This document shows, in pieces, positions 1-64,000 of a DNA stretch of 64,000 nucleotides. Both the position numbers and the translations under genes were made by a program. The notes beneath the pieces are model-generated. The model worked only from the letters and a program-made list of their open reading frames with translations. It was not told the origin of the DNA and did no database searches. The stretch comes from Myxococcaceae bacterium (lineage in GTDB: Bacteria; Myxococcota; Myxococcia; Myxococcales; Myxococcaceae). The stretch spans positions 15,892 to 79,891 of the forward strand of contig JBKQJL010000083.1 of NCBI GenBank assembly GCA_052147975.1, read 5' to 3'. How positions within the stretch are numbered: position 1 is the first letter of the stretch; every line of letters starts with the position of its first letter.

Positions 1-95
1 AGGGTGTGAAAATCCGCATCCTTAAGTCCTCCGTGCAGTCGGTGACGGCCAACGCCGAGGCGCCCAAGGCCGAGGACAAGAAAGAGGAGAAGTGA
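1..95 (+). CDS. yajC: YajC-like preprotein translocase subunit, C-terminal fragment (5' end outside window)
   Basis: An open frame from the window edge ends at TGA 93-95 and reads GVKIRILKSSVQSVTANAEAPKAEDKKEEK. It lies directly upstream of secD-secF, matching the conserved yajC-secDF order. The fragment is too short to be decisive on sequence alone. Confidence 0.45.
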   Translation, partial: GVKIRILKSSVQSVTANAEAPKAEDKKEEK

Positions 96-1861
96 TGGAC
101 CGCAGCTGGTGGCGGAACGTCATCCTCATCCTGGTGGTGACGGCCGGGTCGGTCTGGTACCTGGTCCCGACCTACTACTACTTCTTCGTGATGCCGCGCG
201 CGCAGCGCAATGACATCAAGCTGCTGTCGGAGAAATTGCCGTCGTGGGCCCGCTTTCCCAACCACCGGCTGAACCTGGGGCTCGACTTACAGGGCGGCAT
301 TCACATGGTGCTCCAGGTGGACACCAAGACGGCGCTCCAGAAGCGGGTGGAGCGCCGCGGCCTTCAAATCTCCAACTACCTGCGCGACAAGGGGCTCGCG
401 CCGGTGAGCGTCGAGGCGAACCGGGAGCGGCTTCAGCTCACGGTGGTGGCCAAGGACGCCGCCGAGATGGACGCCATGCAGAAGGAGCTGCAGGGCTTCG
501 AGGACTTCAGCGTCGTCTCCCGGGACGGTGCGAAGCTGGTGCTCGGCTTGAAGGACGCTCAGGTGGCGCGCTTCAAGGAGGAGTCGGTGGACCAGGCGAT
601 GCTCGTCATCCGCCGGCGCATCGACAAGTGGGGCGTGGCCGAAGTGGACGTGCGCAAACTGGGCACCGACTCCATTCAAATCTCGCTTCCCGGCCGGCAG
701 GACCCGGAGCAGGCCAAGGAGCTCATCGGCACCACCGCCCAGCTTGAGTTCCGGATGGTCGATGACGCCAGCCCCTATTTCAAACAGCTCTTCACGGAGA
801 GCCCGCCACCGCCCGGGTCGCAAATTGTGCTCACCCAGTCCGAGGGCTTCGACCAGCTGCAGGGGCCGGAGCGCGAGCCGCTGCTCGTCTACGCACGCTC
901 CAAGACGCCGGCCGGGCGCGAGGTGCTGCTGGAGTGCGTGCCCTCCAAGACGAAGAAGGGCGCCTGCGAGGCCTACCGCACGTACCTGTTGGACAAGACG
1001 GTGCCCCTCACCGGCGAGAGCCTGGCTGGGGCCGATGCCTCGGTGGGGCAGCTCGGGGAATTCGAAGTCAATCTCTCCTTCGACACCCAAGGTGGTCTCG
1101 AATTCGGAAAACTCACCGAGGCCAACGTCGGCAAGCGGATGGCCATTGTCCTCGACGAGAACGTGAATTCCGCGCCGCGCATCAACGAGAAAATTCCCAA
1201 CGGCCGGGCGAGAATTACCCTCGGCCGCGGCGGCAGCAAGTCCTACGCGGAGCAGCGCCAGGAGGCGGAAAACCTCGCCCTGGTGCTGAAGGCCGGGGCG
1301 CTCCCGGCACCGGTGACGGTGGGCGAAATCCGCCAGGTGGGGGCGAGCCTGGGCGACGAGCTCATCCGCAAGGGAAGCCTGGCGGCGGTGGTGGGCTTGG
1401 CCCTGGTGGTCTTCTTCATGGCCCTCTACTACCGAGGCGCCGGGCTCATCGCCGACGCGGCGCTGCTCCTCAACGGCCTGCTCATTCTCGCCGGCCTGGC
1501 GCTCTTCAACGCCACCCTCACGCTGCCCGGCATCGCCGGTTTCGTGCTCACCTTGGGCATCGCGGTCGACGCCAACGTCCTCATCAACGAGCGCATTCGG
1601 GAGGAGCTGTCCCACGGCCGCAGCCCGCGAGCGGCGGTGGACCAGGGGTACGACCGGGCCTTCTGGACCATTTTCGACGCGCACGTCACCACGCTCATTG
1701 CCGGCGTGATTCTGTTGCTCACCGGAACCGGTCCAGTGCGGGGCTTTGCCACCTCTCTCATCATCGGCATTCTGGCCTCGCTCTTCACCTCCATCGTGGT
1801 GACGCGAACCATCACCACCTACCTCGTGCACGGGCGGAACGCCCAGACGGTCTCGGTCTAG
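92..1861 (+). CDS. secD: Protein translocase subunit SecD
   Basis: 589-aa ORF with an N-terminal TM helix, a large periplasmic domain and a C-terminal 6-TM block (LGIAVDANVLINERIREE). It is followed 7 nt later by secF. Confidence 0.93.
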   Translation: MMDRSWWRNVILILVVTAGSVWYLVPTYYYFFVMPRAQRNDIKLLSEKLPSWARFPNHRLNLGLDLQGGIHMVLQVDTKTALQKRVERRGLQISNYLRDKGLAPVSVEANRERLQLTVVAKDAAEMDAMQKELQGFEDFSVVSRDGAKLVLGLKDAQVARFKEESVDQAMLVIRRRIDKWGVAEVDVRKLGTDSIQISLPGRQDPEQAKELIGTTAQLEFRMVDDASPYFKQLFTESPPPPGSQIVLTQSEGFDQLQGPEREPLLVYARSKTPAGREVLLECVPSKTKKGACEAYRTYLLDKTVPLTGESLAGADASVGQLGEFEVNLSFDTQGGLEFGKLTEANVGKRMAIVLDENVNSAPRINEKIPNGRARITLGRGGSKSYAEQRQEAENLALVLKAGALPAPVTVGEIRQVGASLGDELIRKGSLAAVVGLALVVFFMALYYRGAGLIADAALLLNGLLILAGLALFNATLTLPGIAGFVLTLGIAVDANVLINERIREELSHGRSPRAAVDQGYDRAFWTIFDAHVTTLIAGVILLLTGTGPVRGFATSLIIGILASLFTSIVVTRTITTYLVHGRNAQTVSV

Positions 1862-1867
1862 CCAAGC

Positions 1868-3028
1868 ATGCAGATTCTCAAGAAAACGCCCAACATCGAC
1901 TTCATCGGGAAGCGCCGGCCGGCGGTCTTCATCTCCACGGTGCTCAACCTGGCCATCCTGGTGGGCCTCTTCACGGTGGGCTTCAACTTCGGCGTCGACT
2001 TCGCCGGCGGGACGGTGGTGGAGCTGAAATTCAACCACCCCATCCGCGCCGACGAGGTGCGTGCTCGGGCTGAGGCCGCGGGGTTGAAGGACGTCAGCGT
2101 GCAGGGCATTGGGGCGGCCAGCGAGAACAGCTTCCTGTTGCGGCTGGGGGGCACCACCCAGCTCACCGCGGAGAATGCGCAGGCCGTCCTGAAGGCGCTG
2201 CAGGGCATGGGGGGCACCAGCAATTTCTATACGGACGTGGAGAACGGCCTCATCAACTTCCGCAGCACCAGCAAGCTGGCGCCGGAGGTGGTGCGCGCCG
2301 CGGTGGCGGCGGCCGGCCTCGGCGTGAAGGAGGTGCGGGACCTCGGCCCTGCCCAGGGCGGCGGGCAGGACTACCAAATTGTGGCCTCGGGGATGGCGGA
2401 CCGCATTACCCAGGGGCTGGGCCGCGGGCTGGCCACGCCGGACTTCGCCACCCAGCGCATCGACTACGTCGGGCCGCAGGTGGGCAAGGAGCTGCGCAAC
2501 AAGGGCATCGCGGCGCTTCTCTATTCGATGGTGGCCATTCTTCTGTACGTCGCGTTCCGCTTTGACCTCAAGTTCGCACCGGGCGCGGTGCTGGCCATGG
2601 TGCACGACGTCATCATGGTGGCCGGCTACTACTTGGTGACGCGTCGCGAATTCAACCTCACCTCCATCGCCGCGCTGCTCACCGTCACCGGCTACTCCAT
2701 CAACGACACCATCGTCATCTACGACAGAATCCGCGAGGAGATGGCCAAGTACCGCGGCAAACCGCTGCCGGACATCATCAACATCGCGGTGAACGAGACG
2801 CTGTCCCGCACCATCCTCACCTCGGGCGTCACAGCGCTGAGCCTGGTGGGCCTGCTCATTTTCGGGGTGGGAGAAATCTGGGACTTCGCCATGGCCATGC
2901 TGGTGGGCATTGTGGTGGGCACCTATTCCTCGGTGTACATCGCGAGCCCGCTGACCATCTGGATTGACCAGCGCGCGGCGGCGCGGGCGCGCGCCGCCAA
3001 GTCGGCGGGCATCATCCACGCCGGCTGA
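1868..3028 (+). CDS. secF: Protein translocase subunit SecF
   Basis: 386-aa ORF with the SecF hallmarks FNFGVDFAGGTVVE and TGYSINDTIVIYDRIRE. It is adjacent to secD. Confidence 0.93.
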   Translation: MQILKKTPNIDFIGKRRPAVFISTVLNLAILVGLFTVGFNFGVDFAGGTVVELKFNHPIRADEVRARAEAAGLKDVSVQGIGAASENSFLLRLGGTTQLTAENAQAVLKALQGMGGTSNFYTDVENGLINFRSTSKLAPEVVRAAVAAAGLGVKEVRDLGPAQGGGQDYQIVASGMADRITQGLGRGLATPDFATQRIDYVGPQVGKELRNKGIAALLYSMVAILLYVAFRFDLKFAPGAVLAMVHDVIMVAGYYLVTRREFNLTSIAALLTVTGYSINDTIVIYDRIREEMAKYRGKPLPDIINIAVNETLSRTILTSGVTALSLVGLLIFGVGEIWDFAMAMLVGIVVGTYSSVYIASPLTIWIDQRAAARARAAKSAGIIHAG

Positions 3029-3324
3029 AAGAAGGCGCTGGCCTTGGGTGCGCTGTCCTGCCCGGGCGAAGCCCAGCTTCTGGACGAGTTGCTTTTGAGC
3101 GCAGGTTGTCCCGCAACCATGGCGGCTTCCACCGCTGGGGCGTTGGGCAGCAGCGCCCGCGCGGCCTCGGTGGTGAGCTGCTGGCGACGCGCCACGCCCA
3201 CCCGGCCTCCAGTGCCAAACACACGCGGGCTGCACACGCGAGGAATGCCAATTCCGCTGAGGGTGGGGCCTGTCAGACCAATTGGCTAACTCTAGCCCGG
3301 TAGAAGGAGAGGACGTCCCCTCAA

Positions 3325-5034
3325 CTGCGCTGGATTCTGCCGAGTCTCGACCATGCCTCTGCCGAGCGCCTGGCGGCTGCGCTCAGCGTTGACCGCCTGG
3401 CAGCACGCGTGCTGGTGGCGCGCGGGCTCGCGGACCCGGAGACGGCGGCGCAATTCCTCGCGGACGGCCTGTCGGACTTGCCCGACCCCTTCCTCATGCG
3501 TGGCATGCGCGCCGCGGTGGAGCGCCTGGTGCGGGCGGTGCAGCGTCGGGAGCGGGTGACGCTGTACGGCGACTACGACGTGGACGGCGTCTGCAGCACG
3601 GCGCTCATGTCGCTCTTCCTCGAGGAGTGCGGGGCGCAGGTGGCGACATCCATTCCGCACCGCATTCGCGACGGCTACGGCCTCAACCGGGCAGCGGCGG
3701 AGCGCATTGCCGGTGACGGGACGGCGGTGCTGGTGACGCTCGACTGCGGCATTACCGCCGCGGCCGAGGTGGGCCGGGCGCGGGACTTGGGGCTGGACGT
3801 GGTGGTGGTGGACCACCACACGGTGCCGGCGGTGTTGCCTCCGGCGCTGGCCGTCCTCAACCCCCACCAGGAGGGCTGCGGCTACCCCACCCGGCACCTG
3901 TGTGCAGCCGGCGTGGCCTTCACCCTGTGCATGGCCCTGCGCAAAGGGCTGCGCGAGGTGGGGCACTTCGCGCTGCGGCCCGAGCCCAACCTCAAGGCGT
4001 TGCTGGACTTGGTGGCGCTGGCCACGGTGGCCGATGTGGTGCCCCTCACCGGCGTCAACCGGGTGCTGGTGAAGCACGGGCTGCTGGCGCTCTCCCGCGC
4101 GGCACGCCCGGGCATCCGCGCCCTCAAGGAGGCGGCTGGACTCGGCGCCGAGCAGCCGGTGACGAGTGGCCTCGTCGGCTTTCGGCTGGGCCCCAGAATT
4201 AATGCGGCCGGTCGGCTCGACGACGCCGCGCTCGGGCTGCGGCTGTTGCGCGCCACCACCCTCGAGGAGGCGCGGCCGCTGGCCCACGCGCTGGACGTGG
4301 CCAACCAGGAGCGGCAACTCATTGAGCAGCGCATTCTCGGCGCGGCGCTGGGGCAGGCCGAGAGCCAAGGGGCCGCCCGGGGCCTGGTGTTGTGGGGCGA
4401 GGACTGGCACGCCGGGGTGGTCGGCATCGTCGCCGCCCGGGTGGTGGAGCGGCTCCATCGGCCAACGGTGGTGGTGGCGGTGGAGGCGGGGCAGGGCAAG
4501 GGCAGCGCGCGCAGCATTGAGCGCTTCCACCTGGTGGAGGCGCTGCAGGGCTGCGCCGAGCACCTGGTGCGCTATGGCGGGCACCGCGCCGCCGCGGGCG
4601 TGACGGTGGAGGGGCACCGGCTGCCGGCCTTTCGCGAGGCCTTTGGCCGCGTGGCGGCCCAGCTGCTCAGCGCGGAGGACCTCGAGCCCCGTTGCCGGGT
4701 GGACGCGGTGGTGGAGCCCGAGGAGTTGACGGAGCGGGCGGTGGAGGGCCTCTCGGTGCTGGGCCCCTTCGGCCAAGGCAACCCCGAGCCCCTGCTTGCC
4801 GCCCGGGGCCTTCGGGCGCGCTCCAGGGTGCTGCAGAGCAAGCGCGGTGGGGCGGGGCACCTCAAGCTGTCGCTGCCCGAGGCGCCGCGGCTGGACGCCA
4901 TTGGCTTCGGCATGGCGGAACGGGCCGGCGAGACGGACGGCCGGGTGGACCTCGCCTTCCAGGCGACGGTGGACGAGTACCGCGGCCAGCGGCGGGTGGC
5001 CCTCAAGCTGAAGGACCTCCGGGCGGCTTCCTAG
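3325..5034 (+). CDS. recJ: Single-stranded-DNA-specific exonuclease RecJ
   Basis: DHH motifs are present (LYGDYDVDGVCS, VTLDCG, VVVDHH), as is DHHA1 (GGHRAAAG). The track ORF starts at GTG 3409. However, the same frame is open from the stop at 3301 and encodes a RecJ-like N-terminus (LRWILPSLDHASAERLAAALSVDRLAARVL) after an AAGGAGAGG Shine-Dalgarno at 3304-3312. A non-ATG start near 3325 (CTG) is therefore likely, and the exact start is uncertain. Confidence 0.88.
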   Translation: MRWILPSLDHASAERLAAALSVDRLAARVLVARGLADPETAAQFLADGLSDLPDPFLMRGMRAAVERLVRAVQRRERVTLYGDYDVDGVCSTALMSLFLEECGAQVATSIPHRIRDGYGLNRAAAERIAGDGTAVLVTLDCGITAAAEVGRARDLGLDVVVVDHHTVPAVLPPALAVLNPHQEGCGYPTRHLCAAGVAFTLCMALRKGLREVGHFALRPEPNLKALLDLVALATVADVVPLTGVNRVLVKHGLLALSRAARPGIRALKEAAGLGAEQPVTSGLVGFRLGPRINAAGRLDDAALGLRLLRATTLEEARPLAHALDVANQERQLIEQRILGAALGQAESQGAARGLVLWGEDWHAGVVGIVAARVVERLHRPTVVVAVEAGQGKGSARSIERFHLVEALQGCAEHLVRYGGHRAAAGVTVEGHRLPAFREAFGRVAAQLLSAEDLEPRCRVDAVVEPEELTERAVEGLSVLGPFGQGNPEPLLAARGLRARSRVLQSKRGGAGHLKLSLPEAPRLDAIGFGMAERAGETDGRVDLAFQATVDEYRGQRRVALKLKDLRAAS

Positions 5035-5055
5035 GGCACTTCAAGCTCGTCTAAG

Positions 5056-6888
5056 GTGCGCCGCCCAATGTCCGTCCCGTTCATCACGCACGTGAAGCGC
5101 ACCCACAGCTGCGGCCAGTTGACGGCCGCCAACGTGGGCCAGGAAGTCGTCCTCTTCGGCTGGGTGCAAAACCGGCGCGACCACGGCGGCGCCGTCTTCA
5201 TCGACTTGCGGGACCGGGAGGGGCTGACGCAGGTGGTCTTCGAGCCAGACATCAACGTCGAGGCGCATGCCCAGGCGGGCGCGCTGCGGCTCGAGTACTG
5301 CATCGGCATCCAGGGCAAGGTGGCGTCCCGCGGCGCCAACATCAACCCGAAAATGCGCACCGGGGAAATTGAGGTGCGGGCCACCGCGCTCAGCATTTTC
5401 AACCGCAGCGAGCCGGTGCCCTTCGCCATTGAGGACAGCGTCGACACCACCGAGGAGAAGCGGCTGGCCTACCGTTACCTGGACCTCCGCCGGCGTCCGC
5501 TGCAGAACACGCTGGTGCAGCGCAGCCGCATCAACACCCTCACCCGCCAGTACCTGGTGGAGCAGGGCTTTCTGGAGTTGGAGACGCCCTTCCTCGGCCG
5601 CTACACCCCGGGCGGTGCCCGCAACTTCCTCGTCCCGAGCCGCACCAACCCCGGGAAATTTTACGCGCTGGCCGAGAGTCCCCAGCTGTACAAGCAGCTC
5701 TTCATGGTGGGCGGCTTCGACCGCTATTTCCAAATCGTGAAGTGCTTCCGGGACGAGGGCGTCCGCGTCGACCGCCAGCCGGAATTCACCCAGGTCGACT
5801 TGGAGATGAGCTTCGTCGCCCAGGAGGACGTCTTCGCCGTCATCGAAGGCCTGCTTCAGAAGCTGTGGAAGGAGGCCCTCGGGCTGGAGGTGAAGACGCC
5901 TTTTCGCCGGCTCCCGTACGAGGAGTCCATGCGGCGCTACGGCAATGACAAACCAGACTTGCGCTTCGGCCTGGAGCACGTCGAGCTCACCGAGCTGGTG
6001 CGCAGCCGGGGCCCCCAGGGCGGGGTGCCCATGCTGTGGGAGGCCGTCGAGCAGGGGGGCATGGTGAAGGCCATGGTGCTTCCGGCGGCCCAGGCGCTGA
6101 GCCGGGCCGAGTCGGACAAGCTGGAGGAGTTTGCCAAAGGCAGCGGGGCGCGCGGGCTGGCCAGGGCCAAGGTGGGCGAGAGCGGCGAATGGACGCAGTC
6201 GCCGCTGGCCAAAACCATCTCCGCCGAGCTGCGGCTGGCCATCAACCAGGCCTGCGGGGCCAAGGCTGGGGACTTATTGCTCTTCCAATTCGGCCGCGAG
6301 GCGCTGGTGCAAACCGTCATGGCCAACCTCCGGGTGCACCTGGCCAAAAAGCTGGGCCTCATTCCGGAGGTGGGCAGTGGCGGGCGCTGGGAGTTTTTGT
6401 GGGTGGTGGACCCGCCGCTCTTCGAGTGGGACGAGGAAGCGCGAAAATGGGTGGCCGCCCACCACGCCTTCACCCGGCCCCACGACGAGGACCTCCCCTT
6501 CCTCACCTCGGACCCAGGCCGGGTGAAGTGTCACCGCTACGACGTCGTCCTCAACGGCTTCGAGATTGGCGGCGGCAGCATCCGGCTGCATGACCCGAAA
6601 GTGCAGGCCGAGGTGTTTTCCGCCTTGGGCATTCCCGAGGAGGAGGCGCGCGAGAAGTTTGGCTTCCTGCTCGACGCGCTCAAGTACGGCGCGCCGCCGC
6701 ACGGCGGAATTGCCCTGGGCATGGACCGACTGGTGATGCTGGCCACCGGGGCCGAGTCGCTGCGAGACGTCATTCCTTTCCCCAAGACGAAAACCGGGGC
6801 GGACCTCATGACTGGAGCGCCGGGCGACGTGGACGAGCGCCAACTGGCCGAGCTGCACGTGCGCACGGTGCACCCGCCGAAGCCCTAG
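5056..6888 (+). CDS. aspS: Aspartate--tRNA ligase
   Basis: 610-aa ORF with an OB anticodon-binding N-terminus. Class II motifs are present (FQIVKCFRDE, HHAFTRP, GGGSIRLH, GIALGMDRL). The start could be GTG 5056 or ATG 5068. Confidence 0.95.
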   Translation: MRRPMSVPFITHVKRTHSCGQLTAANVGQEVVLFGWVQNRRDHGGAVFIDLRDREGLTQVVFEPDINVEAHAQAGALRLEYCIGIQGKVASRGANINPKMRTGEIEVRATALSIFNRSEPVPFAIEDSVDTTEEKRLAYRYLDLRRRPLQNTLVQRSRINTLTRQYLVEQGFLELETPFLGRYTPGGARNFLVPSRTNPGKFYALAESPQLYKQLFMVGGFDRYFQIVKCFRDEGVRVDRQPEFTQVDLEMSFVAQEDVFAVIEGLLQKLWKEALGLEVKTPFRRLPYEESMRRYGNDKPDLRFGLEHVELTELVRSRGPQGGVPMLWEAVEQGGMVKAMVLPAAQALSRAESDKLEEFAKGSGARGLARAKVGESGEWTQSPLAKTISAELRLAINQACGAKAGDLLLFQFGREALVQTVMANLRVHLAKKLGLIPEVGSGGRWEFLWVVDPPLFEWDEEARKWVAAHHAFTRPHDEDLPFLTSDPGRVKCHRYDVVLNGFEIGGGSIRLHDPKVQAEVFSALGIPEEEAREKFGFLLDALKYGAPPHGGIALGMDRLVMLATGAESLRDVIPFPKTKTGADLMTGAPGDVDERQLAELHVRTVHPPKP

Positions 6889-7112
6889 CCAAGCGAAGGC
6901 CAGCTCCCCCAGAAGGGCTTGAAGGGCGGCCGGTGCGCTGGCCGCAGCGGCCCCGGCACGGTTTCAGCTCCGGTCGGCGGCGGTCGTTTCGGCACTGGCG
7001 GGCGATGCGGGGTCCCTCCTGAGGGGAAGGGCCAGCGACGTCGGCTTGGGCCTCGGGGTGTAGGCCGCCTTCAGCAGCTTGGCCCCGCGGGCTGGAGGCA
7101 CCCGCTCCGGGG

Positions 7113-7538
7113 CTAGATGCGGGCAAAGACGCCGCTGGCGGTGGCCTCCGGGTCGTCCAACAGCTGCCGCACCAGCGCTCGCAGCCGAGACAGCTCGAAG
7201 GGTTTGACGAGCATCGCCGCGCGCAGCGCCCGCGCGCGCTCTTCATCGTCCTTCTCGCTGAAGGCGCCCATCAACACCACCGCCGCCCCCGGCTCCTGGA
7301 CGCGAATCTCCTCGCAAGCGGCCAGCCCGCCCCGGTTGGGCATGGCGAGGTCGCTCACCACCACCGTCCGTCCGGCGCGCTCTCTGGGCAGGCCGGCGTG
7401 GGCCAGGACGAGCTCATCGCCGTTGCTGGTGGCGATGACGCGGTGGCCGTCTTTGGAAAGCAGCGAGGAGAGGAGAATGCGGAGGGCCTGGTCATCCTCG
7501 GCCAGGAGGACCCAGCCGGTCTGCAGTGCGGTGCCCAT
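7113..7538 (-). CDS. Single-domain response regulator (receiver domain)
   Basis: 141-aa ORF. It has the LLAEDD acidic pocket, a phospho-acceptor-like SDLAMP and a conserved K in LVKPF. Confidence 0.8.
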   Translation of the reverse strand: MGTALQTGWVLLAEDDQALRILLSSLLSKDGHRVIATSNGDELVLAHAGLPRERAGRTVVVSDLAMPNRGGLAACEEIRVQEPGAAVVLMGAFSEKDDEERARALRAAMLVKPFELSRLRALVRQLLDDPEATASGVFARI

Positions 7539-7671
7539 CTCGGAAAAGTGTCGAGGCCAAACTTAGCCTCGTGCGGCGTCCTCTGTCTTCGCCACCCCAC
7601 GACGCAGCGTTCCAGCCGTTCTGTGGTGACCTTTCCAACCCCCCTGGAGGAGACTCGCGCCCGGCCAAGCC

Positions 7672-8589
7672 ATGCGCACCTTTCTCGTGGTGAATCCCCG
7701 AAGTGGCAACGGAGACACGGGGCGGCGCTGGCCGGACATTCTGGCGGCGGCGTGCGGCAGCATGGGGGAGGTGGGCTCGGCCTTCACCGAGTCCCCCCTA
7801 CACGCTGCCCAGCTGACGGCGCGGGCGCTCGCCGACGGCTACCAATGCATTGTCGCGGTGGGTGGAGACGGCACCCTCAACGAGGTGGTGAATGGCTTCT
7901 TCCAGGTGCCGGGGGGGCCTCCCACGGGGGCCACGCTGGCCGTCATTCCCCGGGGGACAGGGGGAGACTTCCGCCGCACCTTTGGCTGGTCGACCAGTCT
8001 GCGCAGCGCCTGTGCGCGCATCTGCGCCGGGCAGACACGCCCTTTGGACGTCGGGCGGGTGGCCTTCTTGGACGCGCAAGGGCGCGCCCAGCAGCGCTAC
8101 TTCGTCAATGTCGTCTCCTTCGGGGTGAGCGGCCAGGTGGACAAGGAAGTCAACCAGGCCAGCAAAGGCTTGGGAGGCAAAGCCACCTTCTTCCTCGCCT
8201 CGGTGAAAGCCATGTGGCGCTTTCGCGACCAGCCCATTCGGCTGCGCGCCGACGGAGGGAAGTGGGAGGCGTTGAGCATCACCACCGTGGCGGTGGCCAA
8301 CTGTCAGTACTTCGGCGGCGGCATGCGCGTCGCGCCCACCGCCGACCCCAGCGACGGCCACTTCGACGTCACGGTGTGGAGCGGCTACACGCTGAAGGAC
8401 TTCGCCCTGCAATCGCGGCGCATTTACGATGGCACCCACGTGCAGCTGGCCGGCACTCGGACGTTTCGGGCCAGCCTGCTCGAGGCCGAAAGCGCCGAGG
8501 AGGTGCTGCTGGACGTGGACGGCGAGCAGCCCGGACGTCTCCCGGTGCGGGTGGAGCTCCTCCCCTCGGCGCTGCGGCTGCAGGGGTAG
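7672..8589 (+). CDS. Diacylglycerol/lipid kinase family protein (YegS/BmrU-like)
   Basis: 305-aa ORF with a DAGK catalytic-domain signature (FLVVNPRSGNG, VAVGGDGTLNEVVNG). Confidence 0.85.
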   Translation: MRTFLVVNPRSGNGDTGRRWPDILAAACGSMGEVGSAFTESPLHAAQLTARALADGYQCIVAVGGDGTLNEVVNGFFQVPGGPPTGATLAVIPRGTGGDFRRTFGWSTSLRSACARICAGQTRPLDVGRVAFLDAQGRAQQRYFVNVVSFGVSGQVDKEVNQASKGLGGKATFFLASVKAMWRFRDQPIRLRADGGKWEALSITTVAVANCQYFGGGMRVAPTADPSDGHFDVTVWSGYTLKDFALQSRRIYDGTHVQLAGTRTFRASLLEAESAEEVLLDVDGEQPGRLPVRVELLPSALRLQG

Positions 8590-9105
8590 GGGCGGGCGTC
8601 TCTGTCGGGCCGTTACCCACTTTCGCCGACGCGGAGCGTCACGAAGAAGTCACAAAAGCTAAGAATTTCAGTTATTTGTGGCCAAACTGTGCTGGCCGAG
8701 CTTCCGCCGCGACTGTACTGAATGGGCAGCCTCGCGCAGGAGAGCCAGCGTCGAATGGAAAGCGGCGGCTGGCCCAAGGGACTGCCCCATCTCGGGGTGG
8801 CGCTCCTGGTGTTCGAGGCCAATGGCCATGCAGAGCATTCTCGACGAGACGCAGGACATAGAGCTTCTTCTGGCCACGGCGCTCACCGCCTGTGGCTACG
8901 TGATTGGGGCGGCGGTGTTTTTGGCCGCCCTGCTGTAGACGCCCCACCCCGCGCTTCCTCTCGCCCGCCCGGGTGCGCTTACCCCCCTTAGAAAGCGGGA
9001 GGGAGCCGTCCGCGGAGGGGGGTGGGAGGGGCGGCCCGGGGCCCTGGGCGAAGCTGTCGCCTGGAGGCGGGCACGTGGGAGGGGAGGGCGCCACTGTCCC
9101 TCGCC

Positions 9106-11853
9106 TCACACCAGCCAAAAGTACGCCGTCCCGAGGGCGGTGCGGCTGTCCTGGACGCGGGCTCGGCTCGCCAGGGCCTCCAACTCCCTGTCCTTGGCGG
9201 CGTAGCGCGTTTCCTCCTCCTTGTGCAGGGCGGCCAGTGCGCGGCGGTAGGCGCGCTCGGCGCGCTCGGTGTCGCTGCGCGCTCGGGCGCGCTCGGTGGG
9301 CTCGTCCAGCAGCCGAAGCCGCGCCCGTGCCTCGCCCCAGGCGGCCCGGGCCTTCTCCATGCCCTCCCGCGCCAGCAAGAGACAGTCCTCGGCGTACCGG
9401 TCGGCCCGCTCGAGGGCCGCGTCCAAGGCCCGCGCGCTGCCCCGCTCGGCGTCGCGCAACAGCGCCGAGCGCGCCGCCTCCAGCGCGCGCTCCTGTGCCG
9501 CCGTCACCGAGAGGGCGGGCACCGCGCCGCGCTGGCCCTCGCGGCCGGGCAGTCGGGCCAGCACCTCGGCGTCGGCCAGCGGCAGGGCGGTGAAGTCCTC
9601 CCCTTGCTTCACCAGCATGAGGTGCAGCAGCCGCTCCTCGGGGCTGAGGCCGCCGGTGCTGAAGCGGTAGGCAAACCACCACCCCTCGCTTCCGGCGAGT
9701 CGGGCCAGCCGCGGGGGCAGGCTGGCCGCGTCCAGCTGGAGGTAATTCACCGCGTCCAGCGGTTGGGACCGGGCCAGCGCCGCCGCCTCGGCCACGGCGG
9801 TGTGGCGGAAGGCCTCGGTGCCCAGCACCACGGAGGTGAGCTGTCGCGCCGTCCCGCGCCGACGCAAAAGGGCTTGCTTCACCTCCTCGCCGGAAAGCTT
9901 CAGCCGCCGCCGCACGTCGGCGTCGAAGTGCTCGAAGAGCAGCGAGCGGGCCTGTGTCATGCGGTTGTCGATGCGGCTTTCGAGGTCCGCGCGCAGCGCG
10001 TCGAAGGCGGCCTGAATCTCGTGGGTGGTGCGGCAGGACTGGTAGATGTCCAGCACCCGGCGCTCGAAGTCCAGCCCACTCTCCAGCGCCCCCAATATTT
10101 CATCCGAGGCGCCGAAGACGCCGTCGAAGAGGTTGAGCTTCGCCTCGAGCAACTCGTACAACCGGGCGTCGGCCGCGTTGCGCCGGTTGAGGAAGTTGAG
10201 CACCAGCACGTCGCGCTGCTGGCCGTAGCGGTGGCAGCGACCGATGCGCTGCTCGATGCGCTGGGGATTCCACGGCAAGTCATAATTCACCACCAGGTTG
10301 CAGAACTGGAGGTTGAGGCCCTCCGCCCCGGCCTCGGTGGAAATGAGAATTTGCGTCCGGCTCCGAAACTCCTCCACCAGCGCGGCCCGCTGCTCGGGCG
10401 TCCCGGCGTCGCCACTGAGGAGCGACAGCTTTCCGGCAAAGCCCCCCTTGGCCAGCAGCTCGGCCAGGTAGGCCTGCGTCCGGCGGGACTCGGTGAAGAC
10501 GACGGCCTTTTCCGGCCACCCCTGGCCGCGGGCCACGCCGAAAATGCGCGCCAGCGCTCGCTTCAGCGCCTCACCCTTGGCGTTGACGACAATGCGCTCG
10601 GCGGCCAGGGCGTACTGCTCGAGCTCGAGGGCCTCCTTCTCCAAGGCCTTGGCGGAGACGACGGGCCGGCCCGAGGCGTCCTCGTCCCAGGCTTCCACCT
10701 CCTCTTGAAAGCCCCGCAGGTCCTCCGCCTCGAGCCCGGCCTCGGCCGTGGCGGCGGCGGCCTTCAGCCGGCGGCGCAGCGCCTCGGCCAGGGTGCGCAA
10801 GGTGGGGGCGATGGCGAAGGTGGAGCTGGCCAAAAGCTTCCGGTACACCAACAACAGCAGCGTGCGCTGGCCGGGCTCGATGGCGGCGGCGTCCTGTCGC
10901 CGCAAGTACTCGCTCACCTTCTGGTAGAGCGCCTCCTCCTCTGGGGTGGGCGCAAAGTCCTCCACCACGCTGTGGCGGTTGGTGAAGCGCACGTACTCGC
11001 GCACCTGCCGGCGCAAGGTGCGGTGCACCGCCGGAAGCAGGCGCTCCTTGAGCTCTGCTGAGGCGACGTCCGGCAGGGCCCCGTCGGCCGCCGGCGCGTA
11101 GCGGCTGCGGAAGGCATGCTCCGGGCCGAGCAGCTCCTCGTCCAACAGGCTGAGCAGCCCGAAGAGCTCGAGCAGCGTGTTTTGCAGCGGGGTGGCGGTG
11201 AGGAGAAGCTTGGGCCGCCCGGCCAGCGCCGCCCGCAGCGCCCGCCCCGTCTTGTGCCCCGGGCGGTGGGCGTTGCGCAGCCGGTGCGCCTCGTCAATGA
11301 CGACGACGTCCCAGGCCAGCGCGGCCAGCGCCTCGGGGCGGGCCGCGGCGAAGGGGAGGCTGGAGATGACGGGGTAGGGGCGGTCGAAGACGTTGGCCGT
11401 GCCCCGGTCGGCCCGGCCGTCCACCACCACCGCGTCCACGTCGAATTTCTCCAACAGCTCGGCCTGCCACTGGGCGCGCAGGGTGGCCGGCGTCAGCACC
11501 AAAATCCGCCCCTTGCCCTCGGCCAACAGCTGCGCCAGCACAATTCCCGCCTCGATGGTTTTCCCCAGGCCCACCTCGTCGGCCAGCAGGCACCCGCCGC
11601 GGGCCAGGCTGTCCAGCGCGAAGGCGGCGGCCTCCACCTGGTGGGGATGCAAGTCCACCCGCGCCTCGCTCAAGGTGGGGACGACGCGCTCTGCCCCGCG
11701 GCCGGCTCGCAGCGTCAGCTCCTCGGCCAACAGCCGGGTGTGAAAACGCGTCAGGACACCGGCGGGCACGGGGCACAAGGGGAGGGACTGGGCGCATTCT
11801 CGCACAGCGGGCGCAACCGCCGGGGGCGAGAAGCGGAGGGGGGCCGCTGGCAT
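9106..11853 (-). CDS. SNF2/RapA-like DEAD/H helicase with a long C-terminal helical/coiled-coil extension
   Basis: SNF2_N motifs: LHPHQVEAAAFAL, LADEVGLGKTIEAG, DEAHRLRN, LLLTATPLQN. Helicase_C motifs: ILISTEAGAEGLNLQ, NYDLPWNPQRIEQRIGRCHRYGQ. The start is set at ATG 11853 (MPAAPLRF). The track ORF extends to 13395 only because the opposite-strand gene keeps the frame open. Confidence 0.85.
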   Translation of the reverse strand: MPAAPLRFSPPAVAPAVRECAQSLPLCPVPAGVLTRFHTRLLAEELTLRAGRGAERVVPTLSEARVDLHPHQVEAAAFALDSLARGGCLLADEVGLGKTIEAGIVLAQLLAEGKGRILVLTPATLRAQWQAELLEKFDVDAVVVDGRADRGTANVFDRPYPVISSLPFAAARPEALAALAWDVVVIDEAHRLRNAHRPGHKTGRALRAALAGRPKLLLTATPLQNTLLELFGLLSLLDEELLGPEHAFRSRYAPAADGALPDVASAELKERLLPAVHRTLRRQVREYVRFTNRHSVVEDFAPTPEEEALYQKVSEYLRRQDAAAIEPGQRTLLLLVYRKLLASSTFAIAPTLRTLAEALRRRLKAAAATAEAGLEAEDLRGFQEEVEAWDEDASGRPVVSAKALEKEALELEQYALAAERIVVNAKGEALKRALARIFGVARGQGWPEKAVVFTESRRTQAYLAELLAKGGFAGKLSLLSGDAGTPEQRAALVEEFRSRTQILISTEAGAEGLNLQFCNLVVNYDLPWNPQRIEQRIGRCHRYGQQRDVLVLNFLNRRNAADARLYELLEAKLNLFDGVFGASDEILGALESGLDFERRVLDIYQSCRTTHEIQAAFDALRADLESRIDNRMTQARSLLFEHFDADVRRRLKLSGEEVKQALLRRRGTARQLTSVVLGTEAFRHTAVAEAAALARSQPLDAVNYLQLDAASLPPRLARLAGSEGWWFAYRFSTGGLSPEERLLHLMLVKQGEDFTALPLADAEVLARLPGREGQRGAVPALSVTAAQERALEAARSALLRDAERGSARALDAALERADRYAEDCLLLAREGMEKARAAWGEARARLRLLDEPTERARARSDTERAERAYRRALAALHKEEETRYAAKDRELEALASRARVQDSRTALGTAYFWLV

Positions 11854-12048
11854 TTGCTGGCCCCCCTCAGCGAAGCTGGCCCTCTCCCCGTGCGCCCCGC
11901 CCTCTCCGTCGCGCTCCTCGTCGCAGCTGGCGGCTGTGGCGGAAGAAGCTGCGGGCAGCCCGACAGCCGGGCAGTGGCGCGCATTTCCAGCTGGGAGCAG
12001 CACCGCAGCCTCGGCGCCGGGACGTTGGGGGCCTGGGCCACGGACCCG

Positions 12049-13983
12049 ATGAAGCCGCCCGCTGTCCGGGCCCGGGCCCTGTTGGCCCTGGCCCGGCTGC
12101 AGGACCCGGACACCGCCCCCACCGTGGTGGCGGCCTGCGCGGACCCGGACGCGGAGGCCCGGGCCATGGCCGCCTTCGCCGCGGGGGAGTTGGGCCTGGC
12201 GTGGGACGGCATTCCGGACACCGTCCGCACGCAACTGGCCACCGCCGTGCTGGCCGCCGAGGCCCACGAGTTGGACGCCGCGGCGCGCACCCAGGAGCTC
12301 ACCGCCCTCGGCCGGCTGCGCACGCCGGCCGCCCTGGACAGGCTGGTGCAGCGTCTGGCCGCCGCGCCGGAAATTGCCGAGCCGGCCGCCCTCGCCCTCG
12401 GCGTGGCCGCGCGCGCCAAGGCCAGCTGGCCCGAGGCGGCCACTCCCCTGTTGGCCAGCCGGCTGTTGCCCACCGAGCCCGTCGGGCTGCGTTGGGCCGC
12501 GGCCTACGCGCTCGGCTACGCCCCTGGCACGGACGGCCGGGCGGCGCTGTTGAAGGCCCTGGGGGACGCGTCCGAGGAGGTGCGGGCCGTGGCTGCCAAG
12601 GGGCTGGGCGAGCACGGGCTGCCCGAGGACGCGAGGGCCCTGCAAGCGCTGTTGGCCGACGCCTCGCCAGGCGTGGCGGCCGAGGCGGCCCGCACCTTGG
12701 CCAAGCTGGCCGGCCGCTGCGCGCCCCGGGGCGGCTGCCCGCCGCTGGACGCCCTCTCCGCGCTGTCCGCCGCGGTGGACCGCGTGGCCCACGGCGACGT
12801 CCGGCTGGGCGCCCCGCCCCTGGTGGCGCTGGCCCAGGCCGGCTTGCCCCCGGCCGGGCAACCCCTGCTCCTCTCGCTGCGGGCGCGCGGCCGCGAGGAC
12901 TTCGCCCAGGCGCCAGCGTCGGCGCGGGTGGACCTCGCCTGGCTGGACTGCCGGCTGGCCGCGGCCGAGGACCGAAGCGGCGGCTGGCTGGAGGAGACGC
13001 TGTCTTGCGGGGCGGGCCTCGTGCCGGAGGCGCGCCGGCTGCGGCTCGGGCTGCAGGAGGTGGCGCAGGCGCCCGCGCTGCAGAGCGGCTTCGAGCGGGA
13101 GGCGCTGAAGCGCTACCTGCACGACGCCGACGCCACCGTCCAGCTGGCGGCCGTCAACCTCCTCGGCGCCAGTCACCACCCGGAGGCGGCCGAGGACGTG
13201 CGCGGTTACGTCTCCAGCCCGGACCCGGTGCTGTCCGCCGCCGCGGCCGCAGCGCTGGGCGAGCTGCACGACGTGGCCTCGGGCCCGGCGGTGCTGCGCC
13301 GGGCCGAGCTGGCCAGCGGCGAGCCGGAGCAGGCCGACGCCTGGGCCGAGGCCCTGTTGGCCCTCCAGCCCGAGGGGACGACGGCGCTTTTGCACAAGTG
13401 GCTACTGGCGGCGCACCCGCACTTGCGCCACGCCGCCGAGCACGCCCTCAGCACGCTGGAAGGCAAGCCGGTGTGGGGGCCAGGCGTTGGGCCGGACGCC
13501 CCGCCCTCCATGCCGCACGCGGACGGCGTCTCCAAGGACGTCGCCTGGCGGCTTCCCACCGCCCGCGGCGTCGTCGTCATACAGCCCGAGGTGGAGGCCG
13601 CGCCGGAGACGGTGGCGCAACTCACCCGGCTGGCGCGCTCGGGCTTCTTCCAGGGCCTCACCTTCCACCGCGTGGTACCGGACTTCGTCGTCCAAGGCGG
13701 AGACCCGCGCGGAGACGGGGAGGGGGGCCCGGGCTTCACGCTGCCCTGCGAGGTGAGCCCCTTGCGCTACCGGCGGGGGACGGTGGGCATGGCCCTCAGC
13801 GGCAAGGACACGGGGGGCAGCCAAATTTTTGTCGCCCTCTCCCCCCAGCCGCACCTCGAGGGCCGCTACTCCATTGTGGGCGAGGTGGTGTCCGGCATGG
13901 ACGTGCTGGACGGGGTGCTGGAGGGCGACAGCCTGGGCACCCTTGACGCAGTGCAGGGTGGCACAGGCCTGTCGCACCGCTGA
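12049..13983 (+). CDS. HEAT-repeat protein fused to a cyclophilin-type peptidyl-prolyl cis-trans isomerase
   Basis: The N-terminal ~480 aa is Ala/Leu-rich with HEAT/PBS-lyase-like repeats (DPDAEARAMAAFAAGELG, DASEEVRAVAAKGLGE, DASPGVAAEAARTLAKL). The C-terminus carries a cyclophilin core (FHRVVPDFVVQGGDPRGDGEGGPGFTLPCE, GTVGMALSGKDTGGSQIFV). The start is set at the in-frame ATG 12049. Confidence 0.8.
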   Translation: MKPPAVRARALLALARLQDPDTAPTVVAACADPDAEARAMAAFAAGELGLAWDGIPDTVRTQLATAVLAAEAHELDAAARTQELTALGRLRTPAALDRLVQRLAAAPEIAEPAALALGVAARAKASWPEAATPLLASRLLPTEPVGLRWAAAYALGYAPGTDGRAALLKALGDASEEVRAVAAKGLGEHGLPEDARALQALLADASPGVAAEAARTLAKLAGRCAPRGGCPPLDALSALSAAVDRVAHGDVRLGAPPLVALAQAGLPPAGQPLLLSLRARGREDFAQAPASARVDLAWLDCRLAAAEDRSGGWLEETLSCGAGLVPEARRLRLGLQEVAQAPALQSGFEREALKRYLHDADATVQLAAVNLLGASHHPEAAEDVRGYVSSPDPVLSAAAAAALGELHDVASGPAVLRRAELASGEPEQADAWAEALLALQPEGTTALLHKWLLAAHPHLRHAAEHALSTLEGKPVWGPGVGPDAPPSMPHADGVSKDVAWRLPTARGVVVIQPEVEAAPETVAQLTRLARSGFFQGLTFHRVVPDFVVQGGDPRGDGEGGPGFTLPCEVSPLRYRRGTVGMALSGKDTGGSQIFVALSPQPHLEGRYSIVGEVVSGMDVLDGVLEGDSLGTLDAVQGGTGLSHR

Positions 13984-14107
13984 GGGCAGAAAGCCCACCA
14001 GCGAGGCCCTTTCACCCTTGCCGGTACAGGAGGCGCTCGTCTACGTTGTTGACGAGCTCGCGGCCAGGGACAGAGGCAAACCCCCTGAAAACAGGAGATT
14101 CCTCGCG

Positions 14108-15097
14108 ATGGGCAGAGTCCCTTCCGGGCGGGTGCCTGTGGTGGTGATGGGGCTCGGCCACATGGGACGCGAAATTGCCAGGGCAGCCTTGGCCTCCGAG
14201 GAGGTGGACCTCGTCGGGGCGGTGGACATTGCCCCGGAGCTGTTGGGCGCCTCCTTGGGCGAGGTGCTGGGCCTGGACTCCACCGTGCGCGTCACCGAGA
14301 CGGTGCAGAAGGCCAGTCGGCCGGGCGCGGTGGTGCTGCACGCCACCGGCTCGCGGCTACAGGCGGTGCTGGAGGAGCTGCTCGAGGCGGTCCGCCAGGG
14401 GCACCCGGTGGTGTCCACCTGCGAGGAGCTCAGCTTTCCCTTCCTCCGTCACCCGGAGTTGGCGGAGCGCCTGGAGCGCGCCGCCGTCCGGGCCGGCGTC
14501 TCGGTGGTGGGCACCGGCGTCAACCCGGGCTTCGTCCTGGACAGGCTGGTGGCCACGCTGGGGCAGACGGTGGGGGCGGTGAGGCATGTGCATGCCACGC
14601 GCAGCGTGGACGCCGGCGCGCGCCGCGAGGCCTTCCAGCGCAAGGTGGGCGCCGGCCTCACCGAGGAGGCCTTCTCCGCGCTGGCCGAGAAGGACAGCGT
14701 CGGGCACGTGGGGCTGCTCGAGTCCGCCGCGTTGTGCGCGCTCGGGCTGGGGCTCGACTGTGACGACTTCGAGGAGGAGCTCTACCCGCTGTTGGCCGAG
14801 GAGGACTACCCGGGCTCTCCGGTGCCGGTGCCGAAGGGGCGGGTGGCCGGCGTGCACCAGACGGCGGTGGGCCTGCAGGACGGCCAGGAGCGCGTGCGGC
14901 TGGAGATGACGCTGGCGGTGGGCGCGGTGGGGCACGACCGGGTGGTACTGGAGGCCGACCGCCGCCTGACGCTGGAGCTCCCGGGGGGCCTTCCCGGCGA
15001 CTCCTCGACGGCCCACCTCGTCGTCCACGCCGCGCCGCGCCTCACCGCCGCCAGTCCGGGGCTGCTCACGGTGCTCGACTTGCCCTCGGGCCGGTAG
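14108..15097 (+). CDS. DapB-like NAD(P)-binding oxidoreductase (dihydrodipicolinate reductase / amine dehydrogenase family)
   Basis: Rossmann N-terminus VVVMGLGHMGREIA, then VVGTGVNPGF typical of DapB-N/2,4-diaminopentanoate dehydrogenase-like proteins. The start is set at ATG 14108 inside the longer track ORF. Confidence 0.65.
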   Translation: MGRVPSGRVPVVVMGLGHMGREIARAALASEEVDLVGAVDIAPELLGASLGEVLGLDSTVRVTETVQKASRPGAVVLHATGSRLQAVLEELLEAVRQGHPVVSTCEELSFPFLRHPELAERLERAAVRAGVSVVGTGVNPGFVLDRLVATLGQTVGAVRHVHATRSVDAGARREAFQRKVGAGLTEEAFSALAEKDSVGHVGLLESAALCALGLGLDCDDFEEELYPLLAEEDYPGSPVPVPKGRVAGVHQTAVGLQDGQERVRLEMTLAVGAVGHDRVVLEADRRLTLELPGGLPGDSSTAHLVVHAAPRLTAASPGLLTVLDLPSGR

Positions 15098-15112
15098 CCC
15101 GCAAGGAGGACA

Positions 15113-15571
15113 TTGGCCATCGCCATGCTCGACAAGAATGCGGTGGGACGCACCTCGGTGCCCACCCTCAATGAGGTGGAGAAGGGCGCCATCCGTCGGT
15201 TTGCCGAGGCGCTCGGAGACTTCAACCCCGTCTATTACGACGAGGAGTACGCCCGGGCGGCGGGCTACCCGACGGTGGTGGCGCCGCCCACCTTCCCGGC
15301 CTGTTTCCATTCCTCGGCGGACTTGCGCGAGCTGTTGGGGGTGGCGGTGAAGAGCCTGCTCCACGCCGAGCAAAGCTTCGAGTACGAGCGCCCCATTCTC
15401 GCCGGGGACCGCATTTTCGTCGCCACCCGGGTGGCCGACGTCCAGGAGCGCACCGGGGCGGCCGGCCGTATGGACGTGGCGGTGCTGGAGGACGAGGGGC
15501 GGGACGAGGAGGGAGCGCTCGTCTTCCGCGCGCGCCGCACCCTGGTGGTGCGGGCGTCGAAGGAGGGCTAG
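15113..15571 (+). CDS. MaoC/FAS1-like hot-dog dehydratase, N-terminal-type subunit
   Basis: 152-aa ORF. FAEALGDFNPVYYDEEYARAAGYPTVVAPPTF is typical of the MaoC_dehydrat_N hot-dog fold. It is paired with the next gene. Confidence 0.75.
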   Translation: MAIAMLDKNAVGRTSVPTLNEVEKGAIRRFAEALGDFNPVYYDEEYARAAGYPTVVAPPTFPACFHSSADLRELLGVAVKSLLHAEQSFEYERPILAGDRIFVATRVADVQERTGAAGRMDVAVLEDEGRDEEGALVFRARRTLVVRASKEG

Positions 15572-15586
15572 GGCCCAAGGCACCCC

Positions 15587-16201
15587 ATGGCCGCGCGCAA
15601 GCTCTACTTCGAAGCGGTGCACCTCGGTGACGAGCTGCCGCCCCTCAGCAAGGGGCCGGTGGACCGCGTGCAGCTGGCCCGCTACGCCGGGGCCTCCGGA
15701 GACTTCAACCCGGTGCACGTGGACGAGGTGTACGCGCGCTCCCTTGGCATGCCGTCGGTGTATGCCCCGGGGATGCTGGTGATGGGCATGCTGGGCCAGC
15801 TGGTGTCCGACTGGTCCCGCGGGGCGCAGCTGCGCCGCTACGCGGTGCGCTTCTCGAAAATTGTCTGGCCGGGCGACGTGGTGGTGGCCAAGGGCCGAGT
15901 GATGGAGCGCTGGGGCGAGATGGGGAAGTACTTCGCCGACGTGGACCTCTGGGCGGAAAACCAGAAGGGCGAGTTGGTGCTGCGGGGCTCGGCCCTGGTG
16001 CAACTCTTCTACTCGGCCGACGACGAAAACCGTCAGCGCGCCGGCCAGCCCCCCCTCGTCGTCCCGGCGCCCAAGGAAAGCCTGCACCAGCCGCCGCCCA
16101 AGCCGCCCGAGCCCCGGGCGGCGCCCAGCAGCACTCCCCCGCTGAAGAAGCCCGCACCGGCGGCGCGCAAAAGCCCCCCCAAGAAGTCCGCCCGGAAGTA
16201 G
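15587..16201 (+). CDS. MaoC-like (R)-specific enoyl-CoA hydratase-type hot-dog protein with a basic Pro/Lys-rich C-terminal tail
   Basis: YAGASGDFNPVHVDEVYARSLGMPSVYAPGML is the MaoC dehydratase signature. The last ~50 aa are low-complexity (PPPKPPEPRAAPSSTPPLKKPAPAARKSPPKKSARK). Confidence 0.78.
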   Translation: MAARKLYFEAVHLGDELPPLSKGPVDRVQLARYAGASGDFNPVHVDEVYARSLGMPSVYAPGMLVMGMLGQLVSDWSRGAQLRRYAVRFSKIVWPGDVVVAKGRVMERWGEMGKYFADVDLWAENQKGELVLRGSALVQLFYSADDENRQRAGQPPLVVPAPKESLHQPPPKPPEPRAAPSSTPPLKKPAPAARKSPPKKSARK

Positions 16202-16285
16202 GCCCAAAGGGGTTTTGTCCCCCCCGGGCCCCAGCGGGCCCCCCAACGGGCAGTGGGCTGGCCTTCTCGGCGCCGACAGAGGCGC

Positions 16286-16325
16286 TCTAACGCGAAGCGT
16301 TAGAAAGCATTGACTCTTGAGTCAA
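16286..16325. promoter_or_regulatory. Two adjacent perfect palindromes upstream of the acyl-CoA dehydrogenase gene (candidate operator sites)
   Basis: TCTAACGC-GAA-GCGTTAGA lies at 16286-16304. TTGACTC-TT-GAGTCAA lies at 16310-16325. Both arms of each are exact reverse complements. Confidence 0.5.
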
Positions 16326-16382
16326 CAGCCGACAGACTTCGGGCGTACTCCGCTGCACGCCTGTCCTTTGGAGGCCCCGCCC

Positions 16383-18224
16383 GTGGCTCGTGCCCTGAAT
16401 TGGTACCGCAACGACTTGCGCGAGTTGTCCTTCCTGTTGCTCGAGCAATTCAAGCTGGGCGAGCTGGCCGGCCAGCCGCCGTATGAGGCCTGGAGTGCGG
16501 AGGAGGCGAACAGCATTCTCTCGGAGACGTCCCGCTTCGTGCGCGAGGTGCTGGGCCCCTTAAACGCCAGCGGCGACCGAAGTGGGTGCCGCCTCGTCCA
16601 GGGCAAGGTGCAGACGCCGGAGGGCTTCCCGGACGCCTGGAAGCAGCTGTACGCGCTGGGCTTCAAGTCCCTGGGCGTCGCGCCGGAGCACGGGGGCCAG
16701 GGCGCCCCCGTCATGCTCACCGTCCTGGTGGAGGAGATGCTGAGCGGCGCCAACCCGGCGTTTGCCATGTACCCGGGCCTGGCCTTCGGCGCCGCCGAGC
16801 TCATCCTCGAGTGCGCCACGCCGGAGCAGGTGAAGCGCTACGTCGACCGAATGTTTAACGGCACCTGGGGCGGCACCATGTGCCTCACCGAGCCCCAGGC
16901 CGGGACGGACGTCGGCGCGGCGACCAGCACCGCCCGCCGGCTGCCGGACGGCAGCTACCAAGTGAAGGGCACCAAAATTTACATTTCCGGCGGCGACCAC
17001 GACCTGACCGAAAACATCATCCACCTCGTCCTGGCTCGGGTGGAGGGCGCCCCGCCCGGCACCAAGGGCCTCTCCCTCTTCATCGTCCCGCGCCAGCGGG
17101 TCCACCCAGATGGCTCCTTGGGAGAGCACAACGACGTCCAGGTGGCCTCCATCGAGCACAAGATGGGGATTAATGGCTCGGCCACCTGCGTCCTCAACTT
17201 CGGGGAGGCCGGAGGGTGCGTCGGCGAGCTGGTTGGCGGCGTGGAGAATGCCGGCATGGCGCAGATGTTCCGGATGATGAACGGCGCGCGCATTGCCGTC
17301 GGCATCCAGGGCCTGGCCGCCGCCTCCAGCGCCTACCTCAATGCGCTGGAGTACGCCAAAGAGCGCAAGCAGGGCCCGCACTACAGCAAGTGGAAGGACC
17401 CCACCGTGCCGCGGGTGAGCATTCTCGAGCACCCCGACGTGCGCCGCATGCTGCTGGACATGAAGGCGCACGTGGAAGGCACGCGGGCCCTGGTGATGAA
17501 GCTGGCCCGACACGTGGACTTCTCGCGCGCGCTCCGGGGCAAGGACGACGCGGCGGCCAGCTACCACCACGGCCAGGTGGAGCTGCTCACCCCGCTGGTC
17601 AAGGCCTTTGCTTCCGACGAGGGCTTTCGCCTCTGCGCCAGCGCCCTGCAAGTCTACGGCGGCGCGGGCTACCTCAAGGACCACCCGGTGGAGCAGTCGG
17701 TGCGCGACGTGAAAATTACCAGCATCTACGAGGGCACCAACCATGTGCAGGCGATGGACTTGGTGGGCCGGAAGCTGGGCCAGGCCGGGGGGCAGTACCT
17801 GCAAGCCTTCCTCGCCGACGTGGGCACCTTCGTCGAAGCCCACCGCAGCCATCCAGCCTTGGGCCCAGCAGTGGCCAACCTGGCCGCCGGCCAGGAGCAC
17901 CTCATGTCCGCCGCCATGGGGCTGCTCAGCTGGAGCCAGTCCGGCCAGCTGGGCCTCATCGGCCTCAACGCCAACCGCTTCCTCCAGATGATGGCGCGCC
18001 TGGCGGTGGGGTGGCTGCTCCTGGAAGGCGCGGTGGTGGCCGAAGCCGCCCAAGCCAAGCTTCCCGCCGGCCACCCCGACGGCGCCTTCTATGAGGGAAA
18101 GAAGCAGGCGGCCCTCTTCTTTGCCCGCAACGAGCTGCCCAAGGTGGAAGCCGAAGCGAAGCTCATGAGGCAGGAGGACGCCTCGGCGCTGGACATTCCG
18201 GACGCGGGCTTCAGCGCCGGCTGA
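16383..18224 (+). CDS. Long-type acyl-CoA dehydrogenase (FadE-like)
   Basis: ACAD motifs are present (MCLTEPQAGTDVG, KIYISGGDHD, IEHKMGINGSATC, QVYGGAGY, IYEGTNHVQ), plus a C-terminal extension domain. The track start, TTG 16317, lies inside a palindrome. GTG 16383 is preceded by GGAGG with an 8-nt spacer and gives an N-terminus (VARALNWYRNDL...) that I judge more plausible for this family. The start remains uncertain. Confidence 0.88.
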   Translation: MARALNWYRNDLRELSFLLLEQFKLGELAGQPPYEAWSAEEANSILSETSRFVREVLGPLNASGDRSGCRLVQGKVQTPEGFPDAWKQLYALGFKSLGVAPEHGGQGAPVMLTVLVEEMLSGANPAFAMYPGLAFGAAELILECATPEQVKRYVDRMFNGTWGGTMCLTEPQAGTDVGAATSTARRLPDGSYQVKGTKIYISGGDHDLTENIIHLVLARVEGAPPGTKGLSLFIVPRQRVHPDGSLGEHNDVQVASIEHKMGINGSATCVLNFGEAGGCVGELVGGVENAGMAQMFRMMNGARIAVGIQGLAAASSAYLNALEYAKERKQGPHYSKWKDPTVPRVSILEHPDVRRMLLDMKAHVEGTRALVMKLARHVDFSRALRGKDDAAASYHHGQVELLTPLVKAFASDEGFRLCASALQVYGGAGYLKDHPVEQSVRDVKITSIYEGTNHVQAMDLVGRKLGQAGGQYLQAFLADVGTFVEAHRSHPALGPAVANLAAGQEHLMSAAMGLLSWSQSGQLGLIGLNANRFLQMMARLAVGWLLLEGAVVAEAAQAKLPAGHPDGAFYEGKKQAALFFARNELPKVEAEAKLMRQEDASALDIPDAGFSAG

Positions 18225-18253
18225 GGGCCTGCTGTCGAGACACGCGGGAGGCC

Positions 18254-18709
18254 CTACTTCTGCGGGGCCTCGCGCACGCCGATGGCCAGCTGGCCCAGCC
18301 CCGCCCCTTTGGCCATCTCCATCACCTCCACCACCTTGCCGTGCGGGACGCCTTCATCGGCTTGGATGATGACCAGGGTGGAGGGGTTTTTGGCCTGCGC
18401 CTGGGCCAGGGCCTTCTTCAGCTCGTCGGCCGTGACCACGTCCCCGGCCAGCACCAGCCGGCCGTCGGAGAGCACCGCCACCGAGAGGTCACTGGTCGCC
18501 GGCGTGACGTCCGAGGCGCTGCCTTTGGGCAAATTCACCTTCAACCCGGCCTTGGCCGCGCCCTGCCCCTGGTTGACGATGACCGAGCTGGTCACCATGA
18601 AAATAATCAACAGCACGAGGAAAATGTCGGTGAGCGGGGTGATGTTGATGTCCGAGAAGACGCCGTCCGCCTCGTCCGCGTCGCCCCCGGGAATTTTCCC
18701 CATCGCCAT
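18254..18709 (-). CDS. ExbD/TolR family biopolymer transport protein
   Basis: 151-aa ORF. It has INITPLTDIFLVLLIIFMV followed by a periplasmic domain and lies 5 nt downstream of the TolQ/ExbB-type gene. Confidence 0.88.
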   Translation of the reverse strand: MAMGKIPGGDADEADGVFSDINITPLTDIFLVLLIIFMVTSSVIVNQGQGAAKAGLKVNLPKGSASDVTPATSDLSVAVLSDGRLVLAGDVVTADELKKALAQAQAKNPSTLVIIQADEGVPHGKVVEVMEMAKGAGLGQLAIGVREAPQK

Positions 18710-18713
18710 GGCG

Positions 18714-19415
18714 TCAGTTGGCCTCGGCCGTGGCCGTCGGCCCGCCTGGCTCCACCTGCAAGGACAACGGCGTGGTGGGGCGCTCGCGGAGGGTTTCCAC
18801 GAATTCCTCGGCGAGCAGCCGCACCTCGATGGTGATGCGGCCGATGCGCGACTGGAAGTAGTTGTAGAGCACCACCGCCAGCACGGCCACCAGAATGCCG
18901 GCGGCGGTGGACACCAGCGCCTCGCTGATGCCCGTCATGACGGCCGCGCTGCCCCCGGTGCCTCCCGCCGAAACGTCCAGGCCGAGGTCGCGGAAGCTGC
19001 GCATGATGCCGGCCACCGTCCCGAAGAGGCCGACGAAGGGCGTGGTCGCGCCGATGGTGCCCAGAATCCACAGGTTTTTCTTCAGCCGCAGCCCGAGCTG
19101 CGCCCGCTCGCGCTCCACCGCCGCCTCGAGCGCCGGCGTCACCGCGCGGGTGTGCTCGAGTCGCTCGAAGGCCACTCGGAAGAGGTCCGCCAGCAAAGCC
19201 GGCGAGCGCTCGGCAGCACCCCGCGCCGAGGGGATGTCGCCGCGAAGCAAATGACGGCTGATGACGTCGCTCAGCGCGCGGCTCTCGGCGCTGACGTTCC
19301 ACAGCGCCATCCAGCGTTCCACCGCCACGCCCAAGGTGAGCACCGAGGCCAACAAAATGAGAATGAGGGTAAGGCCGCCTAGGCGCAGGTAGTGGAGCAG
19401 CTCGCTCGGACTCAT
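18714..19415 (-). CDS. MotA/TolQ/ExbB family proton-channel protein
   Basis: The start is set at ATG 19415 (MSPSELLHYL). It has three TM segments and the family signature LGTIGATTPFVGLFGTVAGIM ... ALVSTAAGILVAV. The remainder of the 426-aa track ORF overlaps the opposite-strand lipoprotein gene. Confidence 0.88.
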   Translation of the reverse strand: MSPSELLHYLRLGGLTLILILLASVLTLGVAVERWMALWNVSAESRALSDVISRHLLRGDIPSARGAAERSPALLADLFRVAFERLEHTRAVTPALEAAVERERAQLGLRLKKNLWILGTIGATTPFVGLFGTVAGIMRSFRDLGLDVSAGGTGGSAAVMTGISEALVSTAAGILVAVLAVVLYNYFQSRIGRITIEVRLLAEEFVETLRERPTTPLSLQVEPGGPTATAEAN

Positions 19416-19469
19416 GAAGTCATCTCTAACCCTTGTGGAGGCCAGACAGTACGTGCTTTTTGCCGTCCC

Positions 19470-20255
19470 ATGAACACCCCACGGCGTCCCTTCTTCCTCG
19501 CCCTCGCCCTGGCGCTTGGGTGTGCGCACGTGGACCTGGGGAAGCTTCCCACCCCCAGCCCGAGCGGGCTGCTGTCCGAGGTGGACGCGCTGGAGGCCCT
19601 GGTGGTGCAGGTGAAGGGCTCGGCCCGCGTGACAGCGTCGTCCCAGAAGGGCGGCGGAGAGTTGTCGGCCTTCATCGCCGCGCGTGCCCCAGCCGAGGTG
19701 CACCTCGAGCTGCTCAACTTCTTCGGCGCCCCGGTGCAAGTCCTCGTCTCCGACGGACGCAGCTTCGGGCTGTACCAGGCCGACCAGGCCACCTACCTCA
19801 CCGGCCCGGCCACCGCGGCGGCCATTGGCCGCGTGCTGCCGGTGGACCTCTCTTGCGAGGACTTGGTGGCCATTCTCCTCGGGCGCACGCCGCGGCTGCC
19901 CGTCGCCCCGACGTCCATTGAGCCGGACCCGTCCCTCGACGCCTACCGCGTCAACCTGGTGCAGGGCGAGCGCCGACAGACGCTGTGGGTGCATGCCGTC
20001 AGCCGGCGCGTGTTGAAGAGCGTCCTGGAGGGCCCGGGCGGCTACAGCTTGCGCTTCGAGCAGCCCCTCGACGCGGCCGGCGTGCCCTTCGCCCGCAAGG
20101 TGACGTTTACCGACGCCACGGCCACGGTGGTGTTGCGCTGGAGCACCGAGGACGTCACCACCGAGGGGACGCTTCAGCCGGCCCTCTTCAGCGTCCAGGC
20201 GCCTCCCGGCGTCCGGACGGTGCAGGTGCCAGCGGCCCCTCCGGGCGCCGGGTAA
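19470..20255 (+). CDS. Lipoprotein, LolB/DUF4292-like
   Basis: Lipobox signal peptide MNTPRRPFFLALALALGCA. The beta-rich body reminds me of outer-membrane lipoprotein-sorting-like proteins. The family call is tentative. Confidence 0.5.
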   Translation: MNTPRRPFFLALALALGCAHVDLGKLPTPSPSGLLSEVDALEALVVQVKGSARVTASSQKGGGELSAFIAARAPAEVHLELLNFFGAPVQVLVSDGRSFGLYQADQATYLTGPATAAAIGRVLPVDLSCEDLVAILLGRTPRLPVAPTSIEPDPSLDAYRVNLVQGERRQTLWVHAVSRRVLKSVLEGPGGYSLRFEQPLDAAGVPFARKVTFTDATATVVLRWSTEDVTTEGTLQPALFSVQAPPGVRTVQVPAAPPGAG

Positions 20256-20315
20256 GGGAGGCTTGAAGGCTGGCCAGCCTCACGCTGCCCCTGGCAGCTC
20301 GTCTGCCCAGCTGCC

Positions 20316-20945
20316 ATGCTTTCTTTCGCGTGGGGTAAAACTTCCACCGCCCCAGGTGCGTTGAAGGCCGTGGAGCCCTCGGACGAAGAGTTGATGGGGC
20401 GCTACCGGAGGGGGGACGGCGGAGCCTTCGCCGTGCTGGTGCAGCGGCACCGGGCCCGTGTCTTCGCCTTCCTCAAGAGGCTGACACAGGACAGCGCCCG
20501 CGCGGAGGACGTCTTGCAGGAAACCTGGCTTCGGGTGGTGCGGGGCGCCGCGGGCTACCAGCCCACCGCGAGATTCACCACCTGGGTGTACACCATTGCC
20601 CGCAACGCGTGTGTGGACGCCTCTCGGCGCGAGCAGCACCGCGCCGCCGCCTCGCCGCTGGAGGAGGAGCCAGCGGACGTGGCCAGCCCGTGGAGTAACC
20701 CGGAGCGCGGCGCTCGCTCGGCCGAGCTGCGCGCAGTGCTTGAGGCGGCCGTCGCCGCGCTCCCCACCGAGCAGCGCGAGGTGTTTCTCCTGCGCGAGCT
20801 GGCCGGCGTCCCCTTCGCCGAAATTGCCCTGGTGACGGGGGCCCCCACCCCGACGGTGAAGAGCCGCATGCGCTATGCGCTGCTGGTCCTGCGCCAGCGC
20901 CTCAGCGAGGCCGGCTTCGACGAGGAAAACGGGAGCGCCCCATGA
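20316..20945 (+). CDS. ECF-type RNA polymerase sigma-70 family factor
   Basis: Region 2 (FAVLVQRHRARVFAFLKRL, EDVLQETWLRV) and region 4 (REVFLLRELAGVPFAEIALVTGAPTPTVKSRMRYAL) are present. The stop overlaps the start of the anti-sigma gene. Confidence 0.88.
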   Translation: MLSFAWGKTSTAPGALKAVEPSDEELMGRYRRGDGGAFAVLVQRHRARVFAFLKRLTQDSARAEDVLQETWLRVVRGAAGYQPTARFTTWVYTIARNACVDASRREQHRAAASPLEEEPADVASPWSNPERGARSAELRAVLEAAVAALPTEQREVFLLRELAGVPFAEIALVTGAPTPTVKSRMRYALLVLRQRLSEAGFDEENGSAP

Positions 20946-21916
20946 CACCGAGCGGCCCCCACCCAAGCGAAGCGCTCCTCGGGCACGTCTACGGCGAGCT
21001 CTCGGCCGAGGAGGAGGCGCGCGTCCAGGCCCACCTGCAGGGCTGTGCGGAGTGCGCCGCCACCGTCGCCGGCTACCGCGCCGTGCGCGCGGCCGCCCGC
21101 ACCCTGCCGCGCGAGCTGCCCAGTGAGGCGGGCCTCAGCGCGCTGTTGGGTGCCGCTCAAGACGCTGCCGCCCGGACGCGGCGCCGCCGCCGTGGCCTCT
21201 GGACAGGCTCGCTTCTCGGCGCCGCCGCCGCCGCCGCCCTGGTGTTGGTGGCCCTGCGCCCACCGGTGCCCCCCACCGCCCCCGCCTCAGCCCTCAGCGC
21301 GCCGGCACCCATGGCCCTGCCACCGGGCGCGCTGGCCGCCAACGAGTCTCCCCCCGCGCCTCCCGCCGCCCTCAACGCCGGCCCCCGCGAGGCCGCTGCC
21401 TCGAAGGGCCTGGCCAGGGCCAAGGCCCTGGCGCCGGGCCCCAGCGCCGTGCCGCAAGCCGGCGCCGCGCGAGGCTTCTCTTCGGCGCCGGCCCAAAAAG
21501 CCGAGGCGCCGGCCGCGCCGGCGCCACTGGCGGTGCGCCCAGAGTCCTCGGGCGCCGTCTCCGCCGCGCGGCTGCAGGCGGGCAACCTCCAGGCCCCGCC
21601 GGCCAGTGGCCTCGCGGCCGCCGGCGCAGCCGCGGACGCCGCAGCGCGGCCCCCGGCGGCCACTGCCGAAGGCCCCCAAGCGCGTGCCCGGGACGAGGCC
21701 CGCCGCCAGGCCCTGCTGTTGCGCCTGCAGGGTGCCTCCCGGGCCGAGGCGCTGCCGCTGCTGCTGGAGTTGTGCGCCCTCGAGGCGCGCCTTGGGCAGC
21801 CGGCGCTGGCCCACGGCGCCTGCGGGCAGCTTTTGCAGGGCTACCCCGGGACGCCCGAGGCAGCGGCGGCTGCGGCCCTCTTGAAGCCACTCGACGCTGG
21901 CGTCCCTGCGCCCTAG
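20942..21916 (+). CDS. Anti-sigma factor (zf-HC2 type) with an Ala/Pro-rich extracytoplasmic region
   Basis: N-terminal HLQGCAECAATVAGYRA zinc-finger anti-sigma motif, one TM helix (LLGAAAAAALVLVAL), then low-complexity sequence. It is translationally coupled to the ECF sigma gene. Confidence 0.75.
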   Translation: MTPSGPHPSEALLGHVYGELSAEEEARVQAHLQGCAECAATVAGYRAVRAAARTLPRELPSEAGLSALLGAAQDAAARTRRRRRGLWTGSLLGAAAAAALVLVALRPPVPPTAPASALSAPAPMALPPGALAANESPPAPPAALNAGPREAAASKGLARAKALAPGPSAVPQAGAARGFSSAPAQKAEAPAAPAPLAVRPESSGAVSAARLQAGNLQAPPASGLAAAGAAADAAARPPAATAEGPQARARDEARRQALLLRLQGASRAEALPLLLELCALEARLGQPALAHGACGQLLQGYPGTPEAAAAAALLKPLDAGVPAP

Positions 21917-21969
21917 CCCCTTCGCCCACTGGCACGGCGTCGGGGGCCCTGGCTACGGTGGCAGCTGCC

Positions 21970-23787
21970 ATGGCAACGAGAAAGGGACGTCCGGCCGGCG
22001 CGCGCGCGGTGTTGCGCGTGGAGCAGGGAGACCTCTTCGCGCGAGGCGAGGCCGCGCTGGCCCCAGCCCTCGAGCGCGAGGCGGTGGCGCCGCCGGCGGC
22101 GACGCCGGCCGCTTCCCCGGCGGAGGCGCCGCTGCTCAGCGTCCCCAGGCCGGCCCGGCCCGAGGCGCCGGCCAGCCCTGGCCCAAGCCCCTCGCCCTCT
22201 GCCCCTCGCGCGCTGCGGCCGCAGCCCGAGGGCTTCCAGCGCCTGGACGTCGAGCCGACGCGGGCCCGGCCGCTCGAGCCGACGGTGTACACCGTCAGCG
22301 AGTTGACGGAGTTGGTGAAGGGTACCCTCGAGGCCAGCTTCCGCCGCGTGCTGGTGCGCGGCGAGGTGTCCGGCTTCCGTGGCCCCAACGCCACCGGCCA
22401 CCTCTACTTCTCCCTCAAGGACTCCGGCGCGACGCTGGACGTGAAAATTTGGGCCTCCTCGGCGCGCTCAGTGCGCTTCCGGCTGGAGGAGGGCTTGGAG
22501 GTGTTGGCCGAGGGCTACTTGGACGTCTACGCCCGCGCCGGACGCTACAGCCTCATTGTCCAGCGCATTGAGCCGGCGGGCGCCGGCGCCCTGGCGCTGG
22601 CCTTCGCCCAGCTGAAGGAGCGCCTCAGCGCCGAGGGCCTCATGGGCGAAGGGCGGCGAAGGCCGCCTCGGCCGCTGCCGCGGTTGCCGGCGCGCATTGG
22701 CATTGTCACCAGCCGCACCGGGGCGGTGCTTCAGGACTTCCTGCGCATTGTCCTTCGCCGCCACCCGCGCGCCTCCATTCTCCTGGCCCATGCCCGCGTC
22801 CAGGGCCCGGGGGCGGCCGAGGAGGTGGTGCGCGCCCTGGCCCGGCTTGCCCGCACCGACGTCGAGGTGGTGGTGGTGGCGCGCGGGGGCGGCTCGGCCG
22901 AGGACTTGTGGACTTTCAACGAGGAGGCCGTGGCCCGCGCCATTGCCGCCCACCCGGTGCCGGTGGTGTCCGCGGTGGGGCATGAGACGGACGTCACCAT
23001 TTCGGACTTCGTCGCCGACGTGCGGGCGCCCACCCCCAGTGCCGCCGCGGAGTTGGTGGTGCCGGTGCTGGCCGAGCTGGAGGGGGAGATGGCGCAAGCG
23101 CGCTTGCGGCTGGGGCGCGCAGTGCACACCGCCCTGGCCGAGCGCCGCCACGGCTTGGCCGAGCTCCGCCGACAGCTGGAGAGCCCCCGCCATGTGGTGG
23201 CGGACTTGCGCCAAGAGTTGGTGAGTTTGGAGGACAGGCTGGAGGCCAGTGCCCGGCGCGCTGTCCGCGCCCACGGCGAAGGCGTGCGGCGGCTGCGCGA
23301 GCGGCTGGACCGCTTCCGGCCAGAGGCCCTGTTGGCCCAGCGGCGCCAGGCGGTGCAGGCGCTGCGCGGCCGGCTGTTGCAGGCCATGCACGCAAGGCTT
23401 GTCCGGGAGCGCGAGCGGCTGGTGCGCGGCCGGCGCGGGCTGGAGCGCCGCGCCCCGGCGGCCTCCCTCGCCGAGGGGCACAAGCGGCTGGCCGCCTTGC
23501 GCGGACAGCTGCAGGCGGCCTCGCTGGCCCGCCTGGGCAGAGAGCGCCAGCGGCTGTCTGGCGCGGCCGGCAAGCTGGACGCGCTCAGCCCCCTCAAAGT
23601 CATGGCCCGGGGCTACGCCGTCGCATACCGCGCGGACAGTGGCGCGCTGTTGGCCCGGGCCGAGGAAGCCCACGTCGGCCTCTCCTTGGTGCTGCGCTGG
23701 GCGCCGCCTGGAAGCCGCTCGCTGGCCGAGTGCGGCGAGGTGGACGCCACCGTCACCGCCGTCCGGCCGCCCAAGGCCCCACGCTAG
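21970..23787 (+). CDS. xseA: Exodeoxyribonuclease VII large subunit
   Basis: OB-fold N-region (YTVSELTELVKGTLEASFRRVLVRGEVSGF), the catalytic region (IGIVTSRTGAVLQDF, VARGGGSAEDLWTFN, VGHETD) and the long coiled-coil tail are present. The start is set at ATG 21970, which leaves a ~100-aa Pro/Ala-rich leader before the OB fold. The true start may lie further downstream. Confidence 0.88.
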   Translation: MATRKGRPAGARAVLRVEQGDLFARGEAALAPALEREAVAPPAATPAASPAEAPLLSVPRPARPEAPASPGPSPSPSAPRALRPQPEGFQRLDVEPTRARPLEPTVYTVSELTELVKGTLEASFRRVLVRGEVSGFRGPNATGHLYFSLKDSGATLDVKIWASSARSVRFRLEEGLEVLAEGYLDVYARAGRYSLIVQRIEPAGAGALALAFAQLKERLSAEGLMGEGRRRPPRPLPRLPARIGIVTSRTGAVLQDFLRIVLRRHPRASILLAHARVQGPGAAEEVVRALARLARTDVEVVVVARGGGSAEDLWTFNEEAVARAIAAHPVPVVSAVGHETDVTISDFVADVRAPTPSAAAELVVPVLAELEGEMAQARLRLGRAVHTALAERRHGLAELRRQLESPRHVVADLRQELVSLEDRLEASARRAVRAHGEGVRRLRERLDRFRPEALLAQRRQAVQALRGRLLQAMHARLVRERERLVRGRRGLERRAPAASLAEGHKRLAALRGQLQAASLARLGRERQRLSGAAGKLDALSPLKVMARGYAVAYRADSGALLARAEEAHVGLSLVLRWAPPGSRSLAECGEVDATVTAVRPPKAPR

Positions 23788-23872
23788 GTACCCGGGGGGG
23801 TTTGCGCGCGGCCGGCCCCCTCCGGTAGGACGCGTGGCGCGTCGGCCCTTTCAAGCAGGGAGGTGGCACCCG

Positions 23873-24160
23873 GTGACAACCAGCGGAGAAAAGGCGCAGC
23901 CCTACAGCGAGGTGGTGGAGCGGCTGGAGGACGTGGTGAAGAAGCTGGAGACGGGGCAGCTCAGCCTGGAGGACACGCTGGCCGAGTTTGAGAAGGGCAT
24001 CCGCCTCGTCCAACGCGGGGAGGAGCTCTTGGCCCAGGCGGACAAGCGGGTGCAGGAGTTGTTGGAGCACCAGGGGCAGGAGCGCGTCGTCCCCCTCGAG
24101 ACGAAGGCCCCGGGGCGTCTGGCCTCACCGGCCGGGGAAGACGAGGACATTCCCTTCTAG
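23873..24160 (+). CDS. xseB: Exodeoxyribonuclease VII small subunit
   Basis: The sequence YSEVVERLEDVVKKLETGQLSLEDTLAEFEKGIRLVQRGEELL is the XseB helix-hairpin signature. GTG start at 23873, preceded by GGAGGTGG. Confidence 0.85.
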   Translation: MTTSGEKAQPYSEVVERLEDVVKKLETGQLSLEDTLAEFEKGIRLVQRGEELLAQADKRVQELLEHQGQERVVPLETKAPGRLASPAGEDEDIPF

Positions 24161-24198
24161 CGTCCCGCTCGGGGCCGTTGGCTTGGGCACCCACTCTC

Positions 24199-25086
24199 AT
24201 GGCCGCCCCCTTCTCGCTGGAGGCCTACCTCAGCGCGCAGGGCGCTCGGGTGGAGGCTTTGTTGGAGAGCAGCCTGGAGCGGCTTACCGAGGCGCCGGCG
24301 GTGCTGCGCGAGGCCATGGCCTACTCCCTGTTGGGCGGCGGCAAGCGGCTGCGCCCGGTGCTGTGTCTCGCCTTCGCCGAGGCCGTCACCCAAGGCCCCT
24401 TGCCAGCCCCTGCCTTGGACGCCGCCTGTGCGCTCGAGTACGTGCACACCTATTCCCTCATCCATGACGACTTGCCGGCCATGGACGACGACGAGTTGCG
24501 ACGGGGCAAGCCCACCAGCCACCGGGTGTACGGCGAGGCGCTGGCCATTCTCGCCGGGGACGCGCTTCTCACCGAGGCCTTCGCCTTGCTGTCCGCCGGG
24601 CCGGAGCCCGTCCGGGCCACCCTGGTGCGGCAGCTGGCCCGGGCGGCGGGGGCCCAGGGCATGGTGGCCGGCCAGGTGCTGGACATTGCCGTGGACAGGC
24701 CAGCCGAGGAGGCCTACTTGCACCGGCTGCACTCCCTCAAGACGGGCGCCCTGTTGCAGGCCGCCTGCACGCTGGGGGTGGCCTCCTCGGGAGGCTCGGC
24801 CGCGCAGCTGCACGCCGCCTCGGTGTACGGCGAGGCTGTGGGACTGGCCTTCCAAATTGCCGATGACGTGCTGGACGTCACCGCCTCGGCCAAGGCGCTG
24901 GGGAAGGCCGCTGGCGCGGACGCCGTGGCCGGCCGCCCCACCTACCCAGCGGTGCTGGGCCTAGAGGCCTCGCGCGAAAAGGCACACGCGCTGGTGCAGC
25001 GTGCGGTGCGGGCGGTGCAGCCGCTGGAGCCAGTGCCCGGGCCGCTGTCGGCCCTGGCCCACTACAGCGTGGAGCGAAAGGCTTGA
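24199..25086 (+). CDS. ispA: Farnesyl-diphosphate (polyprenyl) synthase
   Basis: First DDxxD (LIHDDLPAMDDDELRRG) and second DDxxD (FQIADDVLD) are present. The classic xseB-ispA-dxs order supports the call. Confidence 0.9.
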   Translation: MAAPFSLEAYLSAQGARVEALLESSLERLTEAPAVLREAMAYSLLGGGKRLRPVLCLAFAEAVTQGPLPAPALDAACALEYVHTYSLIHDDLPAMDDDELRRGKPTSHRVYGEALAILAGDALLTEAFALLSAGPEPVRATLVRQLARAAGAQGMVAGQVLDIAVDRPAEEAYLHRLHSLKTGALLQAACTLGVASSGGSAAQLHAASVYGEAVGLAFQIADDVLDVTASAKALGKAAGADAVAGRPTYPAVLGLEASREKAHALVQRAVRAVQPLEPVPGPLSALAHYSVERKA

Positions 25087-26825
25087 CGCTGCTTTCCCGG
25101 GTGGACTCTCCCGAGGCGCTGCGCGCGCTGAAAGAGGAAGAGCTCCCGGCGCTGGCCCAGGCGCTGCGCGAGGAAATTGTCCGCGTCTGCGGGCGCGTGG
25201 GAGGCCACTTGGGGGCCTCCTTGGGCGCGGTGGAGCTGGTGGTGGCCCTCCACCGCGTTTTCCACTCGCCCCAGGACGCGCTCGTCTTTGACGTCGGCCA
25301 CCAGGCCTACGCCCACAAGCTGCTCACCGGACGGCGCGCCCGCATGGACACGCTTCGGCAAGAGGGCGGCGTGGCGCCCTTTCTGGACCCCAAGGAAAGC
25401 GTCCACGACGCCTTCGGCGCCGGGCACGCCTGTACCGCGGTGTCCGTGGCCCTGGGCATGGCGGAAGCCATGGCCGCCCAGGGCCGGCGCCTCACCCGGG
25501 CGGTGGCGGTGGTGGGGGACGGGGGCCTCACCGGCGGCCTCACCTTCGAGGGCCTCAACAACGCCGGGGCCTCGCCGCACCCGCTGGTGGTGGTGCTTAA
25601 CGACAATGGCATGTCCATTTCCAGCAACGTCGGGGCGGTGGCCGGGCTGCTGCAGACAGCCGCAGCGCGCGGCTTCTTCGAGGCCCTCGGCTTCAGCTAC
25701 CTCGGGCCGGTGGACGGCCACAGCTTTCCGCAGCTGCTGAAGGTGCTGGCCGAGGCGCGGCGCGCGCGCCGGCCGGCGCTGGTGCACGTGCGCACCCAGA
25801 AGGGACGGGGCTTTCTGCCGGCCGAGTCCGATGTGCAGACGCACGGCCACGCCATGGGCCCCTATGAGTTGCGAGACGGGAAACTTGTCCGCAGCCGCGG
25901 CGGACAGCGCACCTTCAGCGAGGCCTTCGCCGAGGCCTTGGGCCGCGCCATGGAGGCGGACGGGCGGGTGGTGGCGGTGACGCCAGCCATGCTGGAGGGC
26001 TCGGCCCTTTCGGGGTTGAACGCCCGCTACCCGGGCCGGGTGCATGACGTCGGCATCGCCGAGCAACACGCGGTGGCCTTCTCGGCGGGCCTGGCGGCGC
26101 GCGGCGCCCGGCCGGTGTGCCTTCTGTACAGCACCTTTCTCCAGCGGGCGCTGGACCAGGTGGTGCACGACGTGGTGCTGCCCGGCCTGCCCGTCACGCT
26201 GGCCTTGGACAGAGCGGGACTGGTGGGCGCCGACGGCGCCACCCACCAGGGCGCGTATGACTTGGCGCTGTTGCGCCCCTTGCCAGGCCTGCGCCTGTAT
26301 GCGCCCCTTGTGGGCGAGGACGTGGAGCCCCTGCTGTCGACGGCGCTGGCCGGCCCGGGGCCGGCTGCGCTGCGCTTCCCGCGCGGCACGCTGCCAGAGG
26401 CCCCGGACGCACTGGCGCCCTCGGTGGCGCCGGTGGACACCGCCCGCTGGCTACTCCTACCGAAGGCGCCCCGGGCCTGCGTGGTGACGCTGGGCCCCTT
26501 GGGCCTGGAGGCGCTTTCTGCCGCGCGCAGCCTCGAGGGCGTGGCGGTGCTGGACGCCCGGGTGCTGTCCCCGTTGGACGTCGAGGCCGTGGACAAAGCC
26601 TGTGACATGGGCTGCGTGGTGACGGCCGAGGAGGGCACCACCCACGGGGGCCTCGGCACCGCGGTGCTGGAGCGCGCGGCGTACACCGGGCGCCGCCCGC
26701 GCCTGCGGCTTTTGGGGCTGCCGGACGCCTTCGTCCGGCATGGGGAGGCCCGGGCCCAGCGCCGCGCGCTGGGGCTGGACGCGGCCGGCATTGCCGACGC
26801 CGTGCGCGCGCTTTTGGCGGAATGA
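25083..26825 (+). CDS. dxs: 1-deoxy-D-xylulose-5-phosphate synthase
   Basis: GGHLGASLGAVELVVALH, the TPP motif GDGGLTGGLTFEGLNNAG, VHDVGIAEQHAV and GADGATHQGAYD are all present. The TTG start overlaps the ispA stop. Confidence 0.92.
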   Translation: MTLLSRVDSPEALRALKEEELPALAQALREEIVRVCGRVGGHLGASLGAVELVVALHRVFHSPQDALVFDVGHQAYAHKLLTGRRARMDTLRQEGGVAPFLDPKESVHDAFGAGHACTAVSVALGMAEAMAAQGRRLTRAVAVVGDGGLTGGLTFEGLNNAGASPHPLVVVLNDNGMSISSNVGAVAGLLQTAAARGFFEALGFSYLGPVDGHSFPQLLKVLAEARRARRPALVHVRTQKGRGFLPAESDVQTHGHAMGPYELRDGKLVRSRGGQRTFSEAFAEALGRAMEADGRVVAVTPAMLEGSALSGLNARYPGRVHDVGIAEQHAVAFSAGLAARGARPVCLLYSTFLQRALDQVVHDVVLPGLPVTLALDRAGLVGADGATHQGAYDLALLRPLPGLRLYAPLVGEDVEPLLSTALAGPGPAALRFPRGTLPEAPDALAPSVAPVDTARWLLLPKAPRACVVTLGPLGLEALSAARSLEGVAVLDARVLSPLDVEAVDKACDMGCVVTAEEGTTHGGLGTAVLERAAYTGRRPRLRLLGLPDAFVRHGEARAQRRALGLDAAGIADAVRALLAE

Positions 26826-27565
26826 GTCCCACGCGCAAGGAGCGCCTGGACGTGCTTCTCGTCCACGCAGGCTTGGCCCCCACCCGGGCTCGCGCCCAGG
26901 CGCTGGTGCTGGCCGGGCAGGTGGTGGTGGGCGAGGCCCGGGTGGACAAGCCGGGCACCCGCGTGCCGGTGGACGCCCCTTTGCGCCTCAAGGGCGAGGG
27001 GCTTCAATACGTTTCGCGCGGGGGCCTCAAGCTGCGGCACGCCCTGCAGCATTTCCGGCTGGAGGTGGCCGGAGCCGTCTGCGCGGACATTGGCGCCAGC
27101 ACTGGCGGCTTCACCGACTGCCTGTTGCAGGCCGGGGCAGCGCGGGTGCATGCCCTCGACGTCGGCTACGGGCAGCTGCACCAGCGGCTTCGGGCGGACG
27201 CCCGGGTGGTGCTGCACGAGCGCACCAACGCCCGCTACCTGGGCCCCCAGGCGCTGGGGGAGGCGGTGGACGTCGTGGTGGTGGACGTCAGCTTCATCTC
27301 CCTCACCCTGGTGCTGCCGGCGGTGGTGCCGCTGTTGCGCCCAGGGGGCCTGCTGGTGGCGCTGGTGAAACCGCAATTCGAGGTGGGCAAGGGCCAGGTG
27401 GGCAAAGGCGGGGTGGTGCGGGAGGAGACTGCGCGCGCCGCGGCACTGGAGCGCGTGCAAGCGGCGGCGGCCGGCTTGGGCCTCACGCTGCTTGGGGTGA
27501 CGGACTCCCCCATTTTGGGCCCAGCGGGAAACCGGGAGGCCCTCCTCGCCGCCCGAAAGCCGTAG
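26822..27565 (+). CDS. tlyA: TlyA family rRNA 2'-O-methyltransferase (S4 + FtsJ domains)
   Basis: S4 N-terminus (RLDVLLVHAGLAPTRARAQALVLAGQV) and the SAM motif (CADIGASTGGFTDCLLQAGA, VVDVSFISL) are present. The start overlaps the dxs stop. Confidence 0.88.
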   Translation: MSPTRKERLDVLLVHAGLAPTRARAQALVLAGQVVVGEARVDKPGTRVPVDAPLRLKGEGLQYVSRGGLKLRHALQHFRLEVAGAVCADIGASTGGFTDCLLQAGAARVHALDVGYGQLHQRLRADARVVLHERTNARYLGPQALGEAVDVVVVDVSFISLTLVLPAVVPLLRPGGLLVALVKPQFEVGKGQVGKGGVVREETARAAALERVQAAAAGLGLTLLGVTDSPILGPAGNREALLAARKP

Positions 27566-27604
27566 CGGAAGGGCCTGGGGGCGCGTCCACCGGCGCCGGA
27601 AGCG

Positions 27605-29845
27605 CTATTTCTCCAGCACCACAATCTCCACCCGGCGGTTGAGCTCGCGGCCGCGGGCGGTGAGGTTGGGGGCAATGGGCCGGGCGTCTCCATAGCCCTT
27701 CGCCTCCAAGCGGTTTGCGGCAAGGCCCTTCTCTTGGAGGTAGTCCGTCACCGCCTCGGCCCGCGCCTGCGAGAGGCGGAGGTTGGCGGCGCGGGTGCCG
27801 GAGGAGTCGGAGTAGCCCTCGACGCGCACCCGTTTAATGCCGAGGCGCACCACCGCGTCCACCACCTCGTCCAGCAGCGGGTAGCTGTCGGCCAAAATGG
27901 TGGCCCGCCCCGGGGCGAAGTGCACCTGCACCAACAACTCCAGGCGGTCGTCGCGCAGCACGACGCGGCGCCGCTTTGGCTCGCGCTGCAACTCGAAGGC
28001 GAGTTGCAGCTCGGCGCCGGCGCTCACCTCCACCTCGCGCAACTGGGCGAGGTAGCCCTCCGCCGTCACCTCGGCCAAGTAGGCCCCCGGCGCGACGTCC
28101 ACCACCAGCGGGCCGGCCGCGTCGGCTTGGGTGTCCACCACTTTCGTCTCCGCCCCACTCAGCTTCACCCTGGCCGCGACGGCGTGCCGCTGGGCGGTGG
28201 TACGCAGCAACAGGTGCGAGGCCTGGGGCCGCGGGGTGAGCGCCGCCAGAAGCTGGGTGTCCACTCCGGCTTCCACCACCGCGTCCAGGAGGGCCTCCTG
28301 GTAGCCCTCTTTCTGCAGGCGCAGCTGGATGGGGCCGGGCGGAAGCGGCCGGGTGAGGAATTGGCCGGCCGCCGCGTCCGTGGCCACCGGCGAGGCCGGA
28401 CTGCCTTCCACACTCACCACCACGCCGCCGAGCGGCAGCTGCGTCGCGGCGTCCACCACCCGCCCCACCACTGCTCCGGTGGTGGGCGGCCCCGGCGGCG
28501 CCGCCACCGTGTGCACCACCACCCGCGTCGCCGGTTGGGGGAAGAGGTCCACCGCGTAGGTGGCGGCGAAGACGAAATTCCACGGCGGAATGGCCGGCAC
28601 GCCGAGGGCCACGCTGCCCTGCAGGCCGAATTGGCCGGCCACAAGCAGGGTGAGGTTTTCAATGAGGGAGAATTTGAGACCGACATTCATCTGGTGTGGC
28701 AGCGCCGAGTGAATGGGCACGCTTTGTCCGTTGGCGCCCACCAGGGTGCCGTTGCGCACATTCAACGGGTAGCCGGTGGTGTACTCGAAGAAGGGCGTCA
28801 CAATGGGCAGGGGGAATTCAAGGGAGAGGCCGGCCAACAGCTGGTTGTACGTCGTTCGGTCTAGGGCAATGTCGTCCTCGGCCCCGCCGCCCGGCTGCGA
28901 GAGGACGACGCTGTTCCACTGCCACTGGGCGCCGAATTGAAAGCCGAAGCGCAGCGGAAGGCGGGGCGTCCAGGCGAATAGCAGGTAGGGCGCAAGCGTG
29001 TAGCCGGCCTGGTCCAAGTCCTGGCTGCCGACGCCTGGAAGCCGGCTCGCGCGCACGTCCAAGGCCAGGGCGAAGGCCCCGGAGAGGCGCCAGGAGAATT
29101 TCGCCCCGAGGCCAACGTCGCCCACCGCGGAGAGGAAGTTGGGGTTGGAGCCGGTGTTGTTGGTGCTGGAGGCGGCGTAGCTTGCGTACAGCTCCAGCCA
29201 CGGCAGCACGACGAAGTCCAGGGCGAAGCGTCCAGCGGTGCGCGTCGCCTCGTCGCTGGCCCGTGGCCAGCCGCTGTTGCTGTAGTACTGGCCGAAGGCC
29301 GCAAAGCGCAGCACGCCTTGGCCGCCAATGTCTGCGCTCGAGACGTTGAGTGTCCCCAGTCCTCCGAAGAGGCCCTGCGACAGTCGCGTGTTGCGCGCGT
29401 CCAACCAGCCGTCCCCCAACGTCGAGGGGCCGGGCGGGGGACTTCCTGGAAGTAGCTGCACCACCGTCTCGCCGGGCACTGCGCCCACTGCTGGGGAAAC
29501 GCCGGCCGGTGGGCCACTGGCCGCGGCCGTTGGGCCGGCTGGGGCGTCGACTGCCGTGGGCGGAAGCGGTGGAGGCGACAGCGTGTCCACCGGTGCGGCC
29601 GCTGGTGCCGGAGGGGCTGTCGCCGGCAGCGCCGGGGGTGCCTTCGGCGCGGCCTGGCCGGCTTCCGCGGCGGGCCCTTGGGGGGTGGGCGTCGAGGCCG
29701 TCGGAAAGGGGTTGAAGTCGTCCTCTTTGCCCTGGGCCCCCGCCGTGGCGCCGAGCAACAGCCCGAGGCCGGCGAGGAGGAGAGGAGGGTGAATGCGGGG
29801 AAACCTCAGGGCATACGGGAGTATATGCGTGCATCTCAGGGTCAC
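27605..29845 (-). CDS. OmpA-family outer-membrane/peptidoglycan-associated protein with a beta-barrel-like and carboxypeptidase-regulatory-like middle region
   Basis: Signal peptide, a Pro/Ala-rich linker and a long beta-rich region. The C-terminal OmpA_C motif is present (VEGYSDSSGTRAANLRLSQARAEAVTDYL ... NRRVEIVVL). Confidence 0.82.
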   Translation of the reverse strand: MTLRCTHILPYALRFPRIHPPLLLAGLGLLLGATAGAQGKEDDFNPFPTASTPTPQGPAAEAGQAAPKAPPALPATAPPAPAAAPVDTLSPPPLPPTAVDAPAGPTAAASGPPAGVSPAVGAVPGETVVQLLPGSPPPGPSTLGDGWLDARNTRLSQGLFGGLGTLNVSSADIGGQGVLRFAAFGQYYSNSGWPRASDEATRTAGRFALDFVVLPWLELYASYAASSTNNTGSNPNFLSAVGDVGLGAKFSWRLSGAFALALDVRASRLPGVGSQDLDQAGYTLAPYLLFAWTPRLPLRFGFQFGAQWQWNSVVLSQPGGGAEDDIALDRTTYNQLLAGLSLEFPLPIVTPFFEYTTGYPLNVRNGTLVGANGQSVPIHSALPHQMNVGLKFSLIENLTLLVAGQFGLQGSVALGVPAIPPWNFVFAATYAVDLFPQPATRVVVHTVAAPPGPPTTGAVVGRVVDAATQLPLGGVVVSVEGSPASPVATDAAAGQFLTRPLPPGPIQLRLQKEGYQEALLDAVVEAGVDTQLLAALTPRPQASHLLLRTTAQRHAVAARVKLSGAETKVVDTQADAAGPLVVDVAPGAYLAEVTAEGYLAQLREVEVSAGAELQLAFELQREPKRRRVVLRDDRLELLVQVHFAPGRATILADSYPLLDEVVDAVVRLGIKRVRVEGYSDSSGTRAANLRLSQARAEAVTDYLQEKGLAANRLEAKGYGDARPIAPNLTARGRELNRRVEIVVLEK

Positions 29846-29886
29846 AACGAACCCGCCAACGGGGGAGCCAACACCGGGCGCGGCTG

Positions 29887-32082
29887 GTGCCGCGCCAGGG
29901 TTTGCGGAAAGATGAAACCGGGATGAAAGGGGAGACTTCGCCGACCGGCTCCGTGCTGGACGGACCGGTGCAAGCTCGTAAGGGGGCCCGGGAGCGGCTT
30001 GCCGAGCGCATGGCGATGCTGCTCGAAATTACCCAGGCCGCCACCAGCTCGCTCGAGCTCGGGCAAATTCTGAAAATTGCGGTGGAGAAAGTGGGCCGCG
30101 TGCTGCCCATGGACCGCTGCTCGGTCGTGCTGGTGGACGGCATCGGGGAGGCCAACGCCAGTGCCACGGTGATGGCCACCTTCGAGCGGCCGGACCTCCA
30201 GCCGTTGCCCATCGACTTGGCCCGCTACCCGGAGCTGCGCCAGTCGCTGCGCACCCGCGAGGCCACCTACGTCGAGGACGCGCTGGTCGACCCGCTGATG
30301 GCCGAGGTGCGTCCCCTCATCGCCCCGCTCGGGGTGAAGAGCATCCTCGTCCAGCCCCTCATCAGCCAGGACGACTTGGTGGGGGCCCTCTTCTTGCGCC
30401 TCTCCCGGCGCAGCGGCGCCTTCGGGCGCGAGGAGCAGGAATTTGCCCGGGCAGTGGCGGCGGCGCTAGCCAACTCGGTGCGCAACGCCCGGCTGCACGC
30501 CGCGCTGCAAAAGAAGCGAGAGGACTTGGAGCTCAAGTACGTCGACCGCTACCGCGAGCTCACCGAGGCCAACCGCCGGCTGCGCGAGCTGGCGCGCTTC
30601 AAGGACGAGCTCATCGCCATCGCCAGCCACGACTTGCGCTCGCCGTTGCAAGTCGTCATCGGCCACGGGCGGCTCCTGGAAGACGCCGAGCTGCAGCCCG
30701 AGCAACACGAGTCCGCCGGCGCGGTGGTGCGCCAAGCGCGCAAGATTCTGAAGCTGGTGGAGTCCCTCCTGGAGAAGGGGAAGGGGGAACACTCGCGTGT
30801 CGCCTTGGACGTGCAGCTGGTGGACGTCCGCCAGGTGGCGAGCGACTGCGTCGCAGAAATGGACATTCTGGCCCGCGAGCGCTCGCTCGAGCTACGCGTG
30901 CAGGCGCCCGAGCGTCTCCCGGTGATGGGGGATGAGCTCAAGCTGCGAGAAGTCCTGCAGAACCTCATCTCCAATGCCCTCGCCCATGCCGCCGGCGTGG
31001 TGACGGTGGAGGGGCGCGTGCTGGCCCGGCCAGACGGCCCGGTGGCCAAGTTGGTGGTGCAGGACGACGGCAAGGGGCTCAGCGAAGACCAGTTGCACCT
31101 CGTTTTTGACCGCTACCGCCACGGCCCGGGCGGCACCGGGCTGGGGCTGGCCATCTGTAAGGACTTCGTCGAGCTGCACGGCGGTGAAATTTGGGCCGAG
31201 CGCCCGCCGGAGGGCGGCTGCGCCTTCATCTTCACCCTCCCGCTCGCCTCCCAGGACGTCCCTCGGCAGCGCTCGGGCGTGTTGCCCACCCCGGGCGAGC
31301 AGCCCCGGGTGCTGGTGGTGGAGGACGAGCCGGACATTGCCGCGGTGCTGGAAGGCATTCTTCGCAAGCGCTACCGGGTGGAGCTGGCGCGCGACGGCGC
31401 CGAGGGCGTGGCCAAGGCCAGAGCGCTGCACCCGGACTTGGTGGTGATGGACGTCTTTCTGCCCCACATGGACGGGCTCGACGCGGTGCTGTCCTTGAAG
31501 GCCTCCTCGGACACGGCGGACATTCCCGTCATTCTCGTCTCCGCCCAGGTGGGCGTCGCCGACCGCGTCCGGGCCCTCAACCTCGGGGCGGTGGACTACC
31601 TGGCCAAGCCCTTTCGCTCCTCCGAGTTGCTCGAGCGCACCGAGCGCGCGCTCTCCCTCAAGTCCTCCGGCGCCTCCCTCCCAGTGCCCTCCGCCGCGGC
31701 CGGGCCCACGGACGCGGCCACCGGGTTGCTCGACCGCCGCGGACTCGTCATCCGCCTCACCCAGGAGGCGGCCCGCGCCAGGCGCTATGGGCGTCCGCTG
31801 GCGCTGGCCGTCGTGCGCACCGATGCGCACGGCGCCGAGGCGCTGCGCAACAGCGCCGCCCGCATGCGCGAGCGCCTGCGCGCCCCGGACGTGTTGGCCC
31901 ACCTCGGCGGGGGCACCTTCGCTGCCGTCCTGCCGGAGTGCACCGCGGCGCAGGCCGAGCGCGTGTTTGGACGGGTGGAGTCAGACTTGCGTCGCCAAGG
32001 GACGCACGAGTGCAGGGTGGACGTGGCCGAGGTGCCGCCCCGCGAAATGCCGGAGGCCGTGCTGCAGCGGCTGCTCGGCTAG
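29887..32082 (+). CDS. Hybrid sensor histidine kinase: GAF - HisKA - HATPase_c - receiver - degenerate GGDEF-like domain
   Basis: H-box (ASHDLRSPLQ), N/G boxes (LISNALAHA, DDGKGL, GGTGLGLAICKDFVELHGG) and a receiver (VLVVEDEPD ... VVMDVFLPHMDG ... AKPF) are present. The C-terminal ~120 aa carries GGGTF where GGDEF would be. The start could be GTG 29887 or ATG 29923. Confidence 0.88.
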   Translation: MPRQGLRKDETGMKGETSPTGSVLDGPVQARKGARERLAERMAMLLEITQAATSSLELGQILKIAVEKVGRVLPMDRCSVVLVDGIGEANASATVMATFERPDLQPLPIDLARYPELRQSLRTREATYVEDALVDPLMAEVRPLIAPLGVKSILVQPLISQDDLVGALFLRLSRRSGAFGREEQEFARAVAAALANSVRNARLHAALQKKREDLELKYVDRYRELTEANRRLRELARFKDELIAIASHDLRSPLQVVIGHGRLLEDAELQPEQHESAGAVVRQARKILKLVESLLEKGKGEHSRVALDVQLVDVRQVASDCVAEMDILARERSLELRVQAPERLPVMGDELKLREVLQNLISNALAHAAGVVTVEGRVLARPDGPVAKLVVQDDGKGLSEDQLHLVFDRYRHGPGGTGLGLAICKDFVELHGGEIWAERPPEGGCAFIFTLPLASQDVPRQRSGVLPTPGEQPRVLVVEDEPDIAAVLEGILRKRYRVELARDGAEGVAKARALHPDLVVMDVFLPHMDGLDAVLSLKASSDTADIPVILVSAQVGVADRVRALNLGAVDYLAKPFRSSELLERTERALSLKSSGASLPVPSAAAGPTDAATGLLDRRGLVIRLTQEAARARRYGRPLALAVVRTDAHGAEALRNSAARMRERLRAPDVLAHLGGGTFAAVLPECTAAQAERVFGRVESDLRRQGTHECRVDVAEVPPREMPEAVLQRLLG

Positions 32083-32220
32083 CGCCTCCCCTCGTCCCTC
32101 CCCGTCGCGAGGGAGGCCGGTGTGTGGGCGAGTCCGCTGCCCCGGCCTTTTCCCAAGGGGAGGGGCTTCCATGGGCGCGCCCTTGGCCTGGTACACTCGC
32201 CGCCTCCTTTTTGAAACCCC

Positions 32221-34071
32221 GTGGCTGCTCCGTCCCTCGTCCTTCTGTGGTGCCTGTCCGCTGCGCCCGCGGACAGGACACTAGACAGCCACCGGCCGGC
32301 GGTGGACGTCTCGGCCATGCGCGAGGCCATGGACGCCGAGCCCGGCACGTTTGCCTCCGCCGCGGCCTACGCCCACTTTCTCTTGGCGCGCCTCGCCCAC
32401 CAGCAAGGAGACGAGCGGCAGGCCGTGAATGAGCTGCGGCTGGCGCTGGCCACCGACGAGAGAAACCCCTACCTCCTGGTGGCGCTGGGGGAAGCCTACG
32501 TGCGTCTCGAGGACTGGCCGCGCGCGGAAGCCCAGGCGCATTCCGTCCTGGACAGGCACCCGGACGACTTCGCTGCCGAGCTGCTGTTGGCCCGCGTCCT
32601 CTACGAGGGGCACCAATTTCCCAAGGCACGTGCCCTGCTGCGGCGGGCCCAGGCGCAGAGGCCCAAGGACCCTGACGCCTATTTGCTGCTTGCAGAAATC
32701 TCGCTCGAATCCGGCCAGCTGGACGACGCCATCCACGTCGTGCAGGCGCTCGCCGACGCCGCCGCCGAGCCGCTCGGGCTGAAGCGGCTGGGGCAGGCGC
32801 TGTCTGAAAAAGGAGACCCCAGCCGCGCCGAGGGCCTGCTCCTCCGCGCCACCCGCCTCGACCCGGGCGACGTGGAGAGTTGGGTGGCCCTGGCCGCCGT
32901 GCAGGAAGCGCTGGGCAAGCCGGCCCTGGCCGAGGACAGCCTGGCCCGGGCCCTGGAGGTCGACCCCGACAACCGCAACGCGCTGCTCGACGCCGGGCGG
33001 CTCGCGCTGCGCGCCAATGCCCCCGGGCGGGCGCGCGCCTACCTGGACCGGGTGCTGGCCCTGTCCGAGGACCCGGACCTCACCTTGCGCGTCGCCTTCA
33101 CCTGGCTCGCTGGGCAGCGCGCCGCCGAGGCCAGCCAGGTGCTCGACGAGGCCCGGCGTGCCGGCAACGCCGATGCGCGTGTCTCCTTCTACGCCGGGTT
33201 GCTTCACGAGCGCGGCGCACGCTTCGAGCAGGCCGTGCAGGCCTACGCCGAGGTGGCCCCGGCCTCGGAGCTCTTCCGCGAGGCGCGGCTGCGGCGCGCC
33301 GCCGCCCTGGGGCGCGCCGGCCGTCCGGCCGAGGGCGTGGCCCTGTTGCGGGCTGCCCTGGTGGCCACCCCGGATGACCTCGCCCTCTACCCGGCCTACG
33401 CCCAAGCCCTGGAGGTGGCCGGCAAACCCGCCGAGGGCGAGCGCTTCTTGCGCGAGGCGGCCCTGGCCCGCGGCTCGCCGGAGCTGGCCGAGGCCCTGGC
33501 CCTCCTCCTCGAGCGACAGGGGAGGACGGCCGAGGCCATTGCGTTGCTCACCCGGGAAGTGCAAGGCCGCCCTCACCAGGAGTCGCTCCTCTTCACGCTG
33601 GCCGCGGCCTACGAGCGGGCCGGCGACCACACCCACAGCCTCGAGCGCATGCGCGAGGTGTTGGCCCTCAACCCGGACAACGCCTCGGCCCTCAACTTCA
33701 TTGGCTACACCCTCACCGAGCAGGACCAGGACTTGGACGAGGCGGAGCGGCTCTTGCATCGCGCGCTCGAATTGCGTCCGGAGACCGGCGCCTTCCTGGA
33801 CAGCCTGGGGTGGCTGTTTTTCCACCGCCATGACTATGGCCGGGCCGTCTCCACGCTGGAGCACGCCGCCGCCCTGGAGCCGGACGAGCCCGTCATTGCC
33901 GAACACCTCGGTGACGCCTACTTAGGTGTCCAGAGGCGTCGGGAGGCGGCCGGCGCCTACCGCCGCGCCCTGGAGGCGGCTCGCACCTCCACCGACCCCG
34001 AGGCGGCCGCCCTTCGGCCCCGAGTGGAAGCCAAGCTCAAGGGACTGTCCTCGGACGTTGCGGACCGCTAA
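32221..34071 (+). CDS. Tetratricopeptide-repeat (TPR) protein, secreted/periplasmic
   Basis: 616-aa ORF with an N-terminal hydrophobic signal-like segment. More than 10 TPR-like units are seen (e.g. ALGEAYVRLEDWPRAEAQAHSVLDRHPDD, HLGDAYLGVQRRREAAGAYRRALE). Confidence 0.8.
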   Translation: MAAPSLVLLWCLSAAPADRTLDSHRPAVDVSAMREAMDAEPGTFASAAAYAHFLLARLAHQQGDERQAVNELRLALATDERNPYLLVALGEAYVRLEDWPRAEAQAHSVLDRHPDDFAAELLLARVLYEGHQFPKARALLRRAQAQRPKDPDAYLLLAEISLESGQLDDAIHVVQALADAAAEPLGLKRLGQALSEKGDPSRAEGLLLRATRLDPGDVESWVALAAVQEALGKPALAEDSLARALEVDPDNRNALLDAGRLALRANAPGRARAYLDRVLALSEDPDLTLRVAFTWLAGQRAAEASQVLDEARRAGNADARVSFYAGLLHERGARFEQAVQAYAEVAPASELFREARLRRAAALGRAGRPAEGVALLRAALVATPDDLALYPAYAQALEVAGKPAEGERFLREAALARGSPELAEALALLLERQGRTAEAIALLTREVQGRPHQESLLFTLAAAYERAGDHTHSLERMREVLALNPDNASALNFIGYTLTEQDQDLDEAERLLHRALELRPETGAFLDSLGWLFFHRHDYGRAVSTLEHAAALEPDEPVIAEHLGDAYLGVQRRREAAGAYRRALEAARTSTDPEAAALRPRVEAKLKGLSSDVADR

Positions 34072-34088
34072 GTTCTCCTGTCACCGCC

Positions 34089-34922
34089 ATGGTCCATCAC
34101 GAGGAAGCCTTCCTCGACGTCGACGGTGCGCGCCTGTGGACCGAGGACGACGTGCCCACCGGGGCACGCGCCCACGTCCTCATGCTCCACGGCTACGCCG
34201 ACCACCTGGGGCGTTACCGCGCCCTGCGCGACGCGCTGGTGGCCGAAGGCTTCGGCGTCCACAGCTATGACCAGCGCGGGCACGGGAAGACGGCCGGTGC
34301 CCGTGGGCACGTGCAGAAATTCTCGGACTACCTGGACGACTTCGACCGCTGCCTGGCGCGGATGCGCTCGCAAGCGGGAAACACCCGGGCCTTCGTCATC
34401 GCGCACAGCCACGGCGGCCTCGAGGCACTGGCGGCGCTCCAGCGGCGGGCCGCGCCCTTGGTGGACGGGCTCGTCCTGTCCTCGCCCTACCTGGCGCTGG
34501 CCTTCGCGCCGCCGGCCTGGAAGTCCGGGCTGGCCAAGGTGCTTCAGGGCATTTTACCCGCGATGCGCCTGCCGCTGGACTTGGACCTTTCGTTGCTCAG
34601 CCGCGACGAGGCCTGGCTGCGCACCACCAACGCTGACCCGCTCTATAACCGGGTGGGGACGCCGCGCTGGTTTGCGGAGTCCACCCGGGCCCAGGCCGAA
34701 GTCCTCGCCCGCGGGGCCGCCATCCAGTGCCCGGTCCTCATGCTGCTCGGCACGGATGATGGCATCGCCAGCGCAACAACTGCGCGGCGCTTCTTCGACA
34801 CCCTGGGGACGAAGGACCGGACGCTGCGTGAGTACCCCGGTATGCGACACGAGCTGCTCAACGAGTTGGGCAAAGAAGAGGTTTTTCGCGACATCTGTCG
34901 CTGGATCTCCGAGCATCTGTAG
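34089..34922 (+). CDS. Alpha/beta hydrolase (lysophospholipase / monoacylglycerol lipase-like)
   Basis: It has HGYADHLGRY, YDQRGHGKT and the nucleophile-elbow variant IAHSHGG. A C-terminal H lies in YPGMRHELLNE. Confidence 0.82.
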   Translation: MVHHEEAFLDVDGARLWTEDDVPTGARAHVLMLHGYADHLGRYRALRDALVAEGFGVHSYDQRGHGKTAGARGHVQKFSDYLDDFDRCLARMRSQAGNTRAFVIAHSHGGLEALAALQRRAAPLVDGLVLSSPYLALAFAPPAWKSGLAKVLQGILPAMRLPLDLDLSLLSRDEAWLRTTNADPLYNRVGTPRWFAESTRAQAEVLARGAAIQCPVLMLLGTDDGIASATTARRFFDTLGTKDRTLREYPGMRHELLNELGKEEVFRDICRWISEHL

Positions 34923-34949
34923 CGTACGTTTTCGACGAGAGGGCAACGG

Positions 34950-35294
34950 ATGGCACAAGCCGACCAGGTGGGCATCATCGGCAAGGGCATCATCATCAAG
35001 GGCAGCCTGAGTGGCGGCGGCAACCTCGTCATCGAGGGTCGGGTGGAGGGCCAAATCGCCCTGAAGAACCACCTCACCATCGAGACCACCGGGAAGGTGG
35101 AGGCCGACATCCGGGCCGAAGAGCTGACCATCAACGGCGAGGCGAGCGGCAACATCGACGCCTCCTCCCGGGTGGCCATCAACACCTCGGCCAAGGTGGC
35201 CGGCGACATCAAAGCGCCCCGGGTGGTGATTGAGGACGGCGCGGTCTTCAACGGTTCCATCGACATGGAAGTGAAGCTGCCGGACGACATCTAG
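34950..35294 (+). CDS. bacN: Bactofilin (first of three tandem paralogues)
   Basis: DUF583/bactofilin beta-helix repeats are present (GKGIIIKGSLSGGGNLVIEGRVEGQI ... KVAGDIKAPRVVIEDGAVFNGSIDM). The gene name is assigned by synteny with the Myxococcus xanthus bacN-bacO-bacP-padC cluster. Confidence 0.85.
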   Translation: MAQADQVGIIGKGIIIKGSLSGGGNLVIEGRVEGQIALKNHLTIETTGKVEADIRAEELTINGEASGNIDASSRVAINTSAKVAGDIKAPRVVIEDGAVFNGSIDMEVKLPDDI

Positions 35295-35345
35295 GCGCCC
35301 CGGCAAAAGACACCTCAGCGAGAGCCCTCTGGAGGGGACGCCCAC

Positions 35346-35666
35346 GTGGCAAATACAGTCATCGGTTCGAGCCTGATTATTGATGGTGAGATTTCAGGCG
35401 ATGAGGACCTGGTCATCCAGGGCACGGTGAAGGGGAAAATCTCCCTCCGGGAGAGCCTCTTCGTGGAGAGCTCAGGCGTCGTCGAGGCCGACATCGAAAC
35501 CCAAAATGTCGAAATCGCCGGCCGGGTGACAGGCAACATCGCCGCCACCGACAAGGTGGAGCTCAAGAGCGACTGCCGCGTCGTCGGAGACATCAAAGCT
35601 CCCCGCATCCTCATTGCCGACGGTGCCTCCTTCAAGGGCAACGTCGACATGGACGTGAAGGGCTAA
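35346..35666 (+). CDS. bacO: Bactofilin (second paralogue)
   Basis: Bactofilin repeats are present (IDGEISGDEDLVIQGTVKGKISL ... RVVGDIKAPRILIADGASFKGNVDM). GTG start. Confidence 0.85.
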   Translation: MANTVIGSSLIIDGEISGDEDLVIQGTVKGKISLRESLFVESSGVVEADIETQNVEIAGRVTGNIAATDKVELKSDCRVVGDIKAPRILIADGASFKGNVDMDVKG

Positions 35667-35670
35667 GCCC

Positions 35671-36255
35671 ATGGCCAGCCCCAAGGAGCTCTCCGGCCCG
35701 GCCGGAAACACCGTCATCGGTCCGTCCATCCTCATCAACGGGAAGCTGAGCGGCGACGAGGACCTCACCGTGCGCGGGCGCGTCGAGGGCGAGCTGTCGC
35801 TCACCCGGACGTTGATTGTGGAACCCTCAGGCGTGGTGAAGGCCAACGTCTCCGTCAAGAATGCCGTGGTGAGCGGGGTGGTGGTGGGCAACATTGCCGC
35901 CACCGAGAGTGTCGAGCTCACCAGAGATGGGCGCATGGTGGGCGACATACGCTCGCCGCGCGTCATTATTGTGGACGGCGCAAGCTTCCGCGGCAGGGTG
36001 GACATGGGCGAGCTCGCCCCCGGCCGCCCGTTGCCGGAGCGCCCTCGCACCCAGGTCCGCCCGGCGGTGCGCGCGGCGCTGGCCCCCGCCCGGCCGCCGG
36101 CCCTGCCTCCGCGGCCTCCGGCGCGCGCCCCGGTGCCGGCCTTCGTCTCCTCGCGCCCGGCCGAGGCGGCCAAGGGCCCGCCTGCGCCACCGCCCGCGCC
36201 GCCCACCGTGGCCGCCGGGGCGAAGAAGAAAATTGTCGTGAAGAAGAAGCGGTAA
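35671..36255 (+). CDS. bacP: Bactofilin with an extended Pro/Ala-rich basic C-terminal tail
   Basis: A bactofilin core ([23 protein letters not shown] ... [24 protein letters not shown]) is followed by a ~85-aa Pro-rich tail ending [10 protein letters not shown]. This matches what is described for BacP. Confidence 0.85.
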
Positions 36256-36292
36256 AGCCCTCGGGAGCCCAACCCGGCGTCACCACGCCGGT

Positions 36293-37111
36293 GTGGTATG
36301 GCAAGAAGCGATGGAGACGCCCGAGCCAGAAAGCCCGGCAGAGGAGAGCCTCGAGGAGCGGCCGAAGCCGGCCGGCGCCGAGACGGCCGAGCCGCCGGCG
36401 GTCGAGCTGCTGCCGGACATTCCGCTGGCGGAGGTGGACGAAGACGTCCCGACGGCGCCCGGCCCCTCGTTGCCCCCGCGCGTCCAGGTTGCCGAGGCCG
36501 TCCTGAGCCGCCCCCTCCATGTCGAGCAGGGCCTTTTGGCGCTGGAGCAGCTCGACGACGACGACACTTTCCGGCTGCGCGAGGAGGGGGACGTCAGCCG
36601 ACTGGCGCAGGACATCGCTCGGCTGGGGCAGCTCTTCCCGGTGGACGTCCGCCTCCAGGGCGAGCGCTTTCAGCTGGTGTGCGGCTTTCGCCGAGTCGCG
36701 GCGCTGCGCTTTTTGCAACGGGACAAGGTGCAGGCCCGCATTCACACCGGGCTGTCGGACGAGGACGCGCTGTTGGTGGCCCTCGCCGCCGCCCTCCACG
36801 CCCAGCCGCTTTCGGCCGAGGAGTGCCTGGCCCTGCGCCAGCGGCTGGCTGAGGAAGGGCGGCTGGGCCCGGCGGCGAGCGACATGCTGGAGCAGGCCCT
36901 GGGGGCAGGGGAGCTGGGGGCGGAGGGGCCGGAGCAAGAAATTGACGCGGACGAGCTGGCCTCCTCACTGACGCAGCTGCTCGGTGACGCGAACCAGGAC
37001 TTGGCGCTTCTGGTGCCCGTCTTCGGGGCGCTGGAGGAGGACCGCAAGGCGGAACTGTTGACGCAGCTGCGCTACGCCGCGGAGCTGGTCGCCTACTTGG
37101 AGGAAAGCTGA
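36293..37111 (+). CDS. padC: ParB/Srx-like domain adaptor protein (PadC-like)
   Basis: An acidic N-terminus is followed by a ParB-like nuclease/CTPase fold ([28 protein letters not shown] ... [14 protein letters not shown]). It lies immediately downstream of three bactofilin genes. The start could be GTG 36293 or ATG 36311. Confidence 0.78.
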
Positions 37112-37113
37112 GC

Positions 37114-37680
37114 ATGGAGGGCGCGCTGGCGCGGGACCGCGCAAGGCTGCTCGAGTTACTCACCCGGCTGTCGTTCGAGAAGCGCCGGGTGACGCTGTCC
37201 TCCGGGTTGGAGAGTGACTTCTACATCGACTGCAAGCGCACCGCGCTGACGGCCGAGGGCCACTTCCTCATCGGCCGGCTCCTCCTGCGAGACATCCAGC
37301 GGCTGGCGCCGGCGGCCGCGGCGGTGGGAGGCCTCACCCTGGGGGCGGACCCGTTGGCCTCCGCCGTCAGCCTCATGAGCTACCTGGCCGGCACGCCGCT
37401 GCCGGCCTTCATCGTCCGCAAGGAGCCAAAGGGCCACGGCACCGGGCAGTGGATGGAGGGCCGCACCCTCATCGCCGACGGTGCCGAGGTGGCCATCCTC
37501 GAGGACGTCGTCACCACCGGCGCTTCCACCCTGCGGGCCATCGAGCGCGCCGAGGCCGAGGGGCTGGCCGTGCGCTGTGCCTTTGCCCTGGTGGACCGCA
37601 TGGAGGGGGGACGGGCCGCCATCACCGAGAAGGGCTACGGGCTGTCCAGCCTCTTCACCCGGAAGGACTTCCTGCCGTGA
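37114..37680 (+). CDS. pyrE: Orotate phosphoribosyltransferase
   Basis: 188-aa ORF with the PRPP-binding motif VAILEDVVTTGAST, plus LSSGLESDFYIDCK and KEPKGHGTG. Confidence 0.9.
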   Translation: MEGALARDRARLLELLTRLSFEKRRVTLSSGLESDFYIDCKRTALTAEGHFLIGRLLLRDIQRLAPAAAAVGGLTLGADPLASAVSLMSYLAGTPLPAFIVRKEPKGHGTGQWMEGRTLIADGAEVAILEDVVTTGASTLRAIERAEAEGLAVRCAFALVDRMEGGRAAITEKGYGLSSLFTRKDFLP

Positions 37681-38312
37681 AGGCGCCGCCGCCGCGCCTT
37701 GTGGCGTGCCTCGCCCTCGGGCTGGCCGGGTGCAACACGCTTCCACCCCCCATGGTGGGCTCGCCCGGCCCCGAGCTGGGCGACGCCCAAGCCAATGCCG
37801 AGTACCACGCGGTGCTGGACCACTACAGCGCGCAGCGGCAAATTTTCATCGGCTTTGACACCATCCTCTTCGGCGGGGTGACGTACGAGAGCCGAAGTTT
37901 TCGCGAGGCGCGCATCCGCCGAAAGGACGCCTTTCAAGCCCAGCCCCCGGAGCAGCTAGCCAGGGACTTGCAGGCAGTCGAGGCCGAGCCAGCGGACTTC
38001 TACGAGTTTACGGTGGGCGTCTACATGCAGAATCCCCGCTTCGACGACATTGGCCTGCCCACCAGCATCTGGCGGCTGGCCCTGGTGACGCCGGTGGGGG
38101 AAGTGGCCCCCGTCCTCGTCAAGCGCCTGGGCCACGCCACCATCAACACCCGGGCCTATTACCCGTACATGGGCGACTTCTGGACGGTGTACACGGTGCG
38201 CTTTCCACGGACGGTGGCCGAGCGCGCCCTGGTGCCTCCGGAGCTTCCCAGCTTCACCGTGCTTCTTGCCTCCTCGCTGGGCCGGGCCGAGTTTCCGCTG
38301 CCGACTCAGTAG
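37677..38312 (+). CDS. Hypothetical lipoprotein
   Basis: The GTG start overlaps the pyrE stop. The lipobox is VACLALGLAGCN. I recognise no domain, and the track ORF's upstream part overlaps pyrE in another frame. Confidence 0.55.
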   Translation: MKAPPPRLVACLALGLAGCNTLPPPMVGSPGPELGDAQANAEYHAVLDHYSAQRQIFIGFDTILFGGVTYESRSFREARIRRKDAFQAQPPEQLARDLQAVEAEPADFYEFTVGVYMQNPRFDDIGLPTSIWRLALVTPVGEVAPVLVKRLGHATINTRAYYPYMGDFWTVYTVRFPRTVAERALVPPELPSFTVLLASSLGRAEFPLPTQ

Positions 38313-38365
38313 GCTGTCTTCGCGTCCCGCCCCAAGCGACGCCCGCGGGCTGGCCACCGCCCTTG

Positions 38366-38917
38366 CTAGTGCGGGGCGCCGAGGGCATCCAAGAGTGCGT
38401 CCACCTCGGCGTGTGTCTTAAGCCTGGCCCTGTCCGTCGCGGAGAGAAAGCCGGCCTCGCGCGCAGCGTCCAGAAAGTGCAACAGCGGGGCGAAGTAGCC
38501 GTCCACGTCCAACAGGCCCACCGGCCTGGTGTGGAGGCCGAGCTGCTGCCAGGTGAGGGCTTCGAAGAGCTCGTCCAGCGTCCCGAAGCCCCCGGGCAGT
38601 GCGACGAAGGCCGCCGCCCGGGTCGCCATTTCCGCCTTGCGCTGGTGTAGCCCATTGGTGAGGACGAGCTCAGTGAGGCCGCGGTGCGCCACCTCCGCGC
38701 TGCTGAGGGCCTCGGGCAGCACCCCGGTGACGGGCGCGCCGGCGGCCAGGGCTGCCTCGGCCAGCTCGCCCATCAGCCCCACTTGGGCCCCGCCGTACAC
38801 AAGGCCCAGCCCACGGGCTCCAAGGCGCTCGCCCAGCTGCCGCGCGGCGGCGCGGTAGCGCGGGTGTGCGCCAGCCTTCGCCCCACAGAAGACGCACACG
38901 CTGAAGGCCCCTCTCAC
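38366..38917 (-). CDS. LOG family (TIGR00730) nucleotide 5'-monophosphate nucleosidase / cytokinin riboside phosphoribohydrolase-like
   Basis: It has VCVFCGAK, LVYGGAQVGLMG and the PGGxGTxxE motif (LPGGFGTLDELFE). GTG start at 38917. The 608-aa track ORF is a composite over several genes. Confidence 0.85.
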   Translation of the reverse strand: MRGAFSVCVFCGAKAGAHPRYRAAARQLGERLGARGLGLVYGGAQVGLMGELAEAALAAGAPVTGVLPEALSSAEVAHRGLTELVLTNGLHQRKAEMATRAAAFVALPGGFGTLDELFEALTWQQLGLHTRPVGLLDVDGYFAPLLHFLDAAREAGFLSATDRARLKTHAEVDALLDALGAPH

Positions 38918-39621
38918 GGTGGCGGAAGGCCCCCTGTGCTTCCGAGTAGGCCCACCGCCCCGGCGAGCACCAGCGCCAAAAGGGGCCACAGTTGGTTGAA
39001 GCGGTTGGGCCCGAGGCGAAGCAGGCCGCCACAGGCGAGCCCGGCGAGAAAGCCCCCGAGGTGCCCCTGCCAGCTCACCCCGGGCAACAGGCTGATGACG
39101 GCCACCTGCACCAGAAGCCATGCCAGGCTTTGCCGTCCCTGCCGGTTCACCACCGGAAGCAGCGCCCCCGCCCAGCCGAGAATGACGCCCGAGGCCCCCA
39201 CCGTCGGCAGGCGGAAGGCAAAGGCCAGCACCAGGGCGGCGCTGCCCAGCGCCGTGACGAGGGAGACGGCCACCATTCGCGGCGTCCCCAGCAGGCGCTC
39301 CACGGCGAAGCCCAAATTCACCACCACCATCATGTTGAAAAGAATGTGCAGGGGCCCGCCGTGCACCACCACCCACGTCAGCACGCGCCACCATTGCCCG
39401 GCTTGTACCGCCGGGCCGTAGAGCGCGAGGTTGTCCCCGCGCAGAAAGTCCGGCTCCACGCCGGACAGCTGCGCAAGAAACACGGCCACGCACACCGCAA
39501 TGAGGCCGGTGCAAAAAGGGGGGAGGGGACGGCGCCCGGCCGGTACTGCCGACGCCGCCGGCGGGGCCTCGGGCAGGGGCCCCGAAGCGGGGCCAAAGGC
39601 GTCGTCTCGGCGAAGAACCAT
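38914..39621 (-). CDS. Rhomboid family intramembrane serine protease
   Basis: 235-aa ORF with 6 TM segments. It has WRVLTWVVVHGGPLHILFNM, the catalytic GASGVILG and the downstream H in WQGHLGGFLAG. Confidence 0.85.
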   Translation of the reverse strand: MVLRRDDAFGPASGPLPEAPPAASAVPAGRRPLPPFCTGLIAVCVAVFLAQLSGVEPDFLRGDNLALYGPAVQAGQWWRVLTWVVVHGGPLHILFNMMVVVNLGFAVERLLGTPRMVAVSLVTALGSAALVLAFAFRLPTVGASGVILGWAGALLPVVNRQGRQSLAWLLVQVAVISLLPGVSWQGHLGGFLAGLACGGLLRLGPNRFNQLWPLLALVLAGAVGLLGSTGGLPPP

Positions 39622-39633
39622 GGTGGGGCGCCC

Positions 39634-41223
39634 TTACAGCTCGCGAAAGACGACGGTGTCCTTGGCCCAGTTGTGGTCGTCGCGGTTGGGGTAGTCCAGG
39701 TTGTAGTGCAGTCCGCGGCTCTCCTTGCGCCGCGTGGCGCATTCCACAATGAGGTGCGCGACATCGGCAATGTTGCGCAGCTCGATGATGTCGCGCGTCA
39801 CTTTGAAGCGCCAGTAGTAGTCCCGAATCTCCTCCCGCAGCAGGTCTAGTCGCCGACGGGCCCGCATCAGCCGCTTGTCGCTGCGCACAATTCCGACGTA
39901 GTTCCACATCAACCGGCGGACTTCCTCCCAGTTGTGGGTGACGATGACGCTCTCGTTGGGGTCCACCGCGGCTCCGGGGTTCCACGCCGGAACGTCTTCC
40001 TCCAGAAAGCCGTGGCCCTTCACCTCTTCGACGGCCGCACGGGCGGCGCGGTGGCCGAACACCAGCCCCTCGAGGAGGGAGTTGGAGGCGAGCCGGTTGG
40101 CGCCGTGCAGCCCGGTCTGGGCCACCTCGCCGACGGCGTACAGCCCGGGGAGGGTGGTTCGCCCGTCCAAGTCCGTCACCGCACCGCCGCACTGGTAGTG
40201 CGCCGCCGGCACCACCGGAATGGGCTGGATGGCCATGTCCACGCCGAATTGCTTGCAGACTTCGTAAATGTTGGGGAAGCGCTCGATGAGGAAAGCGCGT
40301 CCCAGGTGCGTCATGTCCAAAAGGACGAAGTCATCTCCGGTGCGCTTCAGCTCGCTGTCGATGGCCTTGGCCACCACGTCCCTCGGGGCGAGCTCCTTGA
40401 GCGGGCTGTAGCGGTCCATGAAGGCGGCGCCGCTGCGCAGCCTGAGTCGGCCGCCCTCGCCTCGCAGCGCCTCGCTGATGAGGAAATTCTTCGCTTCTGG
40501 GCTGAAGAGGCAGGTGGGGTGAAACTGGTAAAACTCCATGTTGGCGATGTGGGCGCCGGCCCGGTAGGCCATGGCCACCCCGTCTCCCGTCGCCACGTCC
40601 GGGTTGGTGGTGTACAGGTACACCTTTCCCGCACCCCCGGTGGCCAGGACGACGACGCGGCCGAGGAAGGTCTCGATCTCGCCCGTCGGCAGCAGCACAT
40701 ACACGCCCAGCGCCCGAGGCGAAGCCCCGTGGCCCGAGCGACGCTGCAGCACCAAGTCGATGGCGGCGCTGTCGGAGACGAAGTGAATGTTGGGCCGGTC
40801 GTCGCAGGCGGCGAGCAGCACCCGTTCCACCTCGCGGCCAGTAATGTCCCCGCTGTGGACAATCCGCCGTCGGGAGTGGCCGCCCTCCCGGGTGAGGTCC
40901 CATTCCCCGTCGGGGAGCCGGTTGAAGTCGGCCCCCAAGGCCACCAGCTCCCGCACTCGGGCCGGCCCCTCCCGAACGGTGACTTCCACCGCATCTCGGT
41001 GGTTCAGCCCGCCCCCGGCCACGAAGGTGTCCTCCTCGTGCTGGGCGAAGGAGTCCCTTTCAGAGAGGACAGAGGCAATGCCGCCTTGCGCATACACCGT
41101 GTTGGACTCGCTCCGGCTGCGCTTGGTGAGTACACACACCGAGCCGCTTTGGCTGGCCTCGAGGGCGAAACTGAGCCCGGCGACACCACCGCCGACGACG
41201 AGGAAGTCGAAGCGCTGGGGCAT
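39634..41223 (-). CDS. nadB: L-aspartate oxidase
   Basis: FAD motif FDFLVVGGGVAGL, plus YAQGGIA, HPTC, RGEGG and the fumarate reductase/succinate dehydrogenase-like C-terminus RKESRGLHY. Confidence 0.93.
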   Translation of the reverse strand: MPQRFDFLVVGGGVAGLSFALEASQSGSVCVLTKRSRSESNTVYAQGGIASVLSERDSFAQHEEDTFVAGGGLNHRDAVEVTVREGPARVRELVALGADFNRLPDGEWDLTREGGHSRRRIVHSGDITGREVERVLLAACDDRPNIHFVSDSAAIDLVLQRRSGHGASPRALGVYVLLPTGEIETFLGRVVVLATGGAGKVYLYTTNPDVATGDGVAMAYRAGAHIANMEFYQFHPTCLFSPEAKNFLISEALRGEGGRLRLRSGAAFMDRYSPLKELAPRDVVAKAIDSELKRTGDDFVLLDMTHLGRAFLIERFPNIYEVCKQFGVDMAIQPIPVVPAAHYQCGGAVTDLDGRTTLPGLYAVGEVAQTGLHGANRLASNSLLEGLVFGHRAARAAVEEVKGHGFLEEDVPAWNPGAAVDPNESVIVTHNWEEVRRLMWNYVGIVRSDKRLMRARRRLDLLREEIRDYYWRFKVTRDIIELRNIADVAHLIVECATRRKESRGLHYNLDYPNRDDHNWAKDTVVFREL

Positions 41224-41315
41224 GCAACAGGCTCGTAATCTTCACAAGTCCTGGAAACAAGGCCCTTTCTTGAGGGGCCGCGGCGGGAGCGATAAGTTGG
41301 GAGCCCCCCGACTCT

Positions 41316-41954
41316 GTGCGTCCCTTCGTCCTTCTTCTTCTTGTGTCCGTCGCCGCCCCAGCTCGGGCCAGCGCCATTTACACGTACACCCTGAAGGACG
41401 GCACCATTGTGTACACCAACGTGCCGCCCGCCGGCGTGAAGGTGCGGAAGCTGGGACGAGAGGCCCGGAGTGCGCCGCAGAGCAGCGAGCTGGCAGCGCC
41501 GATGGTGATTGCCGACTCGCTCATTGAAGAGTGGATGGTTCGCGCCTCGAGCAAGTACCGCATTCCGCTTCCCCTGGTGCGCGCGGTAGTGCACGCCGAG
41601 AGCAACTATGACCGCTTCGCCGTCTCCGCCAAGGGGGCCAAAGGGCTGATGCAGCTCATGCCCGGCACCGCCAAGGACATGTACGTCCATGACATTTTCG
41701 ACGTGAAGGAGAACATTGACGGCGGCGTGCGTTACCTGCGTGTGCTGGCCAATGAGTTCGGCGGACAAATGGAGAAAATTCTCGCCGCCTACAACGCTGG
41801 CCCGGATGCGGTGCACCGCTTCGACGGCAACGTCCCTCCCTACGAGGAGACGCAAGCCTATGTGCGCAAAGTCCTGGCCCTCTACTTCAAGTACAAAGAC
41901 CAGGAGCAGGCCTCGGCCAGCTCGAGCTCGGCCGGGCATTCCTCATGGCAGTGA
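41316..41954 (+). CDS. Lytic transglycosylase (SLT domain) with a DUF4124-like N-terminus
   Basis: Signal peptide, then IYTYTLKDGTIVYTNVPP. The SLT catalytic region is present (VVHAESNYDRFAVSAKGAKGLMQLMPGTA ... AYNAGP). Confidence 0.85.
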   Translation: MRPFVLLLLVSVAAPARASAIYTYTLKDGTIVYTNVPPAGVKVRKLGREARSAPQSSELAAPMVIADSLIEEWMVRASSKYRIPLPLVRAVVHAESNYDRFAVSAKGAKGLMQLMPGTAKDMYVHDIFDVKENIDGGVRYLRVLANEFGGQMEKILAAYNAGPDAVHRFDGNVPPYEETQAYVRKVLALYFKYKDQEQASASSSSAGHSSWQ

Positions 41955-43426
41955 TTCCGGGGACGGGGGGAGACGACGCCTTTTTGACGCTGCTCTACCG
42001 GGGCGGCGAACTCTTGCAGGCCGGACAGCTGGAGGATGCTCGCTCCCAGCTGGAAGCCGCCTACCAGCTTCAGCCTGACAACGAGAAGGGCCAGAACCTC
42101 CTCGGCCTCGCCTACTTCAAGCTGGGGCACTTCGACCGGGCCGCTGAAATTTACGAGGGGCTGGTGCGCGAAAACGCGTCGGACCCCACGCTGCGCGTCA
42201 ACCTCGGGCTGGTGTACTTGAAGTCCGGGCAGCTTCCACGCGCCATCCGCGAATTCGAGCGAGCGGTCGAACTGGCGCCGGACCACGCCAAGGCCCACAA
42301 CTACCTCGGCCTCGCCCTGGCCCAAGCCGGCGAGTATGGGCGCGCCCGGGAGGCCTTCCTGCAGGCCGGCTCCGAGGTGATGGCCGAGAAAATGGCGCGT
42401 GCGCTCGCCGCGGACCGCGCGCCACGCCCACAGACACAAGCAGCACCGGCCGCGCTGACGCTGGCAGCCTCCAAGACGTTTGTCGGGATGGTGGCTGCCG
42501 CAGTCCCCGCTGTGCCCGAGCCACCCGCTGCGCCAGCGGCGCCGTCCGCGCGGCCCTACGACGCCATGCTGGCCCAAGGCCTCAGCGCCAATGCCCCAAC
42601 CGCCGCCTCCCGGGTGCCGCCTCCACCACCAGCCCCCATTCCGCTCGTCCTCGAGCAGCGCGTGACGCCGCCGGTGAGCCTGCCTGGCGACGGGCCGCTG
42701 GGCACGGCCGCCGCGCCAGCGGCCTACCAAGGCCCCGGGCCCTCCGAGGCCGAGCCGCCAGTGCCGCCCGGGGCTCCGCTTCCGGGCAGCGCCGAGCTGT
42801 CCGAGCTGGCCGCAAGTCTGCGCCTGGTGGGCGAGGGAGAAGCCTCTCCCTTTGCCGTCAGCGAGGACTCGGTGCTGGTGACAGTGCGCGGCGAGCTCAT
42901 CGTCCGCACCGCGGGGATGATTGGCTTCACCGGCTCTCTCGACTTTCGACCCGAATTCAAGCGCTTCCGGGGCCGCGTGACGGACCGGCCCTTCGGTGAA
43001 GCGTCCGAGAGGATGCAGCGCGTCCTCGGCACCGGTGCCGCGTGGGTGGCTCGCGAGGGCCGTCGCTTTCTCGCCGTCAGCCTCGGAGATGAGGGGGCAT
43101 ACCTTCGAGAGCCAATGGTGTTTGGCTTCGAGGAGCAGGTGAATTTCGAGAACGGGCGTGTCCCGTCGGACGTTGCGCCGGACCTGGACCTCGTCCACCT
43201 GGCAGGGGTGGGCCAGGTGCTGTTGAGCCTGCCCGGAGCACTGCGCTCCCTCGAGGTGCGGGCCGACGCTCCGGTCACGGTGCCGCTCGAGCACTGGGTG
43301 GGCTGGCAGGGGCAGATTGCTCCCCGGGTACTGGCCATGCCGTGGGACCACCCGCGGGGCGGGGCGGCCATCGCCGTGGAGCTCACCGGTGAAGGTTTCG
43401 CGCTGCTCTGCGTGGGAATGGGCTAA
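41945..43426 (+). CDS. TPR-repeat protein with an AIM24-like C-terminal beta domain (tentative)
   Basis: N-terminal TPR units (LGLAYFKLGHFDRAAEIYEGL, NLGLVYLKSGQLPRAIREFERAVELAP, NYLGLALAQAGEYGRAREAF), then a Pro/Ala linker. The C-terminal domain assignment is from memory only. Confidence 0.65.
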   Translation: MAVIPGTGGDDAFLTLLYRGGELLQAGQLEDARSQLEAAYQLQPDNEKGQNLLGLAYFKLGHFDRAAEIYEGLVRENASDPTLRVNLGLVYLKSGQLPRAIREFERAVELAPDHAKAHNYLGLALAQAGEYGRAREAFLQAGSEVMAEKMARALAADRAPRPQTQAAPAALTLAASKTFVGMVAAAVPAVPEPPAAPAAPSARPYDAMLAQGLSANAPTAASRVPPPPPAPIPLVLEQRVTPPVSLPGDGPLGTAAAPAAYQGPGPSEAEPPVPPGAPLPGSAELSELAASLRLVGEGEASPFAVSEDSVLVTVRGELIVRTAGMIGFTGSLDFRPEFKRFRGRVTDRPFGEASERMQRVLGTGAAWVAREGRRFLAVSLGDEGAYLREPMVFGFEEQVNFENGRVPSDVAPDLDLVHLAGVGQVLLSLPGALRSLEVRADAPVTVPLEHWVGWQGQIAPRVLAMPWDHPRGGAAIAVELTGEGFALLCVGMG

Positions 43427-43437
43427 ACCCCGCCCTC

Positions 43438-44118
43438 GTGGACCGGCGGACGCGCAAACAGCGCCGGCGCGAGGCGCGCCGAGCGCGCCAGGCAGCGCGC
43501 CATCCGAGCGTGCTGCTGAAGGAGTTGTGGACCCTCCCGAACATGCTCACGCTCGGAAGAATTGTCATCATCCCCTTCTTCATCTGGCTCACCTACAAGG
43601 CTGACCCGCTGGACAGCTTTCTCGCCGCCTTTCTCTTTACCCTCGCTGCGGTGACAGACGTCATCGATGGCGTGCTCGCCCGGCGGATGCACCTGGTCAC
43701 GGTGCTGGGGAAATTTCTCGACCCGCTCGCCGACAAACTCATCGTCATGGCGGCCCTCGTCATGCTGGTCCGGCTCGGCCGGGTGGCAGCGTGGGTCGTC
43801 ATTGTGCTTCTGGCACGCGAATTTCTAGTCACTGGGTTGCGGAGCATTGCCGCGTCCGAGGGGATGGTGATTGCTGCCGGCCAAGAAGGGAAGTGGAAGA
43901 CCAGCCTGCAGCTCACCGGCATCATCGCGCTGTGCGTGCACTACACGCACCCGCTTGATCTCATCTTCTGGACGTTTCCGGTCAACTACAACGCGGTGGG
44001 ACAGGTGCTCCTCTACATCTCGGTCTTCTTCAGCGTCTGGAGTGGGGTGGGCTACTTTCGTGCCTTTGGACAGATGCTCTCGCGCCGCGGCTCGTCGGCC
44101 GGCCCAGAGGGCGCTTGA
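43438..44118 (+). CDS. pgsA: CDP-diacylglycerol--glycerol-3-phosphate 3-phosphatidyltransferase
   Basis: The CDP-alcohol phosphatidyltransferase motif is spread over DVIDGVLARR ... GKFLDPLADKL, with multiple TM helices. The basic N-terminal 30 aa may or may not be translated. Confidence 0.88.
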   Translation: MDRRTRKQRRREARRARQAARHPSVLLKELWTLPNMLTLGRIVIIPFFIWLTYKADPLDSFLAAFLFTLAAVTDVIDGVLARRMHLVTVLGKFLDPLADKLIVMAALVMLVRLGRVAAWVVIVLLAREFLVTGLRSIAASEGMVIAAGQEGKWKTSLQLTGIIALCVHYTHPLDLIFWTFPVNYNAVGQVLLYISVFFSVWSGVGYFRAFGQMLSRRGSSAGPEGA

Positions 44119-44137
44119 CGTGCATGTCACCCGGCCG

Positions 44138-45523
44138 CTACAAGGCTCGGCGTTTCACCGTGCGGGAATAGCTCAGTGGTAGAGCATCGCCTTGCCAAGG
44201 CGAGGGTCGAGGGTTCAAATCCCTTTTCCCGCTCCTCCAAGCCTCGGTAACGCCGGGGCTTTTTTCTTGGTCCGCAGCTCCTGACTCCGCTTTCGCCGTT
44301 CCCGTCAACATCCTGTCAACAACGCGCTGCGGTACAAGGTGCCCAACCGCGATGGGCATGCTGTTCGCCGCCGCGCGCAGCCTCGTCTTCTCCACGTGCG
44401 TGTAGACCTCCGCCGTCAGCCTGGGGTCGCTGTGGCGAAGAATCTTCTGAGCTTCAGCGAGTGGCACGCCGGCGACGTTGAGCAGCGACGCCGTCGAGTG
44501 TCGCAAGTCGTGCCAGCGGACTGGCCGAACCTGAGCCTTCGGCCAGAGAAGAATTCCATGCGTCGGACACCGGCGAGGCGCGCGATCCGGATGCGCTTCC
44601 TCGTGCCGACACGGTTGACCCTTTCGCCCCCGACAGCGGTGCATGTAACCGAGGACAATGTCGGCACGGGCCAGGGCGCGCCGGAGGACGTGCTGCAGCT
44701 TGATGTCCACCTTCATCATCTTCCCATCAGTGCCTGGAAAGACCAGGTCACTCGGGGAACCGTCCATTGCCGCCTGGAGAAACGGCACGAGCGCTTCCGG
44801 AATCGGCAAGACGTCGCTGTGGCCGCCTTTCGTCGTCGTCCGCCCCCAGCTCGCCTCCACCGCTAGTTCTCGCCGCTCGAGGTCGACAGACGTCTTTCGT
44901 AAGGCAGCGAGTTCACCGCGACGAAGCCCGAGGTACACGGCGCAGGCGAAGAGAGAGCGCCACCGGGGGTCCAAGGCTGCCATCACCGGCTCGACCTCCT
45001 CGGCGCGGAGGTAGTGGTGGGAGGCCCGCTTCGACTCCCTCCGGTGGTCCGTGTCCTGCGCCGGATTCTTTCCCGTCCAGCGGCCAGCTTTTCGCGCTCG
45101 ATTGAAGACCGTGATGAGGGCGCGTCGGAGCTTGTTGACGGTGGCTGGAGAGAGGTCTGAGAGCTTCGCCTGCAAGAAGGCCTCGATTCTCCCGGTGGTT
45201 ACCTGTGAGAGACGGAGCTCACCAAGGTTGCCTCCGACGAGATGCTTACGGGCGGCCGCTCCGGTCTTCCCTGCCCATGCATGCTGCGAGACGTACGTGT
45301 TGAGCCACCACTCGACAAGTTCGCCGAGCGTCTCGTTGCGTGGCGCCGCCGTCTCTCCGTTGCGAATACGTTCCGCTTCTTGCTCGGCTTGGGCGGCGAG
45401 CCGTTTCGCTTGCAGCTTTGACGTCCCCGGCTCTGTCGGGCGCTGAACCTGTTTCCCGGTGTGCCCCAAGAAGCTGATGTACCAGCGCCCCGGACGTTCG
45501 GGCCTCTCGAAGACGTACGCCAT
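44138..45523 (-). CDS. Tyrosine-type site-specific integrase; its 3' end reads antisense through tRNA-Gly (hybrid junction ORF)
   Basis: Catalytic residues are present: R in YLGLRRGEL, HxxR in WHDLRHS, and H..Y in LRHSDPRLTAEVYTHV (Tyr at aa 374). Amino acids 431-454 (SGKRDLNPRPSPWQGDALPLSYSR) are the antisense translation of the tRNA. The stop lies 22 nt beyond the tRNA 5' end. Confidence 0.9.
   Translation of the reverse strand: MAYVFERPERPGRWYISFLGHTGKQVQRPTEPGTSKLQAKRLAAQAEQEAERIRNGETAAPRNETLGELVEWWLNTYVSQHAWAGKTGAAARKHLVGGNLGELRLSQVTTGRIEAFLQAKLSDLSPATVNKLRRALITVFNRARKAGRWTGKNPAQDTDHRRESKRASHHYLRAEEVEPVMAALDPRWRSLFACAVYLGLRRGELAALRKTSVDLERRELAVEASWGRTTTKGGHSDVLPIPEALVPFLQAAMDGSPSDLVFPGTDGKMMKVDIKLQHVLRRALARADIVLGYMHRCRGRKGQPCRHEEAHPDRAPRRCPTHGILLWPKAQVRPVRWHDLRHSTASLLNVAGVPLAEAQKILRHSDPRLTAEVYTHVEKTRLRAAANSMPIAVGHLVPQRVVDRMLTGTAKAESGAADQEKSPGVTEAWRSGKRDLNPRPSPWQGDALPLSYSRTVKRRAL
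44162..44233 (+). tRNA. tRNA-Gly (anticodon GCC)
   Basis: Hand-folded cloverleaf. The acceptor stem GCGGGAA pairs with TTCCCGC. The D-arm is GCTC-AGTGGTA-GAGC. The anticodon arm is TCGCC-TTGCCAA-GGCGA, with GCC at positions 34-36. The T-arm is GAGGG-TTCAAAT-CCCTT, the discriminator is T, and CCA is not encoded. Confidence 0.92.
44241..44266 (+). terminator. Intrinsic terminator-like hairpin downstream of tRNA-Gly
   Basis: GCCTCGG-TAACG-CCGGGGC forms a 7-bp stem with one G-T wobble. It is followed directly by TTTTTTC. Confidence 0.6.
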
Positions 45524-45532
45524 ATGTCGAGC

Positions 45533-45745
45533 CTAGCCTTCCCTCGTGACGCTGCTGACAGAGGGGAGGTGGCCAGGACGCTGACGAAGCGCCCAGGCGC
45601 GAACCTCCTCAGGCACGAATCGTCTGCAGCGCCCGAACATGACGGAAGGCAGCTCGCCGCCCTGCGCTCGGAGCGACACCCACGACTTTGAGACCCCAAA
45701 GAAGCGCTGCACATCCTTCGTCGTCCAGAACGGCTCCGTGTTCAT
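45533..45745 (-). CDS. Excisionase / AlpA-type helix-turn-helix DNA-binding protein
   Basis: 70-aa ORF 9 nt upstream of the integrase. WTTKDVQRFFGVSKSWVSLRAQGGELPSVMFGRCRRFVPEEVRAW fits the excisionase-family HTH_17 pattern. Confidence 0.75.
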   Translation of the reverse strand: MNTEPFWTTKDVQRFFGVSKSWVSLRAQGGELPSVMFGRCRRFVPEEVRAWALRQRPGHLPSVSSVTREG

Positions 45746-45915
45746 GCCGCGCTCCTCTCGCGCGACCGCGGGACGGCCGGGAGGTAGCGCCCCTCGCGGC
45801 AGTTCGGCGTGGTCCTATGTTGGTCGCATTTGTATACGACATAGGTCCTGGCCACTGCAAGTGCTCGCAGTGCGGCCCGATTGGCGCAGCGATTGAAGGA
45901 CTGGATACGGTGCCT

Positions 45916-46827
45916 TCAAAGCAGGTTCATGTCGACCGGGAGCCCCGCGTCCTTCATCTCCCTCGCCAGTTTCAGTGGCCACGCTCCGTCATAGGGAGTG
46001 TAGACAACACCCAGGATGTCAGAGGGCAGGTCGACCACTCCGCGATGGAGCACGAAGACTTTTGAGCGACCAATTCGCCCGTAGAAGTATCCCAGCTCAA
46101 GGACGACGTTCTGTCGCGCTCTCTGCTTCGGTGTTGCGATCTTGTCCTTTGCCTCTCCCAAGTCGTCGTCCGTGAGAAGAACCACGGCAAACGCCACTTC
46201 CGCCGCGTGCTGCTCTAGCTTCTCGAAAATGAGCCTGCCCCGATTCGGCATCTCGTGAAGGATGATCGGCTCAAGCTTCAGCCGCTCGAGGAGCCGAGCA
46301 ACTTCCTGCTTCAGAGCGTTGTCGTGCCCATGGACGATAAACACCTTCCTCGACGCCAAGGCAGACGACGCGGGCGGCGTTCCTGTCTCGGGCTGAGTAG
46401 CGGGCGGTTCTCCGTAGAGATCTAGTTGCTCCAGGACACTCCGAAGGTTGTTGAGTTTTTGCTCCAGGCTCTTGCGAAGCGTGTCGTGCTGCAGGATGTC
46501 AGTGATCCCGCTCCCTGGCCCTCCGAACTCGTAATCGCCTGCATCGAAGACAACTGAAGCCGGTCCTGCGGTGTCGAAGGAGAATGCAGCGTTGGTATCG
46601 GTGAAGAGCTGCCGCAAAAGCTCCAAGTTCCTCGCGGACCAGCGGTCGTACTCGGCCTTGACGTTGTTCCGGGATTCGGGCGTGCTCGATTGACGCGCAC
46701 GGTTTAGTAGAGCCGCTCCGGAATCGACGCCAGCGGTCAGCTGTTTGCGCGCTTCTTCTCGTGAGCGGCGGAGCCTCGTAGGCTCCTCGTTTGCCACGGT
46801 GTCTCCTTTGCGCCCGCGTTTCGCCAT
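45916..46827 (-). CDS. TIR-like (CAP12/PycTIR-type, COG4271-like) nucleotide-binding domain protein with an uncharacterised helical N-terminal domain
   Basis: The C-terminal ~150 aa carries KVFIVHGHD, EPIILHE, FAVVLLTDDD and ARQNVVLELGYFYGRIGRSKVFVL. I recognise these as the hallmark strands of the bacterial TIR-like effector domain. The N-terminal ~135 aa is helical and has no domain I can name. Confidence 0.7.
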   Translation of the reverse strand: MAKRGRKGDTVANEEPTRLRRSREEARKQLTAGVDSGAALLNRARQSSTPESRNNVKAEYDRWSARNLELLRQLFTDTNAAFSFDTAGPASVVFDAGDYEFGGPGSGITDILQHDTLRKSLEQKLNNLRSVLEQLDLYGEPPATQPETGTPPASSALASRKVFIVHGHDNALKQEVARLLERLKLEPIILHEMPNRGRLIFEKLEQHAAEVAFAVVLLTDDDLGEAKDKIATPKQRARQNVVLELGYFYGRIGRSKVFVLHRGVVDLPSDILGVVYTPYDGAWPLKLAREMKDAGLPVDMNLL

Positions 46828-46905
46828 TTGCCCGAGGCTACTGCAAAAGCAGCCTTCGACCCGAGGGCGGCGCGGCGCGAGCAGTCGCCACCGGGGCAGC
46901 GGCCG

Positions 46906-47946
46906 CTAGTCGTCCGGAAATAGCTCGGAGGCGATGCCAATCAGGTCTCGGTCGTAGAGCATCGTGCAGCGCTGGTGCAGGTCGCCGTCGTGAGTAATCA
47001 GGGTTCCGCAACGGGCGCCGGCGCCTACGATGTTCGCGTCCATCCAGTCATTGCGGTCGGTTTTGAGAGCGCCGATTTCAGGGTCCAGCTTCTTTCTCTC
47101 CAGCATCGGAACCGTCTCCAACACGTCCCGAAGCGTTCCGAGTACGGCCCAAGTCCAGCACGACAGATAGTCCTGGTAGTGCGCCTCCGCGTAGGCCACC
47201 TCAGCTTCAACTCGGCGAGGGTTCCAGCCGTAGTCTTTGCAGACAGCCCACAGCATTGCTCGAGCTGCTATTAGTGCGTGCGGCGCCCGGAAGTCGGCAA
47301 GCAAAGCCCGGCCTTCCGCGAGCAGTTTGGGGTCCTTCGCACGATTCTCCTGCCACTTAGCCGACATGCGTTCCATCGCCGGCCGGTGCCGCCTTAGGAA
47401 TTCGTTGTACTGGTCGAGAGCAGCCTGCATAACTGGCGCCCCGTCGAGGCTTCCGGTTCGAGCGACAAGCAGCAGTTCGGAGGACAAGCTGTCGAGTGGC
47501 CACGTGTCCATTGTCCGACGCCGCTCCTTAAGCTCTCGACGGTGTGCGTTCGCAACCAGATCCAGCACGTGCAGCCTCTCCCGAACCTCCGCATCGATGT
47601 GCAACAAGGTCGACACGACAGCTCCAAGTCTTCCGTCCGAAGGCGTGCGAAGGAGCTCGTTCAACGTGTCGACCGCTACCCAGCAGTTGCCCTTCACCTC
47701 GATGAGCTTGTTAATTCTTCGGATTAGGCGCCGTCGGGTGGGGGCGTCGTCCTTCACGAAGCTGATGACGGAAGTGTCGAGGAGAACGTCGGATTTCAGC
47801 GTGATCGTGGCGATAGACGGCAGATGAGGGCTGTCGTAGCCGGGCAGCTTGGTGCCTTCGGTGATGGGAACCGTCGAAAGCACGATCACCCGGTCCTTAA
47901 TCATTCCGGCCGGCTTCGGAGGCTTCGCTGAGCGCTTTGCAGCCAC
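46906..47946 (-). CDS. PIN-like nuclease-fold protein with a ~190-aa helical insertion (hypothetical)
   Basis: The acidic PIN-type motifs are split. DVLLDTSVISF and VAVDTLNELL lie near the N-terminus. DWMDANIVGAGARCGTLITHDGDL lies near the C-terminus. The gene is 78 nt upstream of, and co-oriented with, the TIR-like gene. The fold call rests on motifs only. Confidence 0.5.
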   Translation of the reverse strand: MAAKRSAKPPKPAGMIKDRVIVLSTVPITEGTKLPGYDSPHLPSIATITLKSDVLLDTSVISFVKDDAPTRRRLIRRINKLIEVKGNCWVAVDTLNELLRTPSDGRLGAVVSTLLHIDAEVRERLHVLDLVANAHRRELKERRRTMDTWPLDSLSSELLLVARTGSLDGAPVMQAALDQYNEFLRRHRPAMERMSAKWQENRAKDPKLLAEGRALLADFRAPHALIAARAMLWAVCKDYGWNPRRVEAEVAYAEAHYQDYLSCWTWAVLGTLRDVLETVPMLERKKLDPEIGALKTDRNDWMDANIVGAGARCGTLITHDGDLHQRCTMLYDRDLIGIASELFPDD

Positions 47947-48229
47947 CCGACGCCTCTATCGGGCCTCCCTGACGGAGGGCCAAGGTGACGACGGAGGCGT
48001 GCACCGACAAGAAGCCCGACCGGCGTATGGATTCCTCTGGTGCCGCGCTGCGAAACCCGGCGCGCCAGCTGAACTGCGCTGGCACGCGGCTTTCGCTTGG
48101 TCGCGCGGCACCCATAGAGAGCCCCGCAATACACCACCGCGCTCCGCGGCGGTGTCCCTCACCGCGCCGGGCTGACGCCCTCTCTGGCGAGCGCGGTGAC
48201 GGACACCGCCCTCTGTCAGGAGCGGTACC

Positions 48230-48796
48230 ATGGCGAAGTCAGCGCAAGGTTTAAGCAGCGCGGCAAAGAGGGTTCCCCGCATCTACGTGGCCTCACTGTC
48301 GGACTACAACGCCGGCCGGCTTCATGGCGCCTGGCTGGAGGCGACGGACATTCAACAGGTACGCGCGGGAGTCACCGCCATGTTGAAGGCCTCCCCCGGC
48401 GGCGCCGCTGAGGAGTACGCCATCCACGACTTCGAGGGCTTCAGCCGCTACCTGCCGTCCGAGTTCGCGGACCTCGAGCTAGTCTGCGCCATCGGCGCCG
48501 CCATTGTGGAGCACGGCACAGTCTTCACAGCCTACCTCGAGCACGTCGCCTTCCCGACGGACGCGGAGCTGGTCCCCGAGCTGGTGGCAGGCTTCACCGA
48601 GTGCTACCACGGCGCCTACGAAAGCGTCGAGGCCTGGGCCGAGCAATACCTCGAAGACACGGGCCTTCTACAGCAAGTGCCTGAGTCGCTCCGCGGATAC
48701 CTCGACTTGGAGAGCTGGGCCGACGACGCCGAGCTCAACGGCGACATCTTCTCTGTCGAGTTCGAGGACGAACTCCACATGTTCTTAGAACGCTAG
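48230..48796 (+). CDS. ardA: Antirestriction protein ArdA
   Basis: Strong resemblance to the Tn916 Orf18-type ArdA. Compare RIYVASLSDYNAGRLHGAW, EEYAIHDFEGF and QYLEDTGLLQQVPESLRGYLDLESWADDAELNGDIF. The protein is highly acidic. Confidence 0.85.
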   Translation: MAKSAQGLSSAAKRVPRIYVASLSDYNAGRLHGAWLEATDIQQVRAGVTAMLKASPGGAAEEYAIHDFEGFSRYLPSEFADLELVCAIGAAIVEHGTVFTAYLEHVAFPTDAELVPELVAGFTECYHGAYESVEAWAEQYLEDTGLLQQVPESLRGYLDLESWADDAELNGDIFSVEFEDELHMFLER

Positions 48797-48873
48797 CGCG
48801 TCCGCTTGCCCCATAGCCTCCGGAATCCGTCGTGCGCTCTACCGTCGCGACAGCAGGTAGCTAGACTACCGCG

Positions 48874-49746
48874 ATGGCGATGCGTCACAGACCCATCTTT
48901 GTGGCCTGCGCAATCCTGTCGTGCGCGTGCTCGCATGGAACCCCGCAGGACACAGCCGGCGCTCCGACGGAGACCCCTGCGAGCTGTGCTGTGCGTCCTG
49001 GCGCCAATACCGGGCGACTTCCACTCCTAGTTTTCTCCGAGCTCAACCCATGGCTTGAGGTCATCAACTCCGATGTGCCCTCAATCGTCGTCTATGCGGA
49101 TGGGGAGCTGATTTTAGCCAGGAAGGGACTCCGCCACGTGAAGTTGGAGCTCTCTGCTCTGACGCGATTCCTAGAGAGCCTGCAACTCGGGCGGCTCCGC
49201 GATCTTCCAGAGTACACCAGCACGATGCATGTGACCGACCTGTCGACGACGGTTGTCATCTGGCGCGACGGGGACCGAATGCGATCCGTGTCTGTCTACG
49301 GTCCCGTGAAGCGAAATCCAGAGGAGGAGAAGTGGGCGGACCGCAGCATCCCGATCTCCGCATCGCCGGAGGCGTTCGTCTCAGTTGTCGAACGATTGCG
49401 CGCGTTTGATCCCGACGGCGCGACGACGTGGACGCCCGAGGTCGTTGAGCTCATGCTCGGCCCATTCGACCATAGCCGTCAGAAGCCGATCGCCTGGCCC
49501 GCGAACTGGCCGGGATGGGACTCTCCGGGCGCGAAGAGGCCCTCCACCATCGGCGGGAACCCATACCTCCCAGTGGCTGGAGAGATCTTCATCGACGGGC
49601 GTTGCTGGAATCAGGCAATCGAGCTCAAGAAGCGACTCGACGCCTACACCGCAGCTCTGCTTGAGGGACGCATGTACTCCCTCTCCATTCGTCCACTTCT
49701 GCCGGCCGAGGAGGAATGGAAGAAGTCGCTCCCGCGGGCGCATTGA
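48874..49746 (+). CDS. Hypothetical lipoprotein
   Basis: Lipobox signal (IFVACAILSCAC). 290-aa ORF in island-type composition with no domain I recognise. Confidence 0.55.
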   Translation: MAMRHRPIFVACAILSCACSHGTPQDTAGAPTETPASCAVRPGANTGRLPLLVFSELNPWLEVINSDVPSIVVYADGELILARKGLRHVKLELSALTRFLESLQLGRLRDLPEYTSTMHVTDLSTTVVIWRDGDRMRSVSVYGPVKRNPEEEKWADRSIPISASPEAFVSVVERLRAFDPDGATTWTPEVVELMLGPFDHSRQKPIAWPANWPGWDSPGAKRPSTIGGNPYLPVAGEIFIDGRCWNQAIELKKRLDAYTAALLEGRMYSLSIRPLLPAEEEWKKSLPRAH

Positions 49747-49932
49747 CGCTAAAATGCGTGAGCTGTGAGGAATCGATTTTGCCAGGCAGCAGCGTTTTCT
49801 TCATTGAGTTAGGGGCTCATGTGGCAAACTGTTCAGGCTGGTCCGTCTATTCACTCTCGGGGAGCTCGGCCAGCCGAACAGTCATGAGTAGCTCAGGCGC
49901 GGCGTGGGTGTACCAGCGCGCCATTGGCCGCC

Positions 49933-51450
49933 ATGGCAACTGACGCTGACATCGAAGAGGCCGTCGATGGGATTCAGGAACAATGGACCAATCCCATCTC
50001 AAGGAATGCAGTATTCGGAAACATTATAAAGTCCTTGGGCATTTCAAACGTTAGAGGCCAGAATTGTTCAATCGAATTCCAGTGGCCTGTTTGCGCAATT
50101 GCCGGAGTGAATGGGACGGGGAAGACCACCATCCTGCAACTTTGCTCGACGGCATATGCCCCGGACGGCAAGCGGCTTTTTCGCCTTGGGAACTGGATCC
50201 GTAATGCCATGGAGGGCGAAACACCTCCAGTGAAGGACCCAGCAAAGCTCATCTTCAACTTCTGGAACGACACCCCTACTCTTACAATACCCTATATTCC
50301 GGCGCAGACCCGGTGGGGCTACCCGCGACGTAATAACCCTGCACGACACGTCGAATTCATCGGCATCAGCGAGTTTGCCCCACGTATTGAACAGCGAGAT
50401 CGCGCTCACGTTTTTCGGAAACAACTAAGAGTGAAGGCGACTCGGGACATTGACGCCCGAGAAGTCGAGAGTATCTCGAGGATTCTCGGCTCCCCATATT
50501 CTGGTGGTCGAGTCAATACGGTCTCAACCTCGAAAGGAGAATGGGAGTTTGACCTCCCGCAGCTTCAGCGGGGCGGATATGTTTACAGCGAACCGCACAT
50601 GGGTGCCGGTGAGCAGAAAGTTGTCCGGCTAGTCGCAAGGCTGGAGGCCCTTCCGAGAAATTCACTCGTCTTACTCGAGGAACCGGAAACAACGCTCCAC
50701 CCTGACGCTCAACGGGGTCTCGCTTGGTACCTAATGGCACTCGCAAAGAGGCGCGGCCACCAAATACTTATTGCGACCCATTCGACGGAAATCTTTCAAG
50801 CGCTGCCTTCCGAAGGCAGGATCCTACTTGTTCGAGATGGAGCGGGCATCCGAGCTCTTCCGCGAGCACCGTACTTTCGAGCAGCGCGAGAACTGGCCGC
50901 ATCGATGCGGAGCAATAAAGATTTGCTTCTCGTCGAGGACGAGGTAGCTCGCCAATTCCTTCTGGAAATACTTCGACGTAACAATCGCGCGCTTCTTACG
51001 AACTCAGAAGTCGTTCCATTGGGGTCCGCGGATGATGTGCGCCGCAATGTGGAGGCGCTACGTGAACAACGGGTACGAGCAGTCGGGGTGAGGGACGCCG
51101 ACGTTGGTGAGCAGTTCGAAAAGGGGCTCTTATCGTTGCCCGGCGACATGGCGCCGGAAGTGCTACTTCTCGACCCTGCGAACATTGCCCGCGCAAGTGG
51201 GCACATTGCCGATCTGCAGATGGCCTTCGAACGTGCTGAGGTCCGAGGTCAGGGCCTTCAAGGTACGAAGAAGGCCAAAAAGGTATTCAATGCGCTGTGC
51301 GACGAGGTCGGGATGCCGGCAGCGCTGCTGTCCGACCGGCTGACCCTAGCTTGGCTGGAGGAAAACGCCGAAGGAGCCGCCGCACTGGCGGAAAGGATTG
51401 AGCAGTGTCTGGATGCGGTCCACAACCGAGGACCGGCTATGTTGCGCTAG
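49933..51450 (+). CDS. ABC/AAA-type ATPase fused to a TOPRIM/DUF4435-like domain (OLD-family / PARIS AriA-AriB-like)
   Basis: Walker A (GVNGTGKTT), ABC-signature-like (GAGEQK), Walker B (LVLLEEPETTLHP) and H-loop (IATHS) are present. The C-terminal region has an acidic E...DxD pattern (LLLVEDEVARQF, GVRDADVG, APEVLLLDP). ATG 49933 is preferred over the track's TTG 49924. Confidence 0.7.
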   Translation: MATDADIEEAVDGIQEQWTNPISRNAVFGNIIKSLGISNVRGQNCSIEFQWPVCAIAGVNGTGKTTILQLCSTAYAPDGKRLFRLGNWIRNAMEGETPPVKDPAKLIFNFWNDTPTLTIPYIPAQTRWGYPRRNNPARHVEFIGISEFAPRIEQRDRAHVFRKQLRVKATRDIDAREVESISRILGSPYSGGRVNTVSTSKGEWEFDLPQLQRGGYVYSEPHMGAGEQKVVRLVARLEALPRNSLVLLEEPETTLHPDAQRGLAWYLMALAKRRGHQILIATHSTEIFQALPSEGRILLVRDGAGIRALPRAPYFRAARELAASMRSNKDLLLVEDEVARQFLLEILRRNNRALLTNSEVVPLGSADDVRRNVEALREQRVRAVGVRDADVGEQFEKGLLSLPGDMAPEVLLLDPANIARASGHIADLQMAFERAEVRGQGLQGTKKAKKVFNALCDEVGMPAALLSDRLTLAWLEENAEGAAALAERIEQCLDAVHNRGPAMLR

Positions 51451-51573
51451 GTCCGGGGCTTTCTTTTCGAGCGCGACCGACAGACCGCTTCACCAGCAGG
51501 TTGGTTAGGCAGTCAGCGAAGCTTGTCACGCTTCATGCATTGAGCGGTAGCTCCTCAGGGAAAGGAGCTTTCA

Positions 51574-52524
51574 ATGCCTGTGCTACCCGAAGCCCCCGAT
51601 CCAGCCGCACCACCGCCAACTTGGCGCATTGCGCTCGAACTCATCGAGCCCAATCCCCATCAGCCAAGACGCGAGTTCGATGCAGCCCCTCTTTCAGAGC
51701 TCGTTGAAAGCATCCGGGAGCATGGGTTACTGCAGCCGGTCTCGGTCAGGCGGATTCCGGGAGGCAGGTACCAACTCATTGCTGGGCACCGTCGGCTAGA
51801 GGCTTACCGTCGGCTGCTAGCCGAGGCCCGAGGCAAGGAGGGTAGCGAGCGTTTCGAGACCATCCCCGCCCACGAGAAGTTTGATGTTACCGACGAAGAG
51901 ATGGCGCTCTTCGCCTTGGTCGAGAACCTTCAGCGCGACGATCTTTCGCCCCTGGACGCAGCTTTGGGTCTCTCGAGATTCCAGGTGGCGAATGAGCTTT
52001 CGACCGAGGCGCTGGCGCAGCGCACCGGCCTCGAGGTCGATCGGGTGAAGCGCCTGCTGCGGCTCGCGCGGGCGCCCAAGGTTGTCCAGGACGCATGCCA
52101 CGAGGGCGTTCTCATCGAGCAGGTAGATGAGCAGGGGACAGTGAAGCTTCTTGCCTCCGGCAACGCCAAACGCGAGCGAGCCCGCCTGGACCTCATGGCG
52201 GCGCTCGAGTTCGCGAGGGCCCATTCGAGCATCGCCAAAACGGCGCCGAAGAAGGCCGACGAGCGGACCGCAAAGGCTATCGAGCGGGCGCTGTCCGAAC
52301 GCTGGACCCTGAGGCGCGTACAGACTTTTTGCCGAGGTGTCGTTTCGGGTTCGCAGCTCGATGGGAGTACCGGGGAAGGAGCTGTCGCAGCCGCGCGCGT
52401 AGCGCTGTTCACCGACGGAGCCGAGCTACGCATCCGTCGAAGTCAGCTCGCGAAGGCTGCACCCGGACAGCGAAGCGCCTTGGTCGAAGTACTGAGGGCG
52501 CTCTTAGCAGAGCTCACGGCGTGA
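51574..52524 (+). CDS. ParB/Spo0J-like partition or KorB-like DNA-binding protein
   Basis: The ParB N-domain is present (IELIEPNPHQPRREFDAAPLSELVESIREHGLLQPVSVR ... LIAGHRRLEAYRRL ... LVENLQRDDLSPLD). It is followed by an HTH (LSTEALAQRTGLEVDRVKRLLRLARAP). Confidence 0.85.
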   Translation: MPVLPEAPDPAAPPPTWRIALELIEPNPHQPRREFDAAPLSELVESIREHGLLQPVSVRRIPGGRYQLIAGHRRLEAYRRLLAEARGKEGSERFETIPAHEKFDVTDEEMALFALVENLQRDDLSPLDAALGLSRFQVANELSTEALAQRTGLEVDRVKRLLRLARAPKVVQDACHEGVLIEQVDEQGTVKLLASGNAKRERARLDLMAALEFARAHSSIAKTAPKKADERTAKAIERALSERWTLRRVQTFCRGVVSGSQLDGSTGEGAVAAARVALFTDGAELRIRRSQLAKAAPGQRSALVEVLRALLAELTA

Positions 52525-52731
52525 AGGCGTCCAAAAACTCGGGGCAGCGCTGCTCCACGTGCCGAACGCAGTGCATCGGGCCCTGCCGAATGGCTTGCCG
52601 AGCCCGTTTCGATGCTTCGGCAGTCACTTCGCCTGGCATCGCGTTCGGCAGACACAGGCGGACAAGCCCTCGGAATCCGCGGCGCCCGCCCCGCCGCCGA
52701 AAGGCGGTACTCGAAGCGACGAAGTGCAGTC

Positions 52732-52790
52732 GCACGAACCAACCACTCCCTCCCAACGACAAAAGACGGGATGGAGTGGTTGGTTCGTGC
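52732..52790. repeat. Perfect 18-bp inverted repeat (hairpin) followed by a T-rich tract
   Basis: GCACGAACCAACCACTCC (52732-52749) and GGAGTGGTTGGTTCGTGC (52773-52790) are exact reverse complements separated by 23 nt. They are followed by TTCTTTAGTTTTTCC. Confidence 0.85.
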
Positions 52791-52956
52791 TTCTTTAGTT
52801 TTTCCTCCCGATTTTCGGCGGCGGGGCGGGGAATTCAGGGTCTTTCAAAGACCATGTAGGAGTCAGGTAGCAATGAAGGACATGACATCGAAGAGTTACG
52901 AGGCCGCGGCCTTGCGTCGAGACCGAGCTGTCAGCGTGGTGCAGAGGTGGTGACCG

Positions 52957-54102
52957 ATGAGTGAGGAGATTGAGAGGGGGGAAGTGTGGACGAGCGAGTA
53001 CGCGGTCACGGCGAAGCGCGGTGGAGGAGTGAAGCTGACGGATAGAGACAGAGATGTCCTCGGGCTCCTGGTGCTGGCGAGGTACCTGACAGCAGCCCAG
53101 GTGTACCGCCTGGCGTTTGCTGGCAAGCACCCCTCGCTGGCGTACCGTCGTCTGCTGCGGCTCTCGCGGGAAGACGGCCAACCAGCCTTTGTCCGCCAGC
53201 GCTTCTTCCGCGACTACGACGGCAATCGCCGCGCCGTTTGGGCGCCAACGCCATACGCTCTGAAGGCGGCGCTGTCGCGCTCAGCTTCGCTCCCCGAGTT
53301 GCCAAAGCACGACGTGGGCGCGCAGTTCCTGGAGCACCTGCTCCAGCTTAACGAATTGCTGGTCGCCCTCTGGCAAGGCGGGCCGCGGTGTCCACGGGCG
53401 ACGCACCCGGCGTTCCGGTGGGTCCCGTCGGACAGGGTGCGTCTCGTCTGGGGGGAATGGGAGATGCGAGAGGGTCGTCGGCAACAGCGTGTCATCCAGC
53501 CGGATGCTGTCCTTGAAGTCCCGCGGCAGAAGCGTCGGTACTTTCTCGAGTGCGAGATGGGAACGCACACCATTGTGCCGAACCAAGGTAGCTCGCCCGG
53601 AGCTACCGTCGCCAAGGCGGACCGCTACCAGCGGTTTCTCGGCGACGCCTCCGGCCTGGACGGCCGCCGCACGCATTACGACACCCAGTACCCTGACGGG
53701 TTTGCGCCGGACGTTCTCTTCTTGGTGCTGAACCGGGGACGAGCGGACTCCGTCAACGCGGCGCTCGTCTCGTGGCGCAAGAAGACCGGGGCCCGGAGGC
53801 CAACGGCGATGCGGACCCTTACGTTCGAGGAAGCCACGGTGGAGCTACGCCAACTCGCTGGGCTTCCGGCACTTGCGCACGCAACCAGCGTCGAGCACGA
53901 GCGCGCCGGATGGGGAAAGGAGACCTACCTCGTTGCCGAGGACGTGGCGGTACTGCGTCAGTATGTCCAGGAGTCGGTCGGCTCTATCAAACGGGCGCGG
54001 GCCGTGTTCCGGCAGCTGGGGCGTCCAGACTTGCCCGAGTACCCCGTGAATTACGAGCGCGCGTATGCGCTGCTCGACCGCATCGCTCATGAGACGGGAT
54101 GA
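52957..54102 (+). CDS. Replication-relaxation family protein (Replic_Relax-like)
   Basis: The N-terminal winged-helix pattern LTDRDRDVLGLLVLARYLTAAQVYRLAFAGKHPSLAYRRLLRLSREDG matches my memory of PF13814-type proteins of conjugative or mobilizable elements. Only a moderate call. Confidence 0.6.
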   Translation: MSEEIERGEVWTSEYAVTAKRGGGVKLTDRDRDVLGLLVLARYLTAAQVYRLAFAGKHPSLAYRRLLRLSREDGQPAFVRQRFFRDYDGNRRAVWAPTPYALKAALSRSASLPELPKHDVGAQFLEHLLQLNELLVALWQGGPRCPRATHPAFRWVPSDRVRLVWGEWEMREGRRQQRVIQPDAVLEVPRQKRRYFLECEMGTHTIVPNQGSSPGATVAKADRYQRFLGDASGLDGRRTHYDTQYPDGFAPDVLFLVLNRGRADSVNAALVSWRKKTGARRPTAMRTLTFEEATVELRQLAGLPALAHATSVEHERAGWGKETYLVAEDVAVLRQYVQESVGSIKRARAVFRQLGRPDLPEYPVNYERAYALLDRIAHETG

Positions 54103-54235
54103 TGACGTCTGACTTGCCAAGCGGGGCAGGTTGGCCGGACGCTCCGTACTCCTGCCCCAGGCCATCTTCAGCACATACTCTTGCTTGGCCGACACCTGCG
54201 ATGTTCGACGGTTCTCGGCGAACGGATGAGACTGT

Positions 54236-54739
54236 TCAAGAGCTGTCCCCCCTTCCGCTCTCACGGGAAGCGACCCAGCAGTTGCGCCAGCGGACAACTT
54301 GCCATTTCCCGCTCTCTTTTTGCAGGTCCAGGTCACAACCCCGCTGCATGAAGAAGCCGATACTGACACTGGCTGCTGCTCCCACGACGATGGCCTGGTC
54401 AGCGATGAGGAGTCGCTGTCCCGGGGACCCGTCGCACTCGGCGCGATTCCCCGACACTCTGAAGGGACGGGCGCCGAGGGTCTCCAAGAGGCGCTTCGAC
54501 GGCGCTCCGTCATCCACTTGAAGGCATATTAGGCCAGTCATGTGTTTCGTCACCTCGTTGATGGCCGCCACGAGCACCAAATCGCGGTCAGAGTCGACGC
54601 TGCTCGTGGATGGGGCTGTAAGCGAAGCAGTCGCGCACCCGACGAGAAAGACCAGGCTAATCGCAACGAGCCGCGCGGTTTGCGTCTCCATGGGGAACCG
54701 GCTCGGGCGCGCGGCGCCCGAGCCGAATCGCGACGTCAC
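54236..54739 (-). CDS. Hypothetical lipoprotein
   Basis: It overlaps the stop of the upstream activator gene by 4 nt. The lipobox is LVFLVGCAT. The start may be the internal METQTARL (54691). Confidence 0.55.
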   Translation of the reverse strand: MTSRFGSGAARPSRFPMETQTARLVAISLVFLVGCATASLTAPSTSSVDSDRDLVLVAAINEVTKHMTGLICLQVDDGAPSKRLLETLGARPFRVSGNRAECDGSPGQRLLIADQAIVVGAAASVSIGFFMQRGCDLDLQKESGKWQVVRWRNCWVASRESGRGDSS

Positions 54740-56298
54740 AAAGACTCCCGTGACACCCCGAGCTCGGCCATTTTTCGTTTAAGGGTGTTGAGGGCGACGC
54801 CGAGAGCCCGCGCCGCGTGCGCCTTGTTGCCCTTTGTGGCGAGCAAGGCGGCCTGGACGTCGTCTCGGGTCAAGTCGCTGGGGCGCTTCCTCGTCTGGGT
54901 CTCTGACGCGCCAGCGGCGCCGCGGAACCCATCGGGCGTGCCGGCCTCAGGCGGACGGCTGAAGGCCGCCGCGCGGGCTTCGAGGTACTCCCGAAACTCG
55001 CTGACGCCGAGCACGAGCCGTCCTGCAGGGCCTCCCTCGAACAGCTTCTCGGCGTGGGCGCGCTCCACCACCGTGTGGACGGTGGCTTCCAGCTCCCGCA
55101 CCTCCCCGGGCCACGGCTGCTCGGCAAGGAATGCCAGCGCCTTCTCGGACACTTGGGCCTGCACGTGTTGAGGTCCAGTCGCCAGCGCGGAGAGGAAGTG
55201 CCCGACAAGCACGGGGACGTCCTCTTGGCGCTCCCGCAGGGAGGGGAGGTGGATAATTTCTCCCCGCGCCAGACGCTGGGCCAGGTCCGGCCGCAGTGGG
55301 GACTCCTGAAGCCGTTGCTTCGAGGCCGAGATGAGGCGAAATCTCGGCCGAGGCAGCCCTCTGGACGTCGGGGCCCCGAGCGGCACCAGGTCCTCGGTGC
55401 CCTCCAGGAGGTCCAGAAGGAAGACCTGGGCCTCTGTCACCAGGGACTCAACCTCGTCGAGGAAGAGTGTCCCTCCGTCGGCCTCGAAGAGACGTCCTAT
55501 TCGCTTCTCCGTCGCACCGGTGAACGCGCCCCGGAAGTGGCCGAGCAACTCGCTATGGAGATGCGTGCGGTCCGGCGGGAGGGCGCCGCAGTTGAGGTAC
55601 ACGAAGCGGCCCCTGGCCCCGCTGAGTTCGTGAATGAGGTGGGCAGCGTACATTTTCCCCGTGCCGGAGGAGCCCAGGAGGAAGACGGGCCTGTCCACAC
55701 GACTGGCCCGGCGGATTGCCTTCTCCAGCTCTCTTGCGGCAGCAGACTTCCACTCGCTCGCCGTTGGGGAAGCTGCGTGCGCGGATGGCATTTCGGCGAG
55801 AAACTCAAGGCGGTTGTCCGTTTCCCCAAAGTGAAGCGCCACGCCGGCTGCCACGCCCACCGGACCGCCGCGCGGCAGTTTCCTCGGAGGGCCCTCGCCG
55901 GAATGAAGGAAAGTCCCGTTGGCACTTTCGTTGTCGCGAAGGGCCCAGGCGGAAACCTCCGGCACGTAGAAGAGGAGGGCGTGCTGCCTGGAAACGGCCT
56001 CGTCCTCGAACCACACGTCCGCCTTCTCGGCGCGTCCAAGGGTGTATACGCGGCGGGTGTCGAGCGGAATGGCCACCGAGGGCCGGCCGTGGCGAAGAAT
56101 GCGAAGAGCCCTCGGGCAGGGTCCCTTGAGGAGCCATTTCTCCGGGGGCACGCGCAGTGCCCGCCCGGGTGAGTCATCGCCAGGGCCCGCCGTTGGGACG
56201 GCGTCCGGGGAGAGAGTGTCGTGGCCTTCCACACTGGGCATACACGGGCCTGCCGAGTCTGAGAATGCCAGGGACAATACCCCGGGGCCTCCGCCCAT
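54736..56298 (-). CDS. FHA-domain sigma-54-dependent transcriptional activator (bacterial enhancer-binding protein)
   Basis: FHA region (YTLGRAEKADVWFEDEAVSRQHALLFYV ... NESANGTFL). AAA+ sigma-54 interaction domain with Walker A (LLGSSGTGKMYAA), the GAFTGA loop and Walker B (GGTLFLDEVESL). Fis-type HTH at the C-terminus (GNKAHAARALGVALNTLKRKM). Confidence 0.88.
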   Translation of the reverse strand: MGGGPGVLSLAFSDSAGPCMPSVEGHDTLSPDAVPTAGPGDDSPGRALRVPPEKWLLKGPCPRALRILRHGRPSVAIPLDTRRVYTLGRAEKADVWFEDEAVSRQHALLFYVPEVSAWALRDNESANGTFLHSGEGPPRKLPRGGPVGVAAGVALHFGETDNRLEFLAEMPSAHAASPTASEWKSAAARELEKAIRRASRVDRPVFLLGSSGTGKMYAAHLIHELSGARGRFVYLNCGALPPDRTHLHSELLGHFRGAFTGATEKRIGRLFEADGGTLFLDEVESLVTEAQVFLLDLLEGTEDLVPLGAPTSRGLPRPRFRLISASKQRLQESPLRPDLAQRLARGEIIHLPSLRERQEDVPVLVGHFLSALATGPQHVQAQVSEKALAFLAEQPWPGEVRELEATVHTVVERAHAEKLFEGGPAGRLVLGVSEFREYLEARAAAFSRPPEAGTPDGFRGAAGASETQTRKRPSDLTRDDVQAALLATKGNKAHAARALGVALNTLKRKMAELGVSRESL

Positions 56299-56307
56299 GC
56301 GTCAAGA

Positions 56308-56344
56308 TTGCCTGTCAGAATTGCCAGTCAAAGCTGACTGGCAA
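56308..56344. promoter_or_regulatory. Triple TTGCCNGTCA motif (direct repeat plus a perfect 10-bp palindrome) in the divergent activator/coupling-protein intergenic region
   Basis: TTGCCTGTCA (56308-17), GAA, TTGCCAGTCA (56321-30), AAGC, TGACTGGCAA (56335-44). The last two copies are exact reverse complements of each other. Confidence 0.6.
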
Positions 56345-56470
56345 GGCCTACGCGGTGGCGGAGGCCCACCGGCGGGTGTCGGCGACGAGCGTTGGGGCGC
56401 GAGACGCTCTGGAAGCAGCGGAAAGCCGTGCCGGGGCGTGCCGTCACGGCGTTTGCAATGCCCACCAGGC

Positions 56471-58282
56471 ATGCAAACCACACCTGCTTCCCGTCTTGTC
56501 CCGCGTTTTCTGCTGCTACTCGCCGTTGTCGCGTTTTTCAGCCACGTCACCCTCAGCTACCAACTGCAGCTGGCGCGGGGCCCGCTTCGAGGTCGGCCCG
56601 TCGGACGGTTTTTGGAAACCTTCGCGGTGCTGGACCGGCTGGCGATGCGCTACCCCGAGGTCGCGCTGTCGGCTGCGGCCAGTGCCCTCTTTCTGCTGTT
56701 TATTCTCTACCGAGGCTGGGTTGTCCTCAGGAACAAGCGCTTCACCGCCAAGGCCACTGGCATGGCGGACGAGCTCGAGGGACGCCGCTTCCCGACCCAT
56801 ACCTTCCTGGCCCTCGAATACATGGTCAACCGCGGCGGTCGCACCTTCGTCGGCCTCACGCCCAGGCGGCGAGTCCTGCCGCCCTGGGGGCTTTCCTGGC
56901 GCCCCGTGTACCTCTCCCAGGAGGAGAGGAGCATGCACCGTCATGTACTGGGGAAGACGGGCTCCGGAAAGACTAGCGGCATTCTCTGGCCGGAAGTCCT
57001 GCAGGACGCCCTGGACGGGAAGGGCGTCCTCGTCATTGACGCCAAGGGGTCCGACGAGAATGCCAAGACAATGCGAAGCATTGCGCACATTTCCGGGCGC
57101 CCGAAGGACTTACGTCTCTTCGCGTTGCCTGCGTGGAACCGGCCGCAGCTCTTCTCCCACGCCTACAACCTCGTCCACGTGAAGCCACGGACGCCGGGCG
57201 ACGCAGGTGGGGACGTCATGGCGATGGCCGAGCGCGTCTTCTCAGTCTTCAACCTCGGGGACAACGCCTACTTCAACACCCAAGCCTACCTGGCCTTCGG
57301 CCGCATTTGCAGGGTGCTGCACGGCTTCGAGAGTTCCAACGGGTTTGGCCTGCCCTTTAACCTACGAGACGTCTCTGTCTGCTTGCGTGGGCTGTCCTCG
57401 CTCGACTCGGAATGGGGCGCGACATTCCAGCAGTGTCTCGCCCTTTCTACGGACCGCGAAGCGGTCGAGGAGCTGCGGGCTCAGGTCCTTTCGCTGGGGA
57501 GGGATGTAGGCCAGTGCCTTTCGGGCCTTCTAGGCGCAGTGGACAAGTTTCAATCGCCCCTCGTCAATGCCTATGAACCCGAGATTTTTTTCGAGGACGT
57601 CCTGGAAAGAAATCGGCTCGTCTACGTGCAGCTTCCGTCCAACCTCTTCAAGCTACAGGCGCCGGCCTTAGGGAAATGCATGCTGATGGACCTTCAGCAG
57701 GAGGCGTCGCTCCGGCAGGTATTCCGTGAAAGGCGGAACCAGCGGCCGTTCTCGGTATGCGTGGATGAATTCGGGACATTCGCAGACATTTCAATCATCG
57801 ACTCGCTGAATAAGCTGCGAGACGCGCACATTCAATTCACGCTGTCCCACCAGTCGATGGCGGACCTCGAAATTGTGTCGAAGGAGTTCGCCCAGGCGGT
57901 ATGGGACAACACGCGAACGAAGGACATTCTCGCGCAGGACAACCCGGAGCTCTGCGAGCGTATGGCGAAGAGCCTCGGGACAATGCCGCGCCTCGAGAAC
58001 ACGCTTCAGCAGGAGCGCAGCTTTCTGTCCGCCATCCTGCCTACGGGCTTGCTCTCGACGCGGGCGGTCGAGGCTTACCGACTCCACCCCAACCGGCTCA
58101 AGTCGCTAGCCTCGCGAGGGCAGGGGTACCTCTTCGCTTCGCGGCCCAAAGGAATGACGGCGTTGCCCATCGCCTACGGCAGCCTCGGGCAGCTCCCGGT
58201 TCCGTCGGCGCACTCGCTGCGCCGAATAGACCAAGCAACGGCACCGGGGCTGCGCCTGTACGAGCGCTTCGTGAGTTGTTGA
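56471..58282 (+). CDS. TraD/VirD4-like type IV coupling protein ATPase
   Basis: N-terminal TM helices (FLLLLAVVAFF, ALFLLFILY), Walker A (VLGKTGSGKTS) and VLVIDAKGS are present. The Walker B/TraG-D_C-like region is FSVCVDEFGTFAD ... IQFTLSHQSMADL. The start is set at ATG 56471 because the track ORF's upstream part overlaps the activator gene. Confidence 0.78.
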   Translation: MQTTPASRLVPRFLLLLAVVAFFSHVTLSYQLQLARGPLRGRPVGRFLETFAVLDRLAMRYPEVALSAAASALFLLFILYRGWVVLRNKRFTAKATGMADELEGRRFPTHTFLALEYMVNRGGRTFVGLTPRRRVLPPWGLSWRPVYLSQEERSMHRHVLGKTGSGKTSGILWPEVLQDALDGKGVLVIDAKGSDENAKTMRSIAHISGRPKDLRLFALPAWNRPQLFSHAYNLVHVKPRTPGDAGGDVMAMAERVFSVFNLGDNAYFNTQAYLAFGRICRVLHGFESSNGFGLPFNLRDVSVCLRGLSSLDSEWGATFQQCLALSTDREAVEELRAQVLSLGRDVGQCLSGLLGAVDKFQSPLVNAYEPEIFFEDVLERNRLVYVQLPSNLFKLQAPALGKCMLMDLQQEASLRQVFRERRNQRPFSVCVDEFGTFADISIIDSLNKLRDAHIQFTLSHQSMADLEIVSKEFAQAVWDNTRTKDILAQDNPELCERMAKSLGTMPRLENTLQQERSFLSAILPTGLLSTRAVEAYRLHPNRLKSLASRGQGYLFASRPKGMTALPIAYGSLGQLPVPSAHSLRRIDQATAPGLRLYERFVSC

Positions 58283-58618
58283 CCCCCAAGGTGGCGGGAA
58301 TCGCCGCTCGGACGGCCGCACTCGCGTTGCAGCGCCACTGAGTCTCCGCTCGAGTGGCGCCAGCTTCGGGAGGTTGAGCTCTCGACTCCAGGGCGAGGCA
58401 CCTCGCTGGTACGCCGCAGTGCGGCGCCTGTTTGCGAGTTTGGAGTCGGAAGAAGTCCGCGGTTTGAGACGGTTCGGGCTGATTTAGTGAACTCGGACAC
58501 TTGGAAAGATGAACTGCGTGCAACAGTATTGGTCCACGGCCTTTTTCTCGTGGTGGTTGACGTCGCCTATTGAACACGGCTTATCTCCCGCGGCGGCAAG
58601 CCGTTGGGAGGGACAGCG

Positions 58619-59230
58619 ATGGGGACGCCGAACTCGAGAAGTCGAGTTGCCGTGATGGTTGGGCTAATCGCCGCCGTATTCTGGGCAGCCGGCCTGGTGG
58701 CCTTCGCTGGTGGAAATGGTGGAAACGGCCCTGCGGACGGCGGAGCGACTCCGGAAACCCCCGGTTCTTGCACTCCGCCGACGGAACCCTGCACGCTCGC
58801 CAACGGCTGTCCAGGCGTCCACATCTGCGTCGGCGGGAAGTATTCAACCACTTGCACGTGCCTAACGGGCGGCGGCAGCGCGCCATGCACAGCTTGCGGA
58901 GTCGGTGGCACAGCTACCTGCTCCTCAACTTGTACGCCTGGAACGTGTTCTCAGCCGCCGCCCCAGGCGTGTAACCCGAACGGCTGCCAGTCCGCCGGTA
59001 CACAGCAGTGCAACGTCGCCACCAACCAGTGGGGCGCTTGTACTGGGTGCGGTGGAGCCATTTCCTGCACCACAAGCTGCGCAAGCACTGGCAGTGGGAC
59101 TTGCAGTTCAGCGACGTGCGCCTTCAGCGGGACTTGCACGCCGCCAGCTGAGGTGTGTAACGGGAAGGACGACGATTGCAACGGGCTCGTAGACGACGGC
59201 ATCACCTGCTCGGCGTGTGACGGCCTATGA
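58619..59230 (+). CDS. Secreted Cys/Gly/Thr-rich protein with a C-terminal MopE-type CNGxDDDCNGxxDD motif
   Basis: GGGAGGG Shine-Dalgarno before ATG 58619, then a TM/signal segment VAVMVGLIAAVFWAAGLVAFA. About 30 Cys residues lie in C-x-x-C-rich repeats, ending VCNGKDDDCNGLVDDGITC. Confidence 0.7.
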   Translation: MGTPNSRSRVAVMVGLIAAVFWAAGLVAFAGGNGGNGPADGGATPETPGSCTPPTEPCTLANGCPGVHICVGGKYSTTCTCLTGGGSAPCTACGVGGTATCSSTCTPGTCSQPPPQACNPNGCQSAGTQQCNVATNQWGACTGCGGAISCTTSCASTGSGTCSSATCAFSGTCTPPAEVCNGKDDDCNGLVDDGITCSACDGL

Positions 59231-59607
59231 GAGTGCTCAGCGTTGTCCGAGCTCTCGCGGCCTTGGTGGCGGTTGGCCTCCTGGGGTGTCAACCGTCGAC
59301 CGGCGCTGGCGAGCAACGGCAAGACGGGAGTCGAAGCACAAACGAGCAAGTTCATGTTCTGACCGAGCACCGCCCAACAGCGGCGATGCATGCGCCAGAT
59401 AAGGCCCTCGGTGAGGATTGCGCTGCTCACGGGGCCTCCGAGTGCCGTTCCAATCTCTGTTTGCATGTTGGCGCGAGAGAGAAGGGCTACATCTGCAGCC
59501 AGTCTTGCGCGGACGGCTCGAGTTGCCCTTCCGGCTGGCAGTGCAGGTCGATGTCCCTGTCAGCGAGACGAGCGGTCTGCCAACCTCCGCCGGAGAAGAA
59601 GTCATGA
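59227..59607 (+). CDS. Small Cys-containing lipoprotein
   Basis: Lipobox AVGLLGCQ. The start overlaps the upstream stop by 4 nt, and the stop overlaps the RHS gene start by 4 nt. Confidence 0.6.
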   Translation: MRVLSVVRALAALVAVGLLGCQPSTGAGEQRQDGSRSTNEQVHVLTEHRPTAAMHAPDKALGEDCAAHGASECRSNLCLHVGAREKGYICSQSCADGSSCPSGWQCRSMSLSARRAVCQPPPEKKS

Positions 59608-62600
59608 AGCGACTCTCTCGCGACTGGCGGGTATGGGCGGGTTTGGCCGGCCTCGGGCTTGTCGTCCTCCTTCTCGGACCGAAGCCCGCTGCTGCGCATT
59701 CGTTTCTTGGTAGCCTTCAAAGGCTCTTGCTTGCGCAGTCGAGCGACCCTCCCGAGACTGACACCCCGCAACCCACTCTCGTGTCGGTCGCTGGCCCTTC
59801 AAGCACTGGAGGGCTTCAGCTGTCAGACATGACTGGGCGGTATGAAAAGACGGACCTAGTTATTCAAAACAGCACGGGGCCGTTCGTCTTGAAGCGCACA
59901 TTCCGGACGAGTCTCGGTTACTGGAAGCAGCCCCAGGACTATTTCGTAACGCAGCCACAGTGGTGGACCAACCTTACCAGTAACGTCCAATTTATGAGCT
60001 ACGCGAATGATGGCATCACGTGCGTAGGCAGCCCACTAAATCCGGATTGCGTAAGGTCCCCCGACTACATTGTGACCGACCCAGACACGGGCTCCTTTCT
60101 CAATTACTACTCAAACGGAAACCCGCAAGTTCCCCAACAGGGGTTCCAGATTCCGGTGGATGCTGCCAACCAAGACAAGCTCTACGTCAACGCGAGCAAT
60201 CAAGATGGCGGCATCTCGAGTCTCATTCTTTTCACGCCTTCAAATCACTACTATTACGCGGAATGGGACGGTGCTCACACCTATTATCTCAGTAGAGTTG
60301 AAGATATAAAATATACGGCAGTAGACAGCGGCGTCACTGTAGCCAACATCAGTTATTCAAGCCCCGGAGTCATTTCGAGTGTAACAACGGCCGACGGCGT
60401 AGTCCTGGTCTTCAACAACACCGGAGGCAACCTCCAGTCTGTCTCAATCGATGGCGGCACCGTTGCTGCCTATACGTACAGTAATGGCCTCTTGAATACC
60501 GTAACGTACGATGATGGCACCGGGGAGGAATACGCTTACGGGACCAACAGCAACGGCTTCGCGGCTACAACACTGACTGGACGAAAAATAATTAGTTACG
60601 TCATAGACGCTGGCTCGGGTGCCGGCGAGGGTGCCGTCTCTTCGCAGACGACTGAGGAGACAACGCTTAGCCTCCTTGGTTGGTGGAACGACACGGCCTA
60701 CTCCTGTTCGGGGGGTTCGGGCACCGACTATTGCTACCAAAACACACTAAGCGATCCCGCTGTCACAGCGGGCGACGGCACATGGAGCGTCGCTGATTTG
60801 CAAACGGCTTACACCCTAAGTGTCCCTACCAACGCAAGCGTTGGCACGGGGCGTCAGACGTCCCTTGTGACTCGATTTTGTAGCGGTTCCTGCTCCGGCC
60901 TACTCGCGAGCTCGGGGCAAGCTTGGTGGTTTTGGCCCGGGGTAAACTACGCGTACGGCCAGAGCGCTGGTAACCAACCCTATGCGCAATCGAGCATGAG
61001 TGAGAATAATGCATTCACGGCCTACCCAAACGTTCGTTATGCTCCTTCGAGCGTCGTCCCTTCGGATGCGGGGTTCTTGCCGCCGCCCGAGTATCCGACC
61101 ATTCTTAGTGGCGCCACCAATGACGGTGGCGCGGGCGCGGTGTCCACGCAGACTCGAGCCTACGTCTATGGCGGAGTTGGCCAGCCCGTCCAGGGTTATG
61201 AGCAGATGGTGTCCACTGTTCAGAAACCCTCTCCACTGGGTGGGAACACGACGACGTACTACAACTGGGACACAACAAATAATCGCTTGAACTCAGTAGT
61301 GCGCGTCGGACAAACCGCTATCGATTCTTCAATGTCGCTCAGTCAGCAAAACATCGGCACAATTTACTCTTACGATAGCCGCGGTCGCGTTCTCTCAGTG
61401 CAGGGCCCTTGCTTCGTTGCAAGCGCCACCCAACCGACAGGATGCGCCTCCAGCAATTCTCCGGCGGTTGTTTACACTTATTACCCGCCGAGTGGAACTG
61501 GGTTTACGGCGAACCGTGCAAACACAAAAACCGTGTGCACAGGCCCCCTTTCTGGGACGCCACCCAACCAAACGTGTCCTGGTCTAACGACAACCTACAA
61601 GTCCTACGATGCGCGCGGCCATGTCACTGATTCGGTTGACGCCAATCTCGTTGAAACCATATCGACTTACTCAGGTAATTTATTACTTAGCACGAAGGTC
61701 ACGGCGACGACCGTAACTGATACAACCAACTATGGCTACGATGGGGACCAACTCCAATGGGTGCAGCACCCGACGGGGATGGTAGACTTCACGTGCTACC
61801 GAGTGCAAGCGCCGAATACGCCGCCAGGCAACTGCTCAACTACCTTGACGGCTTCCAAGTTCGTATATTGGAAAGCAAAATGTTCGGATACAGCCTGCAC
61901 TCACAGGACTGAAAGCGTCGCATACCAATATCTGCATGGGTACGTTTCGCAAGAGACCTACTATGATAGTATGGGCCAGGTCCGGCGGGTAGTGAGGCAT
62001 GACAGGGACCCCCGCAATCGGCCGACGTTCGATGCGGTCGGTGACCTCTCGGACACGACCGACACGACCTACTCGACGCGGGCAATGTTCGACAACGATG
62101 GAAATCAAATTAGCGTCGGCTTTCCGTACAATGCACCCTCGGTGTTTTGCAAGCAGGGCGGTGACACGACAACGTGTGCCGAGATGGTCCCTGACGGATT
62201 AGACCGACTCGCGAAGTTGACGGAGCCGTTGGTGAACGCTGGGGCTTCGCAGGAGGTGGTGGCTTACGACTCTCTCGGGCATGTGTCGAGCATCACCTAT
62301 AACTCTCAGAAAGTAATTTACGGCTACGACGATTTTGGAAATCTACTCACCGTCCAAGCGCCGTGGTTAGCCAACGGTGGCGTAGGTATTATTCGTTATG
62401 CGTACGACGCCCAGGGTCATATTGTCATCAAAGAGACGCCTGCGATGGCCGCGAGTGGAGCCGAGTTTCTGCAGTACGACTATGACGTCCTCGGGAGGCC
62501 ATTAGACCTGAAGCACTACCTGAGCGGCTATACGACTCTGTGGGCATTGGCGTACGACACTCCGGGGGGCGCGTGTCCTCCCCAAAGCTCAGGCGCCTTC

Positions 62601-64000
62601 ACGATGGGCCGTGTGCAGATGCGTACCGACTCGTTCGGACAGACCTACTATACATACAACTTCCGCGGTCAAGTGACGGCCGAGCTGCGCGTTAGAAACG
62701 GGACCTCGTGCACGGCGCTGCCGGTATTGCCGCTCGGCTTGTCGTGCGAAGCGCCTAGCGACGACAACCATCTCAATACTGTTTACGACTATGGCTCAAC
62801 GGGAGTACTGAACAATATTCAGTACCCACATGGACGGGTTGTTCGTTTTGGATATCCATCGTTTAACGGGGACTTGGAGCAGCCGGGTTCAGTCTCCGCA
62901 GACGTCCTGAATGGGTCGTCGTGCGCGACGGTCGCGCTATTAAGCTACATTACGTGGGAACCCTACGGAGGGGTCCGCGGCTACCAGGTCAGCTCGCCGA
63001 CTGCGTCGACGACACTCGGTGCGGTTGAGTACCTACTCGGCGACGCTAGTACCGTCGCCACTCTGACGAGCTGCCCTGCGTCGCGTCCCTCGAGTTCGAA
63101 CTCGGACCACTCCGGTCGCCTGCGCGCTCTCTGGGTTTCCACGGGGGGGTACACACCCTCTAGCCCTACAGGAACGGGCAACATCTTCGCGCGGCAATAC
63201 ACCTGGCGGGGCGACCAGCTTGTGACGCAAGCGAGTTGCGTACTGCAAAGCGCCGGAACGCCTGTCACCGAGAACTTCTTCAGCAGCGGTGGCGTGGCTG
63301 GCTACAACGCTCGGCTCCAGCTAGAGCACGCATCGCGGCCCAGCGGCGGCATGAAGGCCACCGGCGGCGCCTGGGGAGAGCGGGACTACAGCTACGACTT
63401 ACGCGGCAACCGCCTAACGGAAACCACGGACTGTTGGTCATGGGCCGAAAAGTACGACACCTTAAACCCGTTGGACGACCAGCTCATGAGCCGTGCGGTA
63501 ACGGGCTCCTCGTGCTCGGCGACGTGCCAAGGGTTCCCCTTTCTGACCACGAACTACAGCTACGACGCGGATGGGCGTATGGCGACGTTGACCACGGCCT
63601 CCGATTCAGTGGGCCCTCCGCTAAGCCTCTCTTTCAATGCCAGCATTGACGGTCAAGCCGCCGTAGGCGCGGTGTACAAGGCCATCACAGTGAATGGCTC
63701 GACCTATGAATACTACTACGACGCTGACGGCCGGAGACGCTTGAAGGCGTATCCCGACGGAGAGCAGGACGAGTATTTCTACGGGCCTAGCGATGAGATC
63801 ATCGAGGATCACGAGAATTGCGCTGGATGCGTGCCTTCAAGCAACACGCTGGACGAATATGTCTGGCTCGGCGGACATCCGGCTATCCTTTTTCGAGGAA
63901 GTCTCAACGCCTCTGGGGGTCGCAACCCAGACTTCAGTGGAACCTGTGCCGACACGGGGAATTGCGGCGTTTACTTCCCGGTCACTGACTACTTGGGGAA
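59604..64000 (+). CDS. RHS / YD-repeat polymorphic-toxin family protein (3' end outside window)
   Basis: This frame is absent from the ORF track because it has no stop before 64000. I translated it by hand. It has a signal peptide (MKRLSRDWRVWAGLAGLGLVVLLLGPKPAAA). It also has many YD repeats (YSYDSRGRVLSV, YDARGHV, YGYDDFGNLLTV, YAYDAQGHIV, YDYDVLGRPL, YSYDLRGNRLTE, YSYDADGRMATL, YYYDADGRR) and DEYVWLGGHPA and TDYLG motifs. A/T-ending codons are visibly frequent. Confidence 0.88.
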   Translation, partial: MKRLSRDWRVWAGLAGLGLVVLLLGPKPAAAHSFLGSLQRLLLAQSSDPPETDTPQPTLVSVAGPSSTGGLQLSDMTGRYEKTDLVIQNSTGPFVLKRTFRTSLGYWKQPQDYFVTQPQWWTNLTSNVQFMSYANDGITCVGSPLNPDCVRSPDYIVTDPDTGSFLNYYSNGNPQVPQQGFQIPVDAANQDKLYVNASNQDGGISSLILFTPSNHYYYAEWDGAHTYYLSRVEDIKYTAVDSGVTVANISYSSPGVISSVTTADGVVLVFNNTGGNLQSVSIDGGTVAAYTYSNGLLNTVTYDDGTGEEYAYGTNSNGFAATTLTGRKIISYVIDAGSGAGEGAVSSQTTEETTLSLLGWWNDTAYSCSGGSGTDYCYQNTLSDPAVTAGDGTWSVADLQTAYTLSVPTNASVGTGRQTSLVTRFCSGSCSGLLASSGQAWWFWPGVNYAYGQSAGNQPYAQSSMSENNAFTAYPNVRYAPSSVVPSDAGFLPPPEYPTILSGATNDGGAGAVSTQTRAYVYGGVGQPVQGYEQMVSTVQKPSPLGGNTTTYYNWDTTNNRLNSVVRVGQTAIDSSMSLSQQNIGTIYSYDSRGRVLSVQGPCFVASATQPTGCASSNSPAVVYTYYPPSGTGFTANRANTKTVCTGPLSGTPPNQTCPGLTTTYKSYDARGHVTDSVDANLVETISTYSGNLLLSTKVTATTVTDTTNYGYDGDQLQWVQHPTGMVDFTCYRVQAPNTPPGNCSTTLTASKFVYWKAKCSDTACTHRTESVAYQYLHGYVSQETYYDSMGQVRRVVRHDRDPRNRPTFDAVGDLSDTTDTTYSTRAMFDNDGNQISVGFPYNAPSVFCKQGGDTTTCAEMVPDGLDRLAKLTEPLVNAGASQEVVAYDSLGHVSSITYNSQKVIYGYDDFGNLLTVQAPWLANGGVGIIRYAYDAQGHIVIKETPAMAASGAEFLQYDYDVLGRPLDLKHYLSGYTTLWALAYDTPGGACPPQSSGAFTMGRVQMRTDSFGQTYYTYNFRGQVTAELRVRNGTSCTALPVLPLGLSCEAPSDDNHLNTVYDYGSTGVLNNIQYPHGRVVRFGYPSFNGDLEQPGSVSADVLNGSSCATVALLSYITWEPYGGVRGYQVSSPTASTTLGAVEYLLGDASTVATLTSCPASRPSSSNSDHSGRLRALWVSTGGYTPSSPTGTGNIFARQYTWRGDQLVTQASCVLQSAGTPVTENFFSSGGVAGYNARLQLEHASRPSGGMKATGGAWGERDYSYDLRGNRLTETTDCWSWAEKYDTLNPLDDQLMSRAVTGSSCSATCQGFPFLTTNYSYDADGRMATLTTASDSVGPPLSLSFNASIDGQAAVGAVYKAITVNGSTYEYYYDADGRRRLKAYPDGEQDEYFYGPSDEIIEDHENCAGCVPSSNTLDEYVWLGGHPAILFRGSLNASGGRNPDFSGTCADTGNCGVYFPVTDYLG

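Follow-up and report, generated by a model that had tools for sequence, protein, structure and literature searches.

A PDC-S35-family TIR gene and a rare PIN-like gene side by side on an integrative element of a Myxococcaceae bacterium

When two candidate defense genes are neighbors on a mobile element, do they form a single system, or do they only share an address? The question is raised by a locus of a Myxococcaceae bacterium (assembly GCA_052147975.1, contig JBKQJL010000083.1) in which a gene for a TIR-like protein lies directly downstream of a gene for a PIN-like protein. The original prediction, drawn from the letters of the 64,000-nucleotide stretch that we analyzed (hereafter, the window), proposed this pair as a candidate for an undescribed two-gene defense module.

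The pair and the element that carries it

The host element is an integrative conjugative or mobilizable element at tRNA-Gly, and the TIR and PIN-like genes occupy its integrase-proximal end (Table 1). The description of the layout that accompanied the original prediction proved accurate. Both ORFs are on the minus strand and are separated by exactly 78 nt, they stand beside the int/xis genes at tRNA-Gly(GCC), and the cargo region has a GC content of 0.61, lower than the ~0.70 of the chromosome. It had also been noted that no convincing terminator separates the two genes, and indeed site prediction returned neither terminator-like nor promoter-like (sigma-70-like) sites in the spacer. Given the shared orientation, the short gap, and this lack of predicted signals, the TIR and PIN-like genes may be co-transcribed here, and some lineage-specific functional coupling is possible. 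There is no indication that either gene depends on the other. A search for attR, meant to delimit the island, found the 3' end of the tRNA only once within the window.

Table 1. Features of the integrase-proximal end of the element (positions are those of the window)
Feature	Position	Strand	Details
Tyrosine integrase (int)	44138..45523	minus	3' end overlaps tRNA-Gly
tRNA-Gly(GCC)	44162-44235	plus	overlapped by integrase 3' end
HTH_17 excisionase (xis)	45533-45745	minus	
PDC-S35-family TIR gene	45916..46827	minus	303-aa ORF; N-terminal three-helix bundle and C-terminal CAP12/PycTIR-type TIR
TIR domain	45949..46347	minus	residues 161-293; alignment A2, AF2 alpha/beta domain
N-terminal helical domain of TIR protein	46423..46779	minus	residues ~17-135; AF2 pLDDT >90 over helices
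Spacer between TIR and PIN-like genes	46828..46905	minus	78 nt
Orphan PIN-like gene	46906..47946	minus	346-aa ORF from GTG 47946
Putative PIN core, C-terminal half	46909..47070	minus	residues 293-346; NDxxDAxIAAxGARCGxxITxD
Helical insert	47071..47496	minus	residues 151-292, ~140 aa, all-helical; AF2 secondary structure
Putative PIN core, N-terminal half	47497..47805	minus	residues 48-150; D57, E97 (NELL), E138; alignments A1, A4
ArdA antirestriction gene	48230-48796	plus	Pfam ArdA 4.4e-33
DUF6438-like gene	48874-49746	plus	
HEC-04-like ABC ATPase-TOPRIM defense gene	49924-51450	plus	PADLOC HEC-04 1.8e-45, profile 20-489 of 494

Composition was considered as a way to separate the histories of the two genes and proved uninformative. 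Their GC3 values are alike (0.70 and 0.73, versus 0.81-0.87) and therefore offer no compositional argument for separate origins. Divergent from the pair are the ArdA, DUF6438-like, and HEC-04-like genes (48230..51450). HEC-04 has been found experimentally to protect against phage (bioRxiv 10.1101/2024.01.29.577857). As had been stated, the TIR and PIN-like genes have no cyclase, cyclic-nucleotide sensor, or conserved antitoxin-sized ORF beside them.

Public annotation of the region differs from our gene calls in small ways. One annotation starts the PIN-like gene at ATG 47904, which yields a protein of 332 aa. In addition, a 72-aa ORF on the minus strand (47897-48115) that overlaps the start of the PIN-like gene has been called by one public annotation. 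As a candidate antitoxin it was rejected, being conserved only where it overlaps the PIN-like gene in another frame; it looks spurious, without conservation in homologous loci.

A TIR protein of the PDC-S35 family

Judged by its sequence, the downstream gene is a new member of PADLOC PDC-S35, a catalogued single-gene candidate family. The PDC-S35 model PDLC05005 matches the protein at 7e-71, with residues 42-303 aligned to positions 11-262 of its 264, and four further PDC-S35 HMMs match over the TIR half (6e-41 to 6e-64). PDC-S35 was proposed computationally as a single-gene "guilt-by-embedding" candidate (Payne et al., bioRxiv 10.1101/2024.01.29.577857). We found no mention of it in the searchable literature, and it is absent from the candidates assayed in PMC12881386. 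The gene agrees with the family in its near end-to-end match to the model and in lacking a conserved partner gene, as the "S" class implies; it differs in being integrase-adjacent cargo rather than lying within a BREX, DISARM, or type I RM locus. The original prediction named no known system made of this pair, but the TIR gene on its own is already catalogued as a PDC-S35 candidate, which counts against an undescribed two-gene module. More than 4286 homologs of ~290 aa could be aligned with the protein over their full length, and the family is spread across many phyla, 143 viral contigs, and one PHROG family.

The assignment of a CAP12/PycTIR-type TIR domain, preceded by a helical domain that had been called unassignable, was upheld with confidence. 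Pfam PF10137 matches at 3.1e-39 (134.1 bits against a gathering cut-off of 24.7), covering profile positions 1-118 of 119. The best Foldseek matches of the structural model are TIR-STING proteins (9lmr, 9lmq, and 7un8; E 8e-6 to 3.5e-4, probability 1.0). Among PDB sequences, profile matches were obtained with Cap12 (9lmq, 4.7e-12; 7un8, 9e-8) and PycTIR (8jsj, 4.3e-5), which are the only sequence relatives with solved structures. Within the domain, FxVHG, E192, LLTxDD, RARQNV-x-x-ELG-x-F (with E244), PSD, and W283 are invariant across the family (alignment A2). E244 is unchanged in 35 aligned family sequences, and profile comparison places it opposite the Glu of NVVFEFG in Cap12. The peptides quoted from the two genes are likewise all present (KVFIVHGHD, FAVVLLTDDD, ARQNVVLELGYF, DVLLDTSVISF, VAVDTLNELL, and DWMDANIVGAGARCGTLITHDGDL).

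TIR proteins of the CAP12/Pycsar clade are NADases that are activated by oligomerization and that require their catalytic Glu (bioRxiv 10.64898/2026.04.30.722052). By analogy, the chemistry of the protein described here is likely that of Cap12 and PycTIR, namely, hydrolysis of NAD+ on oligomerization. All belong to the same PF10137 clade and have in common the Glu in NVV-x-E-x-G, including Cap12/TIR-STING of CBASS (7un8 and 9lmq) and PycTIR of Pycsar (8jsj). Unlike those proteins, however, ours carries neither a STING domain nor a cyclic-nucleotide-binding domain, and its TIR domain is instead C-terminal to a three-helix bundle without a family match. With no sensor domain of this kind and no adjacent cyclase, the protein is not a component of CBASS or Pycsar. 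Scores against the NCBIfam Cap12 equivalogs were also low (46 bits, where the cut-off is 450).

The N-terminal domain is nevertheless part of the family's common architecture, being conserved across the full-length homologs in alignment A2. Its three helices span residues 23-46, 50-74, and 107-133, and W63 is invariant. It has no match in Pfam, NCBIfam, or the PDB, and none to STING or cNMP-binding domains. As the sole query in a word-index search, it returned no matches; any pairing of the domain with other effectors lies beyond this search.

A PIN-like core parted by a helical insert

For the upstream protein, the reading that fits best is a divergent PIN nuclease core divided by a helical insert. 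The original prediction of a split PIN protein was upheld as this best reading: the conserved acidic residues agree with it and the weak structural matches point the same way, while the Pfam score of the native sequence falls short. A D-E-D-D set (D57, E97, D303, and D320; plus E138 and D300) stands at the canonical positions of PIN motifs. D57, within LLDTSV, corresponds to D10 of core alignment A4 and is nearly invariant, providing the first base of the pattern D[VI]L[LI]DTSV. In the C-terminal half, D300, D303, and D320 are invariant within the NDxxDAxIAAxGARCGxxITxD motif (alignments A1 and A4).

Profile comparisons improve when the insert is taken out, though every PIN measure is weak on its own. 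The native sequence matches Pfam PIN (PF01850) partially, over residues 54-146, at 15.8 bits, below the cut-off of 23.6, and the insert-excised protein reaches 22.6 bits, still under that cut-off. The stitched core aligns with positions 1-116 of 120 of the Pfam PIN profile (1.8e-4). Furthermore, 6 of 13 insert-excised family members match Pfam PIN with the full profile covered, and no other Pfam family is found. Alignment with a verified VapC by hhalign was weak (P 0.028) and in the correct register: NDxxDAxIAA was paired with FDQMIAGHA of VapC, and the N-terminal half was in register with VapC "MELIY". Searches of PDB sequences with the full-length and core profiles gave only chance helical matches and no VapC.

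The AF2 model (pLDDT 86.8, pTM 0.83) points tentatively in the same direction. Its six top meaningful Foldseek matches in the PDB are all PIN domains (2hww, 6sd6, 9h6a, 3ix7, 3tnd, and 6ifc). With the core divided by the insert, these matches are weak, at E 0.24-0.4 and probability 0.57-0.77 over ~90 aligned columns. No full-length structural analog was found in the PDB and nothing meaningful among the viral structures of BFVD.

An insert had been predicted at ~190 aa; it is present, and by AF2 secondary structure it is ~140 aa long. It contains a conserved W264-T265 motif and, when excised, has no significant Pfam match. The view that this is not a VapC-type architecture held up, given a length of 346 aa, the insert, and no conserved small ORF nearby. 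VapC-type proteins (e.g., Shigella VapC, 3tnd) and SMG6-type PIN domains have their acidic residues at the same canonical positions. In contrast to VapC, however, the protein is interrupted by a conserved insert and is about 2.5 times as large, exceeding the ~130 aa of a compact toxin, and unlike in VapBC, no VapB-type antitoxin is adjacent. A comparable layout occurs in FEN/XPG-type 5' nucleases, which have PIN-like cores whose catalytic halves are parted by an inserted, substrate-gating helical element. No FEN-family structure appears among the Foldseek matches, so this likeness is an analogy of layout only.

The gene is a rare, unannotated, probable PIN variant. The family has 20 cluster representatives among 1.84e9 proteins and 3 word-index homologs. 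No further relatives were recovered from metagenome or viral contigs in searches with the single protein and with the three-sequence alignment A5, and the protein matches no PADLOC, NCBIfam, or PHROG entry. Two candidate features of its homologs were discarded. A 184-aa ORF downstream of the homolog at locus L001 was considered as a partner and rejected, since its composition is like that of a wrong frame and it resembles no TIR or neighbor protein. An N-terminal extension in homolog P0129, read by eye as a ribbon-helix-helix domain, received no support from Pfam.

One module or two

If the two genes made up a module, their families might be expected to travel together, and they do not. The PIN-like family HMM found nothing within 6 kb of TIR-family genes at any of 80 genome loci or 80 viral loci, and the TIR-family HMM found nothing in the PIN-like loci (0/12, a small sample that represents ~7 independent contexts and includes several short contigs). 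Neither family has a recurrent neighbor: no neighbor family was present at more than 4 of 80 TIR loci, none recurred among the PIN-like loci, and a PADLOC scan of the nearest neighbors of TIR-family genes picked up only scattered, nonrecurrent defense systems. Other genes stand beside the closest homologs of both the PIN-like gene (L001, L002, and L003) and the TIR gene (L085). When the window was compared by blastn with the related island L002, similarity was confined to 47973-46906, that is, to the PIN-like gene alone, and stopped exactly at its stop codon (46906), the upstream edge of the spacer. TIR-family genes can sit in operons, as indicated by a crude ORF-based count in which 27 of 72 loci had a same-strand ORF no more than 150 nt upstream. 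Because the pair is seen together at no other locus surveyed, we conclude with a probability of roughly 0.65 that the TIR and PIN-like genes are each a single-gene cargo module, independent of the other, and lie side by side by chance. The claim of an undescribed two-gene module did not survive this absence of genomic linkage.

An argument can still be made for a genuine two-gene defense operon, recently assembled in this lineage, in which one protein senses (e.g., the PIN-like protein via its insert) and the TIR NADase executes, or in which both are effectors under one control. Yet we regard it as unlikely, since the pair is missing from all 160 TIR loci and all 12 PIN-like loci, the closest homologs of each gene have different neighbors, the block of homology with L002 does not extend past the stop codon of the PIN-like gene, and the TIR family acts as a single-gene unit across phyla. 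Set against this are the common orientation, the 78-nt gap free of terminator- or promoter-like signals, the similar GC3 of the genes, the upstream ORFs at 27 of 72 TIR-family loci (by the same crude count), and a validated-type defense gene, HEC-04, in the same cargo region. We likewise give little weight to a new two-effector operon in which the PIN-like gene has been coupled to the PDC-S35 NADase in this lineage; it is less likely than the new nuclease class considered below.

Two further explanations concern the genes singly. The PIN-like gene could be the toxin of an addiction module that stabilizes the mobile element instead of defending against phage, with an unrecognized small ORF, an RNA, or its own insert or N terminus as the antitoxin. 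This is doubtful, if easier to entertain than an operon. The PIN-like loci are always on mobile elements (with an integrase, resolvase, or Prim-Pol) and near AbiE, ParE, and HicB modules, and the acidic set and its motif context are VapC-like; however, no small ORF is conserved up- or downstream across these loci, and a protein of ~300-350 aa with a conserved insert is unlike a classical VapC. The annotated 72-aa ORF over the gene start and the ribbon-helix-helix resemblance of P0129 would also fit a toxin-antitoxin module, but the ORF matches only in its out-of-frame overlap and Pfam does not back the resemblance. The TIR-like protein, for its part, might make a signaling nucleotide for an unlinked effector, as in Thoeris, or be a nucleoside/nucleotide enzyme like the structurally related nucleoside 2'-deoxyribosyltransferases and DNPH1, rather than deplete NAD+. 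The chemistry of a TIR protein cannot always be told from its place in the phylogeny, and DNPH1 and nucleoside deoxyribosyltransferases also appear in the Foldseek list of the TIR model (E ~0.03). We consider this very unlikely given that the closest relatives in sequence and structure, Cap12/TIR-STING and PycTIR, deplete NAD+, that no conserved partner gene was found to read a signal, and that PADLOC gave no ThsA or ThsB match.

On the favored reading of two independent modules, a predicted defense or abortive-infection role is plausible for each gene singly. The TIR domain would be an NAD+ glycohydrolase active on oligomerization, like TIR-STING, PycTIR, and TirC. The helical N-terminal domain would take the place of a nucleotide sensor, either restraining the TIR domain or nucleating assembly on meeting a phage-derived trigger, such that a single polypeptide could deplete NAD+ and bring about abortive infection. 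A functional analog of this proposed mechanism exists in Swarozyc, a cyclase-free, TIR-like NADase of the DUF4062 family that becomes active when it assembles directly with the portal protein of the phage (bioRxiv 10.64898/2026.05.01.722283). Its family is distinct from PF10137, and we detected no homology between them. The PIN-like protein may be an Mg2+-dependent RNase (or DNase) in which the insert, in place of a separate antitoxin, regulates the enzyme or gates its substrate from within. More tentatively, it could be the founding member of a new class of nuclease modules, each self-contained in a single gene and carried on integrative elements, in which the insert, with its W-T motif, does the sensing or gating instead of an antitoxin or sensor.

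These possibilities have implications beyond the locus itself. If PDC-S35 proteins are single-polypeptide NADases whose N-terminal domain replaces a cyclic-nucleotide sensor, then an effector clade would have been rewired from signal-activated to directly phage-activated, and any such mechanism would be widely applicable, given the size of the family and its spread over many phyla. The very rare PIN-like family would be a naturally occurring case of a PIN core under the control of its own insert instead of an antitoxin, and, if the proposed nuclease class is real, an undescribed abortive-infection or addiction architecture. More generally, the island appears as a myxobacteria-type carrier of several independent defense and anti-defense cargo genes, which is ordinary for mobile elements.

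Island position of the two genes

The TIR gene and the PIN-like gene lie immediately inside an island, as placed by its tRNA-Gly, integrase and excisionase landmarks. The original prediction described them as co-oriented, 78 nt apart beside an int/xis module, in lower-GC cargo DNA with no convincing terminator between them. The ORF coordinates agree with this description, and all of the peptides that it quoted were found in the two ORFs. GC over the two genes is ~0.61, down from ~0.70, and a simple scan of the 78-nt spacer returned no terminator-like or sigma-70-like site. In addition, their GC3 values are 0.70 and 0.73, compared with 0.81-0.87 in flanking chromosomal genes. The integrase ORF runs through the opposite-strand tRNA-Gly gene (44138-44235), and its final ~30 residues (…KRDLNPRPSPWQGDALPLSYS…) come from translating the antisense strand of that tRNA; the public annotation of the integrase (L086) retains the identical 461-aa call.

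Landmarks and cargo of the island, in window coordinates
Feature	Coordinates	Strand	Remarks
tRNA-Gly(GCC)	44162-44235		island landmark
Tyrosine integrase	44138-45523	-	island landmark
HTH_17 excisionase	45533-45745		island landmark
TIR gene	45916-46827	-	303 aa
PIN-like gene	46906-47946	-	346 aa
ArdA	48230-48796	+	antirestriction
DUF6438-like gene	48874-49746
HEC-04-like ABC ATPase-TOPRIM	49924-51450	+	PADLOC 1.8e-45, full length
ParB	51574-52524	+
Replic_Relax	52957-54102	+
FHA + sigma-54 activator (AAA+) + Fis-type HTH regulator	54736-56298	-	unusual mobile-element cargo
TraG/TraD-type coupling protein	56042-58282	+

Because it carries ArdA, ParB, Replic_Relax and a TraG/TraD-type coupling protein, the island is an integrative and conjugative, or integrative and mobilizable, element of at least 19.8 kb. 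The window contains no attR (the 3' end of tRNA-Gly is not repeated in it), and the element therefore extends past position 64000. Its defense and antidefense cargo sits toward the integrase end. The best-supported defense gene of the island is the HEC-04-like gene, which encodes a 508-aa ABC ATPase matching positions 20-489 of the 494 in the PADLOC HEC-04 profile and has the lowest GC3 on the island (0.58). HEC-04 is a single-gene ATPase-TOPRIM system whose wild type protected against phage, while mutants of the Walker A and TOPRIM sites lost protection (bioRxiv 10.1101/2024.01.29.577857).

Linkage between the TIR and PIN-like families

By every linkage test that we ran, the two genes are not a module, and the proposal of a new two-gene defense system was not upheld. 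Among the pattern matches listed in reference genomes, at least 592 (of 599) code for relatives of the TIR protein. A PIN-like HMM found no match within 6 kb in the best 80 of these TIR loci, and likewise none in 80 viral TIR-family loci. Conversely, the TIR HMM matched 0 of 12 PIN-like loci. No family of TIR neighbors recurs in more than four of the 80 best loci, and a PADLOC scan of the 140 nearest-neighbor ORFs revealed no recurrent partner. Instead, the scan recovered scattered defense genes (pAgo, type III MTase, retron-type RT-protease and HEAT-ARM, mad2, SoFic and other PDCs) along with four tandem paralogs from PDC-S35, a PADLOC single-gene defense candidate family.

The closest TIR homolog (48% identical; L085) follows an unrelated gene of 216 aa on a related integrase/DUF6438 island. 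The DUF6438-like gene (1243-2064 in L085) is beside the integrase there, as it is in the window, and the two elements may have a common backbone on which cargo has been exchanged.

The surroundings of the PIN-like gene are also varied, with no neighbor family common across loci. For example, a homolog that is 66% identical (L001) adjoins AbiEi/AbiEii and ParE, and the TIR gene is absent. Another, 73% identical (L002), is found at that same tRNA-Gly/integrase site of a related genome, where the cargo differs and no TIR gene is present. DNA similarity between L002 and the window covers only 47973-46906, comprising the PIN-like gene and 27 nt upstream, and stops at the stop codon. The two genomes have different islands at a shared SLT/TPR/CDP-OH-transferase/tRNA-Gly site. 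In L002 (8941-9987), an in-frame stop divides the PIN-like gene into pieces of 263 and ~80 aa, and the gene is a pseudogene unless the stop is a sequencing error. A third homolog (49% identical; L003) has an integrase fragment on one side and a HEAT-repeat gene on the other, and distant members are carried on Prim-Pol, resolvase and RuvC elements.

The TIR protein

The original prediction read the domains of both proteins well overall, including a CAP12/PycTIR-type TIR domain in the downstream gene. Residues 161-280 match Pfam CAP12-PCTIR_TIR (PF10137, 3.1e-39), and PDC-S35 matches nearly the entire protein (7e-71), with much lower scores for the PADLOC CBASS-TIR and PycTIR effector models. 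The protein is not a Cap12, since it scored 46 bits on the NCBIfam Cap12 equivalogs against a cut-off of 450. A word-indexed search returned more than 4,286 relatives from many phyla. The best are ~290 aa long and 40-48% identical at 93-100% query coverage, so the family keeps its helical N-domain and TIR together in one fixed architecture. In a 35-member alignment, the invariant residues are W63 in the N-domain and, in the TIR half, FxVHG, E192, E202-K203-x-E205, D221-D222, RARQNV, E244-L-G and P268-x-D270.

In the AlphaFold model (pLDDT 81), three long helices (23-46, 50-74, 107-133) lead through a disordered linker to an alpha/beta domain (161-293). With Foldseek, this domain is closest to TIR-STING/Cap12 structures 9lmr, 9lmq and 7un8 (E 8e-6 to 3.5e-4, probability 1.0); the MyD88, SARM1 and SPARTA TIRs rank next. 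The only sequence relatives with solved structures are Cap12 and PycTIR, whose NVVFEFG Glu aligns with E244. The N-domain had no match in Pfam, PDB sequences or Foldseek, and none in a word-indexed search with this domain alone. Four of 80 TIR-family loci (L006, L011, L067, L077) have a second PDC-S35-type paralog directly adjoining the first; that of L077 (4499-5668) differs in having a longer N-terminal region of another kind, a sign that family members may swap N-domains.

The gene combines the clade and catalytic motif of CAP12/PycTIR-type TIRs with single-gene behavior, and it has no cyclase or sensor domain. Once oligomerized, its TIR domain would hydrolyze NAD+ as in TIR-STING, PycTIR and amoebal TirC, whose activity needs the conserved Glu and filament formation (bioRxiv 10.64898/2026.04.30.722052). 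The three-helix N-domain, which takes the place of the STING or cNMP-binding domain in TIR-STING/PycTIR effectors, would gate assembly upon a phage cue. Swarozyc, a TIR-like NADase activated by phage portal, is a precedent for such direct activation (bioRxiv 10.64898/2026.05.01.722283). PDCs are candidate systems recognized by being embedded in loci for BREX, DISARM or type I RM (bioRxiv 10.1101/2024.01.29.577857). We found no mention of PDC-S35 in searchable papers, and the set of candidates tested in PMC12881386 does not include it.

The PIN-like protein

The PIN-like protein had no match in PADLOC, NCBIfam or PHROG, and in native form it matches Pfam PIN below threshold (0.022, 15.8 bits). 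Homologs are rare: a word search found three proteins among 5.8 billion clusters, and an exhaustive HMMER pass found 20 members among 1.84 billion representatives, 13 of them at 1e-10 or better. The PIN-type acidic motifs predicted at both ends are present as conserved residues. The family alignment retains an N-terminal D-T/S-x-V (D57), the Glu of x-E-L/M (E97), E138, W264-T265 and an invariant C-terminal block, NDxxDAxIAAxGARCGxxITxDxxL, with D300, D303 and D320. Motifs in this order are classic for PIN domains, as in VapC toxins. A helical insert does separate the motifs, although at ~140 aa it is smaller than the ~190 aa first estimated; in the AlphaFold model (pLDDT 86.8, pTM 0.83), eight helices interrupt a beta-alpha core at 151-292.

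All of the top PDB matches to the model are PIN domains (SMG6 2hww; VapC 6sd6, 9h6a, 3tnd and 6ifc; 3ix7), at weak Foldseek scores (E 0.24-0.4, ~90 columns). When the insert was excised in silico, Pfam PIN rose to 1.8e-4 and 22.6 bits against a cut-off of 23.6, spanning profile positions 1-116 of 120; 6 of 13 excised members matched PIN, and no other Pfam family was matched. Aligning the core profile by hhalign with Shigella VapC (sequence checked against 3tnd_A at 1.7e-85) gave P = 0.028 only, pairing the NELL Glu with VapC MELIY and NDxxDAxIAA with FDQMIAGHA. The insert has no detectable relatives, whether excised and run against Pfam or as part of the model against PDB and BFVD. We consider the protein to be probably, with a chance of roughly four in five, a divergent PIN-like nuclease that carries a large, conserved helical insert.

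With its PIN-type acidic set, its insert and its stand-alone behavior, the protein is a putative metal-dependent nuclease whose insert may regulate or gate the active site in cis. Rather than phage defense, it could serve mobile-element addiction, a serious alternative. One distant homolog of 406 aa (P0129; L089 5001-6221) has an N-terminal extension of ~80 aa (…HQVLVRLNAADQKAVERVLAAYPEKARPTVAAYLREAV…). By eye the extension resembles a ribbon-helix-helix DNA-binding domain, which Pfam does not confirm; if real, it would be like the N-terminus of a VapB-type antitoxin fused to the protein. Considered separately, the TIR gene adds a new member to PDC-S35, an already catalogued single-gene candidate family, and the PIN-like gene is a PIN variant that is rare and unannotated, and of modest interest in its own right.

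Follow-up and report, generated by a model that had tools for sequence, protein, structure and literature searches.

The question raised by this locus is which class of defence-related protein is encoded by a 505-aa open reading frame of a Myxococcaceae bacterium. A preliminary description of the DNA had noted the domain logic of OLD nucleases, Gabija GajA and the PARIS AriA/AriB pair within one polypeptide, and had regarded the product as a compact, divergent variant. We have therefore analysed its gene, domains, relatives and genetic surroundings within the 64-kb stretch of DNA that contains it, hereafter the window.

Identification of the coding sequence

The gene was defined by the ORF listing, the homologue-aligned start, a PADLOC profile and an identical NCBI protein.

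49933..51450, + strand: HEC-04-type ABC ATPase-Toprim coding sequence (505 aa plus stop)

The open reading frame on the + strand extends from 49924 to 51450, giving 508 aa from a TTG start and the 505-aa product from the ATG at 49933. Since the homologues all begin with 'MAT/MAS...' at this ATG in the alignment, 49933 is the likely start. NCBI holds the identical protein under the title 'MAG: ATP-dependent nuclease [Myxococcaceae bacterium]', and a second assembly record carries an identical copy of the gene with the same neighbours. A total of 146 homologues were found in NCBI, with E-values down to 1e-186. At E<=1e-30, phmmer against the whole library detected 89 cluster representatives, a number that rose to 1098 at E<=1e-10. 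The reading frame is thus no product of chance.

The gene has a GC content of 0.561 and a GC3 of 0.579, far under those of its neighbours (GC3 0.70-0.84) and of the host. The low GC3 relative to the neighbouring genes points to horizontal acquisition. Scanned for promoters and terminators, the surroundings of the gene gave nothing above the shuffled expectation on the + strand, and neither a promoter-like site nor a clear Shine-Dalgarno/ribosome-binding site was found upstream.

The N-terminal ABC ATPase domain

All the motifs of an ABC-type ATPase, which the preliminary description had listed as a full set, were located at the following positions.

49933..50862, + strand: ABC ATPase domain, residues 1-310, with an N-terminal helical lead at residues 4-28 (Pfam AAA_21 and AAA_15, AlphaFold, Foldseek)
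50104..50130, + strand: Walker A/P-loop GVNGTGKTT, residues 58-66 (K64 corresponds to K62 of E. coli HEC-04)
50146..50595, + strand: insert (residues 72-221) that separates the Walker A helix from the signature motif (AlphaFold secondary structure, alignment)
50596..50619, + strand: ABC signature-like HMGAGEQK, residues 222-229 (G224, G226 and E227 invariant; aligned with AriA 'SGERQ')
50665..50706, + strand: Walker B, catalytic Glu and D-loop LVLLEEPETTLHPD, residues 245-258 (E250 invariant)
50770..50784, + strand: H-loop (switch) IATHS, residues 280-284 (T282 and H283 invariant)

In a comparison of 16 proteins with 23-55% identity, G58, N60, K64, G224, G226, E227, E250, L255, T282, H283, E335, D336, D388 and D390 were invariant, and P403 and E409 were nearly so. 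As judged from its sequence, the 505-aa reading frame is uninterrupted over its full length and retains all the residues that are invariant in the family.

In the AlphaFold model of the full-length protein (pLDDT 87.5), the insert at residues 72-221 consists mostly of beta strands, its longest helix being residues 175-185 (about 11 residues), and contains no coiled coil, in agreement with the initial remark that a long coiled-coil insert is missing. Two motifs within the insert, RWGYPRR (residues 127-133) and FAPRIE (residues 148-153), are invariant within the subfamily of 48-57% identity. In HEC-04, Insert 1 extends the beta sheet (Payne et al., 10.1101/2024.01.29.577857). The beta-rich insert is a candidate for the sensor surface.

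The C-terminal Toprim domain

An acidic pattern in the C-terminal region had been taken to fit a TOPRIM/DUF4435 nuclease. The Toprim fold is indicated by the predicted model and by the alignment with Thermus scotoductus OLD (Ts OLD, 6p74), while the DUF4435 part of that proposal found no Pfam match.

50914..51447, + strand: Toprim core (strands 330-334, 358-362, 383-387 and 399-401) and four-helix bundle 415-497 (C-terminal-only model, Foldseek, 6p74 alignment)
50923..50943, + strand: acidic pair of Toprim strand 1, LLLVEDE, residues 331-337 (E335 corresponds to E319 of E. coli HEC-04; D336 invariant; aligned with Ts OLD 'LLVEG')
51085..51108, + strand: Toprim DxD, GVRDADVG, residues 385-392 (D388/D390 correspond to D375/D377 of E. 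coli HEC-04; aligned with Ts OLD 'VHDED')
51133..51159, + strand: SLPGDMAPE (P403 and E409 nearly invariant)
51154..51177, + strand: PEVLLLDP, residues 408-415 (E409 conserved, D414 not)

No Toprim, OLD or DUF4435 model of Pfam matched the whole protein (E<=1) or the C-terminal domain alone (E<=10), and the same was true for the C-terminal domains of E. coli HEC-04 and an IbfA-like protein (E<=10). The Toprim assignment therefore leans on structure prediction and profile alignment. The model of the C-terminal domain alone reached a pLDDT of 93.8, and its top Foldseek matches were the Xcc OLD C-terminal region (6njw/6njx/6njv), AriB (8ux9_A, in fourth place), Bp OLD (6nk8) and Ts OLD (6p74), with modest E-values for this isolated domain (3.6e-3 to 0.17) and TM-scores of about 0.4-0.46. 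In the profile search of PDB sequences, Ts OLD 6p74 was the best match (E 1.5e-12), with the VE(G/D) and DxD motifs aligned through the Toprim domain. Within PEVLLLDP, initially listed as a third acidic motif, the glutamate is conserved whereas the aspartate is not, and the SLPGDMAPE segment with P403 and E409 possibly supplies a further metal or substrate ligand.

With the whole protein as query, Foldseek detected OLD (Ts OLD 6p74 in second place), GajA, PtuA and the heads of SMC and Rad50, with TM-scores of about 0.39. The structural comparison suggested at the outset thus placed the predicted C-terminal domain closest to OLD C-terminal regions and AriB, and brought up GajA for the whole protein. 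Structure and profile alignments together agree with the proposed domain logic, an N-terminal ABC ATPase fused to an OLD-type Toprim.

Assignment to the HEC-04 family

Among the HMM searches, Pfam AAA_21 and AAA_15 were matched as anticipated, DUF4435 was not, the PARIS and Gabija profiles were matched in part, and the NCBIfam profiles gave sub-threshold ABC-transporter-like matches only. The best profile of all was one that the preliminary description had not named, PADLOC HEC-04 (PDLC04149; E 1.8e-45, 153.5 bits), aligned over residues 25-493 with positions 20-489 of 494. This was the sole full-length PADLOC match, the runner-up NsnB being partial (62.8 bits), and the same profile was also the best, in the same pattern, for relatives at 30-55% identity. 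With E. coli HEC-04 the alignment is collinear from residue 24 to 494 (21 to 490 in the E. coli protein; E 7e-30, 25-28% identity) and places K64 on K62, E335 on E319 and D388/D390 on D375/D377.

Based on these sequence and model comparisons, the protein is a divergent HEC-04/IbfA-type member of the OLD superfamily, with an architecture that is already known. The compact, divergent variant foreseen in the preliminary description therefore belongs to a type that has already been named and studied experimentally. The shortness remarked on there is ordinary for the HEC-04 family, which ranges from about 480 to 530 aa, usually about 490-505 aa, and Thermus OLD, with 528 aa, is close to the 505 aa of the window protein. 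The HEC-04 profile gives the window protein one fifth of the 745.8 bits reached by the seed protein, and the former is therefore a distant member. Given this score and the 23-28% identity to the tested relatives, its specificity, and even its activity, may differ from theirs.

Comparison with the tested relatives

HEC-04, Hma-embedded candidate 4, was tested as the E. coli protein WP_081360980.1 / WP_044502283.1 (Payne et al., bioRxiv 10.1101/2024.01.29.577857). The protein defends against T4 and T5, and defence is lost in the K62A mutant or the EDD triple mutant (E319, D375, D377) (10.1101/2024.01.29.577857). Like HEC-04, the window protein is a single polypeptide (about 490-505 aa for the two) with an ABC ATPase including a beta-rich Insert 1 and a C-terminal Toprim with helical bundle. 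They share the Walker A Lys and the E/DxD triad, are collinear end to end, and are encoded by a stand-alone gene carried by mobile elements. In contrast to HEC-04, the window protein, 25-28% identical, comes from Myxococcota, has RWGYPRR and FAPRIE in its insert, and is encoded on a tRNA-Gly integrative element instead of a P2 prophage hotspot or Hma locus.

IbfA of the IncI1 plasmids R64 and pUA1135 (PMC12111858; IbfA-like WP_001586226.1) likewise unites ATPase and Toprim in a single chain of about 520 aa, has HEC-04 as its best PADLOC match, conserves the VED and DGD motifs and is carried by conjugative elements. The identity is 23-26%, however, the BLAST alignment covers residues 32-368 only, and the insert and C-terminal helices differ from those of the window protein. 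IbfA acts in an abortive-like manner against P22-like phages, with loss of viability without lysis and phage DNA replication unaffected (PMC12111858). Toxicity upon induction is a feature of relatives at 23-28% identity.

The mobile element carrying the gene

The gene is located in a low-GC island, the left part of which is defined by two features.

44162..44235, + strand: tRNA-Gly(GCC), used for integration and marking the left end of the island (GC drop)
44138..45523, - strand: tyrosine integrase of the element (Pfam Phage_integrase; ORF antisense through the tRNA gene)

Rightward of tRNA-Gly(GCC) the GC content falls from 0.706 to 0.617. The best phage match of the integrase is Int of Myxococcus phage Mx9 (36.6% identity, E 3e-32). 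The island includes genes for the integrase, an excisionase, ArdA, ParB, Replic_Relax, a coupling protein and a TIR protein (PDC-S35), the last being a second defence candidate. ArdA is a DNA mimic. The ParB gene lies 123 bp downstream of the 505-aa gene. Neither a second tRNA-Gly 3' end nor direct repeats marking the right end were found within the 64-kb window, and the island probably extends beyond base 64000. The element is integrative and probably conjugative or mobilisable.

The homologues have no conserved neighbour, and the flanking genes differ at every locus examined. They were seen together with HNH, RES and CBASS in a P4-like satellite/defence island, in a prophage, in a DISARM-like locus or alone, and a P2-like prophage carries the gene for E. 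coli HEC-04, flanked by gene A and portal Q. An HNH gene was considered as a conserved partner, being present beside the Ralstonia and Burkholderia copies, but it is missing at other loci and was rejected. A parallel with IbfA through the plasmid leading region was also dropped, since the neighbours of the gene at the IncI/IncF loci are vapBC, IS elements and an S-4TM effector and not ardA/psiB/ssb. The copy on a Burkholderia plasmid is split into two CDS, indicating that copies do decay. A tblastn search against isolated phage genomes gave a single partial match, to a Burkholderia phage, indicating that the subfamily is uncommon in sequenced phages.

Alternative assignments

In our judgement the gene probably encodes a one-protein system that stands alone, is directed against phages (or mobile elements), belongs to the HEC-04/IbfA branch and is carried as cargo of an integrative element. 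The alternative with the next-best claim, though rather unlikely, would make the protein a canonical Class 1 OLD nuclease of the type of P2 Old and Thermus OLD. Its ATPase would then carry a helical dimerisation domain holding together a homodimer or tetramer, and it would act like P2 Old. A single gene for ABC ATPase and Toprim is the definition of Class 1 by context, as in P2 Old, Ts OLD (6P74) and Vc OLD of Vibrio cholerae. The VE..DxD motifs of the Toprim align, and the rank of 6p74 in both the PDB sequence and Foldseek searches and the NCBI title 'ATP-dependent nuclease' point the same way. The alignment with 6p74, however, is confined to two stretches (residues 31-69 and 230-391), the TM-scores over the whole protein stay at about 0.39, the predicted beta-rich insert is without the helical dimerisation domain, and the PADLOC Old profile (PDLC02358) covers residues 240-295 only, with 38.7 bits against the full-length HEC-04 match. 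Kinship to PARIS and Gabija, as initially proposed, holds at the level of the superfamily: both combine an ABC ATPase sensor with an OLD-type Toprim effector, AriB and GajA are structural neighbours, AriA and GajA chains turn up in the PDB searches, and the AriA, AriAB and GajA profiles gave E-values of 1e-16 to 1e-10. Membership did not follow, because these profiles, like that of Old, match conserved ATPase lobes only, within the signature-to-H-loop part (residues ~215-310; 223-289 for AriAB, ~244-310 with 33-40 bits for GajA). AriA and AriB are usually two proteins (sometimes fused), the Toprim being of the DUF4435 type and recognised by Pfam, whereas here DUF4435 is unmatched even with the C-terminal domain alone. 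GajA has about 580 aa and a helical insert and requires GajB, whereas no UvrD/GajB-like helicase was found among the neighbours over several kb (ArdA, a DUF6438-like protein, ParB and Replic_Relax). A fused AriAB triggered by anti-restriction DNA mimics, for which the element's own ArdA would be an awkward companion, or a GajA type dependent on a helicase partner is accordingly very improbable.

Equally improbable is a maintenance or repair ATPase unrelated to defence, which would either resemble RecF/SbcC/RecN or work with ParB when the DNA of the element is partitioned or processed. It would account for the weak Pfam matches to SMC_N and AAA_23, for the SMC and Rad50 heads in the structural search and for the nearby ParB gene. 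The SMC, RecF and Rad50 matches, however, are under the Pfam cut-offs and limited to the P-loop region, the model lacks a coiled coil, ParB is not kept beside the homologues, the distribution is patchy and tied to mobile elements and defence islands, and an anti-phage phenotype has been demonstrated for relatives. A silent or decaying passenger, lately acquired from a lower-GC donor and non-functional in this host, would agree with the low GC and GC3, the lack of a recognisable promoter or Shine-Dalgarno sequence upstream and the split Burkholderia copy. Against this stand the intact, full-length reading frame with all its family-invariant residues and the identical copy with the same neighbours in the second assembly record, and we give this explanation very little weight.

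Predicted mode of action

In a HEC-04/IbfA-type system of this kind, the N-terminal ABC ATPase would be both the sensor and the switch. The C-terminal Toprim nuclease would be licensed when ATP is bound and hydrolysed and the beta-rich insert particular to the family reads a trigger. The metal site of the nuclease would be formed by E335/D336 and D388/D390, with E409 close by. The nuclease would then cleave nucleic acid and halt phage production at the expense of host growth, through abortive infection or growth arrest. The myxobacterial copy is presumably active. In Class 1 OLD, both active sites are needed in vivo. Substrates vary among OLD members, tRNA for P2 Old and DNA nicking for Vc OLD, so that no substrate is predicted for the window protein; we lean slightly toward tRNA/RNA, the target in P2 OLD and PARIS AriB, and less toward DNA nicking, the activity of Vc OLD, TsOLD and GajA.

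We also considered, as a rather doubtful proposal, that the betaproteobacterial and myxobacterial subfamily of 48-57% identity differs in function from E. coli HEC-04. Its insert with RWGYPRR and FAPRIE would read another trigger, its Toprim would cut tRNA like P2 Old and AriB and not DNA, and its role on an ArdA-bearing element would be in inter-element conflict. If so, the subfamily would serve, for example, the exclusion of Mx-type phages or rival conjugative elements and not classical host defence.

The find is a fairly ordinary one and reveals no new architecture or mechanism. With it, the experimentally validated one-protein ATPase-nuclease type of HEC-04 and IbfA gains a member from Myxococcota, carried by a mobile element integrated at a tRNA gene. 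The comparison defines K64, G224/G226/E227, E250, T282/H283, E335/D336 and D388/D390 as residues invariant throughout the family, and provides a divergent sequence for comparing what HEC-04/IbfA proteins sense and cut.

Gene, product and conserved motifs

The + strand open reading frame 49924..51450 contains an internal ATG at 49933, giving a 505-aa product as stated in the preliminary description. In the alignment, 34 homologues start at the methionine equivalent to this ATG, and the gene was therefore set at 49933-51450. An identical protein is deposited in NCBI ("MAG: ATP-dependent nuclease [Myxococcaceae bacterium]"), and 146 homologues were detected, with 48-57% identity among the 120 matches listed. 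In a filter-free search covering 1.84 billion cluster representatives, 89 matched at E<=1e-30 and 1098 at E<=1e-10. Judged from the identical deposited protein and the many homologues, the predicted gene is real. Its product had been thought short for a two-domain fusion; this was not borne out, since full-length cluster representatives are mostly 480-530 aa and Thermus OLD, of similar length, has 528 aa. Every ATPase and acidic motif quoted in the preliminary description was located:

residues 58-66, Walker A, GVNGTGKTT
residues 222-229, signature-like motif, HMGAGEQK
residues 245-258, Walker B / D-loop, LVLLEEPETTLHPD
residues 280-284, H-loop, IATHS
residues 331-337, Toprim strand 1, LLLVEDE
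residues 385-392, Toprim DxD, GVRDADVG
residues 408-415, third acidic motif of the preliminary description, PEVLLLDP

Sixteen members (23-55% identity) were aligned, including E. coli HEC-04 and an IncF plasmid protein resembling IbfA, the ATPase-Toprim protein of IncI1 plasmids. G58, N60, K64, G224, G226, E227, E250, L255, T282, H283, E335, D336, D388 and D390 were invariant, and P403 and E409 nearly so. At the sequence level, the catalytic elements of the predicted ABC ATPase are directly seen to be complete and the Toprim acidic site to be intact.

Assignment to the HEC-04 type

Pfam matched the ABC ATPase only, with both of the models anticipated for it (AAA_21 and AAA_15), and an NCBIfam search of the protein gave no match above cut-off. 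HEC-04 (PDLC04149) was the one full-length PADLOC match (E 1.8e-45; residues 25-493 align to positions 20-489 of its 494); it was also the best PADLOC match for relatives at 30-55% identity and for the IbfA-like plasmid protein. Matches of the AriA, AriAB, GajA, PtuA, Old and ATPase-Toprim_I-B profiles were confined to the conserved ATPase C-lobe. The PARIS and Gabija profiles suggested beforehand thus recognise the ATPase in part. The Pfam Toprim, OLD and DUF4435 models were silent on the C-terminal domain of both this protein and the tested HEC-04.

The tested HEC-04 sequence was taken from Table S2 of Payne et al. and completed from E. coli strain 789. Residues 24-494 are collinear with its residues 21-490 (25% identity, E 7e-30; 28% over the first 400 residues), pairing K64 with K62, E335 with E319, D388 with D375 and D390 with D377. 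HEC-04 gives E. coli protection from several coliphages, T4 and T5 among them. Both the ATPase and Toprim sites are required, defence being lost in the mutants K62A and E319A/D375A/D377A, and induction or over-expression is toxic (Payne et al., bioRxiv 10.1101/2024.01.29.577857).

Predicted structure

An AlphaFold2 model built from a 35-sequence alignment reached pLDDT 87.5. In Foldseek searches of the PDB it matched retron and Septu PtuA, Thermus OLD (6p74, E 1e-9) and GajA, with SMC and Rad50 heads lower, at low whole-chain TM-scores of about 0.3-0.4. Residues 312-505, modelled separately (pLDDT 93.8), showed the Toprim-core order beta-alpha-beta-alpha-beta-beta and, after it, four helices. 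The best neighbours of this part were the C-terminal regions of Xanthomonas OLD (6njw, 6njx, 6njv), followed by AriB of PARIS (8ux9_A), Burkholderia OLD (6nk8) and Thermus OLD; these matches are modest (E 3.6e-3 to 0.17, TM about 0.4-0.46). The expected resemblance to GajA and AriB was therefore recovered, the former with the full model and the latter with the C-terminal one. Against PDB sequences the family profile found Thermus OLD (E 1.5e-12), in an alignment spanning the signature motif, "VE(D/G)" and "DxD". The Toprim-like model, its OLD neighbours and this alignment therefore speak against a C-terminal region of another fold, the outcome named beforehand as fatal to the proposal. Of the proposed TOPRIM/DUF4435 identity, the Toprim fold stands as a prediction, but the Pfam DUF4435 model was silent.

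Residues 72-221, which link the Walker A helix to the signature motif, are modelled mostly as strands with short helices, and no coiled coil or helical dimerisation domain appears there, in agreement with the earlier remark that a long coiled-coil insert is lacking. The predicted strand-rich insert agrees with Insert 1 of HEC-04, which extends the beta sheet (Payne et al.). In contrast, TsOLD and GajA carry a dimerisation domain within the ATPase.

The protein had been likened to OLD nucleases, Gabija and PARIS together. The first likeness holds, in that the protein, as a HEC-04 member, would work as a nuclease of the OLD superfamily. Canonical Old is disfavoured by a profile confined to the ATPase C-lobe, Class 1 OLD by the predicted absence of the helical dimerisation insert, and PARIS and Gabija by both their partial profiles and their neighbours. 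In every testable respect the protein conforms to HEC-04, though distantly: it scores 153 bits where the seed protein scores 746. It is therefore a divergent copy of a known type, and its architecture is not new; the copy widens the phylogenetic breadth of the type and brings no new principle.

Proposed mode of action

The ATPase would sense an infection cue via its family-specific insert, ATP binding or hydrolysis would then license the Toprim nuclease, and abortive infection or growth arrest would follow. Among relatives, P2 Old and PARIS AriB are tRNases, and DNA is the target of Vc OLD, TsOLD, Bp/Xcc OLD and GajA. IbfA reduces the burst size, costs the host viability without lysing it, and does not affect the replication of phage DNA (PMC12111858). 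Because these data argue against bulk degradation of phage DNA, we lean slightly, with low confidence, toward RNA/tRNA as the substrate by analogy.

Genomic context of homologues

No neighbour was conserved across the homologue loci examined. The Ralstonia homologue lies in a P4-like satellite/defence island beside a ScoMcrA-type HNH protein, a RES-domain protein and CBASS, that of Burkholderia latens lies in a prophage, and two others are solitary insertions amid housekeeping genes. The tested HEC-04 gene (9001-10473 of the retrieved chromosomal locus of E. coli strain 789) lies in a P2-like prophage between replication gene A (replication endonuclease) and portal Q, presumably the P2 hotspot holding old/tin; the old locus is home to other defence systems too. 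Such scattered, partnerless contexts are the distribution expected for a single-gene defence system. A 55%-identity copy on Burkholderia contaminans plasmid NZ_CP090639.1 (8001-9487 of the retrieved locus) is annotated as two abutting CDS, 8001-8498 and 8498-9487, and is probably frameshifted and decaying.

The closest homologue among the matches listed (57% identity, JGI 3300043331 contig) is accompanied by MazE/PIN-type toxin-antitoxin genes and flanked by SNF2 and a 1664-aa Eco57I-type methylase on one side and a DEAD helicase and an MZB/DUF1998 protein on the other. From known DISARM composition we take this locus to be DISARM-like; if so, it is a further instance of defence genes nested inside a defence system.

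The host element

GC content drops rightward from 0.706 to 0.617 across tRNA-Gly(GCC), and the genes beyond are typical of an integrative element, probably conjugative or mobilisable:

44162-44235, +, tRNA-Gly(GCC), left end of the island
44138-45523, -, tyrosine integrase
after the integrase, HTH_17 excisionase-like gene
45916-46827, -, TIR protein, 303 aa
46906-47946, -, 346-aa ORF, 79 bp upstream of the TIR gene and in the same orientation
48230-48796, +, ArdA anti-restriction gene (Pfam E 4e-33), two genes upstream of 49933-51450
after ArdA, DUF6438-like protein gene
49933-51450, +, ATPase-Toprim gene
51574-52524, ParB
52957-54102, Replic_Relax
54736-56298, opposite strand, sigma-54 activator with FHA domain
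about 56480-58282, TraD/TrwB-like coupling protein

The stretch 51574-58282, from ParB to the coupling protein, forms the transfer and maintenance module.

The integrase reads antisense across the entire tRNA-Gly gene before its stop; Int of Myxococcus phage Mx9 is its best phage match (36.6% identity, E 3e-32). Mx8 and Mx9 carry attP within the int coding sequence, and Mx9 inserts into tRNA-Gly; the integrase C-terminus read from this window may therefore be the one created on integration. A search of the window for an attR copy of the tRNA end found none, so that the element probably runs past base 64000. The last part of the window, ~59800-64000 (about 4.2 kb, GC 0.55-0.59), is ORF-poor: on both strands the ORFs reach at most 137 aa, no Rfam family attained its gathering score, and blastn against the plasmid collection gave no match.

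The TIR protein (CAP12/Pycsar-type TIR Pfam, E 3e-39; PADLOC PDC-S35, a single-gene candidate, E 7e-71) is likely encoded by a second defence gene, at the integrase end. The 346-aa ORF matched nothing in Pfam or PADLOC; its termini look PIN-like by eye (DVLLDTSVI ... TLITHDGDL), and from this resemblance it may be a partner of the TIR gene or a separate toxin. With ArdA, the element bears counter-defence as well as defence cargo. ArdA mimics DNA, and a PARIS-like trigger logic might therefore, speculatively, be self-defeating here.

The gene order is identical in a second assembly record. The ATPase-Toprim gene has the lowest GC in the island (0.561, against 0.706 in the flanking chromosome) and a GC3 of 0.579 versus 0.70-0.84 for the other island genes, which suggests that it entered the element recently, from a donor of lower GC.
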